Positions 1 to 64,000 of a stretch of DNA of 64,000 nucleotides are shown one piece after another; the first letter of the stretch is position 1, and each line of letters opens with the position of its first letter. The stretch is from Candidatus Marinacidobacterales bacterium (GTDB taxonomy: Bacteria > Acidobacteriota > Vicinamibacteria > Marinacidobacterales > SMYC01). Below the pieces are notes generated by a model, which saw only the letters and a program-made list of their open reading frames with translations, did no database searches and was not told the origin of the DNA. The position numbers were made by a program, and so were the translations under genes. The DNA lies in the NCBI GenBank assembly GCA_965237955.1, contig OZ250169.1, forward strand, positions 3,040,001 through 3,104,000. The letters are read 5' to 3'.

Positions 1-543
1 ATGGAGCGCGTCTTGGCGCGTCGCTCCAATACGTTTCGGCTCGAAACCGAGGCCGAGAATCGTTTCCTTCGCGTCGATAGCCGGAACTCTGCGTCGGCGC
101 TTTGGCGGCGAGTCGATGTCACCGGCGAGCTCATCCTTTCGTGGCGATGGCGGGTGTCGACGAGCCTCGGGCACATTGACGACGTGCGGCGGCGGAGAAG
201 CGACGACTATGCAGCAAGGGTCGCCGTCATGTTCGACGGGACGCCGTTCGCGCGCACGACGCCGCTTCTCATGTACGTGTGGGCGGGGAACGAGAGTGTC
301 GGGAACGTGTACCCGAGCCCTTACAGCGACCAAGCGGCGACCATCGTCTTGAGAAGCGGGGACGTGGATAGCGGCGAGTGGTTCATGGAAGAGCGCGACG
401 TGTCGGCGGATTTCGAGCGCTACTTCTGTCGACCTGCAGAGCGAGTCACCGGGGTCGTGCTCATGGTCGATACCGACAACACGGACTCGCAAGCCACCGC
501 TTGGTTCGACGAGCTCGTGCTCCACCGCGACGCGGAGCCTTGA
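1..543 (+). CDS. DUF3047 family protein (possibly 5'-incomplete at window edge)
   Basis: Motifs LSWRWRV, DDYAARV, YVW, GEW..E.RDV..DF, MVDTDNT typical of DUF3047. Confidence 0.7.
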   Translation: MERVLARRSNTFRLETEAENRFLRVDSRNSASALWRRVDVTGELILSWRWRVSTSLGHIDDVRRRRSDDYAARVAVMFDGTPFARTTPLLMYVWAGNESVGNVYPSPYSDQAATIVLRSGDVDSGEWFMEERDVSADFERYFCRPAERVTGVVLMVDTDNTDSQATAWFDELVLHRDAEP

Positions 544-551
544 CCGCGCGT

Positions 552-608
552 GGCGTTGTTGCACTGCTCTTGGCTGAGAGCGAAATCTGCCTATCGTGGT
601 GGCCGGGG
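552..608 (+). mobile_element. IS5-family left-end fragment
   Basis: GGCGTTGTTGCAC...GGCTGAGAGCGAAATC matches the left end of the intact elements at 38729 and 44730. Confidence 0.75.
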
Positions 609-717
609 TCGGAGAGCAGATGATGCAAGAGGTAGCTTGAGGTCAGCCCAACAGGCTGGCGGCCGTCGACAATGGCACGGACGATGTCGGGTGCCAGGAA
701 AGCATAGCGGATTGCCT

Positions 718-876
718 CGATATTCGCTCTCGACTAGGTGGTCATCTGCATGGTGACGACCCGTCCGCCCAAGACAATTGTAGAGCCTACGGTCCTTGGC
801 CCAGTCGCAAACACAGACACTAAGCTGTTGATTTATCAGCTATTTCAAAAGGGCTGAGTTTTGGCACAGGACGGGG
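718..876 (+). mobile_element. Solo right end of rve-integrase element family 1
   Basis: Closely matches 30126-30283, ending TTTTGGCACAGGACGGGG. Confidence 0.85.
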
Positions 877-2223
877 TCGGCACGGGTTGTCGATTTTGTT
901 CGTTCGCTCGGATTCTCAAGCGAATGGGCTGGGGAGCGGAACAGGCGCCGTCCTCCCTTTTTGGAGGTTGAAGGCCCCTACGCGCTCCCAGAACTCCACG
1001 ACTATCAAAAGAAGATCGTCACCAAGGTGCGGAGGATGCTCCACAATGGGCGCGTGAATGGTGCCGAACGGCGCGGGATGATCAGCATGCCGACCGGCTC
1101 GGGCAAGACGCGCGTCGCCGTGCAGGCAATCGTCGAGGCGATGTGTCGCGATGGCTTCGAGGGCGGTGTTCTCTGGGTCGCGGACCGCGACGAGTTGTGC
1201 GAACAAGCAGTCGAGGCATGGCGGCAAGTGTGGTCGAGCATCGGCGCGCATGGATCGCGGCTGCGTGTCTCCAGAATGTGGGCCGGACAGCCAAGCCCGC
1301 AGCAGACGAGCGACCTGCATGCTGTCGTCGCCACGATCCAGACGCTCACCGCGAAACTTTCCAAGCAGTCCAGCGAGTACGGCTTTCTGGTGGATTTCAA
1401 GCTCGTCGTTTTCGACGAGGCGCATCGGTCGATTGCTCCGACCTTCACTTCCGTCATGGAAGAGATTGGATTGACGCGCTGGAAGAGGGCGGACGAGCCG
1501 TTTCTGCTCGGTCTCACCGCAACGCCCTATCGGGGGCACAACGAGGAAGAAACCTCCAGACTGGCCGGCCGTTATGGCAGAAACCGGCTCGATGCCGAGG
1601 CTTTCGCGAGCGACGACCCACAGGAAGTCATAGCCGGATTGCAGGATATGCGCGTGCTCGCACGAGCGGATCAAGAACCCATCGAAGGCGGCGTGTTTTC
1701 GCTGAACATCGAAGAGTTGCGGCAAATGGCATCCGCGCCGTGGCTCCCTCGAAGCGTGGAAGATCGCATCGCCCAGGACTCCGCTCGCACCAAGCGCATC
1801 ATCGAGGCGTACGAGACACATGTCGATCCGAGCTGGCCCACTCTCATCTTCGCGACATCTGTAGAGCACGCGAAGACGGTAGCGGCCCTTCTGAATAGGA
1901 GAGGCATCAAGTCAAGGGCAGTGAGCGGAGATACAGAACCCTCGACACGCCGACGGGTGGTAGAGGAGTTCCGGTGCGGCAGGATCAAGGCACTCGTGAA
2001 CTACGGCGTATTCCGGGAGGGCTTCGATGCGCCAAAGACACGAGCCATCATCGTGGCCCGGCCAGTCTACAGTCCGAATCTTTATTTTCAGATGGTCGGC
2101 AGAGGCTTACGCGGCGTCAAGAACGGCGGCAACGACCGGTGCCTCATACTCAACGTCCGGGACAATATCGAGAACTTCCAGCAAGCGCTCGCATTCTCGG
2201 ACTTGGACTGGCTTTGGGGCTGA
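877..2223 (+). pseudogene. SF2 DEAH helicase, C-terminal part of a 5'-truncated gene
   Basis: PTGSGKT, DEAH, GLTATP, EGFDAP, QMVGRGLR; frame is open back to the IS end at 876 with no real start. Confidence 0.8.
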
Positions 2224-2422
2224 TGACAAACCCAAGAGGAGGGCGCGGGATGAGCGTGTGCACGCTGACGCCCTTATTAGACGCGATGGCGTTCGCCGGC
2301 ACACGCAGGCCAACGGACACTAGCATTCAAATGCCTCTAGCGGCGTAGCAACATATCTGGACTCCTCTAGTCAAGCCCCTTTCTTAATAAATCTTCCATC
2401 GAAGCTGCGCATCCATCGCGTC

Positions 2423-2618
2423 GTGACGAGTGGGTCAGACTGCAAACGTATCTTCGGCCTCAGTGAGGAGCGTCTTGGGTGCTCCGGGCCATGATGGAAA
2501 ATCCGCGCGCGAGGAGCCAATCACTTTGAACGACCTCTTAGGGCCAGTGTTGCTATCGGCTTGACCCCGCGCCGGTCCGACCGGTACGCCATCAGTTGGA
2601 TGGGTATCGTCGCAGCCT
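2423..2618 (-). ncRNA. Putative bridge/seek RNA (copy 1); boundaries approximate
   Basis: Same sequence as 51795-51990, which carries target and donor matches. Confidence 0.7.
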
Positions 2619-2663
2619 CTTTTGGAAGGGAAAAAGGAAAACACGAAAGTGGAGCCTCTAAGT

Positions 2664-3695
2664 CTAAGCGGCCATCGGCGACTGGAATTCACTCTCGCGG
2701 GTGGAGACGGCCCAGACGATCCGGGCGAGTTTGTTGGCGACAGCAATCACGGCCTTGTTGTGTCCCCGCGAGCGGTGGACCTTCCGAGCCCAGGCGCGGA
2801 GCTTGTCGGGCGGGCTCTTACTGACGTTCGCCGCGCGGAGCACGGCGCGCCCGCCCTGGGTGAGGAGCATACGGAGGTAGGAGTCGCCACGCTTGGTGAT
2901 GCGTCCGAGGCGGCGAATGTCGCCACTGGAGTTTTCCTTGGGAACTAGGCCGAGGTAGCTCGAGAAGCGGCGCCCCGATGGGAAGCGGCGAAGATCGCCG
3001 ACGAAGCCCACGATGGCGGTCGCGGTCAGAAGTCCGATGCCGGGAATGGCGAGAAGTCGTTGGACTTCAGGAAGCTGCTTGGTGAGCGCCTTGAGCTCGT
3101 GCTCGATGCCAGCGCACTTGTCCTTGAGTTCTCGAATCTCGGAGCAGGCATCACGGAGATGCGAACGGAGCACGTCGGGCAAATCAGAATCAGCGTCTTC
3201 GACGAGTTCGAAGAGGGCGGGCACGACGAAGTGAGCGCCCTTTGGGATGATGAATCCGAGTTCGCGCAGGATCCCGCGTACGGCATTGATGCGTGCGGTC
3301 CGTGTGGAGAGCCATCCTGAGCGCAGGCGATGGAGCGCGGCGAGGCTGTGCTGGTGCACGGACTTAATGGGCACGGGAAGAATCTCCTCGTTCCTGTAGG
3401 CCTCGAGCAACGCTTTGGCGTCGGCGCGGTCGTTCTTGCTCCCGCGTCGATAGGGCCTCACGAGGTGAGGTGGGAGCAGGACGACGTCGTGTCCCAACCT
3501 TCGGAACGTCCTTGCCCAGAAGTGAGCAGAGCCGCAGGCTTCGAGAAGCACGGTGGCAGCGCTCTGTTTGGCAAAAAACGACACCAACTTGGGTCGACTC
3601 ACACGGAGTTGCTTGGACACCTTCCCCGCTTCTCCCGAGATGGCAATCTCGAAGACGTTCTTTGCAAGATCCACAGCGATCGTCGTATCTTTCAT
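2664..3695 (-). CDS. IS110/IS1111 DEDD recombinase (transposase)
   Basis: VDLAK, LEACG, KNDRADA (DEDD), PGIG, ENSSG (catalytic Ser region), KRGD.YLR; AGGAGG RBS before MKDTT. Confidence 0.95.
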   Translation of the reverse strand: MKDTTIAVDLAKNVFEIAISGEAGKVSKQLRVSRPKLVSFFAKQSAATVLLEACGSAHFWARTFRRLGHDVVLLPPHLVRPYRRGSKNDRADAKALLEAYRNEEILPVPIKSVHQHSLAALHRLRSGWLSTRTARINAVRGILRELGFIIPKGAHFVVPALFELVEDADSDLPDVLRSHLRDACSEIRELKDKCAGIEHELKALTKQLPEVQRLLAIPGIGLLTATAIVGFVGDLRRFPSGRRFSSYLGLVPKENSSGDIRRLGRITKRGDSYLRMLLTQGGRAVLRAANVSKSPPDKLRAWARKVHRSRGHNKAVIAVANKLARIVWAVSTRESEFQSPMAA

Positions 3696-4099
3696 TCGGA
3701 CTCCTCCTTTTCGATGCGTATTCGACTGACTTTGGCACATCGATGCCGTCTATGTCAGCGGAGGAGTCCATTCCATCACTTGATGGCAGAAGCACCGCTT
3801 CACGAGCACGTCATCTCGAACGCGCGCGAATCCCGCACCCTCGCCGTTCCGCGGGACACGCTACTTCCCAGGCTTCATTTCCGACGAGCTGCGGGTAAAG
3901 GGAAATCACAACCCTTCGGAGCAACGCCTCTAGTCCAGTTTGACAGCCGGGTAACGAACGAACATGGGAATACGCTGTCGCGGGGTTTCTTTCGGGCGCC
4001 TGACCTCAACCTTAGAAGTATTGCACAGACCATTCACCGCCAACCGTTTACAGGCTTATCGGGGGGAAACATGAGGACTGCCAGCAGCTCGGAACATCG

Positions 4100-7000
4100 A
4101 TGAACTATCCCTTGAGACACATCTCCATCCGCGTCCCTTGGCACGATACCGGATGGGACGGGCGCGTCTGCGCCGCGCCGCGGCTGAATGGCGCTTGCCT
4201 TAAGCTGAAGCGCATTGCAGAAGACCGAGACGACGATGCAGAGGAATCCGTTGCGGGAAGGAGCATCAAGGATCTCCTGCAGGCGAAGTGGCCATCGTGT
4301 ATTGCCGAGCGCTCGAGTTTCATGGCGCCCTTTGAGTATGTCCGCGAGGCCGATCATCCTTACAACCGCGGCCCTGAGACAAGCCACGGCCACTTCAAGC
4401 GAACTCCTCTGCGCCATCCACCCTACTCTGCGCCGGCGGTACCCTTCGCCTGGGTGCTTCGCGAGGCGATGGAAGCCTTTGGCAAGGAGCATGCGCTGGA
4501 TGTTCAGGCCGAACGTGAACCCGACCTGGGCTTCAAAACCCAGTGGGTTCAGGAGCACCTGAACCAGACTGTTCTGCTCGACTGTTTCGCCAGCCACCTC
4601 AAGTCCGAACACTCCCTCTGCTTCTTCTACGCCAAGCAGGTACCATTCGTGGAGGCCTCAGCCGGCGTCCGCATTCTGATCGGCGTCGGACGCGTGCTGC
4701 ATGTCGGTGCCGCGCAGGAGTACGCCTACACTACGAAGGATCTCAAAGGCAAACTGCGCTCTATGTTGTGGGAGCGCATGGTTCAGCACTCCATTCGTCC
4801 CGACTTCAAGGATGGCTTCTTGCTGCCGTATCACGCGGCCATCGAGAAGGCTGCTGAAGACTCAGAGTTCGATCCGGCAGAGATCGCTGCTTTCTCACCC
4901 ACCGATCGACTCCTCGAGTTCTCGCATGCCTCGCAATTGGTCAGCCATGACGGTGCCATTGCATCGTTGCTCGCGTGCGCCGAATCGCTTCGCAAGGCCA
5001 AGGGAGTCCTGCTAGGGCCGTGGGACCAGTGCCTGCAGTGGATCGACGCGCGTCTCGGTGAACTATGGAAGGCGCGAGGCCCGTGCCCTGGACTCGGCTC
5101 GGCGCTGTCCGCGTTCGGGTTGCAGTTCGGCACTTTCGTCGCCCGCGCCCTCGCCGAGAAGGCGGGTGCCAACACCGATCCCTGGCCGTTGGTTGACAAG
5201 ATGTTTGCCGATCCCAATAAACACCTGCCAGACCCACTGGCCCAGAGCGTCGGCAAGACGCTGTGCAGCAAGTGGTACCGTCTACCCGATGATCGCCGTG
5301 CGCTGCTCAAACTCGTCAGCCGCTTCGAGATCACACGGGAGCAGGCGACCGCTCTCTACGTTCAGGAGGAGCGTGCCAAGGCGGGAATCGACACGCACGA
5401 CACAGCCATTCTCGCCAACCCGTACCTGTTCTACGAATTGACGCGCTTGACTGGCGACCCCGTCAGCGTCTGGACCGTCGACCGGGGTGTCTTTCCGGAC
5501 GAGGTCATCCGAGAGAAGCACCCGTTGCCTGCGCCGACGGCTTTGGACGCCGGAACGGATGCCCGACGGGTCCGCGCGTTCACCGTCAAGGTTCTTGAAG
5601 ACACGGCCGGCGTCGGCAACACGCTCCTTCCGCAGGATCAGGTGGTCCTCGGCATCCGCGGGCTCACTCTCCAGCCACCTTGTGAGGTGGACGCCGACCT
5701 GATGAACGTCGCCAAGGACGACTTCGAGGATTCAGTCGACGAGCTCGCCATGGCCAACGGAGCTCCGGCCCTCCAGTTGGGTCGTCTGGCGCAGGTGGGA
5801 GCGACCATCCGCGTGGCGATCGATAAGCGGGTCAAGGGCAAGCGCATGACCGTCGCGGCCGATTGGCGAAAGCTCCTCGACGCCCACCTCGCCGCGCAGT
5901 CAACTGGAGAGCCCGACGAACTAGAAGAGAGCGCCCGGGCGGAGAAGACTGCGGCGCTGACTGAACTTGCAGAGGCGCGGCTCTCAGTGCTGATCGGCCC
6001 CGCCGGAACAGGCAAAACCACCTTGCTGTCGGTGCTCTGTTCACACCCAAAGGTCGCGGCGGGCGGAATCCTGCTACTTGCGCCTACCGGAAAGGCGCGC
6101 GTGCGCATGGAGCAGTTCACCCAGGGCCTGAAACTCAAGGGCTACACTATCGCCCAGTTCCTGAGTCCGCACCGCTACGACGGCACCACCGGCCGCTATC
6201 GGCTTTCGGACAAACCAATCGAGGCCGGCGAGCAAACGGTCATCATCGACGAGGCTTCGATGCTGACCGAAGAGATGCTCGCGGCGCTGATCCAAGCGCT
6301 CAAGGGCGTGCACCGGCTCATTCTCATCGGTGATCCGCGCCAGCTCCCGCCCATCGGCGCGGGTCGCCCGTTCGTGGATATCGTCAAGCGCCTCACTCCG
6401 CAAGACGTCACGGAGAAGTCCCCGCGCGTCGGCCCGGGCTATGCTGAATTGACCATCCGCCGCCGCCAGGCAGGAGAGGATCGCGAAGACCTGCAGCTTG
6501 CGGAATGGTTCAGCGGCGCACCTATTGCGGCGGGCGAGGATGAGGTGTTCGACAAGGTGGTGCACACCGGCCGAAGCCAGCACGTTCGCTTCGTGCAGTG
6601 GGAGACCGCTGACGATATGCGCTCAAGCCTCATCGACGTCTTGGTGAGTGAACTGAAACTCCCCGACGGCACGCTGGCTCTCAATGGCCCCGATGACATC
6701 GCTGGCTTCGATGCCACGCTCGGGGGTGAGGCCTGGAACGACATGCGCTTCTTCAATCCTCGCAGAGACGAGAAGGCCGGTGCCGCCGAGACGGCCGCGG
6801 GCTGGCAGATCCTCTCGCCGGTACGGTCCGCGGCTCATGGTGTGCCCGACCTGAATCGCTTCATCCACAAGCAGTTCCGGCAGACGATGATCGATGCCGC
6901 GCGCGAGGTGGGGTGGCGGCGCAAGTATCCCAAGCCCATGGGGGCCGAGGAGATCGTATACGGGGACAAGGTCATCAACCTAGTGAACACCGACCCAAAA

Positions 7001-7861
7001 CTCTGGTGGAACAAGCACCGCAAGGTTTACCCGGCGAAGGATGACGCCTACATCGCCAACGGCGAAATCGGTATGGCTGTCGGCTTCTTCCGTAAGAGGG
7101 GGGGGCCGGACTTTCGCTGGAAACTCGAGGTCGAGTTCTCTTCGCAACCTGGCTTCAAGTACGACTTCACCAGTCGTGACTTTGGGGAAGAAAGCAATGC
7201 GGTCCTTGAACTCGCCTACGCGCTGACGGTGCACAAGTCCCAGGGCAGCGAATTCGGTACGGTCATCCTCGTGTTGCCGAACCCTTGCCGCCTGCTCTCG
7301 CGCGAGTTGCTCTATACTGCACTTACTCGCCAGAAAGATCGCATCGTCATCCTGCACCAGGGCCCGCGCACCGAGTTGCGTAAGTATTCCTCGGACGACC
7401 GCTCGGAAACCGCGCGGCGCTTGACCAACCTCTTCGTCGCGCCGTCACCCGTCGAAATCGATGGCCGCTTCTTCGAGGATTACCTGATCCATCGCACCGC
7501 GCGCGCCGAAATGGTGCGATCCAAATCTGAAGTGATCATCGCAGACCATCTTGCCAACAATGGCGTCGCGTACGGCTACGAACAGCCGCTCACCATCGAG
7601 GGCATCACCAAGTACCCTGATTTCACCATTGAGGACATAGAGTCAGGGTTGACGTTCTATTGGGAGCACTGCGGAATGCTACATGTGCCCAGCTACCGCC
7701 GCCGTTGGCAAGAGAAGCTCGGGTGGTACCGAGCCCACGGCATTCTGCCGCTGGAAGAAGGGAGCGGCAAGAACGGCACACTGATCATTACGCGCGACGA
7801 AGCCAATGGAAGTATCGACTCCGCGAAAATCAATACCCTCATTACAGACGTGCTCAATTGA
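4100..7861 (+). CDS. RecD-like SF1B helicase with long N-terminal region and C-terminal PD-(D/E)XK-type nuclease
   Basis: GPAGTGKT, IIDEASM, GDPRQLPPI, YALTVHKSQGSEF, LYTALTR; C-terminal RSKSE...YPDF...YWEH. Confidence 0.85.
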   Translation: MNYPLRHISIRVPWHDTGWDGRVCAAPRLNGACLKLKRIAEDRDDDAEESVAGRSIKDLLQAKWPSCIAERSSFMAPFEYVREADHPYNRGPETSHGHFKRTPLRHPPYSAPAVPFAWVLREAMEAFGKEHALDVQAEREPDLGFKTQWVQEHLNQTVLLDCFASHLKSEHSLCFFYAKQVPFVEASAGVRILIGVGRVLHVGAAQEYAYTTKDLKGKLRSMLWERMVQHSIRPDFKDGFLLPYHAAIEKAAEDSEFDPAEIAAFSPTDRLLEFSHASQLVSHDGAIASLLACAESLRKAKGVLLGPWDQCLQWIDARLGELWKARGPCPGLGSALSAFGLQFGTFVARALAEKAGANTDPWPLVDKMFADPNKHLPDPLAQSVGKTLCSKWYRLPDDRRALLKLVSRFEITREQATALYVQEERAKAGIDTHDTAILANPYLFYELTRLTGDPVSVWTVDRGVFPDEVIREKHPLPAPTALDAGTDARRVRAFTVKVLEDTAGVGNTLLPQDQVVLGIRGLTLQPPCEVDADLMNVAKDDFEDSVDELAMANGAPALQLGRLAQVGATIRVAIDKRVKGKRMTVAADWRKLLDAHLAAQSTGEPDELEESARAEKTAALTELAEARLSVLIGPAGTGKTTLLSVLCSHPKVAAGGILLLAPTGKARVRMEQFTQGLKLKGYTIAQFLSPHRYDGTTGRYRLSDKPIEAGEQTVIIDEASMLTEEMLAALIQALKGVHRLILIGDPRQLPPIGAGRPFVDIVKRLTPQDVTEKSPRVGPGYAELTIRRRQAGEDREDLQLAEWFSGAPIAAGEDEVFDKVVHTGRSQHVRFVQWETADDMRSSLIDVLVSELKLPDGTLALNGPDDIAGFDATLGGEAWNDMRFFNPRRDEKAGAAETAAGWQILSPVRSAAHGVPDLNRFIHKQFRQTMIDAAREVGWRRKYPKPMGAEEIVYGDKVINLVNTDPKLWWNKHRKVYPAKDDAYIANGEIGMAVGFFRKRGGPDFRWKLEVEFSSQPGFKYDFTSRDFGEESNAVLELAYALTVHKSQGSEFGTVILVLPNPCRLLSRELLYTALTRQKDRIVILHQGPRTELRKYSSDDRSETARRLTNLFVAPSPVEIDGRFFEDYLIHRTARAEMVRSKSEVIIADHLANNGVAYGYEQPLTIEGITKYPDFTIEDIESGLTFYWEHCGMLHVPSYRRRWQEKLGWYRAHGILPLEEGSGKNGTLIITRDEANGSIDSAKINTLITDVLN

Positions 7862-7872
7862 TCTTTTGAGTT

Positions 7873-7978
7873 TGATCCAGTTTCGTGGACACCTTCTGAA
7901 AGGCGGATACGATGTCCACGATGGCAAAGACAACGCAGCCCCGGCGACGTCGCCTGGAGTTTGATGACGAATTCAAGA
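7873..7978 (+). mobile_element. IS3-family left end and orfA start (fragment)
   Basis: TGATCCAGTTTCGTGGACAC.. similar to 59982-60105. Confidence 0.75.
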
Positions 7979-8108
7979 TGGCTGCGGTCCGGCTGGTTGA
8001 GCCTTCTATTTATTCATTCGCGCGCACCGAACTTGATTAGTCTCCGGTCTGCCGGGACCATGCCGACATGATTTCGTCGTTTGTTCGCGCTCTCGTCTCT
8101 GCCTTCAA
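7979..8108 (+). mobile_element. Left end of rve element family 3 (fragment)
   Basis: GCCTTCTATTTATTCAT.. plus MISSFVRALVSAF start, repeated at 8550, 16210, 32178, 41766, 61001, 62330. Confidence 0.7.
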
Positions 8109-8109
8109 C

Positions 8110-8392
8110 CCCCTCGTGTCATGTGGAAATCGATTCGCACGACCAATACTCTGGAGAATCTCAACCGCGAGTTTCGACGCCGGACGAAAACCCAAGCGTC
8201 GTTCTCCAGCGAGGAGTCCGCGGTCGCTTTGCTGTTTGGGCTTATCGCCTCTGGCCAGATTCAACTACGGCGCATCGACGGCTACCAACGTCTGAGTGAG
8301 GTTCTCGAACACGCGGAGGTTGCCGCCTGATCTGATGCCCTGATGACAGAGTGGAGGGCGCCGTTCTTTTTCCACGAACCTCGGGACACATC
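8110..8392 (+). mobile_element. IS256-family transposase C-terminal fragment and right end
   Basis: IRTTNTLENLNREFRRRTK motif; end TTTTTCCACGAACCTCGGGACACATCC also at about 16640-16665. Confidence 0.75.
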
Positions 8393-8549
8393 CAGCGCCC
8401 AAGTCTCTGCGCGTGCGTGGCAGGGTGGGACACCCCGTCCTGTGCCAAAACTCGGCCCTTTTGAAATAGACCACAAATCAGCAGCTTAGACGCCCTTGGA
8501 ATCCGCGCAGAAGCGAGGGTATCTCGCGCCGCAGGGTTGTCTTCCGACC

Positions 8550-8707
8550 TGTGCCTTCTATTTTATTCATCCGCGGGCACCAGCTCGCGACGAGCCTTGA
8601 AGGCAGAGATGAGAGCAAGAACAAACGACGAAATCATGTAGGTATGGTGCCGGTAGACCGAAGACCAATCAAGTTCGGGGCGCGCGGATGAATAAATAGA
8701 AGGCACA
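8550..8707. mobile_element. Miniature rve family 3 element with both terminal IRs
   Basis: TGTGCCTTCTATTTTATTCATCCGCG ... CGCGGATGAATAAATAGAAGGCACA. Confidence 0.75.
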
Positions 8708-8955
8708 GGAGCTTCCGGTTCTTGGCTGGAAGGTGCTTCCGCAATCAAGTGTTGGTGACTGCCGCGTAACCCGCTCGTGTGCTAGAGTTTGAGCCTGATT
8801 TCGGGAGACGCAGTTTTTTCGACGATGCGGGCTGGGCTGACCACACGGTGCCTGACATTCAGGGACACCTTCGTGTGCACGCCGACATCCTTATCAATGG
8901 CGTTCGCCGACACAGGCAGGCCAGCTGACATTAGCATTCAAACACGGCGTAGCAA

Positions 8956-10382
8956 CATATCTGGACTCCTCTAGTCAAGCCCCTTTCTTAATAAATCTTC
9001 CATCGAAGCTGCGCATCCATCGCGTCGTGACGAGTGGGTCAGACTGCAAACGTATCTTCGGCCTCAGTGAGGAGCGTCTTGGGTGCTCCGGGCCATGATG
9101 GAAAATCCGCGCGCGAGGAGCCAATCACTTTGAACGACCTCTTAGGGCCAGTGTTGCTATCGGCTTGACCCCGCGCCGGTCCGACCGGTACGCCATCAGT
9201 TGGATGGGTATCGTCGCAGCCTCTTTTGGAAGGGAAAAAGGAAAACACGAAAGTGGAGCCTCTAAGTCTAAGCGGCCATCGGCGACTGGAATTCACTCTC
9301 GCGGGTGGAGACGGCCCAGACGATCCGGGCGAGTTTGTTGGCGACAGCAATCACGGCCTTGTTGTGTCCCCGCGAGCGGTGGACCTTCCGAGCCCAGGCG
9401 CGGAGCTTGTCGGGCGGGCTCTTACTGACGTTCGCCGCGCGGAGCACGGCGCGCCCGCCCTGGGTGAGGAGCATACGGAGGTAGGAGTCGCCACGCTTGG
9501 TGATGCGTCCGAGGCGGCGAATGTCGCCACTGGAGTTTTCCTTGGGAACTAGGCCGAGGTAGCTCGAGAAGCGGCGCCCCGATGGGAAGCGGCGAAGATC
9601 GCCGACGAAGCCCACGATGGCGGTCGCGGTCAGAAGTCCGATGCCGGGAATGGCGAGAAGTCGTTGGACTTCAGGAAGCTGCTTGGTGAGCGCCTTGAGC
9701 TCGTGCTCGATGCCAGCGCACTTGTCCTTGAGTTCTCGAATCTCGGAGCAGGCATCACGGAGATGCGAACGGAGCACGTCGGGCAAATCAGAATCAGCGT
9801 CTTCGACGAGTTCGAAGAGGGCGGGCACGACGAAGTGAGCGCCCTTTGGGATGATGAATCCGAGTTCGCGCAGGATCCCGCGTACGGCATTGATGCGTGC
9901 GGTCCGTGTGGAGAGCCATCCTGAGCGCAGGCGATGGAGCGCGGCGAGGCTGTGCTGGTGCACGGACTTAATGGGCACGGGAAGAATCTCCTCGTTCCTG
10001 TAGGCCTCGAGCAACGCTTTGGCGTCGGCGCGGTCGTTCTTGCTCCCGCGTCGATAGGGCCTCACGAGGTGAGGTGGGAGCAGGACGACGTCGTGTCCCA
10101 ACCTTCGGAACGTCCTTGCCCAGAAGTGAGCAGAGCCGCAGGCTTCGAGAAGCACGGTGGCAGCGCTCTGTTTGGCAAAAAACGACACCAACTTGGGTCG
10201 ACTCACACGGAGTTGCTTGGACACCTTCCCCGCTTCTCCCGAGATGGCAATCTCGAAGACGTTCTTTGCAAGATCCACAGCGATCGTCGTATCTTTCATT
10301 CGGACTCCTCCTTTTCGATGCGTATTCGACTGACTTTGGCACATCGATGCCGTCTATGTCAGCGGAGGAGTCCATTCCATCA
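8956..10382 (-). mobile_element. IS110-family (IS1111 group) element, copy 2
   Basis: Same ends and sequence as copy 1. Confidence 0.92.
9268..10299 (-). CDS. IS110/IS1111 DEDD recombinase
   Basis: Protein identical to 2664-3695 in the ORF track. Confidence 0.95.
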   Translation of the reverse strand: MKDTTIAVDLAKNVFEIAISGEAGKVSKQLRVSRPKLVSFFAKQSAATVLLEACGSAHFWARTFRRLGHDVVLLPPHLVRPYRRGSKNDRADAKALLEAYRNEEILPVPIKSVHQHSLAALHRLRSGWLSTRTARINAVRGILRELGFIIPKGAHFVVPALFELVEDADSDLPDVLRSHLRDACSEIRELKDKCAGIEHELKALTKQLPEVQRLLAIPGIGLLTATAIVGFVGDLRRFPSGRRFSSYLGLVPKENSSGDIRRLGRITKRGDSYLRMLLTQGGRAVLRAANVSKSPPDKLRAWARKVHRSRGHNKAVIAVANKLARIVWAVSTRESEFQSPMAA

Positions 10383-10414
10383 CTTGATGGCGGAAGCACC
10401 ACAGCGGGTACACG

Positions 10415-10617
10415 CCGTGGACCTCCTCGTCAAACCAGACCGTCAAATCGTCCCGGCGGCGCAGGACCTTCGTTGCATTCCGCCCAGTTGCGAACGTGGT
10501 ACTTCTTCTGTTTCGGGTGTTTGTACCGGCTGCGCTTGGGATACTTCATGGTCAAACATACCCCGGCCACCACCATAGGCAGATTTCGCTCTCAGCCAAG
10601 AGCGGTGCAACAACGCC
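10415..10617 (-). mobile_element. IS5-family left end and degenerate 5' transposase fragment
   Basis: Reverse match to about 38729-38920 with indels. Confidence 0.75.
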
Positions 10618-10679
10618 TCGGGAGCTACGAGACCTGTCCTGGGCCACTCGTGGAGGGCAGGCGGTATTGTCGCACCCTT

Positions 10680-11525
10680 CTACTTTTTCTTGCGCGTCCC
10701 GGCGCGAGCCGTCGGCTTCCTGAACGGGGTAGAACGCCTATCTGGTTTCCTTCCGGTCTGCCCAGCGCGACGACTCTTCTTGGCGACCGGCGCAAGATCG
10801 TCATCAGAGACCCCACCCATATCGATGTCGACGCCGAAGACCGATGACAGCCTGTCGGATTTGAGCACCCTGCCACTCCGGGACTTGTCTCCAGTCGGTG
10901 GCTGGTCGACGGCGGCCTCCACCATCTCGGCTGGGTCGACACCTCGCAAGGTGAACAGCAGCTCCGGCTCGTGGTCGAGGCGTGCGCCTACGCCGTAGAG
11001 CGTCGCCGCCACGTGCTTGCACATGGTCGCCCAGTCGGGGCACGAGCAACTCAGCGAGATCTCCCGAGGGGCAGGAAACAATCCCTCTCCCTTGCAGGTC
11101 ACGATCTCCATCACGCCCTTGGAGATGGAGCCCTGCAGCAGCTCGACCAGCGAGTCGATTTTGCCTGCACATTGGCCCTTGATGTTGGTCCAGCGCTTCT
11201 TCGCCAGGCTTTTGATCTGGGTGTCCACCTCATAGATGTCGGAGCCGCTGACGAGAGATCGCACACGCCCCGCCTCGATCTGAAGATCGATCACCGAACC
11301 GTTGTGCACGTAGGTTCGGCCGCGAGGCAGGCGGTTCGAGTAGTCGCTGTACGACTCGAGGTTCTTGCACCAAGCATCACCCCAGAAGGTGGTTGCGATC
11401 TTGCGGCCCACGATCTCGATCGGTGAGATCTCGCGTCCGGCTTTTTTCATCTTAGCGACCCTCTTCGCGGCATGACGGCGGCGCGCTGCCACGGAGACGT
11501 AAGGGCGCCACGAGTACCAGCCCAT
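10680..11525 (-). CDS. SWIM zinc-finger protein (SNF2-associated)
   Basis: NRLPRGRTY, CSCPDWATMCKH SWIM motif, LD.EP.LLF.LRG. Confidence 0.85.
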   Translation of the reverse strand: MGWYSWRPYVSVAARRRHAAKRVAKMKKAGREISPIEIVGRKIATTFWGDAWCKNLESYSDYSNRLPRGRTYVHNGSVIDLQIEAGRVRSLVSGSDIYEVDTQIKSLAKKRWTNIKGQCAGKIDSLVELLQGSISKGVMEIVTCKGEGLFPAPREISLSCSCPDWATMCKHVAATLYGVGARLDHEPELLFTLRGVDPAEMVEAAVDQPPTGDKSRSGRVLKSDRLSSVFGVDIDMGGVSDDDLAPVAKKSRRAGQTGRKPDRRSTPFRKPTARAGTRKKK

Positions 11526-11570
11526 GAGCTCACCTCACGCTTTCTTGTGACGAGCGCGTTCGTGCATCTT

Positions 11571-11672
11571 CTATTCCTCCAAGGCGCTGCTCAAGTCGAG
11601 GGACACCATAGAGATCAAATCCTCGTTGCTCATCTCCGTCAAGGCCGACTCCGCACCACCTGAAAGGAGCTT
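11571..11672 (-). pseudogene. C-terminal stub of SNF2-family helicase
   Basis: Translates KLLSGGAESALTEMSNEDLISMVSLDLSSALEE*, upstream of the SWIM gene; cut at an rve-1 end stub. Confidence 0.6.
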
Positions 11673-11909
11673 GCCCGTCCTGTGCGGTGCTTCCGCAATC
11701 AAGTGTTGGTGGCTGCCGCGTAACCCGCTCGCGTGCTAGAGTTTGAGCCTGATTTCCAGAGACGCAGTTCTTTCGGCGATGCCGACTGAGCTTACCACGC
11801 GGTGATTGACGTTCAGAGACATCTTCGTATGCGCGCCGACATCCTTATTTATGGCGTTCGCCGACACAGGCAGGCCAACTGACACTAGCATTCAAACGCG
11901 GCGTAGCAA

Positions 11910-12993
11910 CATATCTGGACTCCTCTAGTCAAGCCCCTTTCTTAATAAATCTTCCATCGAAGCTGCGCATCCATCGCGTCGTGACGAGTGGGTCAGACTG
12001 CAAACGTATCTTCGGCCTCAGTGAGGAGCGTCTTGGGTGCTCCGGGCCATGATGGAAAATCCGCGCGCGAGGAGCCAATCACTTTGAACGACCTCTTAGG
12101 GCCAGTGTTGCTATCGGCTTGACCCCGCGCCGGTCCGACCGGTACGCCATCAGTTGGATGGGTATCGTCGCAGCCTCTTTTGGAAGGGAAAAAGGAAAAC
12201 ACGAAAGTGGAGCCTCTAAGTCTAAGCGGCCATCGGCGACTGGAATTCACTCTCGCGGGTGGAGACGGCCCAGACGATCCGGGCGAGTTTGTTGGCGACA
12301 GCAATCATATCTGGACTCCTCTAGTCAAGCCCCTTTCTTAATAAATCTTCCATCGAAGCTGCGCATCCATCGCGTCGTGACGAGTGGGTCAGACTGCAAA
12401 CGTATCTTCGGCCTCAGTGAGGAGCGTCTTGGGTGCTCCGGGCCATGATGGAAAATCCGCGCGCGAGGAGCCAATCACTTTGAACGACCTCTTAGGGCCA
12501 GTGTTGCTATCGGCTTGACCCCGCGCCGGTCCGACCGGTACGCCATCAGTTGGATGGGTATCGTCGCAGCCTCTTTTGGAAGGGAAAAAGGAAAACACGT
12601 ATCTGGACTCCTCTAGTCAAGCCCCTTTCTTAATAAATCTTCCATCGAAGCTGCGCATCCATCGCGTCGTGACGAGTGGGTCAGACTGCAAACGTATCTT
12701 CGGCCTCAGTGAGGAGCGTCTTGGGTGCTCCGGGCCATGATGGAAAATCCGCGCGCGAGGAGCCAATCACTTTGAACGACCTCTTAGGGCCAGTGTTGCT
12801 ATCGGCTTGACCCCGCGCCGGTCCGACCGGTACGCCATCAGTTGGATGGGTATCGTCGCAGCCTCTTTTGGAAGGGAAAAAGGAAAACACGAAAGTGGAG
12901 CCTCTAAGTCTAAGCGGCCATCGGCGACTGGAATTCACTCTCGCGGGTGGAGACGGCCCAGACGATCCGGGCGAGTTTGTTGGCGACAGCAAT
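11910..12993 (-). repeat. Head-to-tail array of three IS1111 right-end/bridge-RNA modules (396, 292, 396 bp)
   Basis: TATCTGGACTCCTCTAG restarts at 11912, 12308, 12600 and 12996. Confidence 0.92.
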
Positions 12994-14422
12994 CATATCT
13001 GGACTCCTCTAGTCAAGCCCCTTTCTTAATAAATCTTCCATCGAAGCTGCGCATCCATCGCGTCGTGACGAGTGGGTCAGACTGCAAACGTATCTTCGGC
13101 CTCAGTGAGGAGCGTCTTGGGTGCTCCGGGCCATGATGGAAAATCCGCGCGCGAGGAGCCAATCACTTTGAACGACCTCTTAGGGCCAGTGTTGCTATCG
13201 GCTTGACCCCGCGCCGGTCCGACCGGTACGCCATCAGTTGGATGGGTATCGTCGCAGCCTCTCTTTTGGAAGGGAAAAAGGAAAACACGAAAGTGGAGCC
13301 TCTAAGTCTAAGCGGCCATCGGCGACTGGAATTCACTCTCGCGGGTGGAGACGGCCCAGACGATCCGGGCGAGTTTGTTGGCGACAGCAATCACGGCCTT
13401 GTTGTGTCCCCGCGAGCGGTGGACCTTCCGAGCCCAGGCGCGGAGCTTGTCGGGCGGGCTCTTACTGACGTTCGCCGCGCGGAGCACGGCGCGCCCGCCC
13501 TGGGTGAGGAGCATACGGAGGTAGGAGTCGCCACGCTTGGTGATGCGTCCGAGGCGGCGAATGTCGCCACTGGAGTTTTCCTTGGGAACTAGGCCGAGGT
13601 AGCTCGAGAAGCGGCGCCCCGATGGGAAGCGGCGAAGATCGCCGACGAAGCCCACGATGGCGGTCGCGGTCAGAAGTCCGATGCCGGGAATGGCGAGAAG
13701 TCGTTGGACTTCAGGAAGCTGCTTGGTGAGCGCCTTGAGCTCGTGCTCGATGCCAGCGCACTTGTCCTTGAGTTCTCGAATCTCGGAGCAGGCATCACGG
13801 AGATGCGAACGGAGCACGTCGGGCAAATCAGAATCAGCGTCTTCGACGAGTTCGAAGAGGGCGGGCACGACGAAGTGAGCGCCCTTTGGGATGATGAATC
13901 CGAGTTCGCGCAGGATCCCGCGTACGGCATTGATGCGTGCGGTCCGTGTGGAGAGCCATCCTGAGCGCAGGCGATGGAGCGCGGCGAGGCTGTGCTGGTG
14001 CACGGACTTAATGGGCACGGGAAGAATCTCCTCGTTCCTGTAGGCCTCGAGCAACGCTTTGGCGTCGGCGCGGTCGTTCTTGCTCCCGCGTCGATAGGGC
14101 CTCACGAGGTGAGGTGGGAGCAGGACGACGTCGTGTCCCAACCTTCGGAACGTCCTTGCCCAGAAGTGAGCAGAGCCGCAGGCTTCGAGAAGCACGGTGG
14201 CAGCGCTCTGTTTGGCAAAAAACGACACCAACTTGGGTCGACTCACACGGAGTTGCTTGGACACCTTCCCCGCTTCTCCCGAGATGGCAATCTCGAAGAC
14301 GTTCTTTGCAAGATCCACAGCGATCGTCGTATCTTTCATTCGGACTCCTCCTTTTCGATGCGTATTCGACTGACTTTGGCACATCGATGCCGTCTATGTC
14401 AGCGGAGGAGTCCATTCCATCA
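12994..14422 (-). mobile_element. IS110-family (IS1111 group) element, copy 3
   Basis: As copy 1 plus a 2-bp CT insertion near 13260. Confidence 0.92.
13308..14339 (-). CDS. IS110/IS1111 DEDD recombinase
   Basis: Protein identical to copies 1 and 2. Confidence 0.95.
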   Translation of the reverse strand: MKDTTIAVDLAKNVFEIAISGEAGKVSKQLRVSRPKLVSFFAKQSAATVLLEACGSAHFWARTFRRLGHDVVLLPPHLVRPYRRGSKNDRADAKALLEAYRNEEILPVPIKSVHQHSLAALHRLRSGWLSTRTARINAVRGILRELGFIIPKGAHFVVPALFELVEDADSDLPDVLRSHLRDACSEIRELKDKCAGIEHELKALTKQLPEVQRLLAIPGIGLLTATAIVGFVGDLRRFPSGRRFSSYLGLVPKENSSGDIRRLGRITKRGDSYLRMLLTQGGRAVLRAANVSKSPPDKLRAWARKVHRSRGHNKAVIAVANKLARIVWAVSTRESEFQSPMAA

Positions 14423-14486
14423 CTTGATGGCGGAAGCACCGCACAGGACGGGGTCAAGAGCCGTGCTTCGGCTACCCACCCAACTT

Positions 14487-15968
14487 CTACCGGTCGGCAA
14501 GGGGTTCCGACAGCAACCGCCGCGCCGCTGCCAGGAGTCGATCCTTCCAGGCAACGCGTTCCCGCCAGTGGTCGGGGATGGCGTTCAGGCCGTAGAGGGC
14601 GCCGGCGAGCTGCCCCGTCACTGCTGCTACCGTATCGGCGTCGTCGGCCAGGTTGGCCGCGAGCAGCACCGCGCTGCGGAAGTCTCCGGTGCGGGCGACT
14701 GACCAGATGGCGGCTTCGAGCGTGTGAACGACGTACCCGCTGGAGCGGATCGTATCCCGTGTCCGTCCTCGCCAGCTACCGGCTATGACCTGAGTGATTG
14801 CCGCCGCTCCCGTGAACCGTCTCGGAGCCAGAACGTCCGAGAACGGTGACCCGCCAATGGCGTCTGCCAGGAGTGCGCCGAACGCCCGGCAGGCGTCCAC
14901 TGCTTCCTCGGCTCCGTGGGTCGTCCGGGACTGGTCGGCGGCTGTTGCGAGCAGGCGCGGCCGGTCGTGCCTGAACCGGAGCGCAACGGGGGCGAGCCGC
15001 ATCAGCGAGCCGTTGCCTGCGCTCAAGGGATCGGTCGAACCCGCGACCGGGTCACCCGTCCGTAGGTACCGGGTGAGCGCTTGGCAGGTCGTGTTTCCGA
15101 TGTCGAAGCAGTCTCCGCTCCACGAGTAGTCTCCGTCTCGCCACCACTTCACGAAACGGTCCATCAGGTCCCGGCAGTCGAGCGTCTTGGATTCCGCCAG
15201 GCTGTCGGCAAGGGCCAGCGCCATGGCCGTGTCGTCGGTCCAGGCACCGGCCGGCAGATCGAAGGGGCCGCCACCGACCATGTCTTCTAGACGCGGCTGC
15301 GTATCGCGAGAGCAGAATTCGAGCGTCGTGCCGACCGCGTCGCCCACCGCCAGACCGAGGAAGGCCCCGAGCGCCCGGTCGTGGATGTCGTCCGCGGTCC
15401 GGGATGGAACCGATGGTGCTCGTGCCGAACACTGCCTCACGTGGGCCAGCTGGGAGTCGTTCTCGATGGTCCCTTCGTGGGCGTCGCGCACGCGGCGGAT
15501 CGCATCGTCCGGTTGCACGCCCAACTCCACCAGCAGGCGGGCTGTGATGGTCCCGGCACGTCCCAGACCACCCCGGCAGTGGAGCAGCACGTCGAAGCCG
15601 AGCCGCAGCCGGTTCCTGATGGACTCGCCGGTGGCCTTCCAGGCGTGCTCGAAGTCCTGTTCCGGCGCCTCTCCGTCGGGAATCTGGGCATGCCACCACT
15701 CCATGTGCCGGTCTCGAACCGCCCTCGGGAGATCGTGCACCTTCAGACAGGCGAGCTCTTCGTGGGTGATCAGGCTGACCACCGCAGTCGCTCCCCAGTG
15801 CTGAATCGCGTCGAGGTCGGTGTCGAGATCCCGCTTCCAGGGCCCGGATATTGCGTAGCGATCGATCCTACCGGGGCACTGCGAGAAGCCGATTCGGCCC
15901 CGGCCGTCGCCCAGGGTCATCGCCGTGATGCGGAGTGGGTGGCTCTCGCTGGTTCTTGCCGTCGGCAT
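14487..15968 (-). CDS. Protein-tyrosine/dual-specificity phosphatase fused to ADP-ribosylglycohydrolase (DraG/ARH)
   Basis: HCRGGLGR P-loop; GLAVGDAVG, WTDDTAMA, GNGSLMR, DADT ARH motifs. Confidence 0.88.
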   Translation of the reverse strand: MPTARTSESHPLRITAMTLGDGRGRIGFSQCPGRIDRYAISGPWKRDLDTDLDAIQHWGATAVVSLITHEELACLKVHDLPRAVRDRHMEWWHAQIPDGEAPEQDFEHAWKATGESIRNRLRLGFDVLLHCRGGLGRAGTITARLLVELGVQPDDAIRRVRDAHEGTIENDSQLAHVRQCSARAPSVPSRTADDIHDRALGAFLGLAVGDAVGTTLEFCSRDTQPRLEDMVGGGPFDLPAGAWTDDTAMALALADSLAESKTLDCRDLMDRFVKWWRDGDYSWSGDCFDIGNTTCQALTRYLRTGDPVAGSTDPLSAGNGSLMRLAPVALRFRHDRPRLLATAADQSRTTHGAEEAVDACRAFGALLADAIGGSPFSDVLAPRRFTGAAAITQVIAGSWRGRTRDTIRSSGYVVHTLEAAIWSVARTGDFRSAVLLAANLADDADTVAAVTGQLAGALYGLNAIPDHWRERVAWKDRLLAAARRLLSEPLADR

Positions 15969-15990
15969 GGACTCTATTCTCTAACGGGGC

Positions 15991-16084
15991 TGTGCTCCGC
16001 AAAAAAGAAGATTGGCCAGAAGCAGCCAAACATAGTAGGTCTAGAACGTGCAATCAACGCCGGATCGATTTATTGCGGAGCACA
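15991..16084. mobile_element. 94-bp MITE-C
   Basis: TGTGCTCCGCAA...TTGCGGAGCACA; homologues at 49972-50065 and 62657-62750. Confidence 0.75.
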
Positions 16085-16109
16085 GGGCAACAGTAAACGA
16101 AGCAAGCAG

Positions 16110-16410
16110 CCGCGGATGAATAAATAGAAGGCACAGGCGATTGATCAGCGCGAGCGCAGCGTAAAGTCTTAGCGTCATCTCACCAACACTTAATGGCGGA
16201 AGCACCCGCAACGAGAGCCGCGGCCGTTTCACCGAACGGCGGAGCACGGCGAGCTGCTGCCGAAGAGCGACATTCTCGAGAGCCAGCTCGTGGCGAGCCT
16301 TGAAGGCAGAGACGAGAGCGCGAACAAACGACGAAATCATGCCGGCATGGTGCCGGCAGACCGGAGACTAATCAAGTTCGGTGCGCGCGGATGAATAAAT
16401 AGAAGGCACA
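16110..16410 (-). mobile_element. Mosaic of rve family 3 ends/5' fragment and a MITE-B end
   Basis: MISSFVRALVSAFKARHELALENVALRQQL; CCAACACTTAATGGCGGAAGCACC. Confidence 0.7.
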
Positions 16411-16703
16411 ACTATCGCGGCTCCGATCTGAACGTTTTCGTCTCGGCGCTGAAGGACAAGTCAAACATTGAGGTTTGCGTTCGCGAGTGGTACGGGGGCT
16501 CCTCGAACTAACACCCATTGGCGATCGTCGAGAACCCTGTAGCGAAACTTACCAACGCCACACCTCACCGATGTTCTCGATCCGGGCCAGTCCGTCGCTT
16601 GATCTGATAGCATGATAAGGAAGTGGAGGAGCGCCGTTCTTTTTCCACGAACCTCGGTACACATCCGGGGATGGGGATTATTTAGACTGTCAGAGGGAAC
16701 GAC

Positions 16704-18345
16704 ATGGCTACACACTCTGAGTATTTGGCAGGCCTGACATTAGAGGACCGCACTGCGCTTGAAGGTCGCCTGCTCGAACGGCAGTCCGGAAAATGCTTCA
16801 TTTGTGACGACACCATCGATCCCGTACTCCACCAGGATCAGCTCGACGTTGACCATACCGTCCCGCTGGCCGAGCAAGGCGCAGACGACGAGCACAACTT
16901 CGCTCTGACTCATGCGAGCTGCAATCGGAGCAAGGGCGCGTCCGACCTGCGAGTGGCACGCCGCATGGCGGAATTCGAGAAGCTCCAGCAGCAAGCCCTT
17001 GAGCGTGGCGAACGCGGAGCGAACCTGGGACACGTGCTTGCCAAGCATGGCGGGGCCAAGGCTGCCATTCGACTCCGGAATTCGGGTGGCAGGATCGAGT
17101 TCACTCTGTCGGCCGCCGGTGACGAAACGATTCAGAGTGTTCCCCTGTATCAAGATCCCATGAGCGGCATGATGTACTTCTTTAGCGTGTTTCCGCTGGA
17201 GTACATCCACCACGACGACTGTATCAACCCGCGTTCCATTGGGAGAAGCATACGCCCGCTGATCGAGGAGTTCTTGCGGAAGCGACCCCAACTGCACGTT
17301 GGCCTGGCGTGGTGGGCACCGGAAGAAGACGGCACAGGAAAGATCAAGATGTTTGACGGACAGCACAAAGCGGCGGCCCAGATTCTCATTGGCAGCCGAG
17401 AGCTTCCGGTGCGCGTATTCGTCAAGCCAGATCTTAACGTTCTGGTCCAGGCAAACACCAACGCCGCTGATAAGCCAAGGCAGGTCGCGTTCGACACGGC
17501 GGTTCTGCGGCACCTCGGCAGCACCCTGTACGCCGAACGAGTCAAGCGGTACCGGGAGTTAAAAGGACTCATAGATGACGATGATTCCTTCAGCGAAAAG
17601 GACCTCGTAGCGTTTTTCCACGGCGAGCGCAGAGAGGTACAGAAATACATCGTCGACTGGGTGCGGGACTCGGTGAACTACCACCGGGACAATCGCCTCA
17701 AGGAGTATGTGGAATGGGCCGGCAAGAAGGGAGATAGGTCGCTCGCTTACGCGACCCTGGAACGAACATTCTTCGCGGAATTTCTTTGCAAGTACGCCCT
17801 CGACACGCCGATCGGACTCGGCATGGACCGTGGAGACAATCCGCGAATGATCGAGCGAGACCAGCTGGTCCGGCTGATGAGTCTGTACGCCGACATCTTC
17901 TTCGTGGGTCAGTGGGATCCGGACCTGGGCGGACGACGTCTGGAAGGGCCGCCTCCAGAAAGGGGAAGTCATCGCCGAGGGACACCTTCGGGCGTGGCGC
18001 GTTACGCGCGAGGAGATTCTGGCTATGATCATGCAGCACGTCCGGCTTGCGATCGAGAACTACTTCGCCTGGCAAGGCAAACTAATCGAAAAGGACCGGT
18101 TGATGCAGTACCGGCTTCCAGAAGACGTCTGGGCGCGGGTCGAGACATTTCTCCGCCGTCTGTCAGGTCTGCCGGCGTGGATCGACAAGAACCTCAGCAA
18201 CACGGTCTTCGGTGCTAAGCAGAATCGAGATTTCTGGGCGGAGGTCTTCAAAACAGGAAGAAGCACGACCGGTGTTCAGGTTTTCACAGGGCCCATTAAC
18301 GTCATCGACATGATGCAAGAATCAGGCTCAGGGCGGACACGATGA
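16704..18345 (+). pseudogene. HNH endonuclease plus DGQHR/ParB-like domain protein, single frameshift near 17947
   Basis: CFIC..DVDH..NFALTH.SCN; MFDGQHK; removing one G from GAAGGGCC joins the 16704 and 18025 ORFs (LEGRLQKGEVIAEGHLRAWR). Confidence 0.7.
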
Positions 18346-18878
18346 AGATCCCCGGCAAAGCAAACGTCAACAAATCGCTAGTGGACCTCAGGAAGAGTCT
18401 CAAGGAGTGTCTGGCCCAGGTCAATCAGGAGGCAGGGATGTTGCTCTCCAAGGGCAGCTATGCGCGCGCCGAATCGCTAGTCAAAGTCGCGAAGTCCGTC
18501 GACACTTTCCGCGTCGACGTTGAGAGCCTCCACACACGGTGGAAGGAGATCAAAGGCGGACCTCAAGGTACCGCCAAGACGCCACAAACTCCGCTCTGGG
18601 AGTACTACCAGCCAATCCTTCAGGCCCTTATAGATCTCGACGGTGCTGCCAAGTCCGCTGAGATTGAGCCAGCAGTCGGACTCCTGCTGAAGGGTCGTCT
18701 TGTTGAAGGCGATCTGAGCATCATGGCCAATGGGAGCGCGCGCTGGCAGGCCATGATTCGCAGAGCCAGAAAACACATGGTGAAGGAAGGCCTTCTCGAC
18801 AGCGATACGGGGATGGACTGGAAGATCACGCAACAGGGACGCAAGGCGGCCGCAGCCAGGAAGAACGCAAAGGGTTGA
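18342..18878 (+). CDS. Mrr N-terminal-like winged-helix protein
   Basis: YYQPILQALIDLDG..D....NG..RW...IRRAR..MVKEGLL....W.IT..G; ATGA overlap with the upstream gene. Confidence 0.75.
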   Translation: MKIPGKANVNKSLVDLRKSLKECLAQVNQEAGMLLSKGSYARAESLVKVAKSVDTFRVDVESLHTRWKEIKGGPQGTAKTPQTPLWEYYQPILQALIDLDGAAKSAEIEPAVGLLLKGRLVEGDLSIMANGSARWQAMIRRARKHMVKEGLLDSDTGMDWKITQQGRKAAAARKNAKG

Positions 18879-19063
18879 GGCCATTCCCTACGAACGTTTG
18901 AGCGGTCCTCTCTGAAGACTGTATGGCTGAGGCTTCGGCATTGACGCGGCCGGATGGGCGACACTTGGCATCGGGCTCTAACGGTACCTGTGGCGCGCGG
19001 TGTTTGAGGCCGGCGACGTCATGCGACCTCTTGCCCGGGCAACCTGTGAGTATCGGATAGACA

Positions 19064-20497
19064 ATGGCCAACCCATTCTTCGATCACCCCATCCTGAATT
19101 CGCCCTATGAGTGCCCACAGCGGCACTGGGAGTTGGACTTCGAGGGGCAGCCGACGCATCAGGTCTTGGACCGCCGTCGGCGCGCCGAGTTCATCACGCC
19201 GATTCCAAAGCCGAAGAAGCGGAAAGACCGGCAGCAGGCCGAGATAGTCTTCGACGAGGGGAAAGGCCTCTCCACCAAGGAACAGCAATACGATCCGACC
19301 TCCATCATCAATGAAGTGCGTCAAAACGTGGATGTGTGGCGGGACTTGCCTAACCCCAACCAGTGGCAGGTCAGCCCGGAAACCGCGCGCCTGCTCCAGC
19401 ACTGGCGGCGCCACCCGTTCGGCAGCATCCGCCCGTTCTTTTGTCAGGTGGAAGCCGTCGAAACTGCGATCTGGCTGACCGAGGTCGCGCCACAATCCAA
19501 GGGCGGTAAACGGTTGCTCAACCACTTGGCCAGAGCCAACAAGGACGCCAATCCCGAACTGATGCGCCTCGCGCTGAAGCTGGCCACCGGGGCCGGTAAG
19601 ACAACTGTCATGGCCATGCTGATCGCGTGGCAGACCATCAATGCGGTGCGCCGCCCCGGCAGCAAGTCCTTCACCCGAGGCTTCCTGGTCGTCGCACCAG
19701 GTCTGACCATCAAGGATCGGCTCCGCGTCCTCCAGCCGAACGACCCGGACAGTTACTACGCCAGCCGAGAGCTCGTGCCGCACGACCTGCTCGATGACGT
19801 GAACCGTGCCAAGATCGTTATCACCAATTACCACGCCTTCAAGTTACGCGAGCGCATCGAGCTGTCTGCCGGCGGACGCGCGTTGCTCAGGGGCCGCACC
19901 GGCGACGAGCTGAACACCACTGAAACCGAAGGGCAGATGCTCCAGCGTGCCATGCCTGACCTGATGGGCATCAAGAACATCCTGGTGCTCAACGACGAGG
20001 CGCACCATTGCTACCGCGAGAAGCCACCGGAGCCGGACGATGCGCATCTGAAGGGCGACGACAGAAAGGAGGCCGAAAAGAACAACGAAGCGGCCCGCCT
20101 CTGGATCTCCGGTCTCGAAGCTGTGAATCGTAAGCTCGGCCTCTCCCGTGTGATCGACCTGTCCGCCACGCCATTCTTCCTGAGCGGGTCCGGCTATGCC
20201 GAGGGCACGCTCTTCCCATGGACGATGAGCGACTTCTCGCTGATGGACGCCATTGAGTGCGGCATCGTGAAACTGCCACGCGTCCCGGTCGCGGAAAACA
20301 TTCCCGGCGACGAAATGCCCGTCTATCGCGACCTTTGGAAGAACATCCGCAATAAGATGCCTAAGAAGGGGCGCAGCCAGGGCGGAGAGCTTGATCCGCT
20401 CAAACTGCCCACTCGACTGCAAACCGCTCTTGCGGCGCTCTACGGGCACTACGAGAAGACCTTCACGCTGTGGGAGGCAGGGGGCATTCGTGTGCCA
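19064..20497 (+). pseudogene. Type III restriction Res-like SF2 helicase, 3'-truncated
   Basis: PILNSPY, FFCQ.EA.ET, ATGAGKT, NDEAHH, DLSATP; interrupted by rve-1 end at 20498. Confidence 0.8.
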
Positions 20498-21597
20498 CCC
20501 CGTCCTGTGCCAAAACTCGGCCCTTTTGAAATAGCCTATAAATCAACAGCTTAGAGTCTGTGTTTTGCGACCGGGTTAAGGGCCGTGGGCTTCACAATCG
20601 TCTGGCCCGAGGGTGTTATCTTTGGAGCCATCATGACGTACCACGTGCAATTCTTACTGCTCGTTCTGGCGGGCTGGGTCAACCGCCAGCAGCAGGATGT
20701 GATTGATTAGCTGCGAGAGGAGAACCGTGTGCTCCGAGCCGGGCTTCGGGGTTGCGCCAGAGTTTCACTTCAACCACCACCAGATGCCCCTCTGGCGTGA
20801 TGAACAGGTTGTCCACCGACCCAACGTGGAGCGGAAGTTCCATACAGACGGGCACGAGAGGGCCGATACCCGGCTCGATCTGGTCCATGGGCAGACACGT
20901 CGGATGCTGGTGGATGAGTTCTTGCAACCAGCGCTCGTCCAAGTTGGAGGCTTGGTGCAGGCGCGTGGATTCGCCTTCCGACACCAGAATTGGCGTTCCG
21001 CTCGCGGTAGTCAATTCGTGCTCCAGGGTTGATCTCGCCGGTCGGGTCGGCCTCGGCCGACGTCGGCAGGTTCTTGAGTGCGCCTCGCAGGCGCGTATAT
21101 CCCCACGTCGGGTTCTCCCGCGCCACGCGCACAATGAGACTCACGGATGTCCTTCGCCGTCGGAGGTCGGCCTGGACTCCGGTTCTTGCTGCCATCGTAC
21201 TTGGCTGCGATGAGGCAGCGGTACCAGCGCAGAAGCGTAGCGGGTGTGGCAACGGACGCAATCTGGGCCAGCGCCTCGCGGCCCAAAGCCTGGGCCTTGA
21301 CCGCGAGCCTGCGCCGCTCGTCGTCCGAGAGCCTGAGACGCTTGCCCCGAAGCCCGGCTCGGAGCACACGGTTCTCCTCTTGCAGGTAGTCGATCACATC
21401 CTGCTGCTGGCGGTTGACCCAGCCAGCTAGAACGAGCAGTAAGAATTGCACGTGGTACGTCATCATGGACCTGAAGATAACACCCTCGGGCCAGACGATT
21501 GTAAAGCCTACGGCCCTTGGCCCCGGCGCAAACACAGACACTAAGCTGCTGATTTATGGCCTATTTCAAAAGGGCCGAGTTTTGGCACAGGACGGGG
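20498..21597. mobile_element. Two inward-facing rve-1 left-end fragments enclosing a nuclease fragment
   Basis: CCCCGTCCTGTGCCAAAA at 20498 and its complement at 21580-21597; both carry [11 protein letters not shown] starts. Confidence 0.75.
20740..21040 (-). pseudogene. NucS-like PD-(D/E)XK endonuclease fragment
   Basis: E.WLQELI...P, G.VDNLF..PEG.LVVVEVKLWRNPEAR. Confidence 0.6.
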
Positions 21598-21683
21598 AAC
21601 AGGTTTATTGGCAGACCTATTCTTAGGCCGGCCAAGGAGCCACCGCTACCCCAAATTCAACATCCGGCGGGACATCCCCGTCC

Positions 21684-21828
21684 ATTGGTACAACACGCAA
21701 CGACTCTTGGAGCCGATCGGAAATGTCTCCCCCGTCGAGTACGAGATGAACTACTATCGGTCGCAGGAAGGCTCGCTGGAGATGGCGAGACTCAACTAAA
21801 ACAGTCTCCGGAAAACCCGGAGCGGTTC
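21684..21828 (+). mobile_element. IS3-family orfB C-terminus and right end, preceded by an IS256-like end
   Basis: WYN..RL..PIG...PVEYE; GTCTCCGGAAAACCCGGAGCGGTTCA; duplicated at 52685-52835. Confidence 0.75.
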
Positions 21829-21885
21829 AGACACCGAAGACCTTGAGTGTCGGACCAATACTAAACTTGTACATTCGGCCACCTG

Positions 21886-22860
21886 TTAGCGTGCACGATA
21901 CAAGACCTCTGATACACGAAGGGATACGGCACTAGGGATTATTGCCGAACCTTTAACCAACTCCCGTAGAGAGTCTCTCGCATTATCGGATTCGGGCACA
22001 TTAGATCCAATCGTGATCTGACTACCAGTATTAAGAATCGACTCGCAATTCAATTCTGGAATCTGAACGTACTGTCTAACACGACCATATTGTACATGCT
22101 TTCCTCGAATGGCGTCCTGCACGTCCTTTTCATCATCCTCTGACAGAAATGCGACAGCCCTATATTCCCGTTCCATTGCATAGTGCGACCTTTTCCGAAG
22201 AAATCTTTGTCTAAACAGAGGATCACACGCCGCAACAACCCCCAGGCAAATCTCTGACCAGAGGTTCGCATCCAACGCACGACTGTGTAGGTCCTCAAGA
22301 TCTCTCAAGAACGTCGAGAACACTGATAAGTCCATCTGTATTGGCAACTCATCAGCGTACGTGATCTTTCCGACAATTGTATTGTCAACTAGTTCTCTCG
22401 ATAAATGAGGGGGAATTGTAATAGACACACCGCGGCAGTCACTACCATAAAGTCTCCAAAACAGGAGATCATCCCCCGCATCTATCGTTTGCCCGTCTGT
22501 GTGCTCAATACCAACAAAACAGCAAACATTCGCTGCGCCGTAGCGTTTCCACACCCATGACTCTTTGCCCAATTTTTGCAGCAAACATGAAATGAAACTA
22601 CCTTCAGACGTAACGCGGCCCTCTTCCGGGTCATTCATTGTTGACGTGTCTGAAAGTCTGAGCCCCCCATCTGGTGCTTGGAGCATGGAAACGATTACTT
22701 CCAAAGAAGTGTAGTGAGCCAAGTGCAACGTCACTGGCGGGTCATCTCCCGACCGCGAGATAGATTGTACGTCGTTCCATCGTCGTTGAAGCTCGCGCGC
22801 TTGCGCGGTAATGTCGACAGCTTTCTGGCGCAAGACTTCGAATGTTTGAGACCTACTCAT
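21886..22860 (-). CDS. DUF2971 domain protein
   Basis: HYTSLE, MNDPEEG, DDLLFWRLYG..CRGVSI, K..HY.MEREYR; starts 3 bp after the E1 stop. Confidence 0.72.
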   Translation of the reverse strand: MSRSQTFEVLRQKAVDITAQARELQRRWNDVQSISRSGDDPPVTLHLAHYTSLEVIVSMLQAPDGGLRLSDTSTMNDPEEGRVTSEGSFISCLLQKLGKESWVWKRYGAANVCCFVGIEHTDGQTIDAGDDLLFWRLYGSDCRGVSITIPPHLSRELVDNTIVGKITYADELPIQMDLSVFSTFLRDLEDLHSRALDANLWSEICLGVVAACDPLFRQRFLRKRSHYAMEREYRAVAFLSEDDEKDVQDAIRGKHVQYGRVRQYVQIPELNCESILNTGSQITIGSNVPESDNARDSLRELVKGSAIIPSAVSLRVSEVLYRAR

Positions 22861-22863
22861 GAG

Positions 22864-24270
22864 TCAGCAAGCGTCGGCGTTGAGCAGAAGCCACGCAGGT
22901 TCACCAAGGTTGCCTTGGCTGCTTCGAGCGTGAACGTCACAATAGGGTTTGCAAATCTCTGTGTCCGCTTGCTGAGAAGCTACGCTAAGGTGAAAACGTT
23001 GTTGATACACGGGAGGCCACCATTTCGGGCCGAGTATCAACCTTGTGAATAGGGCAAGTTGCTGTGATGAAGCCATCAAGCTAGCTGGGAAAATGTTGGC
23101 CGTATTCGGCCGTTGATGCATCAGTTGGCTTCGGATGTACTCCGGATCTTCCAAAAGACCCTCCAGCTCCAGGCTCAGTTGGTCGGTCGTGTATTGCCGA
23201 GTGCATCTAAGACACCTACTGTCGGGTGTGACGACCTGAGAGACAATATGCCCCTTGTGTAAATGACCTTCACGACTTCGAAGAGCGACGCCAGCTTCTA
23301 TTGTCGGGATCAAATGGCATACAGCCAAATGATTAACTAGATCACGTGCAATGGGTTTGTCTGCACATGCTAGGATGACATCGCAATCTGCGAGAGACCG
23401 ATATGCTTTGGATTCACGAAGGGAGAGTGGGAAAGCGAGAAGCTCGCGAAAAGGATAAGCCGCTGTCCGTTCTAAGTGTTCTGCAGCAACGTCAACTTTG
23501 TATCGTCCAACATCCCAGCGACCGGCGTTAATGAGGCGATCTAAGTTATGTCGCTTCACGCGGTCCATATCTATCATGACCAGCCGCCTAACGCCCATGC
23601 GTCCCATGGCCTCGGCCGCCAGAGCTCCCACGCTGCCTAGACCGACTATTCCGACCTTCAGCCGTTCAAGAAGTTCTTGACCTCCAACACCCCATGTCTC
23701 GATCGAACGCCGAAATCTATCGAAAACTGGCCCCGTCAAGTAAGACCTACATTCGTGCGGATTTGTTTGGAGAGACAAGTGGCTAGGAGAAACTATGCGG
23801 ATCGAAGAGCACCAATGACGTTCGTAATCTCGCCCCTTTCGAATCCAGAACCGAGCGCTCCATGTTCCGTCTGTGCCTAGCGTCAACCCCAATGCAGGTA
23901 GTCCAGTAGCCCGAGCAGGATTAGAGACGCTCCTTTGCTCCATCACAACGTCGTCCGAACTCATTTCCTGCCAACCCGGACCGAGATGATTGTGCATTAC
24001 CGCCATCCCCGCACCCTTCGATAGCGCTCGCTCGCGACACCGACGCAGAAAATCGCGAGTCATTTGGACATTGCCCTGAAGAATACGTTCATCTTCATTA
24101 GGCAGAAGCACTTCATCAATGATTGCCGTGTAGCGATTGGCACCATCGGCCGGATACCAAGTGGCTAGCGCAATATCCTCTTGTAGATCGCCACGTTCGT
24201 AGTGCTGTAGTAGGTGCTGCCGGGCAACCGATTCGATTTCGGAACGCCAAGCTACTGAGTACGTGGTCAT
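22864..24270 (-). CDS. JAB/JAMM peptidase - E1 (ThiF/MoeB) fusion
   Basis: QED...MHNH..(8)..SSDD; GLGSVG, DMD.V..HNLDR, CAD, CLRC; ATG at 24270 overlaps the E2 stop (ATGA). Confidence 0.85.
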   Translation of the reverse strand: MTTYSVAWRSEIESVARQHLLQHYERGDLQEDIALATWYPADGANRYTAIIDEVLLPNEDERILQGNVQMTRDFLRRCRERALSKGAGMAVMHNHLGPGWQEMSSDDVVMEQRSVSNPARATGLPALGLTLGTDGTWSARFWIRKGRDYERHWCSSIRIVSPSHLSLQTNPHECRSYLTGPVFDRFRRSIETWGVGGQELLERLKVGIVGLGSVGALAAEAMGRMGVRRLVMIDMDRVKRHNLDRLINAGRWDVGRYKVDVAAEHLERTAAYPFRELLAFPLSLRESKAYRSLADCDVILACADKPIARDLVNHLAVCHLIPTIEAGVALRSREGHLHKGHIVSQVVTPDSRCLRCTRQYTTDQLSLELEGLLEDPEYIRSQLMHQRPNTANIFPASLMASSQQLALFTRLILGPKWWPPVYQQRFHLSVASQQADTEICKPYCDVHARSSQGNLGEPAWLLLNADAC

Positions 24271-24671
24271 TTCGCGGCCTTCCAGAAACGTGCTACGGTT
24301 GATCGCATCAGCTTTTTGGGAGTTCGGTACGGTGCTACCCACGACAGTCCAATTGGGCGGCTCCGTGCCAACCACAACGTGTCATTCTCGTCGTGATCTT
24401 CTTCACTCGCGCCCCCTTTTCCATCGTCATACCTCCCCGCTATATGGAACCAATGGGGAGCGTATTCAGGAAACGGTTGCGAGTCATCTGGAAAGCTCCA
24501 TCCAACCCGCTGGGTGGATCCAGCGTATCTGCCAGTATGCACGGGAACTCGAGCACGTAGCATGTGTCGCTGAAGCCATGAGCATATCTCTAGCTCAGCG
24601 ACACTTATTTCGGAGAGTGCGTCTCGTAGCCGGACAAGATTCGGCGGGAAAGAGTCGGTTAGAGGCTTCAC
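24267..24671 (-). CDS. Prokaryotic E2/UBC-like protein
   Basis: Position between Ubl and E1; FP..APHWFH and W.A.SRP..W pattern. Confidence 0.6.
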   Translation of the reverse strand: MKPLTDSFPPNLVRLRDALSEISVAELEICSWLQRHMLRARVPVHTGRYAGSTQRVGWSFPDDSQPFPEYAPHWFHIAGRYDDGKGGASEEDHDENDTLWLARSRPIGLSWVAPYRTPKKLMRSTVARFWKAAK

Positions 24672-24703
24672 CAGTCAATATTCTTGTTTAGGCAGTACGA
24701 GAC

Positions 24704-24961
24704 CTATGAAGCGGGCCCCGGTTCATTTTCCGTCGCAAAGAACACATTGATCTTATCCAGATCAACTACAGCATCGGGGGCGAAGGTGTTGCCCTTGCCA
24801 TCCTCCAGTGTGTACCCGTCCGGAACAGGATCAAGCGCTTTGAACTCCAATGCGATGTCGATAAGCTCTGCAACCGTCATCGATTCGCGCGGAGCGTACA
24901 GCTGCTCACCGTCGATCTTGAATTCAAAGCGCCCGTCCTTGGCGACTTCATCTTTGTCCAT
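24704..24961 (-). CDS. Ubiquitin-like beta-grasp (multiubiquitin-type) protein
   Basis: F.FKIDG....A....MT..EL....Y.L...D..VDL...VF; tail EPGPAS; AGGAG RBS. Confidence 0.65.
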   Translation of the reverse strand: MDKDEVAKDGRFEFKIDGEQLYAPRESMTVAELIDIALEFKALDPVPDGYTLEDGKGNTFAPDAVVDLDKINVFFATENEPGPAS

Positions 24962-25177
24962 GTCTCTTCTCCTAAGGCTGCGACCAGCCGATGAAATTTG
25001 TGGTCCGATCCAACGTTTGGGGGTTCAGTACCAATGCGGTCCCCCCTCCGCCATCGGCAAGCTCAACCATGTATGCTAGTGTTTCCGCGTAGTTTAGGCA
25101 AACCTTCGGGTAGTTGCGGATCCAGCGTTGATTGCACGGTTTAGACCTGCCACGATCGGCTGCTCCGTGCCGGTCGA

Positions 25178-25498
25178 CCCCGTCCTGTGCCAAAACTCGG
25201 CCCTTTTGAAAGACCATGGCTGTAATTCAATGCACCGTAAAGTCTTAGCGTCATTTTACCAACACTTTAATGGCGGAAGCACCCATGAGGTCTGTGTGAG
25301 CAGCAGGGCTGCCCGATCGAACAACGGCTGCCTGACCAACAGTAGGATTTGCACATGGTACGTCATGATGGATCCGAAGATAACACCCTCGGGCCAGACG
25401 ATTGTAAAGCCCACAGCCCTTGGCACCGTCGCAAAACACAGACGCTAAGCTGCTGATTTATCGGCTATTTCAAGAGGGCCGAGTTTTGGCACAGGACG
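25178..25498. mobile_element. Composite non-autonomous unit bounded by rve-1 ends, containing a MITE-B end
   Basis: Nearly identical to 52284-52603. Confidence 0.75.
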
Positions 25499-25595
25499 CC
25501 CTCGGCCAGACGATTGTAAAGCCTACGGCCCTTGGTCCGGTCGCAAACACAGACACTAAGCTTCTGATTTATGGCCTAGAGTCAAGCCCATTCTC

Positions 25596-26971
25596 CTAAG
25601 AAACTACCGCCTGAACGACGTCGCCCGTTTGAGTGTCGATGATAGCGAAACCGAGGTCAGCGGCGCGTTGGGTCAGGCGGCGCACGGCACGGGAGCGATC
25701 TTGAGCGTTGTAGGCGGCGGCCCCGGGGTCTTGATAGACGAGCCCATCCTTGAGAGTGCGGTAGACGAGAATGGCGAGCTTTCGAGCGGTGGCGGTGATG
25801 GCTTTGGATTTACCGACGCGATAGGCGAGACGTCGATAGTAGGCGCCGAGAGCGGTCTGTGTACGCCCGAGGCTGAGTGCGGCCATGCGGAGAATGCCAG
25901 CGGCGCGGTTTGCAGAGGGTTGTGTTTTCGAGCTGAGGAGTCGCCCGCCGGAGATTTTGTTATTGGGCGCGAGGGTAAGCCAGGAAGTGAAGTGCTTTTC
26001 AGTAGGCCATCGGTTCATATCGGTCCGATCTCGGCGAGCAAGCGAAGCGCGGAATAGGGTCCGATGGCGTCGATCTGGGAGAGGTCGACCCCGGCGATCT
26101 GGTGGAGGAGAGGCCGGAGCTCGAACCGAGGTTCGTTCACTCGGGGCTTGCGCGATTTTCGAGGCGGTGGCAAGGAGGTGTTCGGGGTTGAGCGTTGAGC
26201 TAGAAGCTGCAGGTGCGATTCGATGGCCACGTCACAGGTTTGGATCTGGAGCTGAAAAGCATCAAAGAGTTCGAGGTTCTGCTTGAGAGCGAAGAGGTGC
26301 TCGGGGCGATAGTTGCCGGTGAGTGCAGCGGCGATCTCGGCCTCGGAGGACTGACAACGGTGGTCACGGTGCTTGGCGAGCCGATGGGGGTCGGTTTGTC
26401 CGGCAACGATGTCTCGTAGAATCCGCATGCCAGTGACACCCGTGATATCAGTGACCACAAGGTGGAGTTGAAGATTCATTTGCACGAGAGCCTTCTGCAT
26501 GCGCTGGATATGGGTTACCGCACTCTGAACGAGAGTCTCTCGGTGGCGGAGGTAGCCACGCAGGGCGGTGATGGCTGCTTCGGGTCGAAAGCTTCCGCGG
26601 AGCAACCCCACGCTGTGCAACTCCCGGAGCCATTCGCAATCGCTGACATCGCTCTTGCGCCCCGGGACGTTTTTGACGTGGCGCGCGTTGACCAAGAGGA
26701 CCTGGAAGCCACGGGCTTCGAGGATTTCATACAGGGCGATCCAGTAGACGCCGGTCGACTCCATCGCGACGCTCGTCACGCCGCAAGTCGCGAGCCGATG
26801 AAGATCGGCCGTGAAACTCCTGAAGGAACGGACCGGTTTAGGATCGCGCTCCGGTGGAACTGCGACGAAATGCTCGGCCGAGCCGCAATCGATCCCAGCG
26901 ACATTCACGTTGATTTGCTTCAGGATGGAAGGAGAAGTCCGCTTCTTGGGTTGACGACGATTGTGCTTCAT
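25596..26971 (-). pseudogene. IS110-family transposase, frameshift near 26018
   Basis: GIDCG, MESTGVYW, KSDVSDC, EIG.DM.RW, NKISGG, ARKLA in two frames. Confidence 0.88.
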
Positions 26972-26995
26972 CAGATGCTCCTTCATACTTCGTGA

Positions 26996-27150
26996 AGCAT
27001 CCGGGAACAGGGATTGGCATTCGTTACATTCTCCTAAACGGGATCACGCTCACGCGTGTCACCACTGACAGTGCCGAAACATCCCCGGGCCATGCTTAGT
27101 TACGGGCTGGATCGCACCAGTGTTGAGTCGGCCTCGGTTCCCGGATGCTC
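26996..27150 (-). ncRNA. Putative bridge RNA of the second IS110
   Basis: 13-bp closing stem AGCATCCGGGAAC/GTTCCCGGATGCT; TACAAT -10-like box at 27156-27161; 10-11 nt matches to both element junctions. Confidence 0.6.
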
Positions 27151-27390
27151 CCGCTATTGTATGAAACGGACGCTCCGTGCAGCACTGGAGTTTCTACCCA
27201 GATAGATCGCGAGCCCTGCGCGTACGATGCTTAGTTGAAACTCTCCACGGCTCACGTTTAAGCGACCTTTCTTCTTGAGTTTTTCTAGTTTCGCAAGGCT
27301 GTTTATACGCGCTCTCGGGGTTTCAACTGTTCATTCCCACTTCCAGGCATTACGCGGCCATTCGTCTGGTCCACGGAATGGTCGGTCGCG

Positions 27391-28848
27391 CTACGCCTTG
27401 TCGAGCTTCGCGTCATAGACCAGCGCGAGCTTTGCTTTCCCGACTTTCCGGCGATACTCATTTCGGAGAGCACCGATCCTCTGCCACTCGCCGCTTGCGT
27501 CGCGGCAGTACCAGTAGTCCCACCCGTTCCCCGATTTGCTGGTCACGGCAGAGAAGGCCGTGCTCGGGCTGTCGTGGCACTCGTTGTTTACCTCCAGTTG
27601 TCCGTTGCTCTTAATGCGGCCCCGGACGACTTCGCCCTTGAACGATAGACGCCACTGGTCACCGTAACGGACGAGTCCGGCCTTCAAGAGATCCCCGATA
27701 GTAACGCGCTGGCCGTGCACACTGACCGGTCCCCCCTTGGCCCGATTGCCGCCTTCCGGCCCGCTGTCCTGGACAGCATCGTCGGTGTGAATTGCCTTGG
27801 CCCCGAGATCCACCGGGGTCCGGACCAGCGCGAGCTTCGCTTTTCCGACTCGCCGGCGATACTCACTTCGGAGAGCATCGATCCTCTGCCATTCGCCCCC
27901 AGCGTCGCGGTAGTGCCAGTAGTACCACCCGTTGCCCGGCTTGCTGGTCACGGCAGAGAAGGCTTTGCTCGGGTTACCGTGACCCTTGTTGTTAACCTCC
28001 AGCTGTCCGTTTCTCTCAATGCGGCCCCAGACGACTTCGCCCTTGAGCGATAGACGCCACTGGTCACCCTCACGGACGAGTCCAGTCTTCAAAAGATCCC
28101 CGATAGTAACGCGCTTGCCGTGCGCACTGACGGGCCCTCCCTTGGCCCGATTGCCGCTTTCCAGCACACTGTCTTGGACCGCATCGTCGGTGTGAATTGC
28201 CTCGGCCTCAAGATCCACCGGGATTCGGCCGGCTTCGTCTGAGATCGATTCCACATAAGCCTTGATGTGCTTCATGCTGATCTTGATCCCATCAGGCAGC
28301 CCAACTCGTTCTTCCTTGAACTCTCGCTGAATTGCCTTACACAACGTGTCGAAAGGAGTGCTGAGCAGGCTATCGAGAGCCAGTTTGATCCGGCTGTGAA
28401 TCATGTGCTCTTCGTACGCGTGCTGGATCTCTTCGTTCTCCAGACACTCGCGTGACAGCAGGCTGGTGAGATGCTTGAGGAACTCGTCCATCGTAAACCC
28501 GCTGTCGGTGTCCACCGTCTTGATCTCTAGCGTGAGGAACTTCTGTTCCTCGAAAGACTTGCCACCGCGGGAGTTGTAGAGGACGTACCGGTTGCCGTCA
28601 GATAGAACGCCCCATTGAACCCCCATCGCGCCGAGGTAGGAGGTGAGCTGCTTGACGTGGTTCTTGTGGCCGATGTTGCTACCGAGTCGCTTGGCCTCCA
28701 AGAGCAGGATGGGTTTCGCAGACTTTTTTTTCGAGCTGTAAAACGCGTAGTCGACCGGCTCGTTGAATTCGGGCACGCGTGGCTCACTCTTGATGGAGTC
28801 AAAATCGGTAAAGTCCCACTGGAGCGCGCGAAACAACGAGTTGATGAG
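27391..28848 (-). pseudogene. HsdR-N-type restriction endonuclease with two C-terminal RAMA-like domains, 5'-truncated
   Basis: PE...VDYA...LLEAK..Q...Y....W..LSDG; 2x TIGDLL..GLV...GQLEV...PS.AF...NGW.YW; cut by the element at 28850. Confidence 0.72.
27420..28222 (-). repeat. In-frame tandem duplication, period 405 bp (135 codons)
   Basis: CCAGCGCGAGC at 27420/27825; AGATCCACCGGG at 27806/28211. Confidence 0.9.
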
Positions 28849-28849
28849 A

Positions 28850-30283
28850 CCCCGTCCTGTGCCAAAACTCGGCCCTTTTGAAATAGGCCATAAATCAACA
28901 GCTTAGTGTCTGTGTTTGCGCCGGGGCCAAGGGCCGTAGGCTTTACAATCGTCTGGCCCGAGGGTGTTATCTTCAGATCCATGATGACGTACCACGTGCA
29001 ATTCCTACTGCTCGTTCTAGCTGGCTGGGTCAACCGCCAGCAGCAGGATGTGATCGACTACCTGCAAGAGGAGAACCGTGTGCTCCGAGCCGGGCTTCGG
29101 GGCAAGCGTCTCAGTCTCTCGGACGACGACCGGCGCAGGCTCGCGGTCAAGGCCCAGGCTTTGGGCCGCGAGGCGCTGGCCCAGATTGCGTCCGTTGCCA
29201 CACCCGCTACGCTTCTGCGCTGGTACCGCCACCTCATCGCAGCCAAGTACGATGGCAGCAAGAACCGGAGTCCAGGCCGACCTCCGACGGCGAAGGACAT
29301 CCGTGAGCTCATTGTGCGCGTGGCGCGGGAGAACCCGACGTGGGGATATACGCGCCTGCGAGGCGCACTCAAGAACCTAGGACATGAACTCGGACGCAAC
29401 ACTATCAAGAGGATCCTCGCCGAGCACGGTATCGCTCCTGCGCCGGAGCGGGGCAGGAGCATGTCGTGGAGCACCTTCATCAAGGCTCATTGGGGCGCCA
29501 TCGCTGCGACAGACCTGTTCACCGTCGAGGTTGTGAACCCGTTCGGGCTCGTCCGCTACCATGTCCTGTTTGTCATCGATATCGCCACTCGCTGCGTGTG
29601 CATCGGTGGGATAACGTCGGACCCCAACGGGGAGTGGATGAAGCAGGTGGCAAGAAACCTCACTGACATGTGGGATGGTTTCCTCCTTGGCAAGCGATAC
29701 CTCATCCACGACCGGGACCCGCTATTCACCGAGGCGGTACGTGGGCTGTTGAGAGATTCAGGCGTGAAGCCCCTTCGCCTTCCCGCTAATAGTCCGAATC
29801 TGAACGCATATGCGGAAAGATTCGTTCTCTCCATACGTCGAGAGTGTCTCGACCGCTTCGTACCTCTCAGTGAGCGACACCTGCGGACAGCAGTAACCGA
29901 ATACGTAGTGCACTATCACACAGAACGGAACCACCAAGGTCTCGGCAACGAGCTCATCACACCTCTGCCGGCAAGCGCGAATGACGCTGGCCCCATCGTG
30001 TCGCGAGAGCGACTTGTGGGCATTCTCAACTACTACTGCCGTGCCGCGTAGATGGTCGCCGGCGACGGTAGCCCCTCGGCGGGCTCGACCGGCGTAGCGT
30101 GGAAACCGCTTCAGGAACACGCTTCGATATTCGCTCTCGACTAGGTGGTCATCTGCATGGTGACGACCCGCCCGCCCAAGACGATTGTAAAGCCCACGGC
30201 CCTTGGCCCGGTCGCAAACACAGACACTAAGTTGCTGATTTATGGCCTATTTCAAAAGGGCCGAGTTTTGGCACAGGACGGGG
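28850..30283 (+). mobile_element. Intact rve-integrase element family 1 with about 105-bp terminal IRs
   Basis: 28850-28954 is the near-perfect reverse complement of 30179-30283. Confidence 0.88.
28981..30051 (+). CDS. Integrase-core (rve, DDE) transposase
   Basis: [38 protein letters not shown]. Confidence 0.9.
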
Positions 30284-30354
30284 TAACGGAGTCGTCGAAG
30301 GTTGCTGCTTCCTGAACTTTTTTTACACGCCTATTGACAAGAGCTCGTACATGC

Positions 30355-31590
30355 CTAGGAGGACGCATTACGCGACTGTGTTGCTCTAGACTTGGCGCCC
30401 ACAATTGCTTCGAACAGGTGATCGAGAAGCAGTTCAAGCTTCGAAGTGTCGTAGGCCGAAGGCAAAGGCCGAGACTCCAAGAACCGCTTCGTGTATCGCT
30501 CCTTTGCGATCAATTCACCCTGATACAAATCGATATTGGAATTGTAGGAAGTCCACCTGACGCAAGGCTCCGGGCCCGTTCGGAGATCAAGGAACGACTC
30601 AATGGAGATCGCTCGACCGTTGATGTCTTCTTGGGCAGATCCGTTCGGCCCATTCGTACGAAACAGTCTGCATTCAAGAATGTCTGGCAGTCTGACGACC
30701 ACCATGTTTGACGGCAGCAGCAACCGTTTGACCTTGCGCTGCGCCTCGAGTCCTGCGGCATCGTTGTCGAAAATAACCACGATTTTGTTCTGGACCTTGA
30801 TTTGTGCAAGGCCTTGGCAGAATCGAAACAGATTACCGGCACCGGTAAACGGGTAGTTCTCTGACATGTCGACAAAATGGAAAAAATCTACAATGTCCGG
30901 CCGGAGTAACTCCATGGCTTTGCGAATGATCGCACCGTCGGAGCTGCCCTCGGTAACGATCAAGTACCGGTCAGGCTCACTTAGGCCTTCACAGAATGAC
31001 GATTCCTCCACCCACCCGCCTTCCACTAGGTCGGCAAAGCGCCACTGAACCTCTAAATCAAGATTAGTGGGATTCTCGGCCAGAAGCCGAAGAGTGACGT
31101 ACGGGTCGAGATTCTCGAAGAAGATACCATCGAATCTGCTCAAACCTTCTAGTTTCTTGACCGTCTTTGTGAACTCGGGATCCCTCAAGATCGATCGAGC
31201 AGCGAACCCCCCCGGACTGTGGTCCGCAAACCAGGGGTCGAACTTTATCTTGTGCACATCGACAGCCGCGAGCGCTCCGGCGAACGCGTCGAAGCTCACG
31301 TCGGGCACTTCGTAGAAGTCTGATCCCCACGACAGATCTTCTTTGAAGCACCGCTTGGCTTCCGAAAGGGTGTAGCCGAGTAGCTCGAGTCTGCGCTTTA
31401 TGCTGCGCAAGGGGCGTGCTAGGCCAGGTTTAAGCTCCTCGGTAACCTTTTCAGTCTCCGGGTCGAAGTAGTGGTAGGAAACAGGCTTGACGTCACCTGG
31501 CAGGAAAAGCTTCGAATGACTGGCATAGTTCCAGTTCTTGCCCCAATCAATTTCCAGCTGACCGAGCCCAAGCGTTACGATAGAACCCAT
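30355..31590 (-). CDS. HEPN/Toprim-associated N-terminal domain plus Toprim nuclease-like domain
   Basis: MGS.......EIDWGKN...HS.LF; IVTEGSSD; FDND. Confidence 0.72.
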   Translation of the reverse strand: MGSIVTLGLGQLEIDWGKNWNYASHSKLFLPGDVKPVSYHYFDPETEKVTEELKPGLARPLRSIKRRLELLGYTLSEAKRCFKEDLSWGSDFYEVPDVSFDAFAGALAAVDVHKIKFDPWFADHSPGGFAARSILRDPEFTKTVKKLEGLSRFDGIFFENLDPYVTLRLLAENPTNLDLEVQWRFADLVEGGWVEESSFCEGLSEPDRYLIVTEGSSDGAIIRKAMELLRPDIVDFFHFVDMSENYPFTGAGNLFRFCQGLAQIKVQNKIVVIFDNDAAGLEAQRKVKRLLLPSNMVVVRLPDILECRLFRTNGPNGSAQEDINGRAISIESFLDLRTGPEPCVRWTSYNSNIDLYQGELIAKERYTKRFLESRPLPSAYDTSKLELLLDHLFEAIVGAKSRATQSRNASS

Positions 31591-31779
31591 CGGTTCAAAA
31601 AAGCCAACCTCTCTCGTAAAAGCGGAATTTCCTAGTGTAAGACATTTTCCAGCGGATTTCACGAGTCAAGATTCTGAAGGAGGTGAACAACGAGGTCCGG
31701 GATACGATGACCGAGACTGTTGCTCACCCGATTAAGAAGACGCTAACCAAGCACAGCCTAATGCGCGGTTCCCGGCTTG

Positions 31780-32356
31780 CGGGCGCTCCGGTCTTGAGTT
31801 CGTTTGTGTTTTTGGACACGACCGGAATCACCTCGGACCCCGTCCTGTGCCAAAACTCGGACAGCCACGACATCCCGTCTGGCCAAAATACTCGAACGCC
31901 CAGCGCGTCAGCAGTTTGCACCTTTCCAAAGGCTGCTTGAATCCGCCATCGTGGTCGGATACGTATTCCTTCCGGGTGCGTAGTTCGTTGCCTGCAAGCT
32001 CGCCCCGCAGCCGATTTGAGCCGGCCGTGCGCACCCCCGGTGGGCCTGTCGCCCGCCACCCGCAGCCCAGGGGTCGGAAGCCAGCCCTGCGGCGCGAAAT
32101 ACCCTGGATTCTGCGCGGATTCCAAGGGCGTCTAAGCTGCTGATTTGCGGTCTATTTCAAAAGGGCCGAGTTTTGGCTGTGCCTTCTATTTATTCATCCG
32201 CGCCGACCCGAACCTGATCGGTCTCCGATCTGCCGGGACTATGCCTGCATGATTTCGTCGTTTGTTCGCGCTCGGCCCTGGGCACGGCCGCAAACACAGA
32301 CTCTAAGTTGCTGATTTATGGTCTATTTCAAAAGGGCTGAGTTTTGGCACAGGACG
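31780..32356. mobile_element. Mosaic of ends from rve families 1, 2 and 3
   Basis: GTTTTTGGACACGAC at about 31810, CCCCGTCCTGTGCC at 31837, TGTGCCTTCTATTT at 32178, TTTTGGCACAGGACG at 32342. Confidence 0.7.
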
Positions 32357-32771
32357 CCATCGGCTCGACGGCAGCCGACCCAACGACCCTATCCTAAACT
32401 TTGTCGCATCATAACTGTTCAGCCAAGCGATCGAACGCGTCGTCAACTCAGACTGACCTAGCTTCTCGCGGCAAACAACGCGTTCTTTCTCAAGCACGTT
32501 ATTGCGTCGGTGGTCCGGCGGCGACAGTGTGCAGAATTCGAAGAAGGAGTTGACTCTGGACGACGTAGCCTAAATCAACTTAAAGGAACTGCGTGTCGGA
32601 GAATTTCTCAACTTGTAGACGCCGCGGTGCCACTCCCGCGCCCTGCGCCTCGCTTTAGGTCCGCTGGTGTCGGGCGCGCGGCGAGGTCATCGCCTACCGT
32701 CACAGTCCGCTCAAGGATTTCGAAGAACTCGATCCTCGGCCACAAGATACTCGTTGCGCAAGAGCAACTCC

Positions 32772-34119
32772 CGTCGTGTCCAAAAATACAAACGGACTCA
32801 AGACCAGCTCGCCGGGACGTTTCGGAATAGACGTATCTACGCTTGATTGGCCAATGGGAGCTAGAATCCTCGGTCATGAGCACACCGGTCCAGCCCTTGA
32901 CATTGTTGGTCGTCGCCATCGCTGGTTGGCTCCAGCGTGACCAACAGGCCGCTATGGTCTACTTGCTCGAGGAGAACAAAGTCCTCAAAGCTCGGCTTTG
33001 CGGGAGGAAGCTTCGTCTCACAGACGACGAGCGACGTCGGCTCGCGGTAAAGGGTAAGGCGCTTGGCCGGAAACTCTTGACAGAAGTCGCCGGTATCGTC
33101 ACACCGGAAACCTTGCTGGCTTGGCACCGAAGGCTCATTGCGCGGAAGTGGGACTACAGCGAGCGGCGGAAACAGCCCGGACGGCCCCGGGTCATGGTGG
33201 AGATTAGCGAGCTCGTGGTGGGGATGGCGACGTCGAATCCGAAGTGGGGGTATACACGCATTCGCGGCGCCCTCTCGAATCTCGGCTATACGGTAGCCAG
33301 GAGCACCAGCGCCAATATTCTGCGAGAACATGGCATCGAGCCCGCGCCGGAGCGAGGTGAGCGGACGCCGTGGCGCACGTTTCTCGCCGCCCATTGGGAA
33401 ACCGTTGCGGCGACCGACTTCTTCACCGTCGAGGTCGCCACAGTTCGCAGGCTCGTGACCTACTATGTGCTCGTCGTCATCGAGCTCTCTTCGCGAAAAG
33501 CGCACATTGCCGGAATCACTCCGGGGCCGGATGGCCCGTTCATGATGCAGGTCGGTCGGAATCTCACCGACCCATTCGACGGCTTTCTGCGCGGCAAGCG
33601 ATTCCTCATCCTGGACCGCGACAAGAAGTTCACCACGGAGTTTCGCGATTTGCTTGAGCACGCCGGAACGGACGTCATTCGGCTGCCGCACCGTTCGCCG
33701 AATCTGAACGCTTACGTCGAAAGGTTTGTTTTGTCGATCAAGAGCGAGTGCTTGGAGCGGATGATCTTCTTCAGTGAGCAATCGCTGCGCCGTGCCGTCG
33801 CTGAGTTCATCCATCATTATCACGGAGAGCGCAACCATCAAGGGCTCGGGAACGCGTTGCTCGAAGCGGAAGAATGCGTCGGCAGTCCTCACGAGAAGGT
33901 GCGATGTCGTAAGCGATTGGGCGGCTTGCTCAGCTATTACCACCGCGACGCCGCATAGGAGTTCGGGCGCGCCAGTTGGACGGAACGGATGGTCTGCAGG
34001 AGAGGTCTGCTCGGGGTCGCCTATCGCAGAGCCAGTACTGCGTCGGCTGGTCTCCGCGAGTTTTGAGAACGCCTCTAGGATTCGACCTTGCCGCTCCGTT
34101 CCCGTTTTCGGACAGGACG
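32772..34119 (+). mobile_element. rve-integrase element family 2
   Basis: Ends CGTCGTGTCCAAAA / TTTTCGGACAGGACG; left end recurs near 31800, 49225, 49410 and 60560. Confidence 0.75.
32876..33958 (+). CDS. Integrase-core (rve, DDE) transposase
   Basis: NPKWGY.RI, ATDFFTV, LDRD, SPNLNAYVERF, ERNHQG. Confidence 0.9.
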   Translation: MSTPVQPLTLLVVAIAGWLQRDQQAAMVYLLEENKVLKARLCGRKLRLTDDERRRLAVKGKALGRKLLTEVAGIVTPETLLAWHRRLIARKWDYSERRKQPGRPRVMVEISELVVGMATSNPKWGYTRIRGALSNLGYTVARSTSANILREHGIEPAPERGERTPWRTFLAAHWETVAATDFFTVEVATVRRLVTYYVLVVIELSSRKAHIAGITPGPDGPFMMQVGRNLTDPFDGFLRGKRFLILDRDKKFTTEFRDLLEHAGTDVIRLPHRSPNLNAYVERFVLSIKSECLERMIFFSEQSLRRAVAEFIHHYHGERNHQGLGNALLEAEECVGSPHEKVRCRKRLGGLLSYYHRDAA

Positions 34120-34607
34120 CCAGCGCATGGTCGTGGCGGCGAGGTTCCAGCGGCTAGTCATTAGCCAGGGCAACCAAAACGGACACCAAGTCGTCGTCGA
34201 ACGACGTCCTGTGCGGTGCCCACCCTCCGTGTCAACATCCCTCCGACGCGAAGGCCATACCGTGAATCCGAAGCGGGTCTACCGACTGTACCCGTGAGGT
34301 CAAAATACTCATCGTGGTGATGGTAGACGACGTACTCCCTAAGCGCATTGTGGATTCGAGCGGTCGTTGGAAAGGTGCAAACTACTGACCCGCTGGGCGT
34401 TCGAGTATTTTTACCAGACGGGAACGGATACCCTGGAGGAGAGCTCTGCTCGGGCTCGCCTTTCGAAGACCCTGTGCCACGTCGGCGGGTCTCCGTGAAT
34501 TTCGGCAACCTCTCCAGGATTCTAGATTTCGGCTCCGTTCGCATTTTCGGACACGACGCCTTGTCAGCACCGAATTGCTGAGCTACGACGTCGTACTAAC
34601 CGTGGCG

Positions 34608-35783
34608 TCAAGTCAATTGCTTGACTCGGACGACTGACGGCGGGTCAAGTACAAGCAGAGGATTTGGTTTGTTGTCCCAGTGGTCAGGGTCCAGATCTCT
34701 TTGGGACGCGAAGATTACGATTGATCGCCCATCCGCACAATGAGCGCTTGGGTAGACGATTCCGTCGATGTCGAAACTGCCATTGGCCAAGGACCGATGG
34801 CGGAAGTACTCTGTGAGGATCTGTGTCGGAACGTATTCGATGTGTTCTCTCCCGTCGTGTTCGACGGGCTGTGTAATGGCCCGCACGAACTCGCGAAGAA
34901 ACATCAAAGGATCTCTCTCGTCGCGAGGTATAGCAAAAATGCTGGGAACAGAGGGAAGCTTTGTCAGGTCCAGCACATAGAGTTCTCGCGTGTTAGTCCA
35001 TTCGGCGCAGGTCAGAATGTGCTCGCCAGCCGGGAGGTTTGCTGAGACCTCGGCTCGCGCCGTAGCCATGTCGAACGCAGCGTAGAACATGCTGATGCCG
35101 GCAGCGCTCATGCGGTTTGCAATAGCTTCGCTATCCGGCGGGGAGCCGAGAGACTGCCATGTGTTGCAGATTTCAGCTCGGCTGTGCGGGCGGACTCGAA
35201 AAAACCGCGTGGCCACTGGCAGCATTCCTACTAGATTGACCCTCGAAATGATGTCTCGGAGTTCGTCCAGCATTCGCGGAACGGGAATTGTTTCGGGGAA
35301 GTCTTCCTCTTGCTCCGTGGTGTCGAAGAAGTAACGAATCTTGTGTTTTACGGTGTTGCAGAAATCAGTCCAGCTAGCTGTGTAGCGGTCTACTCCGTTC
35401 AGGCGGTACATGTCCAGCTCGCACCACGTCTCATCTCCGATCGATTCGATAATTGCTTCGTTGACAGCCTCGCGGTGGCTCAGCTCGTCGAGGCGATAAG
35501 AGATCAATTCCGAGGTGTCCAATGTGTCACCTAAATAGCCCCCTTCCTCAGAGTCCCACCCGGCTTCGTTTACAGCGTGGTCGTAGTATTGAAAGATCGT
35601 GTCCTTGATGATCTCCATGAAAGTGTCGAATGGCACGCTGTGTCGCCCACGACGGTGACAGAAGGTGCATGGCGAAACGCTTGCTGCACGTTGAATTTGC
35701 TGTTTTAGATAGGGGTCGGAAACGCATTGCGAGCAGATCAGCTGTTCCGAAAAATGCCAGTCCTCTGCTTTGGAAATAGACAT
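34608..35783 (-). CDS. RES-domain protein with HEPN/RES-type N-terminal Zn-binding domain
   Basis: CSQC..D, CTFC; FRVR, SPP....NRMS.AGISMFY, A.AE, EYVPTQ..TEY, DGIVYPS. Confidence 0.8.
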   Translation of the reverse strand: MSISKAEDWHFSEQLICSQCVSDPYLKQQIQRAASVSPCTFCHRRGRHSVPFDTFMEIIKDTIFQYYDHAVNEAGWDSEEGGYLGDTLDTSELISYRLDELSHREAVNEAIIESIGDETWCELDMYRLNGVDRYTASWTDFCNTVKHKIRYFFDTTEQEEDFPETIPVPRMLDELRDIISRVNLVGMLPVATRFFRVRPHSRAEICNTWQSLGSPPDSEAIANRMSAAGISMFYAAFDMATARAEVSANLPAGEHILTCAEWTNTRELYVLDLTKLPSVPSIFAIPRDERDPLMFLREFVRAITQPVEHDGREHIEYVPTQILTEYFRHRSLANGSFDIDGIVYPSAHCADGRSIVIFASQRDLDPDHWDNKPNPLLVLDPPSVVRVKQLT

Positions 35784-35799
35784 GTTATTAATTCATTGA

Positions 35800-36445
35800 G
35801 GTAAACCCCCGGCTCTGCCGGGGTGACTCCCAGAGGTTTGACCGTGTAAGGAAGTAGGAAAGAAAGTCCTCCTTGGAAAGCGCGAACTTCCAAACAAGGA
35901 GGACTACCAAGGTGAAAGAATACAAGAGCCTATCCCACACGGACGATGGGACTGCAAATATCACGTTGTGTTCATCCCGAAGTACCGAAGGAAGAAGATG
36001 TATGGTGCAATCAGAACGCATCTGGGAAAGATTCTCCACGAGCTGGCGAAACAAAAAGAGGCCCGGATTCTGGAGGGCCACTTGATGTCGGACCACGTCC
36101 ACATGTGCATCAGCATCCCACCGAAGTTTGCGGTGTCGAACGAGGTGGGGTTCATCAAAGGCAAGAGTGCGATCTCGGTGGCACGGAACTTCCGCGGACG
36201 CAGACGCAACTTCACCGGCGAAAGCTTCTGGGCACGCGGTTACTTCGTGTCGACCGTAGGCTTGGACGAAGAGATGGTCTGCAAGTACATTCGTGACCAA
36301 GAGCAGGAGGACCAACGTCTGGACCAGCTAAATATGGACTGGTCGGGCTCGTAGTTGGGGAGCAAGATCGCCCCCTTTAGGGGGCTCATGAACAGCCCCT
36401 TCGAGGGGCTCTTATGAATAGGCCCCCGGCTTTGCCGGGGGTCAC
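35800..36445 (+). mobile_element. IS200-like element
   Basis: Sub-terminal hairpins CCCCGGC-TCT-GCCGGGG (35807) and CCCCCGGC-TTT-GCCGGGGG (36423). Confidence 0.85.
35912..36354 (+). pseudogene. tnpA: IS200/IS605 Y1 transposase, frameshift near 35942
   Basis: SLSH../WDCKYHVVFIPKYR, DHVH (HUH), KGKS, FWARGYFVSTVG, YI..Q. Confidence 0.85.
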
Positions 36446-36451
36446 TTTAAC

Positions 36452-37282
36452 TTAATTAGAGTGGTAAGGCATAACGGATTGCCTTGCGCACGCGGTCCGT
36501 TGGGATGGCGTCTTCGGTGGCAATCTCCTCATAGGTTTTGCCTGCTTTGATTCGGTCGAGCCAGGAGAGAGCGTTTGGCAGTGGAGGTGTCCGCGACGGA
36601 ACGGCAACCCGCCTGTCCGGGTTCCATCCGCGGCGAAGCGTCGCTTGGTGCGCAGTCTCAGACGGTCCGCCTCGGCCTTCACCTGCCGGAGCGTTCCGTG
36701 CTTCCGGTACAGCGCATAGAGCGTCCGGACCGTTTCGGCCTCAGCCTCGTTGATGCGCAGCGTGCGCTCGTCCTTCTCATAGCCGAGCGGTACGCCGCCG
36801 CCTATCCATAGTCCCTTGCGCTTGGAGGCAGCGACCTTATCGCGGATCCGCTCGGCCGTGACCTCGCGTTCGAATTGTGCGAAGGACAGCAGCATATGCA
36901 GCGTCAGTCGTCCCATGCTGGTCGCGGTGTTGAAGGACTGAGTCACCGAGACGAAAACCGCGCCGGCCGCCTCGAGCCGTTCGACGAGCTTTGCAAAGTC
37001 GGAGAGGGAACGGGTCAGCCGGTCGACCTTGTAGAGCACGATCTGCTCGACGAGACCGGCGTCGATGTCGGCGAGCAAGCGCTGCAGGCCCGGGCGCTCC
37101 AGGGTTCCTCCCGAGAGCCCCGCGTCCTCGTAGACAGTCGGCAGCAGCACCCAGCCCTCCGCTTTCTGGCTCGCGACATACGCGGCGCAGGCTTCTCGCT
37201 GCGCATCGAGGGAGTTGAACTCCTGCTCGAGACCCTCTTCCGCGCTCTTTCGCGTATAGATGGCACAGCGGATTTTCTTCAT
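36452..37282 (-). pseudogene. Large serine recombinase, 3'-truncated
   Basis: CAIYTRKS, NSLDAQ, SGG..ERP, DRLTRS, FAQFERE; recombinase domain stops early. Confidence 0.8.
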
Positions 37283-37283
37283 G

Positions 37284-37715
37284 TTAGGCCTTGCGCTTGG
37301 GCGTCAGACCGAAAAAGCGTGGTCCTGACCAGTGGGTGCCGGTGATTCGCTTTGTGATGGCGGTGAGGGACGGATAGGTTTTGCCGTCGAACCGATAGCC
37401 GTTGTCGACTACCTCGACCTGGTAGGTCCGGCCATTCCACTCGCGGACGAGATGGGTGCCGGCAGAAACGGACCCTGCGGGAGCGGCGTTGCCTGGTGTC
37501 TCGTTCGCCATAGCGGCCAGAGCGCGCCGGGTTGCGGCCGAAAGCCCGCCATGGGTCCGGCACTGGCGTTCGTGCAAGAGAACGCGGCGCATGAAGATAC
37601 GCGAGAGCGAGCTTGGCGGAGCTGCCCCAAAGGTCTGCTCCCAGACCCGCCGCAAGCTGGCGAAGTCCAAACCGTCCAGAACGACGTTCCGCCCAACCCC
37701 TGTATCCTGCGGCAT
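37284..37715 (-). CDS. DUF2924 family protein
   Basis: GT.LVREWNG..YQVEV...GY.FDGK.Y.SL..I...ITGT.WSGPRFFGL; usual partner upstream of a serine recombinase. Confidence 0.85.
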   Translation of the reverse strand: MPQDTGVGRNVVLDGLDFASLRRVWEQTFGAAPPSSLSRIFMRRVLLHERQCRTHGGLSAATRRALAAMANETPGNAAPAGSVSAGTHLVREWNGRTYQVEVVDNGYRFDGKTYPSLTAITKRITGTHWSGPRFFGLTPKRKA

Positions 37716-37843
37716 CACCGAACGTTCGCTCTTGTGCTCGGTAAAGTCCAGTCTAATCAGAGACTTCCGGGTGCGCAGTTCACTGCCCGTAGCTCGCCCC
37801 GCAGCCGATTTGAGCCAGCCGTGCGCACCACCGGTGGGCCTGT

Positions 37844-38728
37844 TGCGTATTCCAGCCATCGTGAACGCCGAATCCAGAGCAAGCTGAACAGCGAATCCGG
37901 TGAAGCCGAACGCTCATCGAAGCGATGAAGTGTTGGGTGACCTCCTTTCCACTGATTGAAAACGTGAACCTATCTTACCTGCGTGTTGTGTAGCAAGGGG
38001 CGGCAGGTCGGTGCCGGAGGGAGCGGGCGTAAGGAAAGACGCGAAGCGACCTTCCCGCTCCCGTAGGCAGCGACCTGCCGCGGCCGAACCCCGGGCGATG
38101 TGGGGCTGGTTTCGGGGGGTTGCTGGGGTATGGCCTGGCTCGAGAAGACGCTTCCTGAGGCATTCTCGCGCGTCGTTTTGGCGCCGCATCGTCTGGTACC
38201 CCGGGTTTGGCGGTTTCACCCGTTTTTATCGCATCGACGCTGTGGTCCCTCGCTCGCTCATGCATCGGCGTTGTCAAATGCCTTTGGCGCAGCCTTGGTC
38301 TTTCTCAGAGAAGCTCCTTTGAGAGTGATGCGGTGCGCGCTGTGGAGAATGCGATCGCAGATAGCGTCTGCCTGGTTTGGGTCGCCAATCGCTTCGTGCC
38401 ACTGCTTGAGCGGAATCTGGGTCGCGATGAATGTGGAGCCACGCTCGGCGCGGTCTTCGATGACCTCCATTAGATCCCGTCTCTCCGATTCTTTCAGCGG
38501 GTGAAGCAGCCAATCATCGATAGCCAGTAAGTCCAGCTTGGCGAGTTTCGTCAAAAGCCGGGCGTAGGAACCATCACCACGAGCGACCGCGAGCTCGTGG
38601 AGCAAGCGCGGTGCTCGCACGTAGCATCCGGTGAAGCCGCGACGACAGGCCCGCTCCACGAAGGCGCAAGCCAAGAACGATTTGCCAATCCCCGTCGGGC
38701 CGGTGATGAGCAGGTTATGGCGCTCACC
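37844..38728 (-). mobile_element. istB: IS21-family remnant: istB 3' part and terminal repeats
   Basis: GPTGIGKS, LAIDDW, W...IGD...ADAI.DR; end TGCGTATTCC..GTGAACGCCGAATCC..CTGAACAGCGAATCC. Confidence 0.8.
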
Positions 38729-39812
38729 GGCGTTGTTGCACCGCTCTGGCTGAGAGCGAAATCCGCCTATGGTGGTGGCCGAGGTATGTTCGAGCATGAA
38801 GTATCCCAAGCGCTGCCAGTACAAGCACGCGAAGCAGAAGAAGTACCACGTTCGCAACTGGGCGGAATACAACGAAGGGCTGCGCCGCCGGGGCGATTTG
38901 ACAGTCTGGTTTGACGAGGAGGCAATCGCGAACTGGAAGGCCGACAAGACCGGTAAGCCTGGCGGTCAACGGGTCTATTCAGACATGGCGATTGAAACGG
39001 GCCTGGTTGTCCGGATGGTGTACAAGCTCGCCTACCGACAAACCGAAGGCTTCTTGCACTCGATCGCCTCGCTTCTCGGGCTCGGTATCGAGATCCCGGA
39101 CTACTCGACGTTGTGTCGGCGCTCGAGGTTGCTCCGCAAGAAGCTGCGGATTCCGAAAGCCGCGAGCACTCAACCCATCCACCTGATGATCGATAGCACG
39201 GGCTTGAGGATTCATGTTGGAAACGCTCGCAAACCGCCAAAGCAGCGCGCATGGCGCAAGTTGCACATCGCCGTTGATCGCGAGACAGGGAACATTGTTG
39301 CGTCCGAACTGACGGCGTCACGAGCTCGCGACGCAACCCGAGTCCCCGCTTTGCTAACACAGATTCAAGCACCTCTAGTGTCGGTGGCGGCGGACAGTGC
39401 ATACGACAAGGAAGCGGTCTACGAAGCCATCGAAGCGCACAGTCCTGGACGAAGGACGCGCGTGGTGATTCCGCCACAACGAAACGCGACGCTCAGTCAG
39501 AATTCGAACACCGCCATGCAGGAGCGCGATCGCCATATTCGTGCAATCGAAAGACACGGCCGACGTGAATGGTACAAGCTCTCAGGCTACACCAAGCGAA
39601 GCATGGTGGAGAACGCGGTCTATCGTTACAAGGCGATCATCGGGCCGGAGATGCGGGCTCGAACGTTGGCGAGGCAACGAATTGAACACCGAATTGGGTG
39701 CGAGATACTCAACAAGATGGCTGCGCTCGGGATGCCCGATACGTACTGCGCCGGGTGACTCTGCAACCGGCACAGGGAGGTCAGCGATTTGCTCCGGCCG
39801 TGCAACAACGCC
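38729..39812 (+). mobile_element. IS5-family (IS903-like) element, copy 1
   Basis: 13-bp TIR GGCGTTGTTGCAC; transposase Y.V.NW.EYN..L..RG, IDSTG, WRKLH, AD.AYD, Y.KRS.VE. Confidence 0.9.
38796..39758 (+). CDS. IS5-family DDE transposase
   Basis: Motifs as above. Confidence 0.9.
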   Translation: MKYPKRCQYKHAKQKKYHVRNWAEYNEGLRRRGDLTVWFDEEAIANWKADKTGKPGGQRVYSDMAIETGLVVRMVYKLAYRQTEGFLHSIASLLGLGIEIPDYSTLCRRSRLLRKKLRIPKAASTQPIHLMIDSTGLRIHVGNARKPPKQRAWRKLHIAVDRETGNIVASELTASRARDATRVPALLTQIQAPLVSVAADSAYDKEAVYEAIEAHSPGRRTRVVIPPQRNATLSQNSNTAMQERDRHIRAIERHGRREWYKLSGYTKRSMVENAVYRYKAIIGPEMRARTLARQRIEHRIGCEILNKMAALGMPDTYCAG

Positions 39813-40435
39813 GGTGAGCATGGCCAGTCCTCAAAACACGAAACAAAAATTCAGCTACCCGCCGTTGACTGGGCAGTAGCATGCCAACGAGTAGGCCGGT
39901 TCAGACCGAGTCAAATACTCGCAGCGTTGATTCGTGAGAGTGCGAGTTGGCAACAAGTCGGAAACGACGACAACGAGTTCAACGCAGGGTATAACGAAGA
40001 CTCACTGGTTTCCTCGCTCGACTCGTTAACTGCCACAACGGCGGGTCTTAGCCTGGGAAGCGAGGAAAAGATTCTGGCTCGAATAGTCGCATGCGCCGCC
40101 GCTGTTGGTGCAGTGGCTACTGTAGCTATCGCAATCGCTGCTTGGCTGTCACCCCCCTATCGTGCTACACGGCCAGGACAGGCCCTCGACCCACAGCAGA
40201 AAGGATGGGTGTGCCAGCTCCTGGGCTAGTGGACTGCCCTTGATAAACGTTTTTCGTTCGGCGGTTGTATTCCATATACATGCCCTTTGAAGGACGGCCG
40301 TTTCATCTTACCACCGGACAGCGTGATGACCTTGAGGAGATCGCCCCTTCGCACGGGTGGGGCCTGCGACAATTTGTGATCCGCAAAAAAGGAGATCGCG
40401 TATCAACAGGCAGACCGCCATGAGAGGGAAGTCCT

Positions 40436-40601
40436 GGTGCTTGCGCCATTTACTGTTGGTGATGTGTGCGCATCCCTTTGCAAAAGAGGCGCTTACGCTC
40501 CATTTAGCGCGCAGCGAAGGTCGCGAGCGCTATTTTGGCTGTAATTTAATGCACCATATAGTCTTAGCGTCATCTCACCAACACTTGATGGCGGAAGCAC
40601 C
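40436..40601. mobile_element. 166-bp MITE-B with IS1-type TIRs
   Basis: GGTGCTTGCGCCATTTACTGTTGG ... CCAACACTTGATGGCGGAAGCACC; second full copy at 60835-61000. Confidence 0.8.
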
Positions 40602-40724
40602 CGATGACGGATTCTCTCGATCGGTTTCTCGATGCTCGGCTCGCTCCGTCTCGTATGGGCAAGAATTCATCCTCGATCTGGCACTGTATCCGGAGTTGAT
40701 CGCACCTATGTGATAATGAGAAGG

Positions 40725-41274
40725 ATGATGCACATGGTGATAGACACAAGCGTATACAGGACCGATCCGAAGCGGAGCAGGGCAGGATTCCATGCGATCA
40801 CGCGTCTGGCCGTGGCCCAACGAATCCGAAACCATCTTCCCTATTATGTTCGTCAGGAAGTCCTGACGCAGCAAGCGGAACGTCTGTCGAAGGAATTCAA
40901 CAAAGCGATCAAATCATTAGAATCAGTTAAGAGGATAAGCGCGCGGAAGTCGACTGCTGACGTCATAAACCGAACGCTAGGTCAAATCAAGAAGCTAGCC
41001 AATGACGCGGCCGCAACTGCGTGCGAGGAACTAGACTCTTGGATTGAGAACACGCAGACGTTGAAGTACGAGTTCGATGAGCCATGGCAAGCGCGTCACG
41101 GATGCATACTTTGCAGGCGGAGAACCATTCAGTAGTCCGAAGCACAGGATGGATTTTCCAGACGCGTTCATCTACGAGTCGGTCAAGGATATTGCCGCTA
41201 AGCGTGGAACACTGCACGTGATTGTGGCTGCGGAACGTGTCAACAACTTTGAGACACCCGCGGACTGCATTTAG
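40725..41274 (+). pseudogene. PIN-like domain protein fragment (frameshifted, truncated)
   Basis: MVIDTSVY, LP..VRQE, YF.G..PF...K.R.DFPDAFI. Confidence 0.6.
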
Positions 41275-41967
41275 TGAGCCTCAATCAATGCAGTAAGACT
41301 CGTGGGCCCGGGGCGGTCACCGTCTGCGTGCGGCGAGATCTGGTCGCGTTGGCCTGAATCCGGGGGTACCCCAGGTGTGGACCACCTCGAGAAAGTGGCT
41401 CCGGCGGCCTCCTGGCGCGTCGTTTTCTCCGGCGGCGGGTTGATCCAGGCCTAAGGAGGCAAAACGGGGGGCTGTGGCATTCCGCGAACGAAGCGTTCGG
41501 GATGAGCCCGATGAGCTTCGAGGAGGATTTGGCGCCGGGCAGTGGTGAGCTGTTCCGCGAGACCATCGTGAACGGCGGCCGGTGTCATGAGGCCGATTCC
41601 CGCGTGCCGGCGTTCGTGATTGTAGTAGTCGAGGAAGCCGCCGCAGAACAGCCGGCCGTCTTCGATGGAACCAAAACGGCTCGGAAACTGAGGGCAATAC
41701 TTCAGAGTCTTGAACTGGGACTCGGAGTAGGGGTTATCGTTCGAGACGTAAGGTCTGGAGTGGGTGTGCCTTCTATTTATTCATCCGCGCGCCCCGAACC
41801 TGATCGGTCTCCGATCTGCCGGGACTATGCCTGCATGATTTCGTCGTTTGTTCGCGCTCGGCCCTGGGCACGGCCGCAAACACAGACTCTAAGTTGCTGA
41901 TTTATGGGCTACTTCAAAAGGGCTGAGTTTTGGCACAGGACGGGATCGATTTTTTGCGAAGCACAGC

Positions 41968-42705
41968 CTATCGTCGTGCTGCCTCTGCTGCTATGTGGCC
42001 TGCCAGTACGCTCGCAAAAGTCTGCAAACCCGTCATCTCGCTCAACTCTGAATATTTGCCGGTATTGGCCGCAGAGCGCGGGGAAACAATGAGCGACGCG
42101 GCAGTATAGAGCTGTTCCTGCACAAGCTTGCGGCACAAAATGTTGTAGCGCTCTGCGTACGATGCCCCTTTAAACTCCGGGAACACTGGGAAATGAGGCG
42201 ATACATCACGGACCGGCGACCGAGATTGCTCAGCATCTTCCATTAGCATCATCCAGCCGACGAACGGCCGGGATTGCTCGCCGAAAGCACCTTCCCGGTA
42301 AGCGGTCCAAAGATCGAGCGCGGTACCGATGGCCTCTTCGGTCCGGTTATTGCAATTGTTACCGAATGACGGCCCTACTTGGCTCTTGAACTCCAGGGCA
42401 GCAATAAGGCGGCCGTCGTTGACAACAAGCAAATCCCAAAGCTTGGTCGGACGAAAATAGCCTGGTAGCGTGACAACGCGGCGTTTCCTGTGAATGTCGG
42501 CATGGTCCAGACCGTTCGTGCGAACGATATCCATGACAAGAGCAACGAACCCGTCCATGTTTTTGCCAGCTGTCACGCCGGCACGCTCTCCCTGGTCAAC
42601 ATTTCCGGACCCGATTTGCTTTTGCCGCGCCTGCTCGCGGCTGATCCAGAAGGCCTGAACCGCCTTGCACGCCTTCTGTTCGTAATTTGAGAGGTCGATG
42701 GCCAT
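41968..42705 (-). CDS. Type II restriction endonuclease, PaeR7I/XhoI family
   Basis: [45 protein letters not shown]. Confidence 0.88.
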
Positions 42706-42716
42706 GCGATTCCTTC

Positions 42717-44444
42717 CTATCCCTCTCCGTTTCTACCAAGGACTGTTCGTTCTTCATTTGAAAGGCGGTAGAGCTTGAAGGCTGCTGCATTGCACGCCAG
42801 CGTATCTCCACGTTTTGCTGCCGCAGTTAGCACTGTCTTAATCTCGGGAGGCACATCCTTCCAGCGCGGCAGGCGAATACGCCGGAGATACTGCGCCTGA
42901 AAGCGTAGATAACCGCCGCGCATCTGGGTTGAATAGATAGAGACAAACAGCCGGGCGACCCCGGATCGCAGGACTGCTTGTAGCGCTATCAAATCCCACT
43001 CATCGGACGTTATGAAATAGAGATTGTGGTGCGGGTAGAGCTGGCCGTTTTCATAGACGATATGGGCCTCACCCTTGATATCCGGGATGAGCAGCTTCGG
43101 TTTCTTCGCAAGAGTCGGATAAATCCGGTCAATGGTTCGATACCAATTTGCTGGAACCTTTTGGGCGATGTGGCGCTTGGCAATCTGGTCTTTGCGCGCT
43201 TCCAGATAACGTCTAAGCCTAGGATATTGGTCGAGCTTGACAAGTCCGTCTTCATCGTCAAACGGATTGACGATACCAAGGCCACGCCAATTGACCTCAC
43301 CGCTCAAGATATCGCGTGTCATAGCAAGGGGCAGTTTGCGATCTAGCTCTACGTCAAGCTCGTCATAGGGGCCGATAAAGGCCTTGTCTGCACCGGTCGC
43401 AACGCCGATGCCAACCTTGCATCCCGCGTCTTCAATGAGAGGAAAGTCGCGTTCAAAGCGGCGCACCAGAGCCAATTGTTCCAGAGATTCTAGTATCCAC
43501 GGTTCCGCACCCATCGCCACACCGGCAAGTTCTTTCACGAGGCTGTCTGGTTTGGGGGGTTGGATTGCCAGGAGTTCGCGGGTTAGGGCGCGCAGCACTT
43601 TTCTGGTGATCTCCGGTCGTCGGGCAATCCGGGTCTTACCAGGCTTTTCCCTGCCGATGATGGTGATGGCGGGATACGCGATCACGTTTTCATGGAAGGC
43701 CGGAGTATTCACCATGTCCACATAGGCTCTCAAATGAAAGCGCTCTGCAACCATCTGGCGTAACTGCCTGCCGTAACGGTTCTTCACCCAGCGGTCAGCA
43801 CAGATGAAACCGAGCACACCGCCTTTCGAGAGAAGGCTGAGCGAGCGCTCGATAAAGGGGATATATAGATCGGCCCGGTCAAAGATCGTGGTGTAGCGCG
43901 AGCGATATTCAGCAATCAGAGCGTCCGGAATTAGTTCCTGCCGAACATATGGGGGATTGCCGACGACATGATCGAATCTGCCCAGCAGCGGTGCCTGCAG
44001 GAAATCACCGCATATGAGCCAAGTCCCTGCAAGCTGCTCGGCGGTCTTAGGAGCAATCCCCTCTTGTGTGAGAAGGGCAATGACCTTCAGGCGCGTTGCG
44101 ACGTAAGAAGCCTTGTGCAGTTCCACCGCGCGAATGCTGTCCTTCAAGCTATCAAATACGTCATGCCTGCCGTCATGTCGTATCCACGCCTTGAGTAGGC
44201 GCTCGACAACGATGAGCAGAAAATCACCTTCTCCGAAAGACGGTTCTAGAATGCGGCGTTTGTATAAAGCCCTGTCGTGCGTGTAGCACAGCAGGTCGAG
44301 GATGAATTCGACGACCTCGGGCCGGGTGAAGATCGCCCCCCTTTCCTCAATGCCGGCAGCGGCGAGACCCTCCAACGCATCTTCAACCGGACACATGCCG
44401 GGCAACGAACCTTGGTGAAGATGTTGTTGAACTGGTTCAATCAT
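42717..44444 (-). CDS. N6-adenine DNA methyltransferase, M.PaeR7I/TaqI-like
   Basis: [46 protein letters not shown]. Confidence 0.88.
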
Positions 44445-44550
44445 TTCTGGAAGCGCCCTGCGCAACGCCAAGGCATCGCTCAGACTCTTTTTGCGACATC
44501 AATAGTCTTTGGCTCTACTTTCTTCCCTGCGACACTTATCCAGCGGCTTT

Positions 44551-44640
44551 TGAACCGCCCCGGTTTTCTCGGAGACTGTTTTAGTTGACTCCCGCCTCCA
44601 CGACGCCGGCCGCCTGATTCCGATAGTACATCTGCTCGAA
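44551..44640 (-). mobile_element. IS3-family right end and orfB tail
   Basis: FEQMYYRNQ...VN*; GTCTCCGAGAAAACCGGGGCGGTTCA. Confidence 0.7.
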
Positions 44641-44703
44641 CCCCCGGACCTTTCGATCAACGGTTTTCAAGACCGCCGCCTTAGACCGCTCGACCATCCC
44701 TCC
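44636..44703 (-). tRNA. tRNA-Ser(TGA), 3'-truncated in the T-loop (pseudo)
   Basis: GGAGGGATGGTCGAGCGGTCTAAGGCGGCGGTCTTGAAAACCGTTGATCGAAAGGTCCGGGGGTTCGA, long variable arm; upstream TGCTACAAT. Confidence 0.85.
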
Positions 44704-44729
44704 GCACCCTCATCATTGTAGCAAAGAAT

Positions 44730-45814
44730 GGCGTTGTTGCACCGCTCTGGCTGAGAGCGAAATCCGCCTATGGTGGTGGCCGAGGTATGTTCGAGCATGA
44801 AGTATCCCAAGCGCTGCCAGTACAAGCACGCGAAGCAGAAGAAGTACCACGTTCGCAACTGGGCGGAATACAACGAAGGGCTGCGCCGCCGGGGCGATTT
44901 GACAGTCTGGTTTGACGAGGAGGCAATCGCGAACTGGAAGGCCGACAAGACCGGTAAGCCTGGCGGTCAACGGGTCTATTCAGACATGGCGATTGAAACG
45001 GGCCTGGTTGTCCGGATGGTGTACAAGCTCGCCTACCGACAAACCGAAGGCTTCTTGCACTCGATCGCCTCGCTTCTCGGACTCGGTATCGAGATCCCGG
45101 ACTACTCGACGTTGTGTCGGCGCTCGAGGTTGCTCCGCAAGAAGCTGCGGATTCCGAAAGCCGCGAGCACTCAACCCATCCACCTGATGATCGATAGCAC
45201 GGGCTTGAGGATTCATGTTGGAAACGCTCGCAAACCGCCAAAGCAGCGCGCATGGCGCAAGTTGCACATCGCCGTTGATCGCGAGACAGGGAACATTGTT
45301 GCGTCCAAACTGACGGCGTCACGAGCTCGCGACGCAACCCGAGTCCCCGCTTTGCTAACACAGATTCAAGCACCTCTAGTGTCGGTGGCGGCGGACAGTG
45401 CATACGACAAGGAAGCGGTCTACGAAGCCATCGAAGCGCACAGTCCTGGACGAAGGACGCGCGTGGTGATTCCGCCGCAACGAAACGCGACGCTCAGTCA
45501 GAATTCGAACACCGCCATGCAGGAGCGCGATCGCCATATTCGTGCAATCGAAAGACACGGCCGACGTGAATGGTACAAGCTCTCAGGCTACACCAAGCGA
45601 AGCATGGTGGAGAACGCGGTCTATCGTTACAAGGCGATCATCGGGCCGGAGATGCGGGCTCGAACGTTGGCGAGGCAACGAGTTGAACACCGAATTGGGT
45701 GCGAGATACTCAACAAGATGGCTGCGCTCGGGATGCCCGATACGTACTGCGCCGGGTGACTCTGCAACCGGCACAGGGAGGTCAGCGATTTGCTCCGGGC
45801 CGTGCAACAACGCC
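44730..45814 (+). mobile_element. IS5-family element, copy 2
   Basis: Near-identical to 38729-39812. Confidence 0.9.
44797..45759 (+). CDS. IS5-family DDE transposase
   Basis: Two amino-acid differences from copy 1 in the ORF track. Confidence 0.9.
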   Translation: MKYPKRCQYKHAKQKKYHVRNWAEYNEGLRRRGDLTVWFDEEAIANWKADKTGKPGGQRVYSDMAIETGLVVRMVYKLAYRQTEGFLHSIASLLGLGIEIPDYSTLCRRSRLLRKKLRIPKAASTQPIHLMIDSTGLRIHVGNARKPPKQRAWRKLHIAVDRETGNIVASKLTASRARDATRVPALLTQIQAPLVSVAADSAYDKEAVYEAIEAHSPGRRTRVVIPPQRNATLSQNSNTAMQERDRHIRAIERHGRREWYKLSGYTKRSMVENAVYRYKAIIGPEMRARTLARQRVEHRIGCEILNKMAALGMPDTYCAG

Positions 45815-45939
45815 GACCGAGATCGCGAGTTGTGCACCAAGGCCTCGATAATCCCCCTTAGCCTCGATGGCGACGACCCATGCTTACTTCGTACAATACG
45901 TGCCTTGCTGTCTCGATGACTCAAAAAGGAGGATGACCC

Positions 45940-46287
45940 TTGACGATAGAGCGTCACGAAGTAGGACCCCGTATGAGCCAGTGCGTCGTTCACAACGACA
46001 CTGTCTATCTCGCCGGCCAGATCGATCGCGCTGGCTCGCCGACGGTCGGAGAGCAGACGAAGCGCATTCTGGAGGGCATCGATCGACTGCTGGCGACCGC
46101 CGGCACCGACAAGTCAAAACTGCTGACCGCCACGATTTGGCTTTCCGACATCCGGTTTTTCTCGGAAATGAACGAGGTATGGGACGCGTGGGTGAGCCCC
46201 GGCAATACGCCAGCACGCGCCTGTATCGAGGCCAAGCTCGCAAGGACGAAGTTTCTCGTCGAGATAGGCGTCACGGCGGGGCGCTAG
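45940..46287 (+). CDS. RidA/YjgF (YoaB-like) family protein
   Basis: RMSQ.V.H..TVYLAGQ, W..D...F.EMN.VWDAW, P.RAC.EA.LA; AGGAGG RBS. Confidence 0.88.
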   Translation: MTIERHEVGPRMSQCVVHNDTVYLAGQIDRAGSPTVGEQTKRILEGIDRLLATAGTDKSKLLTATIWLSDIRFFSEMNEVWDAWVSPGNTPARACIEAKLARTKFLVEIGVTAGR

Positions 46288-46456
46288 TGTCCCGGCTTTC
46301 CAGAGGGGAGAAGTTCCTCGGTGCCGAAGTGGATCGCGGCGAAGCTCACGACGGAGCCTTCGTCGATGTTCCACTGCCCGTAGTGGCGCAGCTCGCCTTT
46401 CAGATCCTTCAGCGAAGGCACTGGCTCGAGAGAGCGGAGGAACGTATAGAGGGGCG

Positions 46457-47653
46457 GGTGCTTCCGCCATGAAGTGTTGGTGGCTGCCGCGTAACCCGTT
46501 CGCGTGCTAGAGTTTGAACCAGAATTCTGAAGACACAGTTCTCTCATCGTCAGGGCCGAGCCGAAGTGAAGAATAGCAGATGTCTCAATCCCGCATGTCC
46601 GTTGCGGGGCAAAGTCAGTTCCGGAAACATCGTTCGCCACGGATTCTACCGAACCAGGTCCGGGAAACGCCGTCGATACCGGTGCGGCGAGTGCGGAAAG
46701 ACGTTCTCCTCGACGAAAGGCACGCCCTACTACCGTCTCCAACATCGAAGAGCTACTTTCGATGGGGTCATCGCTCTCAGAGTCGAGGGTGTCAGCATTT
46801 CCTCGATTTCCCGGACCGAAGGGCTTGCCTGGAACACCGTCGCCCGCTGGCTCGAGAAGGCAGCCCAAGTGTGTCGTCGATTCAACCACACAAGGATCGC
46901 TGGCTTCGCTGCCGAAGAGCTTCAAGCCGACGAGATTCGCACGTTCGCGGGCGACAAGAAGACGCCGAGTTGGGTCTTCGTTACGATCGAGGTCTGGTCT
47001 CGGCTCTGGCCATCGACGGTGACGGGAAGGCGAAGCTACCGGAACACTCACGCTCTGTTTCACGACCTTTCGCGGCGGATGAATTTCGAGCGTCTTCCCT
47101 TGATCGTTACGGATGGATTCGAATTCTACCAGAAGGTCATCCGTCGCTTCTTCGGGCCAGCGTGTCTCTACGGCCAAGTCCTCAAAACTCGCAGGAACGA
47201 TCGTATCATCAAGGTCGAACGGAGAGCGCTGCACGGAGCCGCGTGGCGATTCGAAGACGCGCTCAATAACTCCGAGGACTCTTCGACATTGAACACGTCG
47301 TTCATCGAGCGGTTGAATCTGACCATCCGGCAAAGCTCGGCATACCTTTCGAGACGAACGCTTTCCCACGCTCGCTCGACGGAGAGGCTCGATGAGCACC
47401 TGGAGTTGCTCCGTTGCTATTACAACTTCGTCCGACCGCACGGAGCTCTGAAGTTCGGACGTGAGATCCGAACTCCGGCTATGCAGGCTGGTCTGACGAC
47501 GCGACGGCTCACCTTTCGAGACATCTTCTTGGCGACAACGATTCCTTTGTGGTTGCGGATCGAGGTTTTCCTGCTCACTAGGGCGCGCAACCCGGTCTCT
47601 TCCGCACCTGTACCACTGCCCGCAGCCGCGTAGCACTTGATGGCGGAAGCACC
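46457..47653 (+). mobile_element. IS1-family element, apparently intact
   Basis: TIRs GGTGCTTCCGCCATGAAGTG / CACTTGATGGCGGAAGCACC. Confidence 0.85.
46566..47633 (+). CDS. IS1-family transposase (Zn-ribbon, HTH and DDE in one frame)
   Basis: CLNPAC..RYRC..CGKTF; QADE, TDG...Y, NTSFIER.N..IR, YNF.RPH, TPAM.AG. Confidence 0.85.
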   Translation: MKNSRCLNPACPLRGKVSSGNIVRHGFYRTRSGKRRRYRCGECGKTFSSTKGTPYYRLQHRRATFDGVIALRVEGVSISSISRTEGLAWNTVARWLEKAAQVCRRFNHTRIAGFAAEELQADEIRTFAGDKKTPSWVFVTIEVWSRLWPSTVTGRRSYRNTHALFHDLSRRMNFERLPLIVTDGFEFYQKVIRRFFGPACLYGQVLKTRRNDRIIKVERRALHGAAWRFEDALNNSEDSSTLNTSFIERLNLTIRQSSAYLSRRTLSHARSTERLDEHLELLRCYYNFVRPHGALKFGREIRTPAMQAGLTTRRLTFRDIFLATTIPLWLRIEVFLLTRARNPVSSAPVPLPAAA

Positions 47654-47770
47654 CAACGACGCGCCTACGGCTATCGCGACGAGGAATATCTCAAGCTGAA
47701 GATCGTGGCGGCTTTCCTTCCGCCATTACCCAGAAATGCAGTTTTCAACCCACACGAATCCGCGTAGACC
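47654..47770 (+). mobile_element. ISL3-family C-terminal fragment and end
   Basis: RRAYGYRDEEYLKLKI; CCACACGAATCCGCGTAGACC. Confidence 0.65.
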
Positions 47771-47860
47771 CTCTTTTTTCGGATCACAGGCGGATTACAC
47801 GGACACGAACGGGACGCCGACCAGTAGTTCTCCGCTCAATCTTAATCTCAATCAGACCCT

Positions 47861-48814
47861 CTAGAAAAGGTACTTTAAGTTCAAGCCGACGCCGAACATT
47901 TGGATGTCGCCGACCTCAAGGCCGCCCGACACAGGCTCGCTGCCATCCCTGCGAAGATTGGGCGGGTGGCTGCGCAGTGGATCCCAGACAATACTGTCGT
48001 CGTTTCGAAAAGAATGAAAGTTAACCCAGCGTCCCTTAACCCCGAGCAGTAATGCCTCCGTGAGCGCGTAGTCCACACCAAATAATACCTGGTAGCCGAA
48101 CAGCGTATCGCTGAGCACGGTCTGTGCGCTGCTAGTCGATCCGGCAAGGGTCTGACGGATCTGCTCCACATTGTCTAGCCCCTCCCCGGTCGTGATCGCA
48201 TTCACATCAAGGTTCCTCTGCCACAGGGAACCATAATCCATATTGGTAAACCCGGTGCCCACACCAACCCCAACATACGGCGTAAGCCGGCTAGCGTTCT
48301 TAAAATCGAAATACAGGTTGGCAAACAAGTTGTGCGAGGTAAGGCTGCCGATGCGGTCTGTGGCTACCTGGAGTTCCTGGGCGAGCTTGTCACCGGAGGC
48401 TCCAGTGGCCCCGGGAATATCGGAAGTTTGGTCATGGCCGGTGTCACGGTAGAAGTATTCCAGTTCAAAACGGAAGGAGTTATCCGCGAAGCGATAGCCG
48501 AGCGCCATACCGAACAGAGGGCCCTTGGCGGAATCGAATGCGTTTTGCCAAGCGTCACCCTGACCGCGATTTGCGCCGGTGCAGTTGTAGTTCTCGTACC
48601 CCAGAGTGCCCATGACTGTATCGAACGCAGGGTTGATGTATTCGTCACACACACTCGCCCGGTCGTTGCTGAATCCGACCATATCCAACGACGAGCCGAA
48701 ATTCGCTCCCCACTCGCTGCCGAAATAGAACCCCGATTGGGCGTGCGCCGGGGCGCCTATCCAGAATGTAATGAAGATAACTATCAAAATTACAGACTGG
48801 AAAAACTTGTTCAT
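47861..48814 (-). CDS. Outer-membrane beta-barrel protein (opacity/OmpA-like)
   Basis: Signal peptide ending AHA; GY.F...R.ELEY, NLYFDF, TPYVG.G.G, C-terminal LKYLF. Confidence 0.8.
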   Translation of the reverse strand: MNKFFQSVILIVIFITFWIGAPAHAQSGFYFGSEWGANFGSSLDMVGFSNDRASVCDEYINPAFDTVMGTLGYENYNCTGANRGQGDAWQNAFDSAKGPLFGMALGYRFADNSFRFELEYFYRDTGHDQTSDIPGATGASGDKLAQELQVATDRIGSLTSHNLFANLYFDFKNASRLTPYVGVGVGTGFTNMDYGSLWQRNLDVNAITTGEGLDNVEQIRQTLAGSTSSAQTVLSDTLFGYQVLFGVDYALTEALLLGVKGRWVNFHSFRNDDSIVWDPLRSHPPNLRRDGSEPVSGGLEVGDIQMFGVGLNLKYLF

Positions 48815-48868
48815 GAAGTCCCTCTCACTTTTGTCGAAATACTCATGCGTACATTGTACCGCGCCCGG

Positions 48869-49045
48869 TGATCCGCTCCGGGTTTTCCGGAGGCTCTATT
48901 TCTTGAGAGGATGGGAGTCATTATGGGAAAATCAACGCGATATTCTTCAGAAGTTCGTGAGCGTGCCGTCGGGATGGTGTTGGAGCATCGGGACGAGTAC
49001 GAATCGCAATGGGCGTCGCTGACGTCGATTGCCTCGAAGACCGGG
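48869..49045 (+). mobile_element. IS3-family left end and orfA fragment
   Basis: TGATCCGCTCCGGGTTTTCCGGAG; [12 protein letters not shown]...Y.SQW....SIA.K.G. Confidence 0.75.
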
Positions 49046-49049
49046 TATG

Positions 49050-49708
49050 CAAGCGGCTTATTCTCAGCTTGTCTGCCAGGGCTGCCTTCGTCAATCCCTC
49101 CTGCAAATGCTCTCGCAGCAACACTCGTTTCTCCCTCCCGTACATGGGTCGCCTCCGCTCTTGAGGGACTACTTTGTCTGAAGGGCCGCGGTCCTCGTGA
49201 GATCAAAATACTCATGCGCCTTCTGTCCAAAAACACAAACGAACTCAAGACTGGCGCGCCGGGACGTTTCGGATCAGAGACGTCTGAGGCTTGGTTGGCC
49301 AATGGAAGCTAGAATCCTCGGTCATGAGGAGGCAGAGCCAGCCCTGAACCTTGTTGGTCGTCGCCATCGCTGGCTGGCTCCAGCGTGACCAACAGGCCGC
49401 TATCGTTTGTGTTTTTGGACACGACGGGAAGCGACGCCTCCTCGCCCGACTTCGAGCGAACTCGAGGTCGCGACACTTGGATGCGACGACCACCGAAGCT
49501 CAGCTCTCCGTTCGTGCTCCCCCAGTGGTTATGAGTTCGCTCCTTCTCGTGCTTGCCCTTGAGCCCCGCGATCTCCTCGGCGTCCTCTCTGAGCAGTAGG
49601 TGCAGAGCTGTCAGTCCTTGCTCGTACACCCATTCCGTCAGATCCGCCTTCGTGGCCGCGATCCCAGCTATCATCGGTAGCAGTATCTGACCGACTTGGC
49701 CAACTACC
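49050..49708 (-). mobile_element. Mosaic: IS21 istA-like start, rve-2 ends, IS256 5' fragment
   Basis: [12 protein letters not shown]...ISR; TGTCCAAAAACACAAACG; HWG...G...FGGR...V.RPRVR. Confidence 0.6.
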
Positions 49709-49876
49709 TTGCCCGTAGGCGTTTCCGCCGAAGGCGACGCAGGCTACGGCGTCGTCACGCTCGACCTGGAACTCACGCTTGAGGTAAATGAGCGCGAAGT
49801 AGTCATTCCGGACGCCCCCGCACGTCGCCTTCAGGTCGGAGTACGCCTGGTCGATCATTTGGTCGGCAATCGCCAT
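49709..49876 (-). pseudogene. AIPR-like protein N-terminal stub
   Basis: GGVRNDYFALIYL..EF.......VAFGGN.YG then IS256 sequence. Confidence 0.45.
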
Positions 49877-49971
49877 TTACCTTTGCCTCGCGTTACACGT
49901 TGGAAGTGGCCGGCTGCACCGAGACGACTGACAGTTCGGCAATGATTTTCACATTGCCCTCACACTCGGGT

Positions 49972-50065
49972 TGTGATCCGCAAAAAAGAAAACCGGCCAG
50001 AAGCAGCCGACTATGGTAGGCCTAACCCGCGTAATCAACGCCGGATTGACTTTTTGCGGAGCACA
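49972..50065. mobile_element. 94-bp MITE-C
   Basis: Homologous to 15991-16084. Confidence 0.75.
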
Positions 50066-50091
50066 ACCCCCGCCGTCGCTCCACCGTCTCC

Positions 50092-50472
50092 TCAAGACTG
50101 GAATCCGATAAGCAAGAGGAACGCGGCATCTTCCGCGGCCGAAACCCGGTGCTTTTTGCCTTGTCCGATGAATAGCGTCCGGCCCGAGCCCAGCGTGAGA
50201 GATTGACGGTTCTCGAGTCCCTCGACAGTGACCGCCCCGGTGACCGGCACGATGACGACGGGGCCAGGCGCCACGTGTTCGTGAATCTCTCCACCTGCCC
50301 GGACGGCGGTGAGTACGGCCGTCATTCCTTTACCCTTCGCCAGCGTGCGCGCCGAGCGGCCGTTGCGGGCGAGCTCTTCGGAGCCCAGCAAGTCGCGAGC
50401 GATCGCCGCCACGTCAAGAGATTCGAGCGTGATGGCTCCGAAGTCGAGCGGTGCGTCCCGTTGCGTGGCCAT
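50092..50472 (-). CDS. Cupin domain protein
   Basis: GR.ARTL.K, G.EI.EH.APGP, H.V.A.ED.AFLL. Confidence 0.75.
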   Translation of the reverse strand: MATQRDAPLDFGAITLESLDVAAIARDLLGSEELARNGRSARTLAKGKGMTAVLTAVRAGGEIHEHVAPGPVVIVPVTGAVTVEGLENRQSLTLGSGRTLFIGQGKKHRVSAAEDAAFLLLIGFQS

Positions 50473-50509
50473 TGCTTTACTCCATTCTCGAGGAAGTACC
50501 AGACCCGTG

Positions 50510-50613
50510 TTTAGGGAATGGCCTCAATCCTTGCGTTCTTCCTGGCTGCGGCTGCCTTGCGTCTTTGCTGCGTGATCTTCCAGTCCATCCCCGTATCGCT
50601 GTCGCGAAGACCT
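50510..50613 (-). pseudogene. 3' stub of a diverged paralogue of the Mrr-N gene (18342-18878)
   Basis: Reverse match to about 18790-18890 with several substitutions. Confidence 0.7.
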
Positions 50614-50717
50614 TTTGGTGCTTACGCCATCAAGTGATGGAATGGACTCCTCCGCTGACATAGACGGCATCGATGTGCCAAAGTCAGTCGAATACGCATC
50701 GAAAAGGAGGAGTCCGA

Positions 50718-51749
50718 ATGAAAGATACGACGATCGCTGTGGATCTTGCAAAGAACGTCTTCGAGATTGCCATCTCGGGAGAAGCGGGGAAGGTGTCCAA
50801 GCAACTCCGTGTGAGTCGACCCAAGTTGGTGTCGTTTTTTGCCAAACAGAGCGCTGCCACCGTGCTTCTCGAAGCCTGCGGCTCTGCTCACTTCTGGGCA
50901 AGGACGTTCCGAAGGTTGGGACACGACGTCGTCCTGCTCCCACCTCACCTCGTGAGGCCCTATCGACGCGGGAGCAAGAACGACCGCGCCGACGCCAAAG
51001 AGTTGCTCGAGGCCTACAGGAACGAGGAGATTCTTCCCGTGCCCATTAAGTCCGTGCACCAGCACAGCCTCGCCGCGCTCCATCGCCTGCGCTCAGGATG
51101 GCTCTCCACACGGACCGCACGCATCAATGCCGTACGCGGGATCCTGCGCGAACTCGGATTCATCATCCCAAAGGGCGCTCACTTCGTCGTGCCCGCCCTC
51201 TTCGAACTCGTCGAAGACGCTGATTCTGATTTGCCCGACGTGCTCCGTTCGCATCTCCGTGATGCCTGCTCCGAGATTCGAGAACTCAAGGACAAGTGCG
51301 CTGGCATCGAGCACGAGCTCAAGGCGCTCACCAAGCAGCTTCCTGAAGTCCAACGACTTCTCGCCATTCCCGGCATCGGACTTCTGACCGCGACCGCCAT
51401 CGTGGGCTTCGTCGGCGATCTTCGCCGCTTCCCATCGGGGCGCCGCTTCTCGAGCTACCTCGGCCTAGTTCCCAAGGAAAACTCCAGTGGCGACATTCGC
51501 CGCCTCGGACGCATCACCAAGCGTGGCGACTCCTACCTCCGTATGCTCCTCACCCAGGGCGGGCGCGCCGTGCTCCGCGCGGCGAACGTCAGTAAGAGCC
51601 CGCCCGACAAGCTCCGCGCCTGGGCTCGGAAGGTCCACCGCTCGCGGGGACACAACAAGGCCGTGATTGCTGTCGCCAACAAACTCGCCCGGATCGTCTG
51701 GGCCGTCTCCACCCGCGAGAGTGAATTCCAGTCGCCGATGGCCGCTTAG
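50718..51749 (+). CDS. IS110/IS1111 DEDD recombinase
   Basis: One substitution (AKAL to AKEL) versus the other copies. Confidence 0.95.
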   Translation: MKDTTIAVDLAKNVFEIAISGEAGKVSKQLRVSRPKLVSFFAKQSAATVLLEACGSAHFWARTFRRLGHDVVLLPPHLVRPYRRGSKNDRADAKELLEAYRNEEILPVPIKSVHQHSLAALHRLRSGWLSTRTARINAVRGILRELGFIIPKGAHFVVPALFELVEDADSDLPDVLRSHLRDACSEIRELKDKCAGIEHELKALTKQLPEVQRLLAIPGIGLLTATAIVGFVGDLRRFPSGRRFSSYLGLVPKENSSGDIRRLGRITKRGDSYLRMLLTQGGRAVLRAANVSKSPPDKLRAWARKVHRSRGHNKAVIAVANKLARIVWAVSTRESEFQSPMAA

Positions 51750-51794
51750 ACTTAGAGGCTCCACTTTCGTGTTTTCCTTTTTCCCTTCCAAAAG

Positions 51795-51990
51795 AGGCTG
51801 CGACGATACCCATCCAACTGATGGCGTACCGGTCGGACCGGCGCGGGGTCAAGCCGATAGCAACACTGGCCCTAAGAGGTCGTTCAAAGTGATTGGCTCC
51901 TCGCGCGCGGATTTTCCATCATGGCCCGGAGCACCCAAGACGCTCCTCACTGAGGCCGAAGATACGTTTGCAGTCTGACCCACTCGTCAC
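51795..51990 (+). ncRNA. Putative bridge/seek RNA; boundaries approximate
   Basis: TAGCAACACT (51858) and AAGTG (51887) match the target; TTCCATCAT (51914) and AGATAcG (51960) match the donor junction; hairpins between them. Confidence 0.75.
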
Positions 51991-52038
51991 GACGCGATGG
52001 ATGCGCAGCTTCGATGGAAGATTTATTAAGAAAGGGGC

Positions 52039-52044
52039 TTGACT
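52039..52044 (+). promoter_or_regulatory. Outward -35 box (TTGACT) for a circle-junction promoter
   Basis: In the joined ends it lies 18 bp before TGGAAT (TGnTGGAAT) from the left end; junction promoters are typical of IS1111 elements. Confidence 0.5.
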
Positions 52045-53002
52045 AGAGGAGTCCAGATATGTTGCTACGCAGCATTTGAATGCTAGTGTCAGTTGGCCTG
52101 CCTGTGTCGGCGCACGCCAAATAAGTATGTGACGTGCACACAGAGACATCCTTGAAGGTGAGGCATCGCGTGGTCAGCCCAGCCGGCATCGCAGAAAGAA
52201 CTGCGTCTCTCGAAATCAAGCTCAAACTCTAGCACGAGAACGGGTTACGTGGCAGACACCAACACTTGCTTGCGGAAGCACCGCGTCCTGTGCCAAAACT
52301 CGGCTCTTTTGAAAGACCATGGCTGTAATTTCATGCACCGTGAAGTCTTAGCGTCATTTTACCAACACTTAATGGCGGAAGCACCCATGAGGTCTGTGTG
52401 AGCAGCAGGGCTACCCGATCGAACAACGGCTGCCTGACCAACAGTAGGATTTGCACATGGTACGTCATGATGGATCCGAAGATAACACCCTCGGGCCAGA
52501 CGATTGTAAAGCCCACAGCCCTTGGCACCGTCGCAAAACACAGACGCTAAGCTGCTGATTTATCGGCTATTTCAAGAGGGCCGAGTTTTGGCACAGGACG
52601 GGGAACAGGTTTATTGGCAGACCTATTCTTAGGCCGGCCAAGGAGCCACCGCTACCCCAAATTCAACATCCGGCGGGACATTCCCGTCCATTGGTACAAC
52701 ACGCAACGACTCTTGGAGCCGATCGGAAATGTCGCCCCGGTCGAGTACGAGATGAACTACTATCGATCGCAGGAAGGCTCGCTAGAGATGGCGAGACTCA
52801 ACTAAAGCAGTCTCCGGAAAACCCGGAGCGGTTCACCCGGGGCGGTTCAGTATCAGCAGATTGGCCCGCGGTGGGAAGGGCAAGGAAGTGACGGTCGTCA
52901 AGGGGAAAACCTTGCCGCCAGGTCCGACAAAAGGGACCACCTACAAACTCGTGGACGCGACGAAGAACAAGTCCGGGAGAGGAAAATAGAGGGGTTCGGA
53001 CA

Positions 53003-53992
53003 ATGGCCACGCTCTTCGGCGACTTTCGAGTCCGTATCGATCCATGGGAAGTCGACTACGGTGACCAGACGCCGCTGCTGTCGCTCGAGGCCCGCCCTGA
53101 TGAGCAGGTAGACCACGAAGTCGAAGTGTCCGATGGGCAGTGGTCGGCGCTCACCCCCTCAGACTCCACGGCAGTGCCCGAGCGTGTCGTGTTTGTCGAT
53201 GGGGTTCGTAGGCTCGAGGCGCGAGTTCACGCTCGTCAGGGAGAAAAGTTGATCTATGGCGGCTTTGGCAGTCACGCAGTCGGCGCTGTGGAGATTCACG
53301 ATTCCAAAGCGAGCTTCGGTGAAATCCGCGTTTTTCGCACCGCTGTACTTGGATCGGGCGAGCGCCTTCCTGCGCCGGTGCAGGTGCGTGAGGACCTCGT
53401 GTATGCAGCTGAGAGTACACCGACGACCGAAGTCGATGGACCGTTGCGCCACATCCAGAAAGCGATGCGCCTCGCCGAAGCCACACTCGCGCGAGACCTC
53501 TGCCGGGACGACACCCTCGCAATCATCGATGGACCGCTCAGCTTTGAGCCAGAACGGCGCGGCTTGGCGCTCGGCTACATCAAGCGCGTGCACCAGCTCT
53601 ACCTCCCCAATAAGTTCATCCCGCTGCTGGCAACCCTCTCGGCTGGCTCGCGCACACCGATGTTCACAATCCAGAGCGCCAAGGCTGGGTTCGCGAGGTA
53701 CGCGTGGTTCCAGCGACTTGCATATCCCGGTCCCGGTGCCACGGAGCTTCACGGCATCGTACGACTCGAGGCGGCTGCGGATGTCGGCTTCGATGTCGCA
53801 CGCGGTCTCGCGAACGCCGCCACCACTTGGCTCCCAAAGACGGCACCAAAGCGTGCGAGAGATCCGAGATCGCCCCAGAATCTTCTGCCGATCGGTGCGC
53901 TCGAACAGCGGCTGCGAGTCCAGCTCGGCGATGCACGACTGATTCGGCGATGGATCCAGACACTCGTCGCAAAGGAAGCTTCTTATGGCTGA
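53003..53992 (+). CDS. nurA: NurA-like nuclease
   Basis: FVDGVRR, MR.AE, IIDGPL, GYIK, DPR.PQNL.PI.ALE; overlaps the HerA start. Confidence 0.75.
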   Translation: MATLFGDFRVRIDPWEVDYGDQTPLLSLEARPDEQVDHEVEVSDGQWSALTPSDSTAVPERVVFVDGVRRLEARVHARQGEKLIYGGFGSHAVGAVEIHDSKASFGEIRVFRTAVLGSGERLPAPVQVREDLVYAAESTPTTEVDGPLRHIQKAMRLAEATLARDLCRDDTLAIIDGPLSFEPERRGLALGYIKRVHQLYLPNKFIPLLATLSAGSRTPMFTIQSAKAGFARYAWFQRLAYPGPGATELHGIVRLEAAADVGFDVARGLANAATTWLPKTAPKRARDPRSPQNLLPIGALEQRLRVQLGDARLIRRWIQTLVAKEASYG

Positions 53993-55658
53993 ACAGGACA
54001 TTGCACCAAATATCCCCGTCGGAGTTGTGCTGGGGTCGATGGACGCCGGTCCGCTCGAGTTCTGGGTCGGGGTCACGGTTGGCAGCGTCGTTCAGCTCGA
54101 TGATCTCGTGGTGGTTGAAGCGAACGTGGGTGACGGCCGGACCGTGAGCTTCTTTGGCATCGTCGACATGGTCCGTAAGCGTTACGAGGGGGCCCAGTTC
54201 GATTCCGATGCGTTCCGCGCCTCCGAAGGAACGCTCCCAGTCGAGGTGTCCTACGCCGCGCATATCCAAGTGACCCGGGTTGATCCGGAGGTCTTCGTGC
54301 CCCCTCATCCTGGCACCGACGTTCGGATTGTGCGCGGCGAACAGTTCCAGCGCGCTCTCTTCATCGATAGAATGGAGAAAAAGGTCGTCATCGGCAGTAC
54401 ACGCACCGGCGAGACGGTCTATGCAAATTTTGAGTTCCTCGATGGCACGCGCGGCGCCCACGCGTCGATAAGTGGGATCTCTGGCGTCGCCACCAAGACC
54501 AGTTATGCGACGTTCCTCCTCTACTCGCTCTTTCACTCAGACGCCCTAGGTGCGGATCGCACCAACACCCGAGCGCTCATCTTCAACGTCAAGGGCGAGG
54601 ACCTTCTCTGGCTCGACAAAGAGAACATCCACGTAGACGAGGAGCTCACCGAGAGCTATCGCAGCCTTGGGTTACCGGCAGGACCGTTCGAGAGCGTCGG
54701 CTTCTTTGCGCCGACCCGACGGCACGGCGACGTCCTCATGCCTGATGTCGGCAGCCGCCACGAAGGTGTCCGGGCCTATGCCTGGACGCTACGGGAGTTC
54801 GCCCGCGATCGTTTACTGCGCTTTGTCTTCGCAGAGGCCGAGGACGCCCGATCCCAGTTGTCGTTCCTGATCTACCGTGTCGAGCGCGCGCTCGAGCGTG
54901 CCGCCCGCGAAGGGGACAAGGACGACCCCGGAATCGACGTCGATGGAAGGCGGATACAGAGCTTCGATGATCTGCTGGACCTTCTCGACGGCACTGCGCT
55001 GGATCCGATGGCGCGTAACGCCGCGCCAGGAACGTTGGATGCCTTTCGGCGCCGCCTTCACGGCACCGCGCAACACATGGGGCACCTGGTCCGCGGCGAC
55101 CGAGAGACTGCGCGTCATCGCATCGACTGGCAAGCGAACCAGGTTACCGTCGCGGATATCCATACGCTCCACCAAACGGCACAGATGTTCGTCGTCGGTG
55201 TACTTCTTAAGCGGATGATGCATGACAAAGAGACGCAGGGCACTGCCACGCCCCTCGTCTTCGTCGTCCTCGACGAGCTCAACAAGTACGCGCCGCGGTC
55301 GGGCTGGAGCCCAATCCAAGATGTTCTCCTCGACATCGCCGAACGCGGACGCTCTCTCGGAGTCTGTCTATTCGGTGCTCAACAGACAGCGAGCGAAGTT
55401 GAACGGCGCGTAGTCGCCAACGCAGCGCTCAAGGTCGTCGGACGTCTCGATGCGGCAGAGGCGGAGCGTGGCGAGTACGGCTTCCTGACTCGGGTGGCAC
55501 GGCAACGCGCGACGATGCTGTCGCCAGGCACGATGATCGTCACACAGCCGGAACTGCCAACCCCGGTTCTGCTGAAGTTCCCGTTCCCCTCGTGGGCGAC
55601 GCGACAGAGCGAGGTCAAGAACCCGGGTGGAGACGATGATCCCTTTGCCCGTACCTGA
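53985..55658 (+). CDS. herA: HerA-family ATPase/helicase
   Basis: HAS-barrel-like N-terminus; H.SISGISGVATKT, FNVKGEDL, LDELNKY, ERGRSLG, AQQ. Confidence 0.85.
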   Translation: MAEQDIAPNIPVGVVLGSMDAGPLEFWVGVTVGSVVQLDDLVVVEANVGDGRTVSFFGIVDMVRKRYEGAQFDSDAFRASEGTLPVEVSYAAHIQVTRVDPEVFVPPHPGTDVRIVRGEQFQRALFIDRMEKKVVIGSTRTGETVYANFEFLDGTRGAHASISGISGVATKTSYATFLLYSLFHSDALGADRTNTRALIFNVKGEDLLWLDKENIHVDEELTESYRSLGLPAGPFESVGFFAPTRRHGDVLMPDVGSRHEGVRAYAWTLREFARDRLLRFVFAEAEDARSQLSFLIYRVERALERAAREGDKDDPGIDVDGRRIQSFDDLLDLLDGTALDPMARNAAPGTLDAFRRRLHGTAQHMGHLVRGDRETARHRIDWQANQVTVADIHTLHQTAQMFVVGVLLKRMMHDKETQGTATPLVFVVLDELNKYAPRSGWSPIQDVLLDIAERGRSLGVCLFGAQQTASEVERRVVANAALKVVGRLDAAEAERGEYGFLTRVARQRATMLSPGTMIVTQPELPTPVLLKFPFPSWATRQSEVKNPGGDDDPFART

Positions 55659-55669
55659 GGAGTAACCCC

Positions 55670-56827
55670 GTGAAGATCGTGCACACAAGCGATTGGCACG
55701 TTGGGCGACGCTGGAAAGGCATCCAACGCATGGACGAAATGGAGGCCATCCTGGGGCAACTCGCGGATTTCATCGAGAAGGAGTCCGTCGATCTTGTCCT
55801 GCACACCGGTGACATCTTCGACAGCAGGAACCCACCGGCTGACGCCGAGCGTCTCGTCAACGAGTTCTTCGTTCGGATGGGCAAGGCGGGCGCCCATATG
55901 GTGTTGATCGCTGGAAACCACGATGATCCTCACCGGCTTGATGCGCGGGCACTATTGGCTGAGTTCACCAACGTGCAGATACTTGGACGGCCACGCCCAG
56001 CCAGCCGAGGCGGGGCGCGTACGATCGAGACCCGCAGCGGAGAGAGCGCGGTGGTGGCAGCGCTTCCCTTTGCCTCCGCTGGTGCATGGGTGTCAGCACT
56101 GGACCTCGCCGGCGACGAGGCGACGGCGCGCAGCAAGTACGCACGGATGTTCCAGCTCGCTGTCGAGAACCTCTGCGGCAGTTTCAGCGGCGACGCGGTC
56201 AACCTACTGATGGCGCACACCCACCTCGAAGGGGCCGTCTTCAGTGAGTCGGAGCGGCGTGTCCATGTCGCCGAAGACTGGGCGGCCACGCCGCAGACGC
56301 TTCCGTCGACGGCGGCCTATATCGCGCTGGGCCACATCCACAAGCCGCAGAAGGTGGCAGGGTCCCTGCCCGCGTACTACGCAGGCTCGCCATTGCAGCT
56401 CGATTTCGGAGAGGTCGGTCAAGAGAAATCCTTCGTCGTCGTCAATGCGACGCCAGGACGCCCCGCGCAGGTGGAACACTTGGCCTACGAAGGTGGTCGG
56501 CCGCTGCACGATGTCCATGCGACGCTGGCGGAGCTGGAGACTGAGGCGGACAAGCTCGGCAACGGATGCTGGTTGCGCGTCACGGTTCCGCTGACGGAGA
56601 AGGACCCGGACATCAGCCGCAAGGTGCGGGAGATCTTGCCGAACGCGCTGATCGTCAAGGTAGAGCTGCCGGGGACCAATGATGCTTCCGTCGAGCGGCT
56701 CCCAGCGAGCGCGTCTGTTCCCGAGCACTACAGCGCCTACCACCGAAAAGAGCACGACCGCGATCCTGATCCCACCGTCCTCGAAACGTTCCAACAGCTC
56801 TACGAGCAAAAGTCCGAGGAGGCCTGA
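55670..56827 (+). CDS. sbcD: SbcD/Mre11 nuclease
   Basis: HTSDWH, GDIFD, GNHD, AH, LGHIH, YAGSP. Confidence 0.92.
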   Translation: MKIVHTSDWHVGRRWKGIQRMDEMEAILGQLADFIEKESVDLVLHTGDIFDSRNPPADAERLVNEFFVRMGKAGAHMVLIAGNHDDPHRLDARALLAEFTNVQILGRPRPASRGGARTIETRSGESAVVAALPFASAGAWVSALDLAGDEATARSKYARMFQLAVENLCGSFSGDAVNLLMAHTHLEGAVFSESERRVHVAEDWAATPQTLPSTAAYIALGHIHKPQKVAGSLPAYYAGSPLQLDFGEVGQEKSFVVVNATPGRPAQVEHLAYEGGRPLHDVHATLAELETEADKLGNGCWLRVTVPLTEKDPDISRKVREILPNALIVKVELPGTNDASVERLPASASVPEHYSAYHRKEHDRDPDPTVLETFQQLYEQKSEEA

Positions 56828-56830
56828 GCG

Positions 56831-59800
56831 ATGCGCCCGATCTATCTCAGCGTCGAGGGCCTCGCGTGCTTCAAGGAAAAGCAGGAGATCGACTTCTCCG
56901 AGCTCGATCTTTTCGCGATCTCGGGTCCGACCGGGGCGGGCAAGTCCACGCTCCTTGATGCGATGTTGTTCGCGCTGTACGGCATCATCCCCCGCGTAGG
57001 AAAACAGGACCTCAAGGAGATGATCTCGGCAGCTCGGGACAGGGTAAGCGTCTTGTTCAAGTTCGATGTCGGCGATGAGCGGTTCCGGATCACCCGCACG
57101 TTGCGCAGGAAGGGACCGGCGACTGTTCGCCTGGAGAAGCACGACGGGGAGGACTTCAGCGAGAACGTCGCCGATCAGGTCCGGACGGCCGGTGACGAAG
57201 TCACGCGTATCCTTGGCCTCGCTGGTGATGCGTTTACTCAGGCTGTTGTGCTACCCCAGGGGCAGTTCGCCAGATTCCTCCAGGCCGTTCCTCGCGAGCG
57301 GCGCGGCATGCTTCGTACGCTGCTGCGCCTCGAAGTCTACGAGCGCATGCGGGATGAGGCCCAGCGTGTCTCCAGCACTAAGAAGACCGCCCGTGATTCC
57401 GCCCAGAAGCTATTGAGCAACGAGTACGATGGCGTCACCGACAAAGCACTCGCTGCACTCGAAGCGGAGTGGAAGCTGGTTGGCGAGAAGCTCGAAGAGC
57501 TGCGAAAGGAACGCGACGCTGCCCAGGAGCAGCTCACCAAGCTTCGCGCTCTGCACGCGAAGACCGATGAGCTCGGACAGAAAGAGGAGCGACTGGAAGA
57601 GTTGAACCAAGCGGCTGCTGAGATTGGCACGGCGAAGGCGGAGCTTGAGGCGGCAGGGCGGGCAGCGTCCCTCGTCGCGGTGCTCGAAGAGGCGACCCGT
57701 GCTGCGGACTACGCCAAGCAGGCCCGTGCTGAAGCCGATCAGGCAAGGATCGACCACGAAGGTGCGGTCAAGGCTCACAGTGGGAAGGAAGAGCTACTAC
57801 AAAAGGCCAACGCCGCGGCGGCCGAAGTCGCCCCGACACGGGAGAAGGTCGCAAGGCTCAACCAGATCCTCGGCCGCCTGCCTGAGCGCAACCGCCTGGC
57901 CGAAACCATCGAGCGGCAGCGGACCGATGTCGACACGATGAAGGCGAAGGTGGCTGGTCTGCGGCAAGACCTCGATGGTTTGAGCGAGACGCAGCGCGCG
58001 CAGCTCACGACCACAGAGGCGGCGCGCACGACGCTCGAAGGTATCAGCTACGACGCGGACCTGGATGTCTCTCTGGAGAAGGTCCGTGACCTCGCAGCCA
58101 AGCTCTCGGTCGCCCGCGAGGGGCTGAAAACGGCTACAGATGAGAAGGCGAAACGGCAGAAGGCAATGGCCGAACTCATCGGCCGCATCGAGTTCCTCGA
58201 GCGCGAGGCGAAGGGTGCGAGCCAGGTCGAGGCCGAGGCTCAAAAGGCGGCAGACGCAGCGGACCAGGCAGTTCACGACGCCCATCGCATGGATGAAGCG
58301 AACCACCTGCGCGAATCCCTGGCAGCCGGGGAATTGTGTCCGGTCTGCGATCAGGTTGTGAAGGATCCGCCGCCGGCTGACCTGCGTCCCGAAGTCGAGA
58401 AAGCGAAGACCAGCCGCGAAGAGACCGCCTTCAAGCTCAAGAATGCCCAGAAGAAGGCCCGAGAGAAGCACGAGGTTCTAACACGAGAGCAAGGAAACGC
58501 CGACGCTGCCCAACGCGCACGCGACGAAGCTAACGCTGCCCACAAGAACGCGCTGGAAGCGGTTGCCGGACAGGAAGTTGATATACGGACTCGCCTCGAT
58601 GGCCGCGGCCCGAAGGGCGATCAAGGCATCGAAGTGTGGGTTGAGGAGCACGTCCGGGCATCATCCAACGCGCGAAAAGCCTACGAAGCGGCGAAGCAGA
58701 AGCTCGAACGGGCGGAGCGCAATCTCACCAAGGCAAAGGAGACCGAGAAGGCGACGAAGGAGAAGATCGACGAAACGAACATGGCACTGCGCAAGCTCGA
58801 GGGGGAGCTGAAGGACAACGAGCGTTGCTTGGAGGCGCTTCAGAAAAAGATCAGCGAGGTCACACACTCGCCGGATCCGGAAGCAGAGCGCGATGGCCTG
58901 GTCGGCAAGATTACAGACCTCGAGTCCGAGCAGAAATGCGCCGCCGAGGCAGTGGCGAACACCAAGAACCAGCTCACGGCGGCGGAGCAAGCTCTGAAGC
59001 TGAAGACGAAGGCAGCAAAGGAAGCCGAAGAGGGCGCAGTGCAGCGGCAAAAGACACGTGATGAACGCGTCGCTCAGGCTGGCTTCCAGAACGCGCGTGC
59101 CATCGAAGAAGCCGTGCGTAACGATGAGGTCCAGGCTGATCTTCGCGAAAAGATGCAGGCCCACGAGCGCGAGCTGCACACGGTCGAACAGCGCATCAAC
59201 ACCCTCAAGAAAGAGCTGGGCACCGAGCGGGTTTCGAAGGACCAGCTTGAGAACGCCAGCAAGCGAGCCACCGATCTCAGCGAGGAGGTCGAGACGGTCG
59301 TCGGGCGCGGCAAGAAGTTGGAGCACCAAGTCGAGAGCATGAAGCAGCGCCTCAAACGGTCAAAGGAGCTACGCGAGGAGCTTCAAGCGGAGGAGGAGGG
59401 CTATCGGTTGTACAACCACCTCGCAGCGGATCTGCGCAGCGACAAGTTCCAGGCCTATGTCCTCGAGGAGGCGTTCACGGAGCTCGTTCGGGGCGCTTCG
59501 ACCCGCCTGCTTGTCCTGACACGGGAGCGCTACTCGCTGGAGTTCGCCGAGGATCAGATCGTCGTTGTCGACCACGACAATGCCGGCGAGACCAGGATCA
59601 GCGACACCCTGAGCGGCGGTGAGACCTTTCTGACCTCTCTGTCCCTCGCGCTCGAACTTAGCGAGCAGGTCCAGCGCGCCGCGGGAGCCGTGAACCTGGA
59701 TAGCCTCTTCATCGATGAGGGCTTCGGCACGCTCGATCCGGACACCTTGGCCGTCGTGTCGGAGACGATACAGAGCCTTCAGGTGGGCGGGCGAATGGTC

Positions 59801-59908
59801 GGCATCATCACGCACATCCCGGAGCTCCGGGATGAGTTCTCGCAGCAGATCCTTGTGACGAAGCATGAGGGCTACTCGACGGTTGAGGTCCGGCCCCGGT
59901 CGACGTAG
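56831..59908 (+). CDS. sbcC: SbcC/Rad50 SMC-like ATPase
   Basis: GPTGAGKS, LPQGQF, coiled coils with CPVC hook, LSGGE, IDEGFGTLD, ITH. Confidence 0.92.
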   Translation: MRPIYLSVEGLACFKEKQEIDFSELDLFAISGPTGAGKSTLLDAMLFALYGIIPRVGKQDLKEMISAARDRVSVLFKFDVGDERFRITRTLRRKGPATVRLEKHDGEDFSENVADQVRTAGDEVTRILGLAGDAFTQAVVLPQGQFARFLQAVPRERRGMLRTLLRLEVYERMRDEAQRVSSTKKTARDSAQKLLSNEYDGVTDKALAALEAEWKLVGEKLEELRKERDAAQEQLTKLRALHAKTDELGQKEERLEELNQAAAEIGTAKAELEAAGRAASLVAVLEEATRAADYAKQARAEADQARIDHEGAVKAHSGKEELLQKANAAAAEVAPTREKVARLNQILGRLPERNRLAETIERQRTDVDTMKAKVAGLRQDLDGLSETQRAQLTTTEAARTTLEGISYDADLDVSLEKVRDLAAKLSVAREGLKTATDEKAKRQKAMAELIGRIEFLEREAKGASQVEAEAQKAADAADQAVHDAHRMDEANHLRESLAAGELCPVCDQVVKDPPPADLRPEVEKAKTSREETAFKLKNAQKKAREKHEVLTREQGNADAAQRARDEANAAHKNALEAVAGQEVDIRTRLDGRGPKGDQGIEVWVEEHVRASSNARKAYEAAKQKLERAERNLTKAKETEKATKEKIDETNMALRKLEGELKDNERCLEALQKKISEVTHSPDPEAERDGLVGKITDLESEQKCAAEAVANTKNQLTAAEQALKLKTKAAKEAEEGAVQRQKTRDERVAQAGFQNARAIEEAVRNDEVQADLREKMQAHERELHTVEQRINTLKKELGTERVSKDQLENASKRATDLSEEVETVVGRGKKLEHQVESMKQRLKRSKELREELQAEEEGYRLYNHLAADLRSDKFQAYVLEEAFTELVRGASTRLLVLTRERYSLEFAEDQIVVVDHDNAGETRISDTLSGGETFLTSLSLALELSEQVQRAAGAVNLDSLFIDEGFGTLDPDTLAVVSETIQSLQVGGRMVGIITHIPELRDEFSQQILVTKHEGYSTVEVRPRST

Positions 59909-59981
59909 CGTGCTCGGCCATGGCGTCGTCTCGTACCATGTGTTCCTTTCCCTCTTGGGTGGGTCGCAATACGCATGGGCT

Positions 59982-60558
59982 TGATCCGGTTTCGTGGACA
60001 CTTTCTGAAAGGCGGATACGATGTCCACAATGGCAAAGGCAACGCAGCCCCGGCGACCCCGCCGGGAGTTTGATGACGAGTTTAAGGCAGGCGCGGTCCG
60101 GCTGGTGCTTGATGAGGGCCAGAGCGTGGGTCGGGTGGCCCGGGAGCTTGACCTCACCGAATCGGCGTTTCGCAACTGGGTCCGTCAGGCCCGGGCCGAT
60201 CGGACGAAGGGCCGGACGGGCTTGACGGGCGTGGAACGCGAGGAGCTTCGGCGGCTCCGCAAAGAGAATCGGCGGTTGCGGGTGGAGCGCGACGTGTTAA
60301 AAAAAGCCGCGGCCTTCTTCGCGAAGGAGAGCGAGTAAGATTCGCGTTCATCCAGGCGGAGAAGGCCACCGTACCGGTCGCTCACCTGTGTCAGATTCTC
60401 AACATCTCTCGGAGTGGCTTTTATGCCTGGGTACGTCGGCCGCCGTCGGCCCACGCGCGCCGGGACCGCCAGTTGCGCGTGTTGATTCGTGCCTCCCATG
60501 AGGCGAGTCGCCGCACCTATGGGAGTCCGCGGATTCATCACGACCTGCACGAGCAGGG
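59982..60558 (+). mobile_element. IS3-family element, 3'-truncated (orfA 60030-60338 and start of orfB)
   Basis: RREF..EFK..AV, ERDVLKKAAAFF with AAAAAAAG; SRSGFYAW, YGSPRI; cut by an rve-2 end. Confidence 0.85.
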
Positions 60559-60834
60559 CGTCGTGTCCAAAAACACAAACGAACTCAAGATCGGCGCGCC
60601 GAGGCCATTTCGATCGTCATCAACCCGTGGCGTGCCCCAGATCTGGGGGTCGGAGGCGATGTCGGCGATTCCAGTTCCTCGTACGCGCAGGGAAAACACC
60701 GTTCAGCAAGGGGATGCCACGCTCCCGAGCGGAAACCTGGGTCCAGGCCCGGGCCGCACCTGGACCAGAATGTGCTAGCCCCGTTGCGCCACGGTAGCCC
60801 CGGCCTCGATTCTAGGTCCTCTAGAGATACGCCG

Positions 60835-61000
60835 GGTGCTTGCGCTGTTTACTGTTGGTGATGTGTACGCATCCCTTTGCAAAAGAGGCGCTTACGCTCC
60901 ATTTAGCGCGCAGCGAAGGTCACGAGCGCTATTTTTTCTGTAACTTAATGCACCGTAAAGTCTTAGCGTCATCTCACCAACACTTGATGACGGAAGCACC
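60835..61000. mobile_element. 166-bp MITE-B
   Basis: Homologous to 40436-40601. Confidence 0.8.
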
Positions 61001-61052
61001 GACCGGAGACTAATCAAGTTCGATGCGCGCGGATGAATAAATAGAAGGCACA

Positions 61053-61222
61053 CCCCTCGTGGGATAGGTGTTGGCGAAGAAACGGGCCGGATCAAGATAT
61101 TCAGCATTGCCCGTGCCAATGACGACCTGGGCCAGGTCCGCAGCAAAGTCGGCCGCGGTAATCGCTCCCTTGAGAACATCCGCGCGTGGCCGACATGTCT
61201 CAAATATCGTTGGAATGGTCAT
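61053..61222 (-). pseudogene. DUF499 ATPase N-terminal stub
   Basis: C.PR.DVL.G....DFAADL..V......EY.DP..FF.NTYPT.G; cut by an rve-3 end. Confidence 0.7.
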
Positions 61223-61518
61223 TGCTTCCGCTCCACCGGCTCTCCCGTGTCATCCGGCCAGGCCGCGTTCCCTGCTGCCCACTGGTCGATCTCGCTTTTT
61301 CTGAACCGCCAGGAACCACCAACCTTTAGCTGCTGGCGGTTGACCCAGCCAGAACGAGCAGTAGGAATTGCACGTGGTACGTCATCATGGAACTGAAGAT
61401 AACACCCTCGGCCAGACGATTGTAAAGCCTACGGCCCTTGGCCCGGTCGCAAACACAGACACTAAGCTGCTGATTTATGGTCTATTTCAAAAGGGCCGAG
61501 TTTTGGCACAGGACGGGG

Positions 61519-62156
61519 TCGCCTACGAGCGTATCGCCAACCCCCTGGGTTGGCGTACCGGTGTACGTGAGATTCCACTCGATGTCTTCGATCGTATCCT
61601 GAGGGCAGCTCGCAGCAGACCTCCCGCCCCTCCGACTCCGCAATCCAACACCTTGAGGGCAACACTCATTGTCGAGGACGATCCAACTCGTCTGTTCCTG
61701 CGAAGGCCCCGTTCCGGGCGGCTTCGTACCACCTCTGCCGGCACTCGCAAGTCTGACCGCTCTCGGGAAGTTGGCGATTGGGCGGAAGAACGCGTCTTGG
61801 AGCACCTTCGGAAGACGCTCTCCAGCGGTGGTAGGGACTCGCTCCGCTGGGTAGCACAGGAAGGCGAAACTCCAGGTTGGGACATCAGCTACGAAGACGA
61901 CGATGGCCAACTCATCGCAGTCGAGGTCAAAGGTACAACGCTCTCCCGATTTTCTTCTTTGGAGATGACGAGCAACGAGTGGAGTGCCGCTGAAAGGATG
62001 GGCTCCCGTTACGTGCTCGCGCTCGTGGTAAGGGCTGCAAGCAGCAAGGCCAGCCTCGCACTCATGCAAAACCCGTTCTCCGCAAAGGAACGTGGCCTTC
62101 TGGCTGTTGAACCTCTCAGCTGGCGCCTGCGGATGATGGATAGCGATGAAACCTGA
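61519..62156 (+). pseudogene. DUF3883 (NO VEIN C-terminal-like) nuclease, 5'-truncated
   Basis: G..AEE.V, GWDI.Y, VEVKGT, MTSNEW; begins at an rve-1 end. Confidence 0.7.
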
Positions 62157-62656
62157 GTTTCAGCAGGACGCCAATTGGAACCTGGCCCTGACAGCACTGC
62201 CCATTCTCGAAGCACCCCGTCCTGTGCCAAAACTCGGCCCTTTCGAAATAGATCATAAATCAGCAGCTTAGCGACTGGGCCAAGGGCCCCTTGGCTTTAC
62301 AGTTACCCCACCCGCGGTCGACCTTCGAGAGCCGCGCCGTTTCACCGGACGGCAGAGGACGGCGAGCTGCTGCCGAAGAGCGACATTGTCAAGAGCCAGT
62401 TCGCGACGAGCCTTGAAGGCGGAGATGAGCGCGCGAACAAACGGCGAAATCAAGCAGGTATGGCGAGAGGCGCGCGCGCTCCAGGGTTTCGAGACGCTGG
62501 TCGATCTTCCCGAAGGCGATCTCGACCGTGCGCGGGCGGGAATCCATGCTGCGCAGGTCCGTTCCAAGTCACTGTAAGCGGCCGTTGAGGTCGTCGATCC
62601 GGGCGTTCAAGCTGGCGTTGACGCCCGCGATCTGTGCTGACAGCAGCCCGGTCACC

Positions 62657-62750
62657 TGTGCTCCGCAAAAAGTCGATCCGGCGTTGATTGCGCGGGTTAG
62701 ACCTACCATAGTCGGCTGCTTTTGGCCGGTTTTCTTTTTTGCGGGTCACA
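62657..62750. mobile_element. 94-bp MITE-C (opposite orientation)
   Basis: Reverse complement of the 49972-50065 family. Confidence 0.75.
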
Positions 62751-62979
62751 ACTCCCACAGGAAACGGGGAGAAACAGATAGGCCGCGCCTACGGAGCACC
62801 GCGCCAGCCCTCGACCCTGGCGGGCACAGCCGAGTTTTGGCACAGGACGGGGAGCCGAACGAAGCCGTGCAGCGGCTTTCTTGCTAGCAGGCCTCGAAAG
62901 GATGTCTCTCTTCCCTGGTCCTTCTTTCATATCGAGACACGCTCCACGATGTTGCGAGTGACGTGCTGTCTACGCCGGT

Positions 62980-63858
62980 CATAGATCTTGGGACGAGGAC
63001 TTTCTCGCGGCCGAGCTTGGTGCGCTTGTGTCCGCGGACCTCGACTTCGACATCGGGCTCACCGGCTTCTCGATCCCTGAAATTGATGGAACTCTGGCGA
63101 CGGTCAAACCAGAGGAGCCGGGTGATCCGCGGGACGATGTCATCCCGGACGGGGCACCCTCCCGTGTCGACCCGGGTGACGTCTGGCAGCTCGGGGCGCA
63201 TCGTTTAATCTGTGGCGATGCGCTCGAACGGGGCGTGGTGACCACGCTGATGGCGGGCGAACAGGCCCGGATGGTCTTCACCGATCCTCCCTATAACGTT
63301 CCGATCGACGGGCATGCCGGCGGCTCCGGCAAGATCAAACACCGCGAGTTTGCGATGGCTTCCGGTGAGATGAGCAGAGAGGAGTTCACGGGGTTTCTTC
63401 AGCGTGCCTTCGAGCGTCTGGTCGAGCACAGCGTCGACGGCTCGATCCACTTCATTTGTATGGATTGGCGCCACATGCCCGAGATCCTCGCGGCTGGCGA
63501 GGCCGTCTTCGATGAGCTTAAAAACCTGATCGTTTGGGTGAAAGATAACGGCGGGATGGGCGCGTTCTATCGCTCGCGGCACGAGCTCATCTTCGCCTTC
63601 AAGCACGGGAAGGCACCACACATCAACACCTTCGAGCTTGGTCAACAACGGCCGGTATCGCACGAATGTGTGGCAGTACCGCGGTGTCAACACCCTGCGG
63701 CCGGGCCGGATGGAGGAACTTGCGCTGCACCCGACGGTCAAGCCGGTGCAGATGATCGCGGACGCCATCCGCGACGTCTCGGGCCGGGGCGATATCGTGC
63801 TCGATGTGTTTGGCGGGTCCGGCTCGACCCTGATAGCGGCGGAGAAGACTGGCCGGAG
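62980..63858 (+). pseudogene. N6/N4 DNA methyltransferase fragment (ParB-MTase type), frameshift near 63645
   Basis: GD.W.LG.HRL.CGD, FTDPPYN, YRSRHE, HPTVKP, D.FGGSGST; ends at an rve-1 end. Confidence 0.8.
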
Positions 63859-64000
63859 ATCTAAGCTGCTGATTTGTGGTCTATTTCAAAAGAGCCGAGT
63901 TTTGGCACAGGACGACGTTACCGTGTTGCTCTGTTCGGAGTAACCCGATTCGTCAAACCACCCCCGAAGAGAATTGAGTTCGTAAAAGCACGGCGAGCTT

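Follow-up and report, generated by a model that had tools for sequence, protein, structure and literature searches.

The systems closest to the locus described here have been reported in recent work on IS110-family elements. In the main text of a preprint, Hu, Xie, Yang and Rubin (10.64898/2026.08.14.744561) describe tandem noncoding units beside IS110 transposase genes (n = 468) as well as whole-element tandems (n = 437), and they read the one-sided donor match at unit boundaries as the mark of a recombinase-driven expansion in place, the asymmetry between the two ends being called unresolved. For IS621, Xie et al. (10.64898/2026.08.31.748434) report a half-match recombination in which one arm plus the core suffices and a copy-out excision that is single-stranded, and this element is cut 3′ of the core, with a 5′-phosphoserine on the downstream arm (PMC11208158). 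For CazIS110-1, copy-out and direct transfer involving only the top strand have been described, and 3 of 96 colonies carried the cargo in tandem repeats, presented as transient by-products (Sun et al., 10.1101/2025.10.25.684509). In the IS1111 group, the guide that is complementary to the top strand lies 5′ of the one that matches the bottom strand (Siddiquee et al., PMC11187229); further context on IS110 is given in PMC13626964. The array analyzed here is a new instance of this recently described by-product, end-anchored IS110 tandem units being already present in a 2026 preprint.

The window, that is, the whole stretch of 64,000 nucleotides that was analyzed, corresponds to positions 3040001-3104000 of a single 8.13-Mb contig (G000, hereafter the host genome). 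Sequence comparison delineates on its minus strand a full IS1111-group element (14422-12996), followed by an array of tail units (12995-11912). The features on which the argument relies are the following:

14423..14440, minus strand: left target arm GGTGCTTCCGCCATCAAG, made up of the 18 outermost bp of a host repeat element's inverted repeat.
12996..14422, minus strand: full IS1111-group (IS110 family) element, with its left core TG at 14422-14421 and its right cut after AGATA at 12996.
14405..14414, minus strand: left subterminal inverted repeat TGGACTCCTC, at element position 9.
13308..14339, minus strand: DEDD transposase/recombinase of 343 aa when read from its second ATG (PF01548 and PF02371; NF033542).
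13080..13224, minus strand: core of the bridge RNA predicted for the full copy, with four guides.
13197-13190 and within 13170-13162, minus strand: predicted target guides UAGCAACA and AAGUG plus AU, respectively.
Within 13141-13131 and 13095-13087, minus strand: predicted donor guides UUCCAUCA and AGAUACG plus UU, respectively.
13000..13009, minus strand: right subterminal inverted repeat GAGGAGTCCA, from sequence comparison.
12600..12995, minus strand: unit 1, 396 bp, starting at TG-ATTGCTG in the last transposase codons and ending at the right-end cut; RNA core at 12828-12684.
12308..12599, minus strand: unit 2, 292 bp, starting at CG-TGTTTT in the noncoding tail and ending at the right-end cut; RNA core at 12536-12392.
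11912..12307, minus strand: unit 3, 396 bp, starting as unit 1; RNA core at 12140-11996.
11686..11911, minus strand: remainder of the host repeat element, comprising the core TG (11911-11910, after unit 3), the right target arm TTGCTA, the body and the far inverted repeat.

Judging from its sequence, the element is of the IS1111 type within the IS110 family, as the sequence-only reading of this DNA had proposed, since domains, subterminal inverted repeats, long right end, and guide order all fit. The transposase, listed among the ORFs with 358 aa owing to a start at an ATG further upstream, matches in Pfam the DEDD N-terminal domain PF01548 (E=2.6e-12) and the Transposase_20 domain PF02371 (E=6.2e-25) and NF033542 in NCBIfam (308.9 bits vs. 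a cut-off of 140), and its best plasmid match is annotated as ISPa25 family (46% identity). The noncoding ends of the element comprise ~310 bp after the transposase stop codon and ~80 bp before the start, and it is this long right end, together with the 10-bp subterminal inverted repeats, that assigns it to the IS1111 group. IS110-family elements insert site-specifically at a 2-nt core and do not duplicate the target, and this trait is observed in the junctions, in the empty site and in the core table. In each of 41 full copies, the left junction reads TG; three cores are not TG, and these lie without exception at the right junction. The exchange would therefore take place at the left edge of the core, a pattern that the cut chemistry of IS621 predicts.

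The insertion site, CATCAAG/TG/TTGCTA, lies in the inverted repeat of a host repeat element of ~244 bp, of which an intact 244-bp copy is found at genome 704979-705222. With at most 3 mismatches, the 18-bp target arm has 219 matches, 155 being unoccupied, 25 followed by this IS, and 39 other; an empty target site is also found in one public run, as a 1425-bp skip with 2 shared letters. No autonomous partner of the host repeat is evident between facing ends. Compared with those of known IS1111-group elements this target is new, a repeat end of which the genome contains about 180 copies, whether occupied or free. Its core is TG though the donor guide reads CG, and the same holds for 36/36 parsed relatives.

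The tail of the element is predicted to encode a bridge RNA, and the guide order and guide–target covariation fit this earlier proposal. In the right end, segments matching the target and donor arms follow one another in the order UAGCAACA, AAGUG, UUCCAUCA, AGAUACG, a layout which, when the opposite strand is read, is that of IS621. With regard to covariation, for which 29 distinct relatives were parsed from 116 loci, the first guide matches the insertion site at 5.83 of 8 positions versus 4.20 when shuffled, and 0/20000 shuffles score as high. For the two bases that follow AGAUACG, a weak covariation with the target is observed (0.69 vs. 0.46 of 2, p=0.008, 36 relatives), which weakly suggests that they are the handshake bases. 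Changed guides that come with correspondingly changed targets are seen in three distant relatives and in a 91%-identical copy of the host genome, the latter being a single full element. Overall, the guides are identical in 23/25 RNA copies of this genome, where both variants are full elements and where about 18 full or near-full copies encode the same RNA. Rfam matched no family over 7500-17000, a sigma-70 promoter scan of 11600-14600 returned 0 sites, the weak -10 of the circle junction was not found at the unit junctions, and at most 0.18 of the query words were present in any public RNA run.

As the sequence-only reading had described, three right-end modules of 396, 292, and 396 bp are stacked behind one full IS, and their junctions fall exactly at the recombination core, twice as AGATA/TG-ATTGCTG and once as AGATA/CG-TGTTTT. 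The match of AGATACG(T) to the RNA that it pointed out is real and corresponds to the predicted donor guide plus the first putative handshake base. Other parts of this description have to be narrowed. All four guide segments and both predicted loops are present and unchanged in each unit, and the statement that every module holds the whole RNA with its guides can be upheld for the guides and these loops only. The modules were also called transposase-free: none carries a full gene, but the 396-bp units include ~80 nt from the 3′ end of the gene and are thus not purely noncoding. Finally, the likeness of the start sites to the left end or the target comes down to a weak guide resemblance on one arm, the other arm not being enriched; every window unit ends with CCAGATA, and the match of its start site to the other donor arm is 3/6 for the 396-bp units and 0/6 for the 292-bp unit. 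Compared with the majority copy of the element, the three units show 0 differences. The adjacent full copy carries a 2-nt insertion that is absent from all three and common to one other copy; three copies without the insertion have the same upstream flank as this second carrier, and therefore such changes recur. We rejected the insertion as proof that the units originate from another copy.

In the host genome, tail units are found at 4/19 right ends, with the three of the window and, elsewhere, units of 338, 338, and 475 bp, and all four guides are present in each of these six units (292-475 bp). The coincidence with the cut exceeds chance: at the scale of the 8.13-Mb genome, 5/15 perfect tandem loci with units of at least 40 bp end at the cut site of this element. 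The search for right-end arrays in other genomes that the sequence-only reading had recommended was also productive. In five related genomes, which hold 72 exact right-end motifs and 60 distinct ends, tail units occur at 5/60 distinct right ends in 2/5 genomes, with lengths of 19, 29, 46, 372, 382, 428, 454, and 565 bp in G012 and of 284 bp in G033. The 19-, 29-, and 46-bp units of G012 are at the same cut and have no RNA content. Several units of this genome are garbled patchworks that may be consensus errors. At the G012 locus L032, the 565-bp unit shares with its adjacent full copy a variant that is found in 2/8 full-length G012 copies, one being this very neighbor, and that the 6 other full-length copies do not have. 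A metagenome contig (L248, 1/118 loci) bears a 102-bp unit, near the end, where a relative of the element has this same cut; NG at the start of that unit was imposed by the search pattern. A pattern for right-end duplications of 15-45 bp matched in G012 only among 55 genomes of the order, and a repeat match in L136 was rejected as an array, as it is not a tandem.

Duplications also affect host DNA. At 3/23 distinct left junctions of the host genome, DNA ending with CATCAAG is duplicated: one junction displays an array of seven units of 48-62 bp (genome 2,861,9xx-2,862,4xx), ordered 61-62-61-61-48-48-62, another a 79-bp duplication, and the last a 16-bp duplication in three copies with the same flank. 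No such duplication is found at the 155 free target repeats (p=0.002 vs. occupied ones) or at the 39 left junctions of relatives. Moreover, a second IS110 family (28% identical over the aligned part), whose guide order is the same as that of the window element, forms four tandem copies with units of 1734, 1541, and 1734 bp, in which the right-end cut is joined to TG sites either 142 bp outside or 51 bp inside the left end. Across 52 loci of other IS110 families (G012, G015, G018, G033), we identified two whole-element tandems of 1609 bp and one element with a short relative behind it, but no clean partial unit.

These duplications obey common rules. The second base is G in 17/17 distinct start sites, two of which come from garbled units, versus a background of 0.276, and TG is found in 11/17; every unit takes its core from its start site, and, whatever the units contain, their lengths span 16-793 bp. 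At 12 loci the duplication is upstream of the cut, against 0 loci where it is downstream (p=0.0005), and the polarity is seen in two families, which have the same guide order. The arm retained at the start site resembles the donor arm (2.33/6, against an expectation of 1.50; p=0.006 over 12 right-end sites and p=0.015 over the 10 clean ones), when the discarded arm of the same start sites shows no enrichment; eight measures were taken on three subsets, only the retained-arm match and T at +2 being enriched, and these p-values are uncorrected. CG start sites amount to 2/5 where the donor guide reads CG versus 0/7 otherwise, a nonsignificant difference (p=0.15). Two simple origins were discarded: plain microhomology slippage, as the end base is always the same although only 0-2 bases are shared at several junctions, and simple self-insertion, which should have left behind the left part of a broken resident copy, and no such part is present. 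Because of the chemistry of IS621 and of the reversed guide order of this element, the duplicated arm appears to be the arm predicted to carry the 5′-phosphoserine, whether one considers the right end or the left flank, and such a strict polarity suggests a mis-terminated copy-out synthesis. With regard to this rule, the "LD-only" units of Hu et al. would contradict it if IS621-type elements are among them, IS1111 and IS621 elements not being separated in the main text of that preprint.

On this basis, and considering together copy-out synthesis, transfer between sisters, and partial circles, the tail copies are very probably by-products of the element's own bridge recombinase; self-directed recombination had been put forward as their origin, and the recombinase is indeed the likely cause of units that end at the cut and start with NG. 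As guide-free duplications exist at both ends, they therefore likely reflect a misfire of the enzyme rather than a stock of guides. The specific route that we favor, to which we assign even chances, is a nick followed by copying and mis-joining inside the element. At the right-end core, one strand would be nicked by the recombinase, and the free 3′-OH would prime strand-displacement synthesis in the manner of copy-out excision. The 3′ end thus extended would then attack the phosphoserine on the displaced strand, its penultimate C being paired with the G of the guide, and re-joining to a wrong 3′ end inside the element would result in a tandem duplication in place. An early stop would yield tail units, a stop at the true donor end whole-element tandems, such as those seen for CazIS110-1, and a stop past the left end flank units. 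Mis-joined junctions would keep one donor arm and could be re-cut, and arrays would therefore grow. That the copying may proceed from the neighboring copy is suggested by the variant common to unit and adjacent copy in L032.

Several observations sit less easily with this route of nicking, copying, and mis-joining. The window units do not have the 2-nt insertion of their adjacent copy, and under copy-out this insertion must therefore be younger than the units or come from conversion. The unit orders 396-292-396 and 61-62-61-61-48-48-62 exceed what growth at the outermost junction alone can produce, and re-cutting of inner junctions or later shuffling is therefore needed. Flank duplications, for their part, are seen in the host genome only.

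The junctions themselves do not single out this route either, since they are equally predicted by a half-match single-strand transfer between sisters, in which the bound arm would be joined to a cleaved pseudo-site and the product fixed by replication or repair. Such a transfer would permit units of 16-46 bp, the weak donor-arm match at the start sites fits an enzymatic cleavage there, and both half-match recombination and direct top-strand transfer are known in vitro (10.64898/2026.08.31.748434; 10.1101/2025.10.25.684509). We nonetheless hold it to be rather unlikely, as it does not by itself account for one-sided duplication, as the start sites match less well than would be expected of sites that are cleaved, and as it leaves unexplained why no reciprocal deletion, that is, a truncated element joined to the right target arm, is found among the left-end fragments of the host genome. 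It is likewise unlikely that partial circles, in which an internal site is joined to the right end, were excised and re-entered at the right end, or that a full circle inserted into a resident copy and the duplicated left part then collapsed; this amounts to the minicircle route of the sequence-only reading, with no function attached to it. Partial circles that have a single donor match have been reported, as has their reintegration (Hu et al., 10.64898/2026.08.14.744561), ISPpu9 makes modular circles (PMC12288879), and between the units and the adjacent full copy there is a difference of 2 nt in the window and of 3 positions at genome 3027k. However, circles cannot yield host-flank units, nor units of 16-48 bp. 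Such lengths are too short for duplex circles. Furthermore, the host genome contains no solo module at its 155 free targets and no uncollapsed intermediate of a circle insertion.

The sequence-only reading had rather considered that the array may increase guide dosage or provide spare guides free to evolve new targets, and we find it very doubtful that it is maintained for such a benefit. It is true that the six right-end units of the host genome all hold the four guides, when flank units are short, and that a naturally re-targeted copy exists in this genome. However, the RNA-free units of G012 arise at the same cut, and so does the 102-bp unit of L248, near the end; the copies already encoding the same RNA can supply it; and 11600-14600 contains no promoter-like site, nor do the junctions have the weak -10 of the circle junction. 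Tandem repeats were moreover published as reverting (Sun et al., 10.1101/2025.10.25.684509). As for spare guides, the divergence among units that was to be looked for is not seen, guides being unchanged in 6/6 modules of the host genome, and the re-targeted copy is not a unit. Nor did the mobility imagined for guide-only modules find support, as none stands alone at a new target in this genome. Lastly, we give almost no credence to an assembly or consensus artefact: eight public runs, taken as contigs, which drop rare variants, contain the element and one empty site and show no joint between the right end and an internal site, and some G012 units are garbled, but exact copies of differing lengths, with one end base and NG starts, are found at 4 loci in the host genome, and the same pattern recurs at 5 loci in two other genomes and in one metagenome contig.

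The value of these arrays is mechanistic, the polarity rule offering a testable explanation of the asymmetry reported in the preprint. If the rule were true, bridge recombinases would duplicate DNA only on the arm bound by the enzyme, host DNA outside the element included, which would explain the end asymmetry of IS110 expansion; the opposite side would be predicted for IS621-type elements, and short duplications would be expected beside edited sites. A short duplication of host DNA next to the insertion is hence a possible by-product of editing, which size filters of 50-100 bp would miss. More tentatively, the arrays could be a fossil read-out of how IS110 copy-out ends, the synthesis primed at the right-end nick being closed by the phosphoserine-linked recombinase at almost any 3′ end with a penultimate C.

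As compared with known systems, the element itself resembles ISEc11, ISKpn4, and ISPa11, with the same DEDD transposase, subterminal repeats, long right end, and guide order (as presented in PMC11187229 and PMC11208160), and IS4321/IS5075 are likewise reported to target the inverted repeat of another element. RNA-bearing tandem modules behind an IS110 transposase gene are also known from ISPpu9 and MITEPpu9 (ssr9). According to the account in PMC12288879, however, ssr9 has both its own ends, forms its own circle, and occurs alone, whereas the window units have no left end and are never solo in the host genome; a MITEPpu9-like nonautonomous RNA module was rejected, as no unit has a left end and no module stands alone in this genome. 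Tandem guide-RNA units beside an IS110-related protein are likewise found in TIGR arrays, whose expansion mechanism is stated to be unknown (PMC12045711), but the likeness is superficial: TIGR units are regular and have different spacers, when the window units vary in length and have identical guides. A TIGR- or CRISPR-like guide array was thus rejected, on the grounds of the identity of the guides in 23/25 RNA copies and of the two variants being full elements.

Neither left-flank arrays nor the polarity rule were found in the searched literature at the level of main texts, and no matching literature was found that links flank duplication, phosphoserine, and strand displacement with IS110. 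The work of Xie et al. on IS621 provides in vitro and editing data, its main text not describing in-place tandem duplication, and the tandems presented for CazIS110-1 in the main text of Sun et al. involve the whole cargo only, with no internal or flank start sites. The closest system is that of Hu et al., with likewise tandem noncoding units and a one-sided donor match, and the window units have the properties required there, as they measure at least 50 bp, reach at least 95% identity, adjoin the transposase, and keep one donor arm. That preprint requires units of at least 50 bp, does not use the term IS1111 in its main text, and mentions 3′ regions homologous to flanking DNA without describing there left-end host-flank arrays, the NG rule, or the link with phosphoserine. 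Relative to it, what is new here is a polarity rule and an NG rule, observed at both ends, at base resolution, and for two IS110 families within one genome.

The element, an IS1111-group insertion sequence, recurs within members of the host repeat family that serves as its target, and the features concerned are distributed along the window as follows.

2354-3778: further full copy of the element, without tail units, within a host repeat
8958-10382: further full copy of the element, without tail units, within a host repeat
about 50635-52061: further full copy of the element, without tail units, within a host repeat
8732-8957, 11686-11911, 14423-14440 and 16181-16206: members of the host repeat family, which also occurs genome-wide
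11674-11685 and 14441-14452: inverted copies of CCCGTCCTGTGC on both sides of the whole composite

The host repeats have an inverted end of about 24 bp, found as 155 free ends in the genome, and several interior types, with paired ends lying 105-244 bp from each other. Neither a target duplication nor a partner enzyme is evident for this family, and an Rfam search of window 7500-17000, which covers host repeats, returned no match. As for CCCGTCCTGTGC, it is the end of another abundant element, by which several left-end fragments of the IS1111-group element described here are also truncated.

Outside the window, a copy with 91% identity (contig positions 5245812-5247238) carries altered target guides and occupies a different insertion site that matches them, a case of natural re-targeting inside a single genome. 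The left target arm of the element (CATCAAG) also borders duplicated host DNA: at 2861983-2862387, seven tandem units of 48-62 bp each end with this arm, and their starts fall on three different NG sites (dinucleotides with G second), an arrangement that resembles a small repeat array, but without spacers. At 289233, 947390, 3137944 and 7884684, left target arms are fused at NG to unrelated DNA, possibly through one-sided joins to distant sites.

In the related genome G033, 29 of the 32 right ends bear a duplication of about 20 bp just within the right end, which does not have the cut as its end point and has spread along with the element. In another, G012, the units of three loci (L031, L033 and L041) are patchworks in which several pieces of the element, with small deletions, are combined; they stem either from synthesis that switched templates or from consensus errors where alleles were mixed. 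A second IS110 family, present as four tandem copies at contig positions 5882270-5889016, has a long left end and the target TCAAC-TG-GTTCGA; its tandem comprises units of 1734, 1541 and 1734 bp, with junctions at the right-end cut.

Elsewhere in the window, two copies of 405 bp lie in tandem (27418-28222) and are 87% identical, and defence-island-like neighbours (4100-7861, 10680-11525, 14487-15968 and 16704-20554) include AAA_30/UvrD_C helicase, HNH, Mrr_N and ResIII proteins, an ADP-ribosylglycohydrolase fused to a phosphatase, and a CxC...CxH protein without a Pfam match, which we take to be SWIM-like.

Finally, many relatives of the element in metagenomes (L220-L337) adjoin GTTAGGC/GTTGGGC-type sequences that seem to resemble integron attC ends, which suggests possible descent from attC-targeting elements.

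Follow-up and report, generated by a model that had tools for sequence, protein, structure and literature searches.

In the window (the whole 64,000-nucleotide stretch of DNA analysed here), four adjoining genes combine what appears to be a Bub-type ubiquitin-like conjugation core with a predicted toxic ADP-ribosyltransferase (ART) of the DUF2971 family, and the same pairing recurs across 12 phyla. It is likely that the cassette serves in anti-phage defence, with the toxin under the control of tagging. Its features are:

24704..24961, minus strand: Ubl, BubA-like, with a single multiubiquitin-family domain (85 aa)
24267..24671, minus strand: E2, BubB-like and of the Cys-free kind (134 aa, GTG start)
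22864..24270, minus strand: JAB peptidase-E1 fusion, BubCD-like (468 aa)
21886..22860, minus strand: DUF2971-family predicted ADP-ribosyltransferase (324 aa)
24969..24973, minus strand: Shine-Dalgarno-like AGGAG, 5' of the Ubl start, kept in four of five aligned close relatives

The four genes are real, intact and under purifying selection, the last being indicated by dN/dS values of 0.10, 0.26, 0.10 and 0.27 for the Ubl, E2, JAB-E1 and DUF2971 genes, respectively, against the relative L003. As an earlier note had described, their reading frames nearly abut or overlap: the Ubl and E2 genes are 32 nt apart, E2 and JAB-E1 overlap by 4 nt, and 3 nt separate JAB-E1 from the DUF2971 gene. The motifs listed in that note (WLARSRP in the E2, CLRC followed by PEYI in the E1, HY and ExExR in the DUF2971 protein, and the Ubl ending P-G-P-A-S) are all present. 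The E1 starts at the ATG at 24270, not at the GTG at 24375, and most of its close homologues are 468 aa long; the GTG start of the E2 is conserved in all five close relatives aligned. We do not regard the E2 as extended at its N-terminus, or as read through the TGA that lies two codons upstream, since that stretch is unconserved in five close relatives. A promoter scan gave one site, against 3.2 expected. The G+C content of the cassette is 51.6%, below that of its 3-kb flanks (60.4% and 58.4%), as had been noticed, and of the whole genome (60.2%); values as low occur in 0.45% of genome segments of the same length. The cassette had also been called intact amid decay. Multi-copy repeats, several IS110 copies and a type III restriction gene that matches only profile positions 1-461 of 970 flank it, in agreement with that description, but other defence-type genes are also present within the window.

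The JAB-E1 protein has a ThiF domain of 114.5 bits, and its best PDB match is BubCD (E 5e-13), with the E1 part alone significant. Among 40 homologues, the JAMM residues E31, H93, H95 and D107, the adenylation residue R245, the crossover-loop Tyr378 and four cysteines (C353, C356, C440 and C444), which are likely a zinc site, are all invariant. The crossover loop has Tyr in all 110 homologues that could be parsed (of 120) and in all 73 parsed loci (of 80), and Cys in none of them. Scans of metagenomes and of viruses returned one unrelated ThiF-like locus and no match, respectively.

The E2 has an invariant Ser104 (94/94; Ser in 106 of the 110 aligned representatives with a residue in that column), preceded by His73, also invariant among the 94, and followed at +2 by Pro106 in 91. 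Its sole Cys, C30, is not conserved, which agrees with the previous observation of a Ser and no Cys in the C-terminal half. In a wide structural search the predicted model (pLDDT 93.6) was closest to Citrobacter BubB (9eav_D, Z 8.1, rmsd 4.2, 120 residues aligned). Foldseek of the model against the PDB found nothing at E<=0.001, a profile search of the E2 alignment against PDB sequences gave no relevant match, and comparison with the Type II E2 of this genome gave no significant one; Prok-E2_E was matched in 10 of 83 E2s. The Ubl is assigned by homology to the multiubiquitin (beta-grasp) family, an assignment supported by Multi_ubiq, which 21 of the 82 members match (best E 4.4e-7), and by matches of the family profile to four plasmid proteins (E 2e-11 to 6e-8), three of them annotated multiubiquitin; this agrees with the Ubl identity first proposed. 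Atlas leads score 0.86-0.87, the profile search of the Ubl alignment against PDB sequences gave no relevant match, and the similarity to the Ubl of this genome's Type II Bub system is weak (probability 39%).

Taken together, the invariant Tyr378 and Ser104 and the lack of a conserved catalytic Cys support the assignment of Ubl, E2 and JAB-E1 to a Bub-type core, in line with the oxyester-type Tyr/Ser core proposed at the outset, with BubCD as the best PDB match of the JAB-E1 and BubB as the best fold match of the E2. From these residues and the published biochemistry (PMC11601596) we infer that the core would conjugate through Tyr and Ser oxyesters.

The core fits neither published Bub type. 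Type I (6E.1/DUF6527; Citrobacter BubAB-BubCD-BubE; PMC11601596) shares with it a JAB-E1 fusion with intact JAMM, a crossover-loop Tyr in place of Cys, an E2 of the Cys-free kind that keeps an invariant Ser on a BubB fold, and a Ubl of the multiubiquitin family; in some published operons, too, Ubl and E2 are encoded by separate genes (Table S1, PMC11601596). In contrast, the cassette operon has no bubE and has a DUF2971 gene attached, and its Ubl family ends in Ala or Ser, whereas the Type I Ubl has a conserved C-terminal Gly exposed by JAB. The Type I trait of a His at +2 from the Ser plus an upstream Asp is absent: read by eye, the invariant His73 stands for BubB Asp299 (D299) and Pro106 for BubB His335 (H335). 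By eye also, BubCD shows no counterpart, at the corresponding position, of the first pair of the four invariant E1 cysteines. Type II (E. coli ZDHYS365 BubA-BubBD-BubE) resembles the cassette in a Tyr-type E1, in the possibility of a Ser-ended Ubl and, by eye, in the His upstream of the catalytic Ser of the E2. However, it is an E2-E1 fusion, typically with BubE and no JAB, while the cassette has a separate E2 and a JAB fused to its E1. Bil (BilABCD; PMC10557695) is likewise an E3-less combination of Ubl, E2, JAB and E1 within a defence island, but has a separate JAB, an IAD-AAD-CYS E1 with Cys, a Cys E2 and a universally conserved Ubl Gly, none of which is found here.

Regarding bubE (DUF6527), the two PF20137 matches of the genome lie more than 2.6 Mb from the operon. 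Eleven of the 50 host genomes searched (representing 50 of the 80 related loci) have a PF20137 match, none of them inside the locus where coordinates are comparable and the nearest about 27 kb outside, and the 91 loci scanned with a two-sequence BubE profile yielded no match. Since the published Bub catalogue starts from operons that contain DUF6527 (PMC11601596), a family lacking BubE could not have entered it.

The reactive end of the Ubl is likely Ser85, since 75 of 82 family Ubls have Thr at the position of Gly82 and the family C-terminal consensus is T-x-V-A/S. It had been supposed that JAB removes P-A-S and so makes Gly82 reactive; Type II Bil would be the parallel. This supposition is not supported by the family alignment: Ser85 is in register with a terminal column of Ala (71/82) or Ser (9/82), the last ten residues contain no Gly in 50 of 85 Ubl genes, and T-x-V-[A/S/T] is found at the junction in 14 of 21 Ubl-E2 fusions. 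Cleavage would also fall before Pro, where peptide bonds are generally cut poorly. Gly82 is kept in all six Ubls of the close clade, and Bil Ubls are indeed trimmed to a conserved Gly with non-conserved tails beyond it (PMC10557695), but the P-A-S tail is itself fully conserved in that clade, and we consider trimming to Gly82 very improbable. For the likely Ser85 end there is a precedent in E. coli Type II BubA, which ends in Ser (Table S2, PMC11601596) and formed ATP-dependent conjugates with no JAB (PMC11601596).

The fourth protein scores 17.8 bits against Pfam DUF2971 (cut-off 22), so its assignment rests on its family: of 58 relatives, 38 have a DUF2971 match at E<=0.01, and scores against Atlas DUF2971 clusters are 0.96-0.97. 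H49 is conserved in 56 of the 58, and Y138, E230, E232 and R234 in all; Y138 would correspond to ART motif II, going by PMC12522546. The best structural match of the model (pLDDT 90.5) is DarT (7omv, Z 7.0, rmsd 3.6, 147 aligned), followed by Tpt1 (Z 6.7) and DarTG (6.4 and 6.2), all below the Z 8 caution level. The protein is predicted to be an ADP-ribosyltransferase, as its HY..S..ExExR pattern had first suggested, with a probable DarT-like fold. Of the four structure predictions that the earlier note had proposed, those of the E2 and of this protein were made, and resemble BubB and DarT, respectively.

Three known systems invite comparison. Aristaios (DUF2971, PF11185; PMC11381338, PMC12522546, PMC13064643) represents the Pfam family to which the cassette protein is assigned, has a similar length (316 against 324 aa), a likewise predicted ART fold and the conserved His, Tyr and ExE; it is a stand-alone lactococcal gene, whereas the cassette subfamily was found only beside the core. 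As Aristaios is a single-gene anti-phage, abortive-infection system (PMC11381338), DUF2971 proteins need no conjugation partner in general. The resemblance to DarTG lies in the predicted fold, but the cassette has no conserved adjacent glycohydrolase antitoxin, and no conserved antitoxin-like neighbour of DUF2971 was found among the neighbour clusters of the loci. An ADP-ribosylglycohydrolase in the window was discarded as antitoxin, as it lies 5.9 kb away and has no match in loci L001-L092. In Type II CBASS (Cap2/Cap3; PMC10449767), E1, E2 and JAB also regulate an adjoining immune enzyme and a C-terminal Ala is tolerated, but in CBASS that enzyme doubles as the tag and the intermediates are Cys thioesters, in contrast to the separate Ubl here. 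A CBASS-like conjugated DUF2971 enzyme was set aside, its C-terminus being a basic Y-R motif.

A survey of gene neighbourhoods, as proposed in the earlier note, covered 80 related loci and found a DUF2971 homologue in 58 of them, from 12 phyla; in 57 it lies no more than 400 nt from the E1. The pairing, which was not recognised at first and which we did not find described in the literature, is a recurring one, although usually not operonic: DUF2971 is convergent with the core in 46 of 58 loci, implying separate transcription in most, and co-directional in 12. Both branches of the deepest split in a quick, midpoint-rooted E1 tree retain the pairing, which persists down to about 40% E1 and 25% DUF2971 identity. 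As the loci are related to one another and some are near-copies, the Mantel rho of 0.88 indicates co-inheritance and not interaction. When 970 genomes were searched in reverse, ten non-self matches at E<1e-50 were obtained, all adjoining a JAB-E1; nine are from genomes that supplied the profile, and in the tenth (L097) DUF2971 looks interrupted. A further four matches, all weak (E 1e-13 to 4e-22), lack a core closer than 1.5 kb. The dependence appears to be one-way: a full-length DUF2971 match is accompanied by an intact core in 56 of 57 loci, the Ubl match being shortened in L045, while 21 of 80 intact cores have no DUF2971 match, one of these loci ending 199 nt past the E1 and showing a DUF2971 5' end.

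This distribution could also arise from two independent defence modules that travel together, the core tagging phage proteins as Bil does and DUF2971 acting as a free-standing Aristaios-like gene, both kept by shared mobility or complementary action. The convergent orientation and the single-gene action of Aristaios agree with this, as do other neighbours of the core: an AAA ATPase in place of DUF2971 in seven of 80 loci, TIR, patatin plus CD-NTase-like and SDH protease genes and, on actinobacterial plasmids, toxin-antitoxin or Abi genes. We nevertheless find it the less probable account, given that the genes stay almost always adjacent across 12 phyla, low identity and a change of orientation, that no other neighbour cluster exceeds 12 loci, and that the reverse searches found no strong DUF2971 match away from a core.

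Our preferred explanation, held with moderate confidence, is that the Bub-type core may restrain the predicted toxic ADP-ribosyltransferase, which phage infection would then set free. The core residues, the linkage with its one-way dependence and the defence-gene surroundings of the loci speak for it; the single-gene action of Aristaios, the mostly convergent orientation and the weak matches away from a core speak against it. Following Ye et al. (PMC11601596), E1 would adenylate the free Ubl C-terminus (Ser85), and the Ubl would pass as an oxyester to Tyr378 and then to Ser104, from which the E2 would transfer it to lysine. In Ubl precursors that are fused or extended, the cut by JAB would fall after V-A/S; with an unextended Ubl and no BubE, JAB would be the only candidate eraser. 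The ART would be a target or client of its own E2, silenced by conjugation, and once released would ADP-ribosylate nucleic acid or protein, leading to abortive infection as reported for Aristaios. When the E2 and the DUF2971 protein were co-folded, two runs each scored 0.00, which speaks neither for nor against binding.

The roles could instead be reversed, with the ART as a regulator that ADP-ribosylates Ubl, E2 or E1 in place of the BubE off-switch. In the clade of the window DUF2971 follows JAB-E1, no bubE was found in the locus in any of the 50 host genomes searched, and the invariant ExE is a motif typical of arginine-directed protein ARTs. The Arg after Ser104 is kept in 83 of 94 E2s, and the 11 exceptions all belong to the AAA-ATPase clade without DUF2971. 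However, that loss represents one clade, the same Arg occurs in Citrobacter BubB and in plasmid E2s that have no DUF2971, bubE is missing also at loci without DUF2971, and the best folds are the nucleic-acid-acting DarT and Tpt1. We regard such a regulator as improbable.

Ye et al. (PMC11601596) saw no protection of E. coli against phage from any Bub operon, and did not settle what these pathways target or what their biological role is. Under the silencing explanation, the conserved predicted toxic enzyme beside the core is a named candidate target for Bub conjugation, and toxicity, ADP-ribosylation and phage protection offer simple read-outs of Bub function. More tentatively, the family could be a third Bub subtype, BubE-less and with an Ala/Ser-ended Ubl and a His/Ser E2, in which oxyester Ubl conjugation directly switches an exchangeable toxic effector on or off; that effector would mostly be a DUF2971 ART and, in the sister clade, an AAA-ATPase module. 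If so, it would provide the first physiological target for Bub pathways. The family also broadens the range of Bub chemistry, adding tags that end in Ala and another arrangement of the E2 active site.

Variants of the locus also speak for the link between the core and DUF2971. In L002, a 99%-identical copy, the Ubl is disrupted, the E2 stops early and DUF2971 is cut after about 60 residues. Five Dehalococcoidia loci have a second, stand-alone E2 facing DUF2971, about 55-62% alike to the operon E2; these second E2s are mutual nearest relatives, as are their DUF2971s, and as far as can be told the five loci descend from one event.

Four consecutive ORFs on the minus strand form the block under study, and the first three, which constitute the core, encode a ubiquitin-like protein (Ubl), an E2 and a JAB-E1 fusion:

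24961-24704, minus strand: first ORF, Ubl-like, 85 aa
24671-24267, minus strand: second ORF, E2-like, 134 aa
24270-22864, minus strand: third ORF, JAB-E1, 468 aa
22860-21886, minus strand: fourth ORF, DUF2971-like, 324 aa

Ubl and E2 are separated by 32 nt, E2 and JAB-E1 overlap by 4 nt, and 3 nt lie between JAB-E1 and the DUF2971-like gene, in agreement with the overlapping or near-abutting operon described in the earlier note. The low G+C content reported there was also confirmed: 51.6% in the four genes against 60.2% in the whole 8.1-Mb genome, where 0.45% of windows of the same length reach so low a value. Multi-copy repeats lie on the flanks of the block. One 3.2-kb stretch of 85% identity, composed of the four genes and approximately 100 nt upstream, is common to the window and a related locus (L003), with dN/dS values of 0.10 (Ubl), 0.26 (E2), 0.10 (JAB-E1) and 0.27 (DUF2971). 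The window is a defence island with an XhoI-type restriction-modification pair and HEPN-RES, HEPN-Toprim, RAMA and HNH genes; a type III restriction gene in truncated form and numerous transposases are also present:

16704-20554, plus strand: HNH gene, Mrr_N gene and type III restriction gene
27391-28836, minus strand: HsdR_N-RAMA-RAMA gene, defence-type
30358-31662, minus strand: HEPN-Toprim gene, defence-type
34611-35783, minus strand: HEPN-RES gene, defence-type
41971-44471, minus strand: XhoI-type restriction-modification pair, defence-type

The tail of the HNH gene apparently carries on in another frame (18025-18345), and the type III restriction gene is cut by a repeat at about half its length. 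A phosphatase-ADP-ribosylglycohydrolase fusion (14490-15968, minus strand), not conserved at the related loci, lies 5.9 kb from the DUF2971 gene.

The operon class to which the core belongs, 6E, combines a JAB-E1, a multi-beta-grasp Ubl and a Cys-less E2 and has been on record since 2006 (PMC1779556); its chemistry is known since the Bub pathway study of Ye et al. (PMC11601596), and PMC11601603 deals with the diversity of Ubls. A ThiF domain is present in the 468-aa protein, whose best match among solved structures is Citrobacter BubCD (E 5e-13, covering the E1 part). As the earlier note had read from the sequence, the E1 is of the Tyr type and the E2 of the Ser type, the latter with no Cys in its C-terminal half. 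E31, H93, H95, D107, R245 and Y378 are invariant in 40 aligned JAB-E1 homologues, and the crossover loop has a Tyr and no Cys in all parsed sequences (110/110, parsed from 120, and 73/73, parsed from 80). In the E2, H73 and S104 are invariant (94/94) and no Cys is conserved. The predicted E2 structure (pLDDT 93.6) has BubB as top match (Z 8.1, rmsd 4.2, 120 residues), with UEV and E2 domains next in rank. A comparison by eye with Table S2 of PMC11601596 places His73 at the site of Asp299 in BubB and Pro106 at that of His335; the upstream His recalls the Type II E2. Since Ye et al. demonstrated for Bub that conjugation requires the E1 Tyr and the E2 Ser, and what is observed here is the conservation of these residues, we infer that the window core would use oxyester chemistry.

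The 85-aa protein is probably a multiubiquitin-family Ubl, by homology: 21 of 82 family members match Pfam Multi_ubiq, and the family profile retrieves plasmid proteins annotated as multiubiquitin. The earlier note had proposed that JAB trims the terminal PAS to expose Gly82, and Gly trimming is covered for Bil in PMC10557695. The alignment (n=82) contradicts this, with Thr at the Gly82 column in 75, Val at the Ala84 column in 75, and Ala (71) or Ser (9) at the Ser85 column; the last ten residues contain no Gly in 50 of 85 Ubl genes, and we regard such trimming as very improbable. Ubl-E2 fusions from two other libraries have T-x-V-[A/S/T] at the junction in 14/21, whereas two end in V-S and five lack such a motif, and four plasmid Ubls end in V-A. 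On the basis of these columns, junctions and ends, the mature Ubl most likely terminates at Ser85. Some Ubls have short variable tails beyond T-P-V-A, and in extended forms JAB would cut after A/S. A Ser end is less surprising than at first sight because E. coli Type II BubA has one (Table S2) and is conjugated in vitro (PMC11601596), and CBASS cyclases can end in Ala (PMC10449767).

The window core is Bub-like, yet neither published Bub type. Ye et al. state that bubE, the DUF6527 gene, is in all Bub operons, and their catalogue, split Ubl/E2 operons included (Table S1), is defined by DUF6527 (PMC11601596). The window genome has two DUF6527 matches, both >2.6 Mb from the cassette. A search of 50 host genomes, which account for 50 of the 80 loci, gave a match in 11; where positions are comparable (all but three multi-contig genomes), none is inside the locus and the nearest is approximately 27 kb outside. 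A two-sequence BubE profile matched none of 91 loci. Searches of the mostly open-access literature turned up neither a subtype lacking BubE nor a connection between Bub and DUF2971; the study of Ye et al. in its journal form, or supplements, could cover either. Elsewhere, the window genome has a canonical-looking Type II Bub operon (L093, G000:C1:130786-133962; Ser-ended Ubl, E2-E1 fusion and BubE) and a lone BubE gene adjoining IS and repeat sequence (L094). In a haloarchaeal three-gene cluster on a Halanaeroarchaeum plasmid (L103), two small genes precede one that resembles JAB-E1; the cluster is unmatched by Ubl or E2 profiles, and the product of the first small gene ends G-G-V-V.

The product of the fourth gene has the pattern of an ADP-ribosyltransferase (ART), as the earlier note had suggested. 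H49 is conserved in 56/58 relatives and Y138, E230, E232 and R234 in 58/58, and the model (pLDDT 90.5) has DarT as top match at a modest Z of 7.0 (rmsd 3.6, 147 residues), followed by Tpt1 and other DarT chains. Alone, the protein falls below the Pfam cut-off for DUF2971; 38 of 58 relatives match the family, and in the Atlas it lies nearest to DUF2971 clusters (0.96-0.97). DUF2971 is predicted to be an HYE-clade ART, kin to DarT and AbiGi (PMC12522546), and Aristaios, a DUF2971 gene, is a single-gene anti-phage system affecting phage transcription (PMC11381338, PMC13064643).

The neighbourhood survey revealed that the pairing is recurrent. It covered the 80 top-ranking loci out of 403 genome matches to the JAB-E1 alignment; Ubl and E2 lie upstream in 79 of the 80, and DUF2971 is present in 58 (57 of them <=400 nt from E1; 46 convergent, 12 co-directional). 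Every host is a MAG, the DUF-bearing ones carry 12 phylum labels, and some of the names (for example Ca. Spongiihabitans and Ca. Entotheonella) hint at sponge microbiomes. A reverse DUF2971 search (401 + 401 + 168 genomes) gave 14 non-self matches, ten strong, each adjoining a JAB-E1, and four weak with no core within 1.5 kb; it is a weak test because 9/10 strong matches sit in genomes that supplied the profile.

The preferred mechanism, to which we give about an even chance, is that the core conjugates an Ala/Ser-ended Ubl via Tyr378 and Ser104, the ART being a client held inactive; JAB would reverse the tag, and infection would free the ART and so be aborted. What is shown comprises conserved residues, predicted folds and gene linkage. 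Core and ART could instead be two independent defence modules, which we consider rather unlikely, and that the ART regulates the core in BubE's place is improbable in our judgement. E1 and DUF2971 distances correlate (rho 0.88), which shows that related loci inherit the two together, not that the two interact. Full-length DUF2971 accompanies an intact core in 56/57 loci, while 21 intact cores have no DUF2971; Ubl, E2 and DUF2971 were lost together in L002, a nearly identical copy of the cassette; and five Dehalococcoidia loci (L040, L043, L055, L063, L067) have an additional stand-alone E2 that lies downstream of DUF2971 and faces it from the opposite strand. These E2s keep the catalytic His and Ser, have a clear ribosome-binding site in L040, L043 and L063, and are 68-97% alike (their DUFs 44-87%), being nearest relatives of each other, unlike the operon's own E2. 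All three observations, each one or a few events, fit an ART dependent on its own E2.

Upstream of the core, the Ubl-E2 pair, or just the Ubl gene, is duplicated in tandem at L021, L030 and L032 and at L036, L039 and L041. Eight loci (L040, L043, L054, L058, L063, L067, L068, L071) have, upstream of Ubl, an HTH-like gene and a conserved partner resembling, by eye, CapH/CapP, regulators that have been reported for Bub operons.

Of the 22 loci with no DUF2971 match, two show its 5' end only (L002, truncated, and L007, at a contig end), seven form one clade with an AAA ATPase in its place, and the remainder have varied neighbours. In the usual DUF2971 place downstream of E1, L018, L064 and L080 have a TIR/SEFIR protein, an SDH-type protease, and a patatin with a CD-NTase-like gene (this pair judged by eye). 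A second BubE-less core in the window genome is of the AAA type (L090, G000:C1:694820-699145), in which the Ubl has two domains and ends T-P-V-A, the E2 is of the His/Ser kind, the JAB-E1 is 42% identical and the ATPase gene comes next; this arrangement was found at 13 loci, none with DUF2971. At least L081 and L089 have a small ORF following it, PIN-like by eye, with no Pfam match in the one scanned. Three actinobacterial genome loci and four plasmid loci (L099-L102, from Rhodococcus, Clavibacter and Nocardioides) have the core with no DUF2971 or BubE match. The plasmid three-gene cores, in cultured actinobacteria, are useful tractable models of the core; their neighbours are HigA/RelE-type, Abi or ImmA/IrrE genes.

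Follow-up and report, generated by a model that had tools for sequence, protein, structure and literature searches.

An intact IS1111-group insertion sequence with a DEDD/serine recombinase lies at 50635-52059 of the window, the 64,000-nucleotide stretch of DNA analyzed here (G000:3040001-3104000; G000, the home genome, is one contig of 8.13 Mb). A predicted RNA encoded 3' of its recombinase gene very probably guides the recombinase, by base pairing, to an 11-nt site around a TG core; this site lies in the right terminal repeat that an IS1-like element shares with its MITE derivatives. The mechanism is already known, and IS1111 targeting of terminal repeats and of MITEs is already in print. 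New from this locus are a paralogue with an attC-type guide, an exhaustion series across related genomes, and by-products at the core. The parts of the element are as follows.

50635-52059, + strand: IS1111-group element, 1425 bp counting one TG core; second TG at 52060-52061
50718-51749, + strand: recombinase gene, 343 aa, with PF01548 and PF02371 domains
50643-50652, + strand: left sub-terminal inverted repeat, 10 bp, perfect
52046-52055, + strand: right sub-terminal inverted repeat, partner of 50643-50652
52039-52044, + strand: -35-like hexamer, which in a circle would meet the left end and make a promoter at the junction

The recombinase combines a DEDD RuvC-like domain with a C-terminal domain carrying the serine of an SG motif, and its 343 aa lie within the expected range of 330 to 350. 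Residues D9, E52, D89, D92, and S257 were assigned by motif, and profile NF033542 scored 305 bits (cut-off, 140). The sub-terminal repeat is perfect over 10 bp, or 11 bp with an outer mismatch, and thus leaves extensions of 7 and 3 nt, which are the rule in the IS1111 group (PMC11187229, available text); element 50635-52059 follows that rule. The gene is followed by 310 nt of noncoding DNA (51750-52059), the long downstream region expected of IS1111 elements, and a single target site is used in a single orientation in the home genome and in the relative G033. This layout of gene, sub-terminal repeats, and 3' noncoding DNA is that of IS1111 as defined in the available text of PMC11187229. Domains, profile, repeats, and the covarying stems described below agree with the recombinase family, sub-terminal repeats, and 3' RNA named in the original prediction. 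A sigma-70 scan found no promoter in the linear element, and Rfam at gathering scores gave no match over the window. The window is also rich in defense-type genes (961-63864), including helicases, HNH, ThiF, RAMA, HEPN/Toprim, HEPN/RES, XhoI restriction-modification, SbcCD-like, and DNA methylase genes.

Three further copies lie in the window; the last two rows give the host sequence that flanks the copy at 50635-52059.

2352-3777, - strand: second copy, inside a truncated IS1-like right end with no paired left end
8956-10381, - strand: third copy, inside MITE-A 8732-10400
11910-14421, - strand: fourth copy (12994-14421), then three tandem right-end duplications, in MITE-A 11686-14440
50617-50636, + strand: outer 18 nt of the host right terminal repeat plus the TG core, adjoining the left end of the element at 50635
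52060-52282, - strand: remainder of the MITE-A host, derived by deletion from an IS1-like element and 83 to 84% identical to parts of the parent

All four copies were found at the coordinates first proposed and at one site, with a left junction that is always CATCAAG-TG and an outermost right junction that is always TG-TTGCTAC. The core is TG at both junctions, and the right donor guide alone reads CG, as the original reader had marked. A BLAST search of the home genome returned 16 full-length copies (97.8 to 100% identity), one copy split by another insertion, several fragments, and a paralogue at 91%. In 24 of 26 cases the left junction came after the 18 outermost nt of a terminal repeat of the IS1-like type, the exceptions being the paralogue, which has other guides, and one unrelated end. 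Right ends ran into TTGCTA in 18 of 25 cases, resumed inside the element in 6, and belonged to the paralogue in 1. Full copies were mostly one base away from the window copy, versus a median pairwise identity of 77% over 100 nt of host interior (1 of 153 pairs identical), confirming that near-identical insertion sequences sit in diverged hosts. Placement in the right repeat of MITE-A was correct as to the right end, but the copy at 2352 lies in a truncated end and full-length IS1-like elements serve as hosts too.

The predicted RNA and its guides occupy the noncoding region 3' of the gene.

51797-51974, + strand: predicted bridge RNA, ~180 nt, with closing stem, 5' hairpin, target-binding loop, and donor-binding loop
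51858-51865, + strand: left target guide, 6 nt plus core; match extends to 51867
51887-51891, + strand: right target guide, 3 nt plus core
51914-51921 (segment to 51922), + strand: left donor guide, matching the left end of the element
51960-51966, + strand: right donor guide, matching the right end with one core mismatch, CG versus TG

The 10-mer TAGCAACACT occurs seven times in the window, each time within a copy of the element or a duplicated right end (chance mean, 0.04). Guide covariation was scored across 59 loci, of which 35 were skipped (ends missing, flanks short, or no anchor) and 24 were parsed, giving 15 distinct left guides. Among the 15 distinct homologues, the match of guide to cognate flank was 6.13 of 7 on the left versus 3.36 and 2.87 of 4 on the right versus 1.23; 0 of 20000 permutations reached either value, counts that overstate significance because the homologues are kin. 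Two loci were misparsed, L063 at the guide anchor and L068 at the left end, and both lower the cognate mean. In these alignments the target guides vary with the flanks and thus do not behave as scaffold; the risk that CAACACT is invariant scaffold is refuted by the occurrence of CAACAC in the left guide of only 1 of the 24 parsed loci, namely this element. The guides match both target strands and change with the target in homologues and in the paralogue. The donor loop matches both strands of the joined ends, apart from the single mismatched core position of the right donor guide. Matches of the donor guides to both element ends hold here and in homologues, where the ends vary little; the covariation score covers the target guides. 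All four guide assignments therefore stand, the target guides by covariation with the flanks and the donor guides by their matches to the element ends.

The fold and covariation alignment with homologues that had been proposed as a check was run on 32 candidate regions, of which 26 aligned. Guide columns were unpaired in the consensus and the two-loop structure was conserved; 94.6% of stem cells were paired versus 33 to 38% in slid controls, and 12 of 25 pairs carried compensatory changes. The single-sequence fold was weak (z = -1.83, 7/200). Handshake dinucleotides were discarded as evidence: both fit an insertion-favoring pattern here, but the donor-loop one was fully matched in 1 of 15 scored homologues, this element. 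Contigs of RNA runs cover parts of the element, and such contigs cannot show transcription. The end-to-end joint is absent from the contigs of four runs, but contigs drop rare forms and are therefore uninformative on a circle. One RNA-run contig, of depth 5, joins the right end of the element back to 51527.

IS1-like ends were sorted according to how well they fit AAG-TG-TTGCTA, the 11-nt site that the two target guides read. In the genome-wide map of copies and empty sites called for by the original prediction, home genome ends with the exact site were filled in 17 cases and empty in 1, and ends with at least one mismatch were filled in none and empty in 169. Eight further filled ends for which no right end was found lie outside the 17/18 count, and four of the 17 filled sites have common flanks and are probably one insertion that was duplicated. 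No end of the TG-TTGG type occurred among the 17 filled ends with both junctions, in agreement with the claim that such ends are empty. Exact 11-mers were found empty three times genome-wide versus 0.74 expected by chance, which indicates that the 11-mer is either not sufficient or not yet used at those places. TCAAG is present at every filled site of the home genome; of the three exact 11-mers that are empty, two are without the C.

In relatives, empty 13-nt sites were counted against IS1-like ends found by a 23-nt pattern; the two patterns are not strictly nested. The counts were 80/325 in G033, 51/246 in G018, 22/130 in G015, and 15/70 in G008, with 41/91, 25/122, 17/69, 4/14, and 0/4 in other relatives and 0/20 in G012. 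By the same patterns the home genome holds 1 empty 13-nt site versus 76 IS1-like ends. The values of 1 versus 76 here and 0/20 in G012 indicate that the site is near exhaustion in both genomes. A search of 185,579 species genomes for the fused junction found it in six assemblies, all titled "Candidatus Marinacidobacterales bacterium."

A site shared by so many copies could also be inherited, one or a few insertions having spread as a composite, whether moved by the IS1-like transposase or copied in segmental duplications. The left end of the element restores 22 of the 23 outer nt of the host repeat, so that such a composite could stay mobile, and the four home genome copies with common flanks speak for some spread of this kind. 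The divergence of hosts around near-identical copies argues against it, as does G033, where the sample took in every one of the 33 filled sites and 79 of the 80 empty ones. Left junctions there lie in IS1-like ends at 33 of 33 sites, and filled hosts are scattered among empty ones without clustering in the 108 hosts (nearest neighbor filled, 0.23 versus 0.26; 3297 of 5000 shuffles higher), with limited power inside the large cluster of near-identical hosts (12 filled, 41 empty). Both main haplotypes of the element occur in both host classes, with a lean toward different classes that would suit descent (10:5 versus 2:6, P = 0.09). Independent insertion, as originally proposed, is what these data support; descent is already unlikely as the main cause, and we regard it as very improbable. 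In G033, one copy (L114) runs into left-end-type sequence. Most copies in that genome (L087-L119) have a 20-nt right-end duplication that doubles the -35-like hexamer, and one copy has two.

It is more improbable still that protein contacts with the IS1-like end or with bound transposase set the target and that the RNA matches are secondary. The TCAAG at all filled sites exceeds the 3-nt right guide, which implies that something reads beyond the simple guide, but a one-base bulge in the RNA might explain it. A recombinase 93% identical, with other guides, uses another site, and guides track flanks in homologues. In the relative G012, 6 of the 10 copies are found away from IS1-like ends; two of these sites (L201 and L202) match the guide at 10 of 11 positions, and the other four match poorly or could not be resolved. 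Insertions at guide-matching sites outside IS1 ends suggest that base pairing, and not the host transposase, selects the site. The description of the element as a parasite of IS1 ends thus fits the home genome and G033, but what the element reads is a short sequence, as the G012 copies illustrate.

The third alternative is a variant of base pairing by the 3' RNA: the target loop alone would be used as a seekRNA of 70 to 100 nt, the donor loop would be dispensable, and junctions would be transferred directly, with no circle. In ISEc11, short RNAs with the target part only are the dominant form and are sufficient (PMC11187229, available text), single-junction transfer is supported in CazIS110-1 (10.1101/2025.10.25.684509, available text), and the many one-junction products seen here fit. 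The donor loop is, however, conserved, and both its guides match the element ends in homologues. We consider this variant unlikely, though a serious candidate; the two routes are not exclusive.

The hosts belong to one IS1-like family, the full-length parent of which was located via relatives and by tblastn.

46457-47653, + strand: full-length IS1-like parent, ORF 46566-47633

The stop codon of this parent lies inside the target site read by the left guide. A site that overlaps the host stop codon and lies outside chromosomal genes makes an abundant and cheap landing place. MITE interiors translate to an N-terminal zinc finger and an IS1-type C terminus. The best model for the parent was NF033558 (IS1), with an E value of 5e-22 and 78.8 bits, below the cut-off of 100, and the zinc domain NF050000 was weak. 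PF03400 had no match in the home genome and exceeded its cut-off only in the G012 homologue L033. IS1-family elements have terminal inverted repeats of about 23 bp beginning with GGT, and the hosts have repeats of this type. IS1-family insertion generates target-site duplications of 8 to 9 bp that vary in some subgroups. Here, duplications of at least 4 bp were found at 0 of 41 end pairs genome-wide and at neither L031 nor L033. This is unusual for IS1 as generally described and may reflect adjacent deletion or a distinct subgroup. The IS1 origin that had been claimed agrees with the terminal repeats, and the best model, below its cut-off, points the same way, but target-site duplications of at least 4 bp are missing from 41 of 41 end pairs, and for that reason we call the host IS1-like rather than filing it as IS1. 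Of the 30 filled G033 sites that have a right end, 15 are of the parent type; together with the full-length hosts, this indicates that the element targets right ends throughout the family and not those of the MITEs alone. A separate element of 323 bp with 34-bp inverted repeats (52281-52603) is present in many copies and is inserted in MITE-B. IS1-like ends often adjoin one and the same point of its repeat.

None of the three full-length hosts in the home genome is available: the one at 7.86 Mb is filled, the one at 1.09 Mb is mismatched beside the core, and the one in the window is 3 nt short there. IS1-like right ends without these 3 nt occur at window 47634-47636 and at G000:7995414, 2881075, and 7926986. 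The deletion variant was absent from the five other genomes searched, four of which have no recombinase match. The loss could be a scar of imprecise excision or the result of slippage; either way, the guide match is gone.

By-products of the element end at the core. At the six internal right-end junctions, which fall at four distinct sites, the sequence always picks up again at a TG or CG of the element, and this dinucleotide is retained; TG and CG together occupy 16% of positions. Tandem duplications of the right end were found at window 11910-12995, at G000:1133671, 3027298, and 7864498, and at L011, L024, and L095, and every duplicated piece carries the whole predicted RNA region. An eight-unit array of flanking DNA (G000:2861942-2862400) lies beside a left junction, with units of 48, 61, and 62 nt that all end at the core, as do shorter flank duplications (16 and 79 nt) and several 20-nt stubs. 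Array and duplications are likely products of repeated recombinase events, with assembly error possible for the array. Such by-products would fit single-junction transfer, by analogy with CazIS110-1, where tandem repeats and single-junction transfer are described (10.1101/2025.10.25.684509, available text), and they would also fit the mini-circles described for ISPpu9 (PMC12288879, available text). A second, IS110-group element in the window (25570-27270, - strand) has a 5' noncoding region, a frameshifted gene, and ~10 genome copies. Its leader upstream of the gene contains GCCGA..CAACACTGG, a resemblance to which the original prediction had pointed.

The origin of the targeting is suggested by the paralogue in the home genome (G000:5245812-5247237), which is 93% identical in amino acid sequence (91% by BLAST) and in which both target guides are changed and fit its own, different site. 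Its left guide equals that of ISPa25 over 8 nt, and its insertion point is an attC-like site just past a stop codon, as in several metagenomic homologues. In the nearest outgroup (L034), the guide starts as it does in ISPa25 and the paralogue. ISPa25 (L258) is the best named plasmid match to the recombinase (46% amino acid identity) and targets attC (PMC11187229, available text). The score for an attC R box is insensitive: ISPa25 itself was at 236 of 500 shuffles and the paralogue at 25 of 500. From these comparisons, the present guide appears to have arisen from an attC-reading guide by a single substitution within the initial 7 nt of the left guide, together with changes at the core and in the right guide. 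The direction from attC to IS1-like end is likely, given a weak attC score and a quick tree of which only the topology was used, with several guide labels wrong, three rows dropped, and the position of the paralogue left open. Since the 93% paralogue keeps an ISPa25-type left guide, natural retargeting is likely. By its target, an IS1-like end, the element falls outside the IS1111-attC group, to which it is related by descent. A homologue at 62% (L006 and L013; G009) has its insertion site in the loop of a REP-like palindrome, and its guides match that site.

IS4321-type IS1111 elements are reportedly aimed at Tn21 terminal repeats. Both they and the element described here are IS1111-group elements that occupy a fixed position within a terminal repeat belonging to another mobile element, but the host here is an IS1-like insertion sequence with its MITEs, only the right end is used, and the repeat is almost restored by the invader's left end. 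The Coxiella IS1111 also uses MITEs, with 20 of 21 copies in one family, QMITE2; its site is a REP-like hairpin in the MITE, whereas the site here is the terminal repeat at which the transposase of an identified parent binds (PMC5896051, available text). ISPa25 resembles the element in the first 19 nt of the left end, the layout of the right end, a two-loop RNA 3' of the gene, and a related left guide. Its group, IS1111-attC (ISPa25, ISKpn4, and ISPst6; PMC11187229, available text), reads attC, whereas the element reads the IS1-like right end. ISPa25 and most homologues have a TG left core and a CG right core; the element has TG on both sides. IS621 shares the DEDD/serine recombinase, four guides around a 2-nt core, and a target loop that precedes the donor loop, but it belongs to the IS110 group, with its RNA upstream of the gene, a CT core, and a REP target (PMC11208160 and PMC13626964, available text). 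Only the C-terminal domain of its recombinase aligns with that of the element (E value of 2e-8). ISEc11 and ISXne4 are related elements, 72% identical, with changed guides and targets (PMC11187229, available text); here, in contrast, the paralogues are 93% identical and share a genome, and the change of target leads from one class of mobile-element sites to another. No IS110 or IS1111 element directed to the ends of the IS1 family turned up in a literature search; one may be listed in ISfinder, TnCentral, the Ataide target tables, or supplements.

In the mechanism that we favor, guidance by the 3' RNA, rare excision or copy-out would yield a circle of the element, by analogy with IS621, ISEc11, and CazIS110-1. 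In the circle, the -35-like hexamer of the right end would meet the left end and form a junction promoter, from which recombinase and RNA would be made. As in IS621 and others, the donor loop would bind the joined ends and the target loop the IS1-like end, and strands would be exchanged at the 2-nt TG core. Judging from the relatives, few changes may have turned an attC-reading guide into the present one. Where exact sites are scarce, junction halves would react with cryptic TG or CG sites and give duplications.

Tentatively, and as a whole on the doubtful side, we propose that an attC-targeting bridge recombinase was retargeted by few guide changes to become a hyperparasite of an IS1-like element. 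It would exhaust its target, no full-length host having an intact empty site, and select for host ends that escape; it would then rearrange DNA by single junctions, multiplying the bridge-RNA region and building flanking arrays. The duplications and stubs at the core bear on the dispute between cut-out, copy-out, and single-junction transfer, and as in vivo traces they are relevant to off-target by-products of bridge editors. The locus offers a natural set of recombinase, guide, and target with a TG core and a natural mismatch scan, with 18 exact and 169 mismatched sites in one genome and more in five relatives. With its 93% paralogue carrying an attC-type guide, it also provides a ready pair for asking how few RNA changes shift the target class of an IS1111 element.
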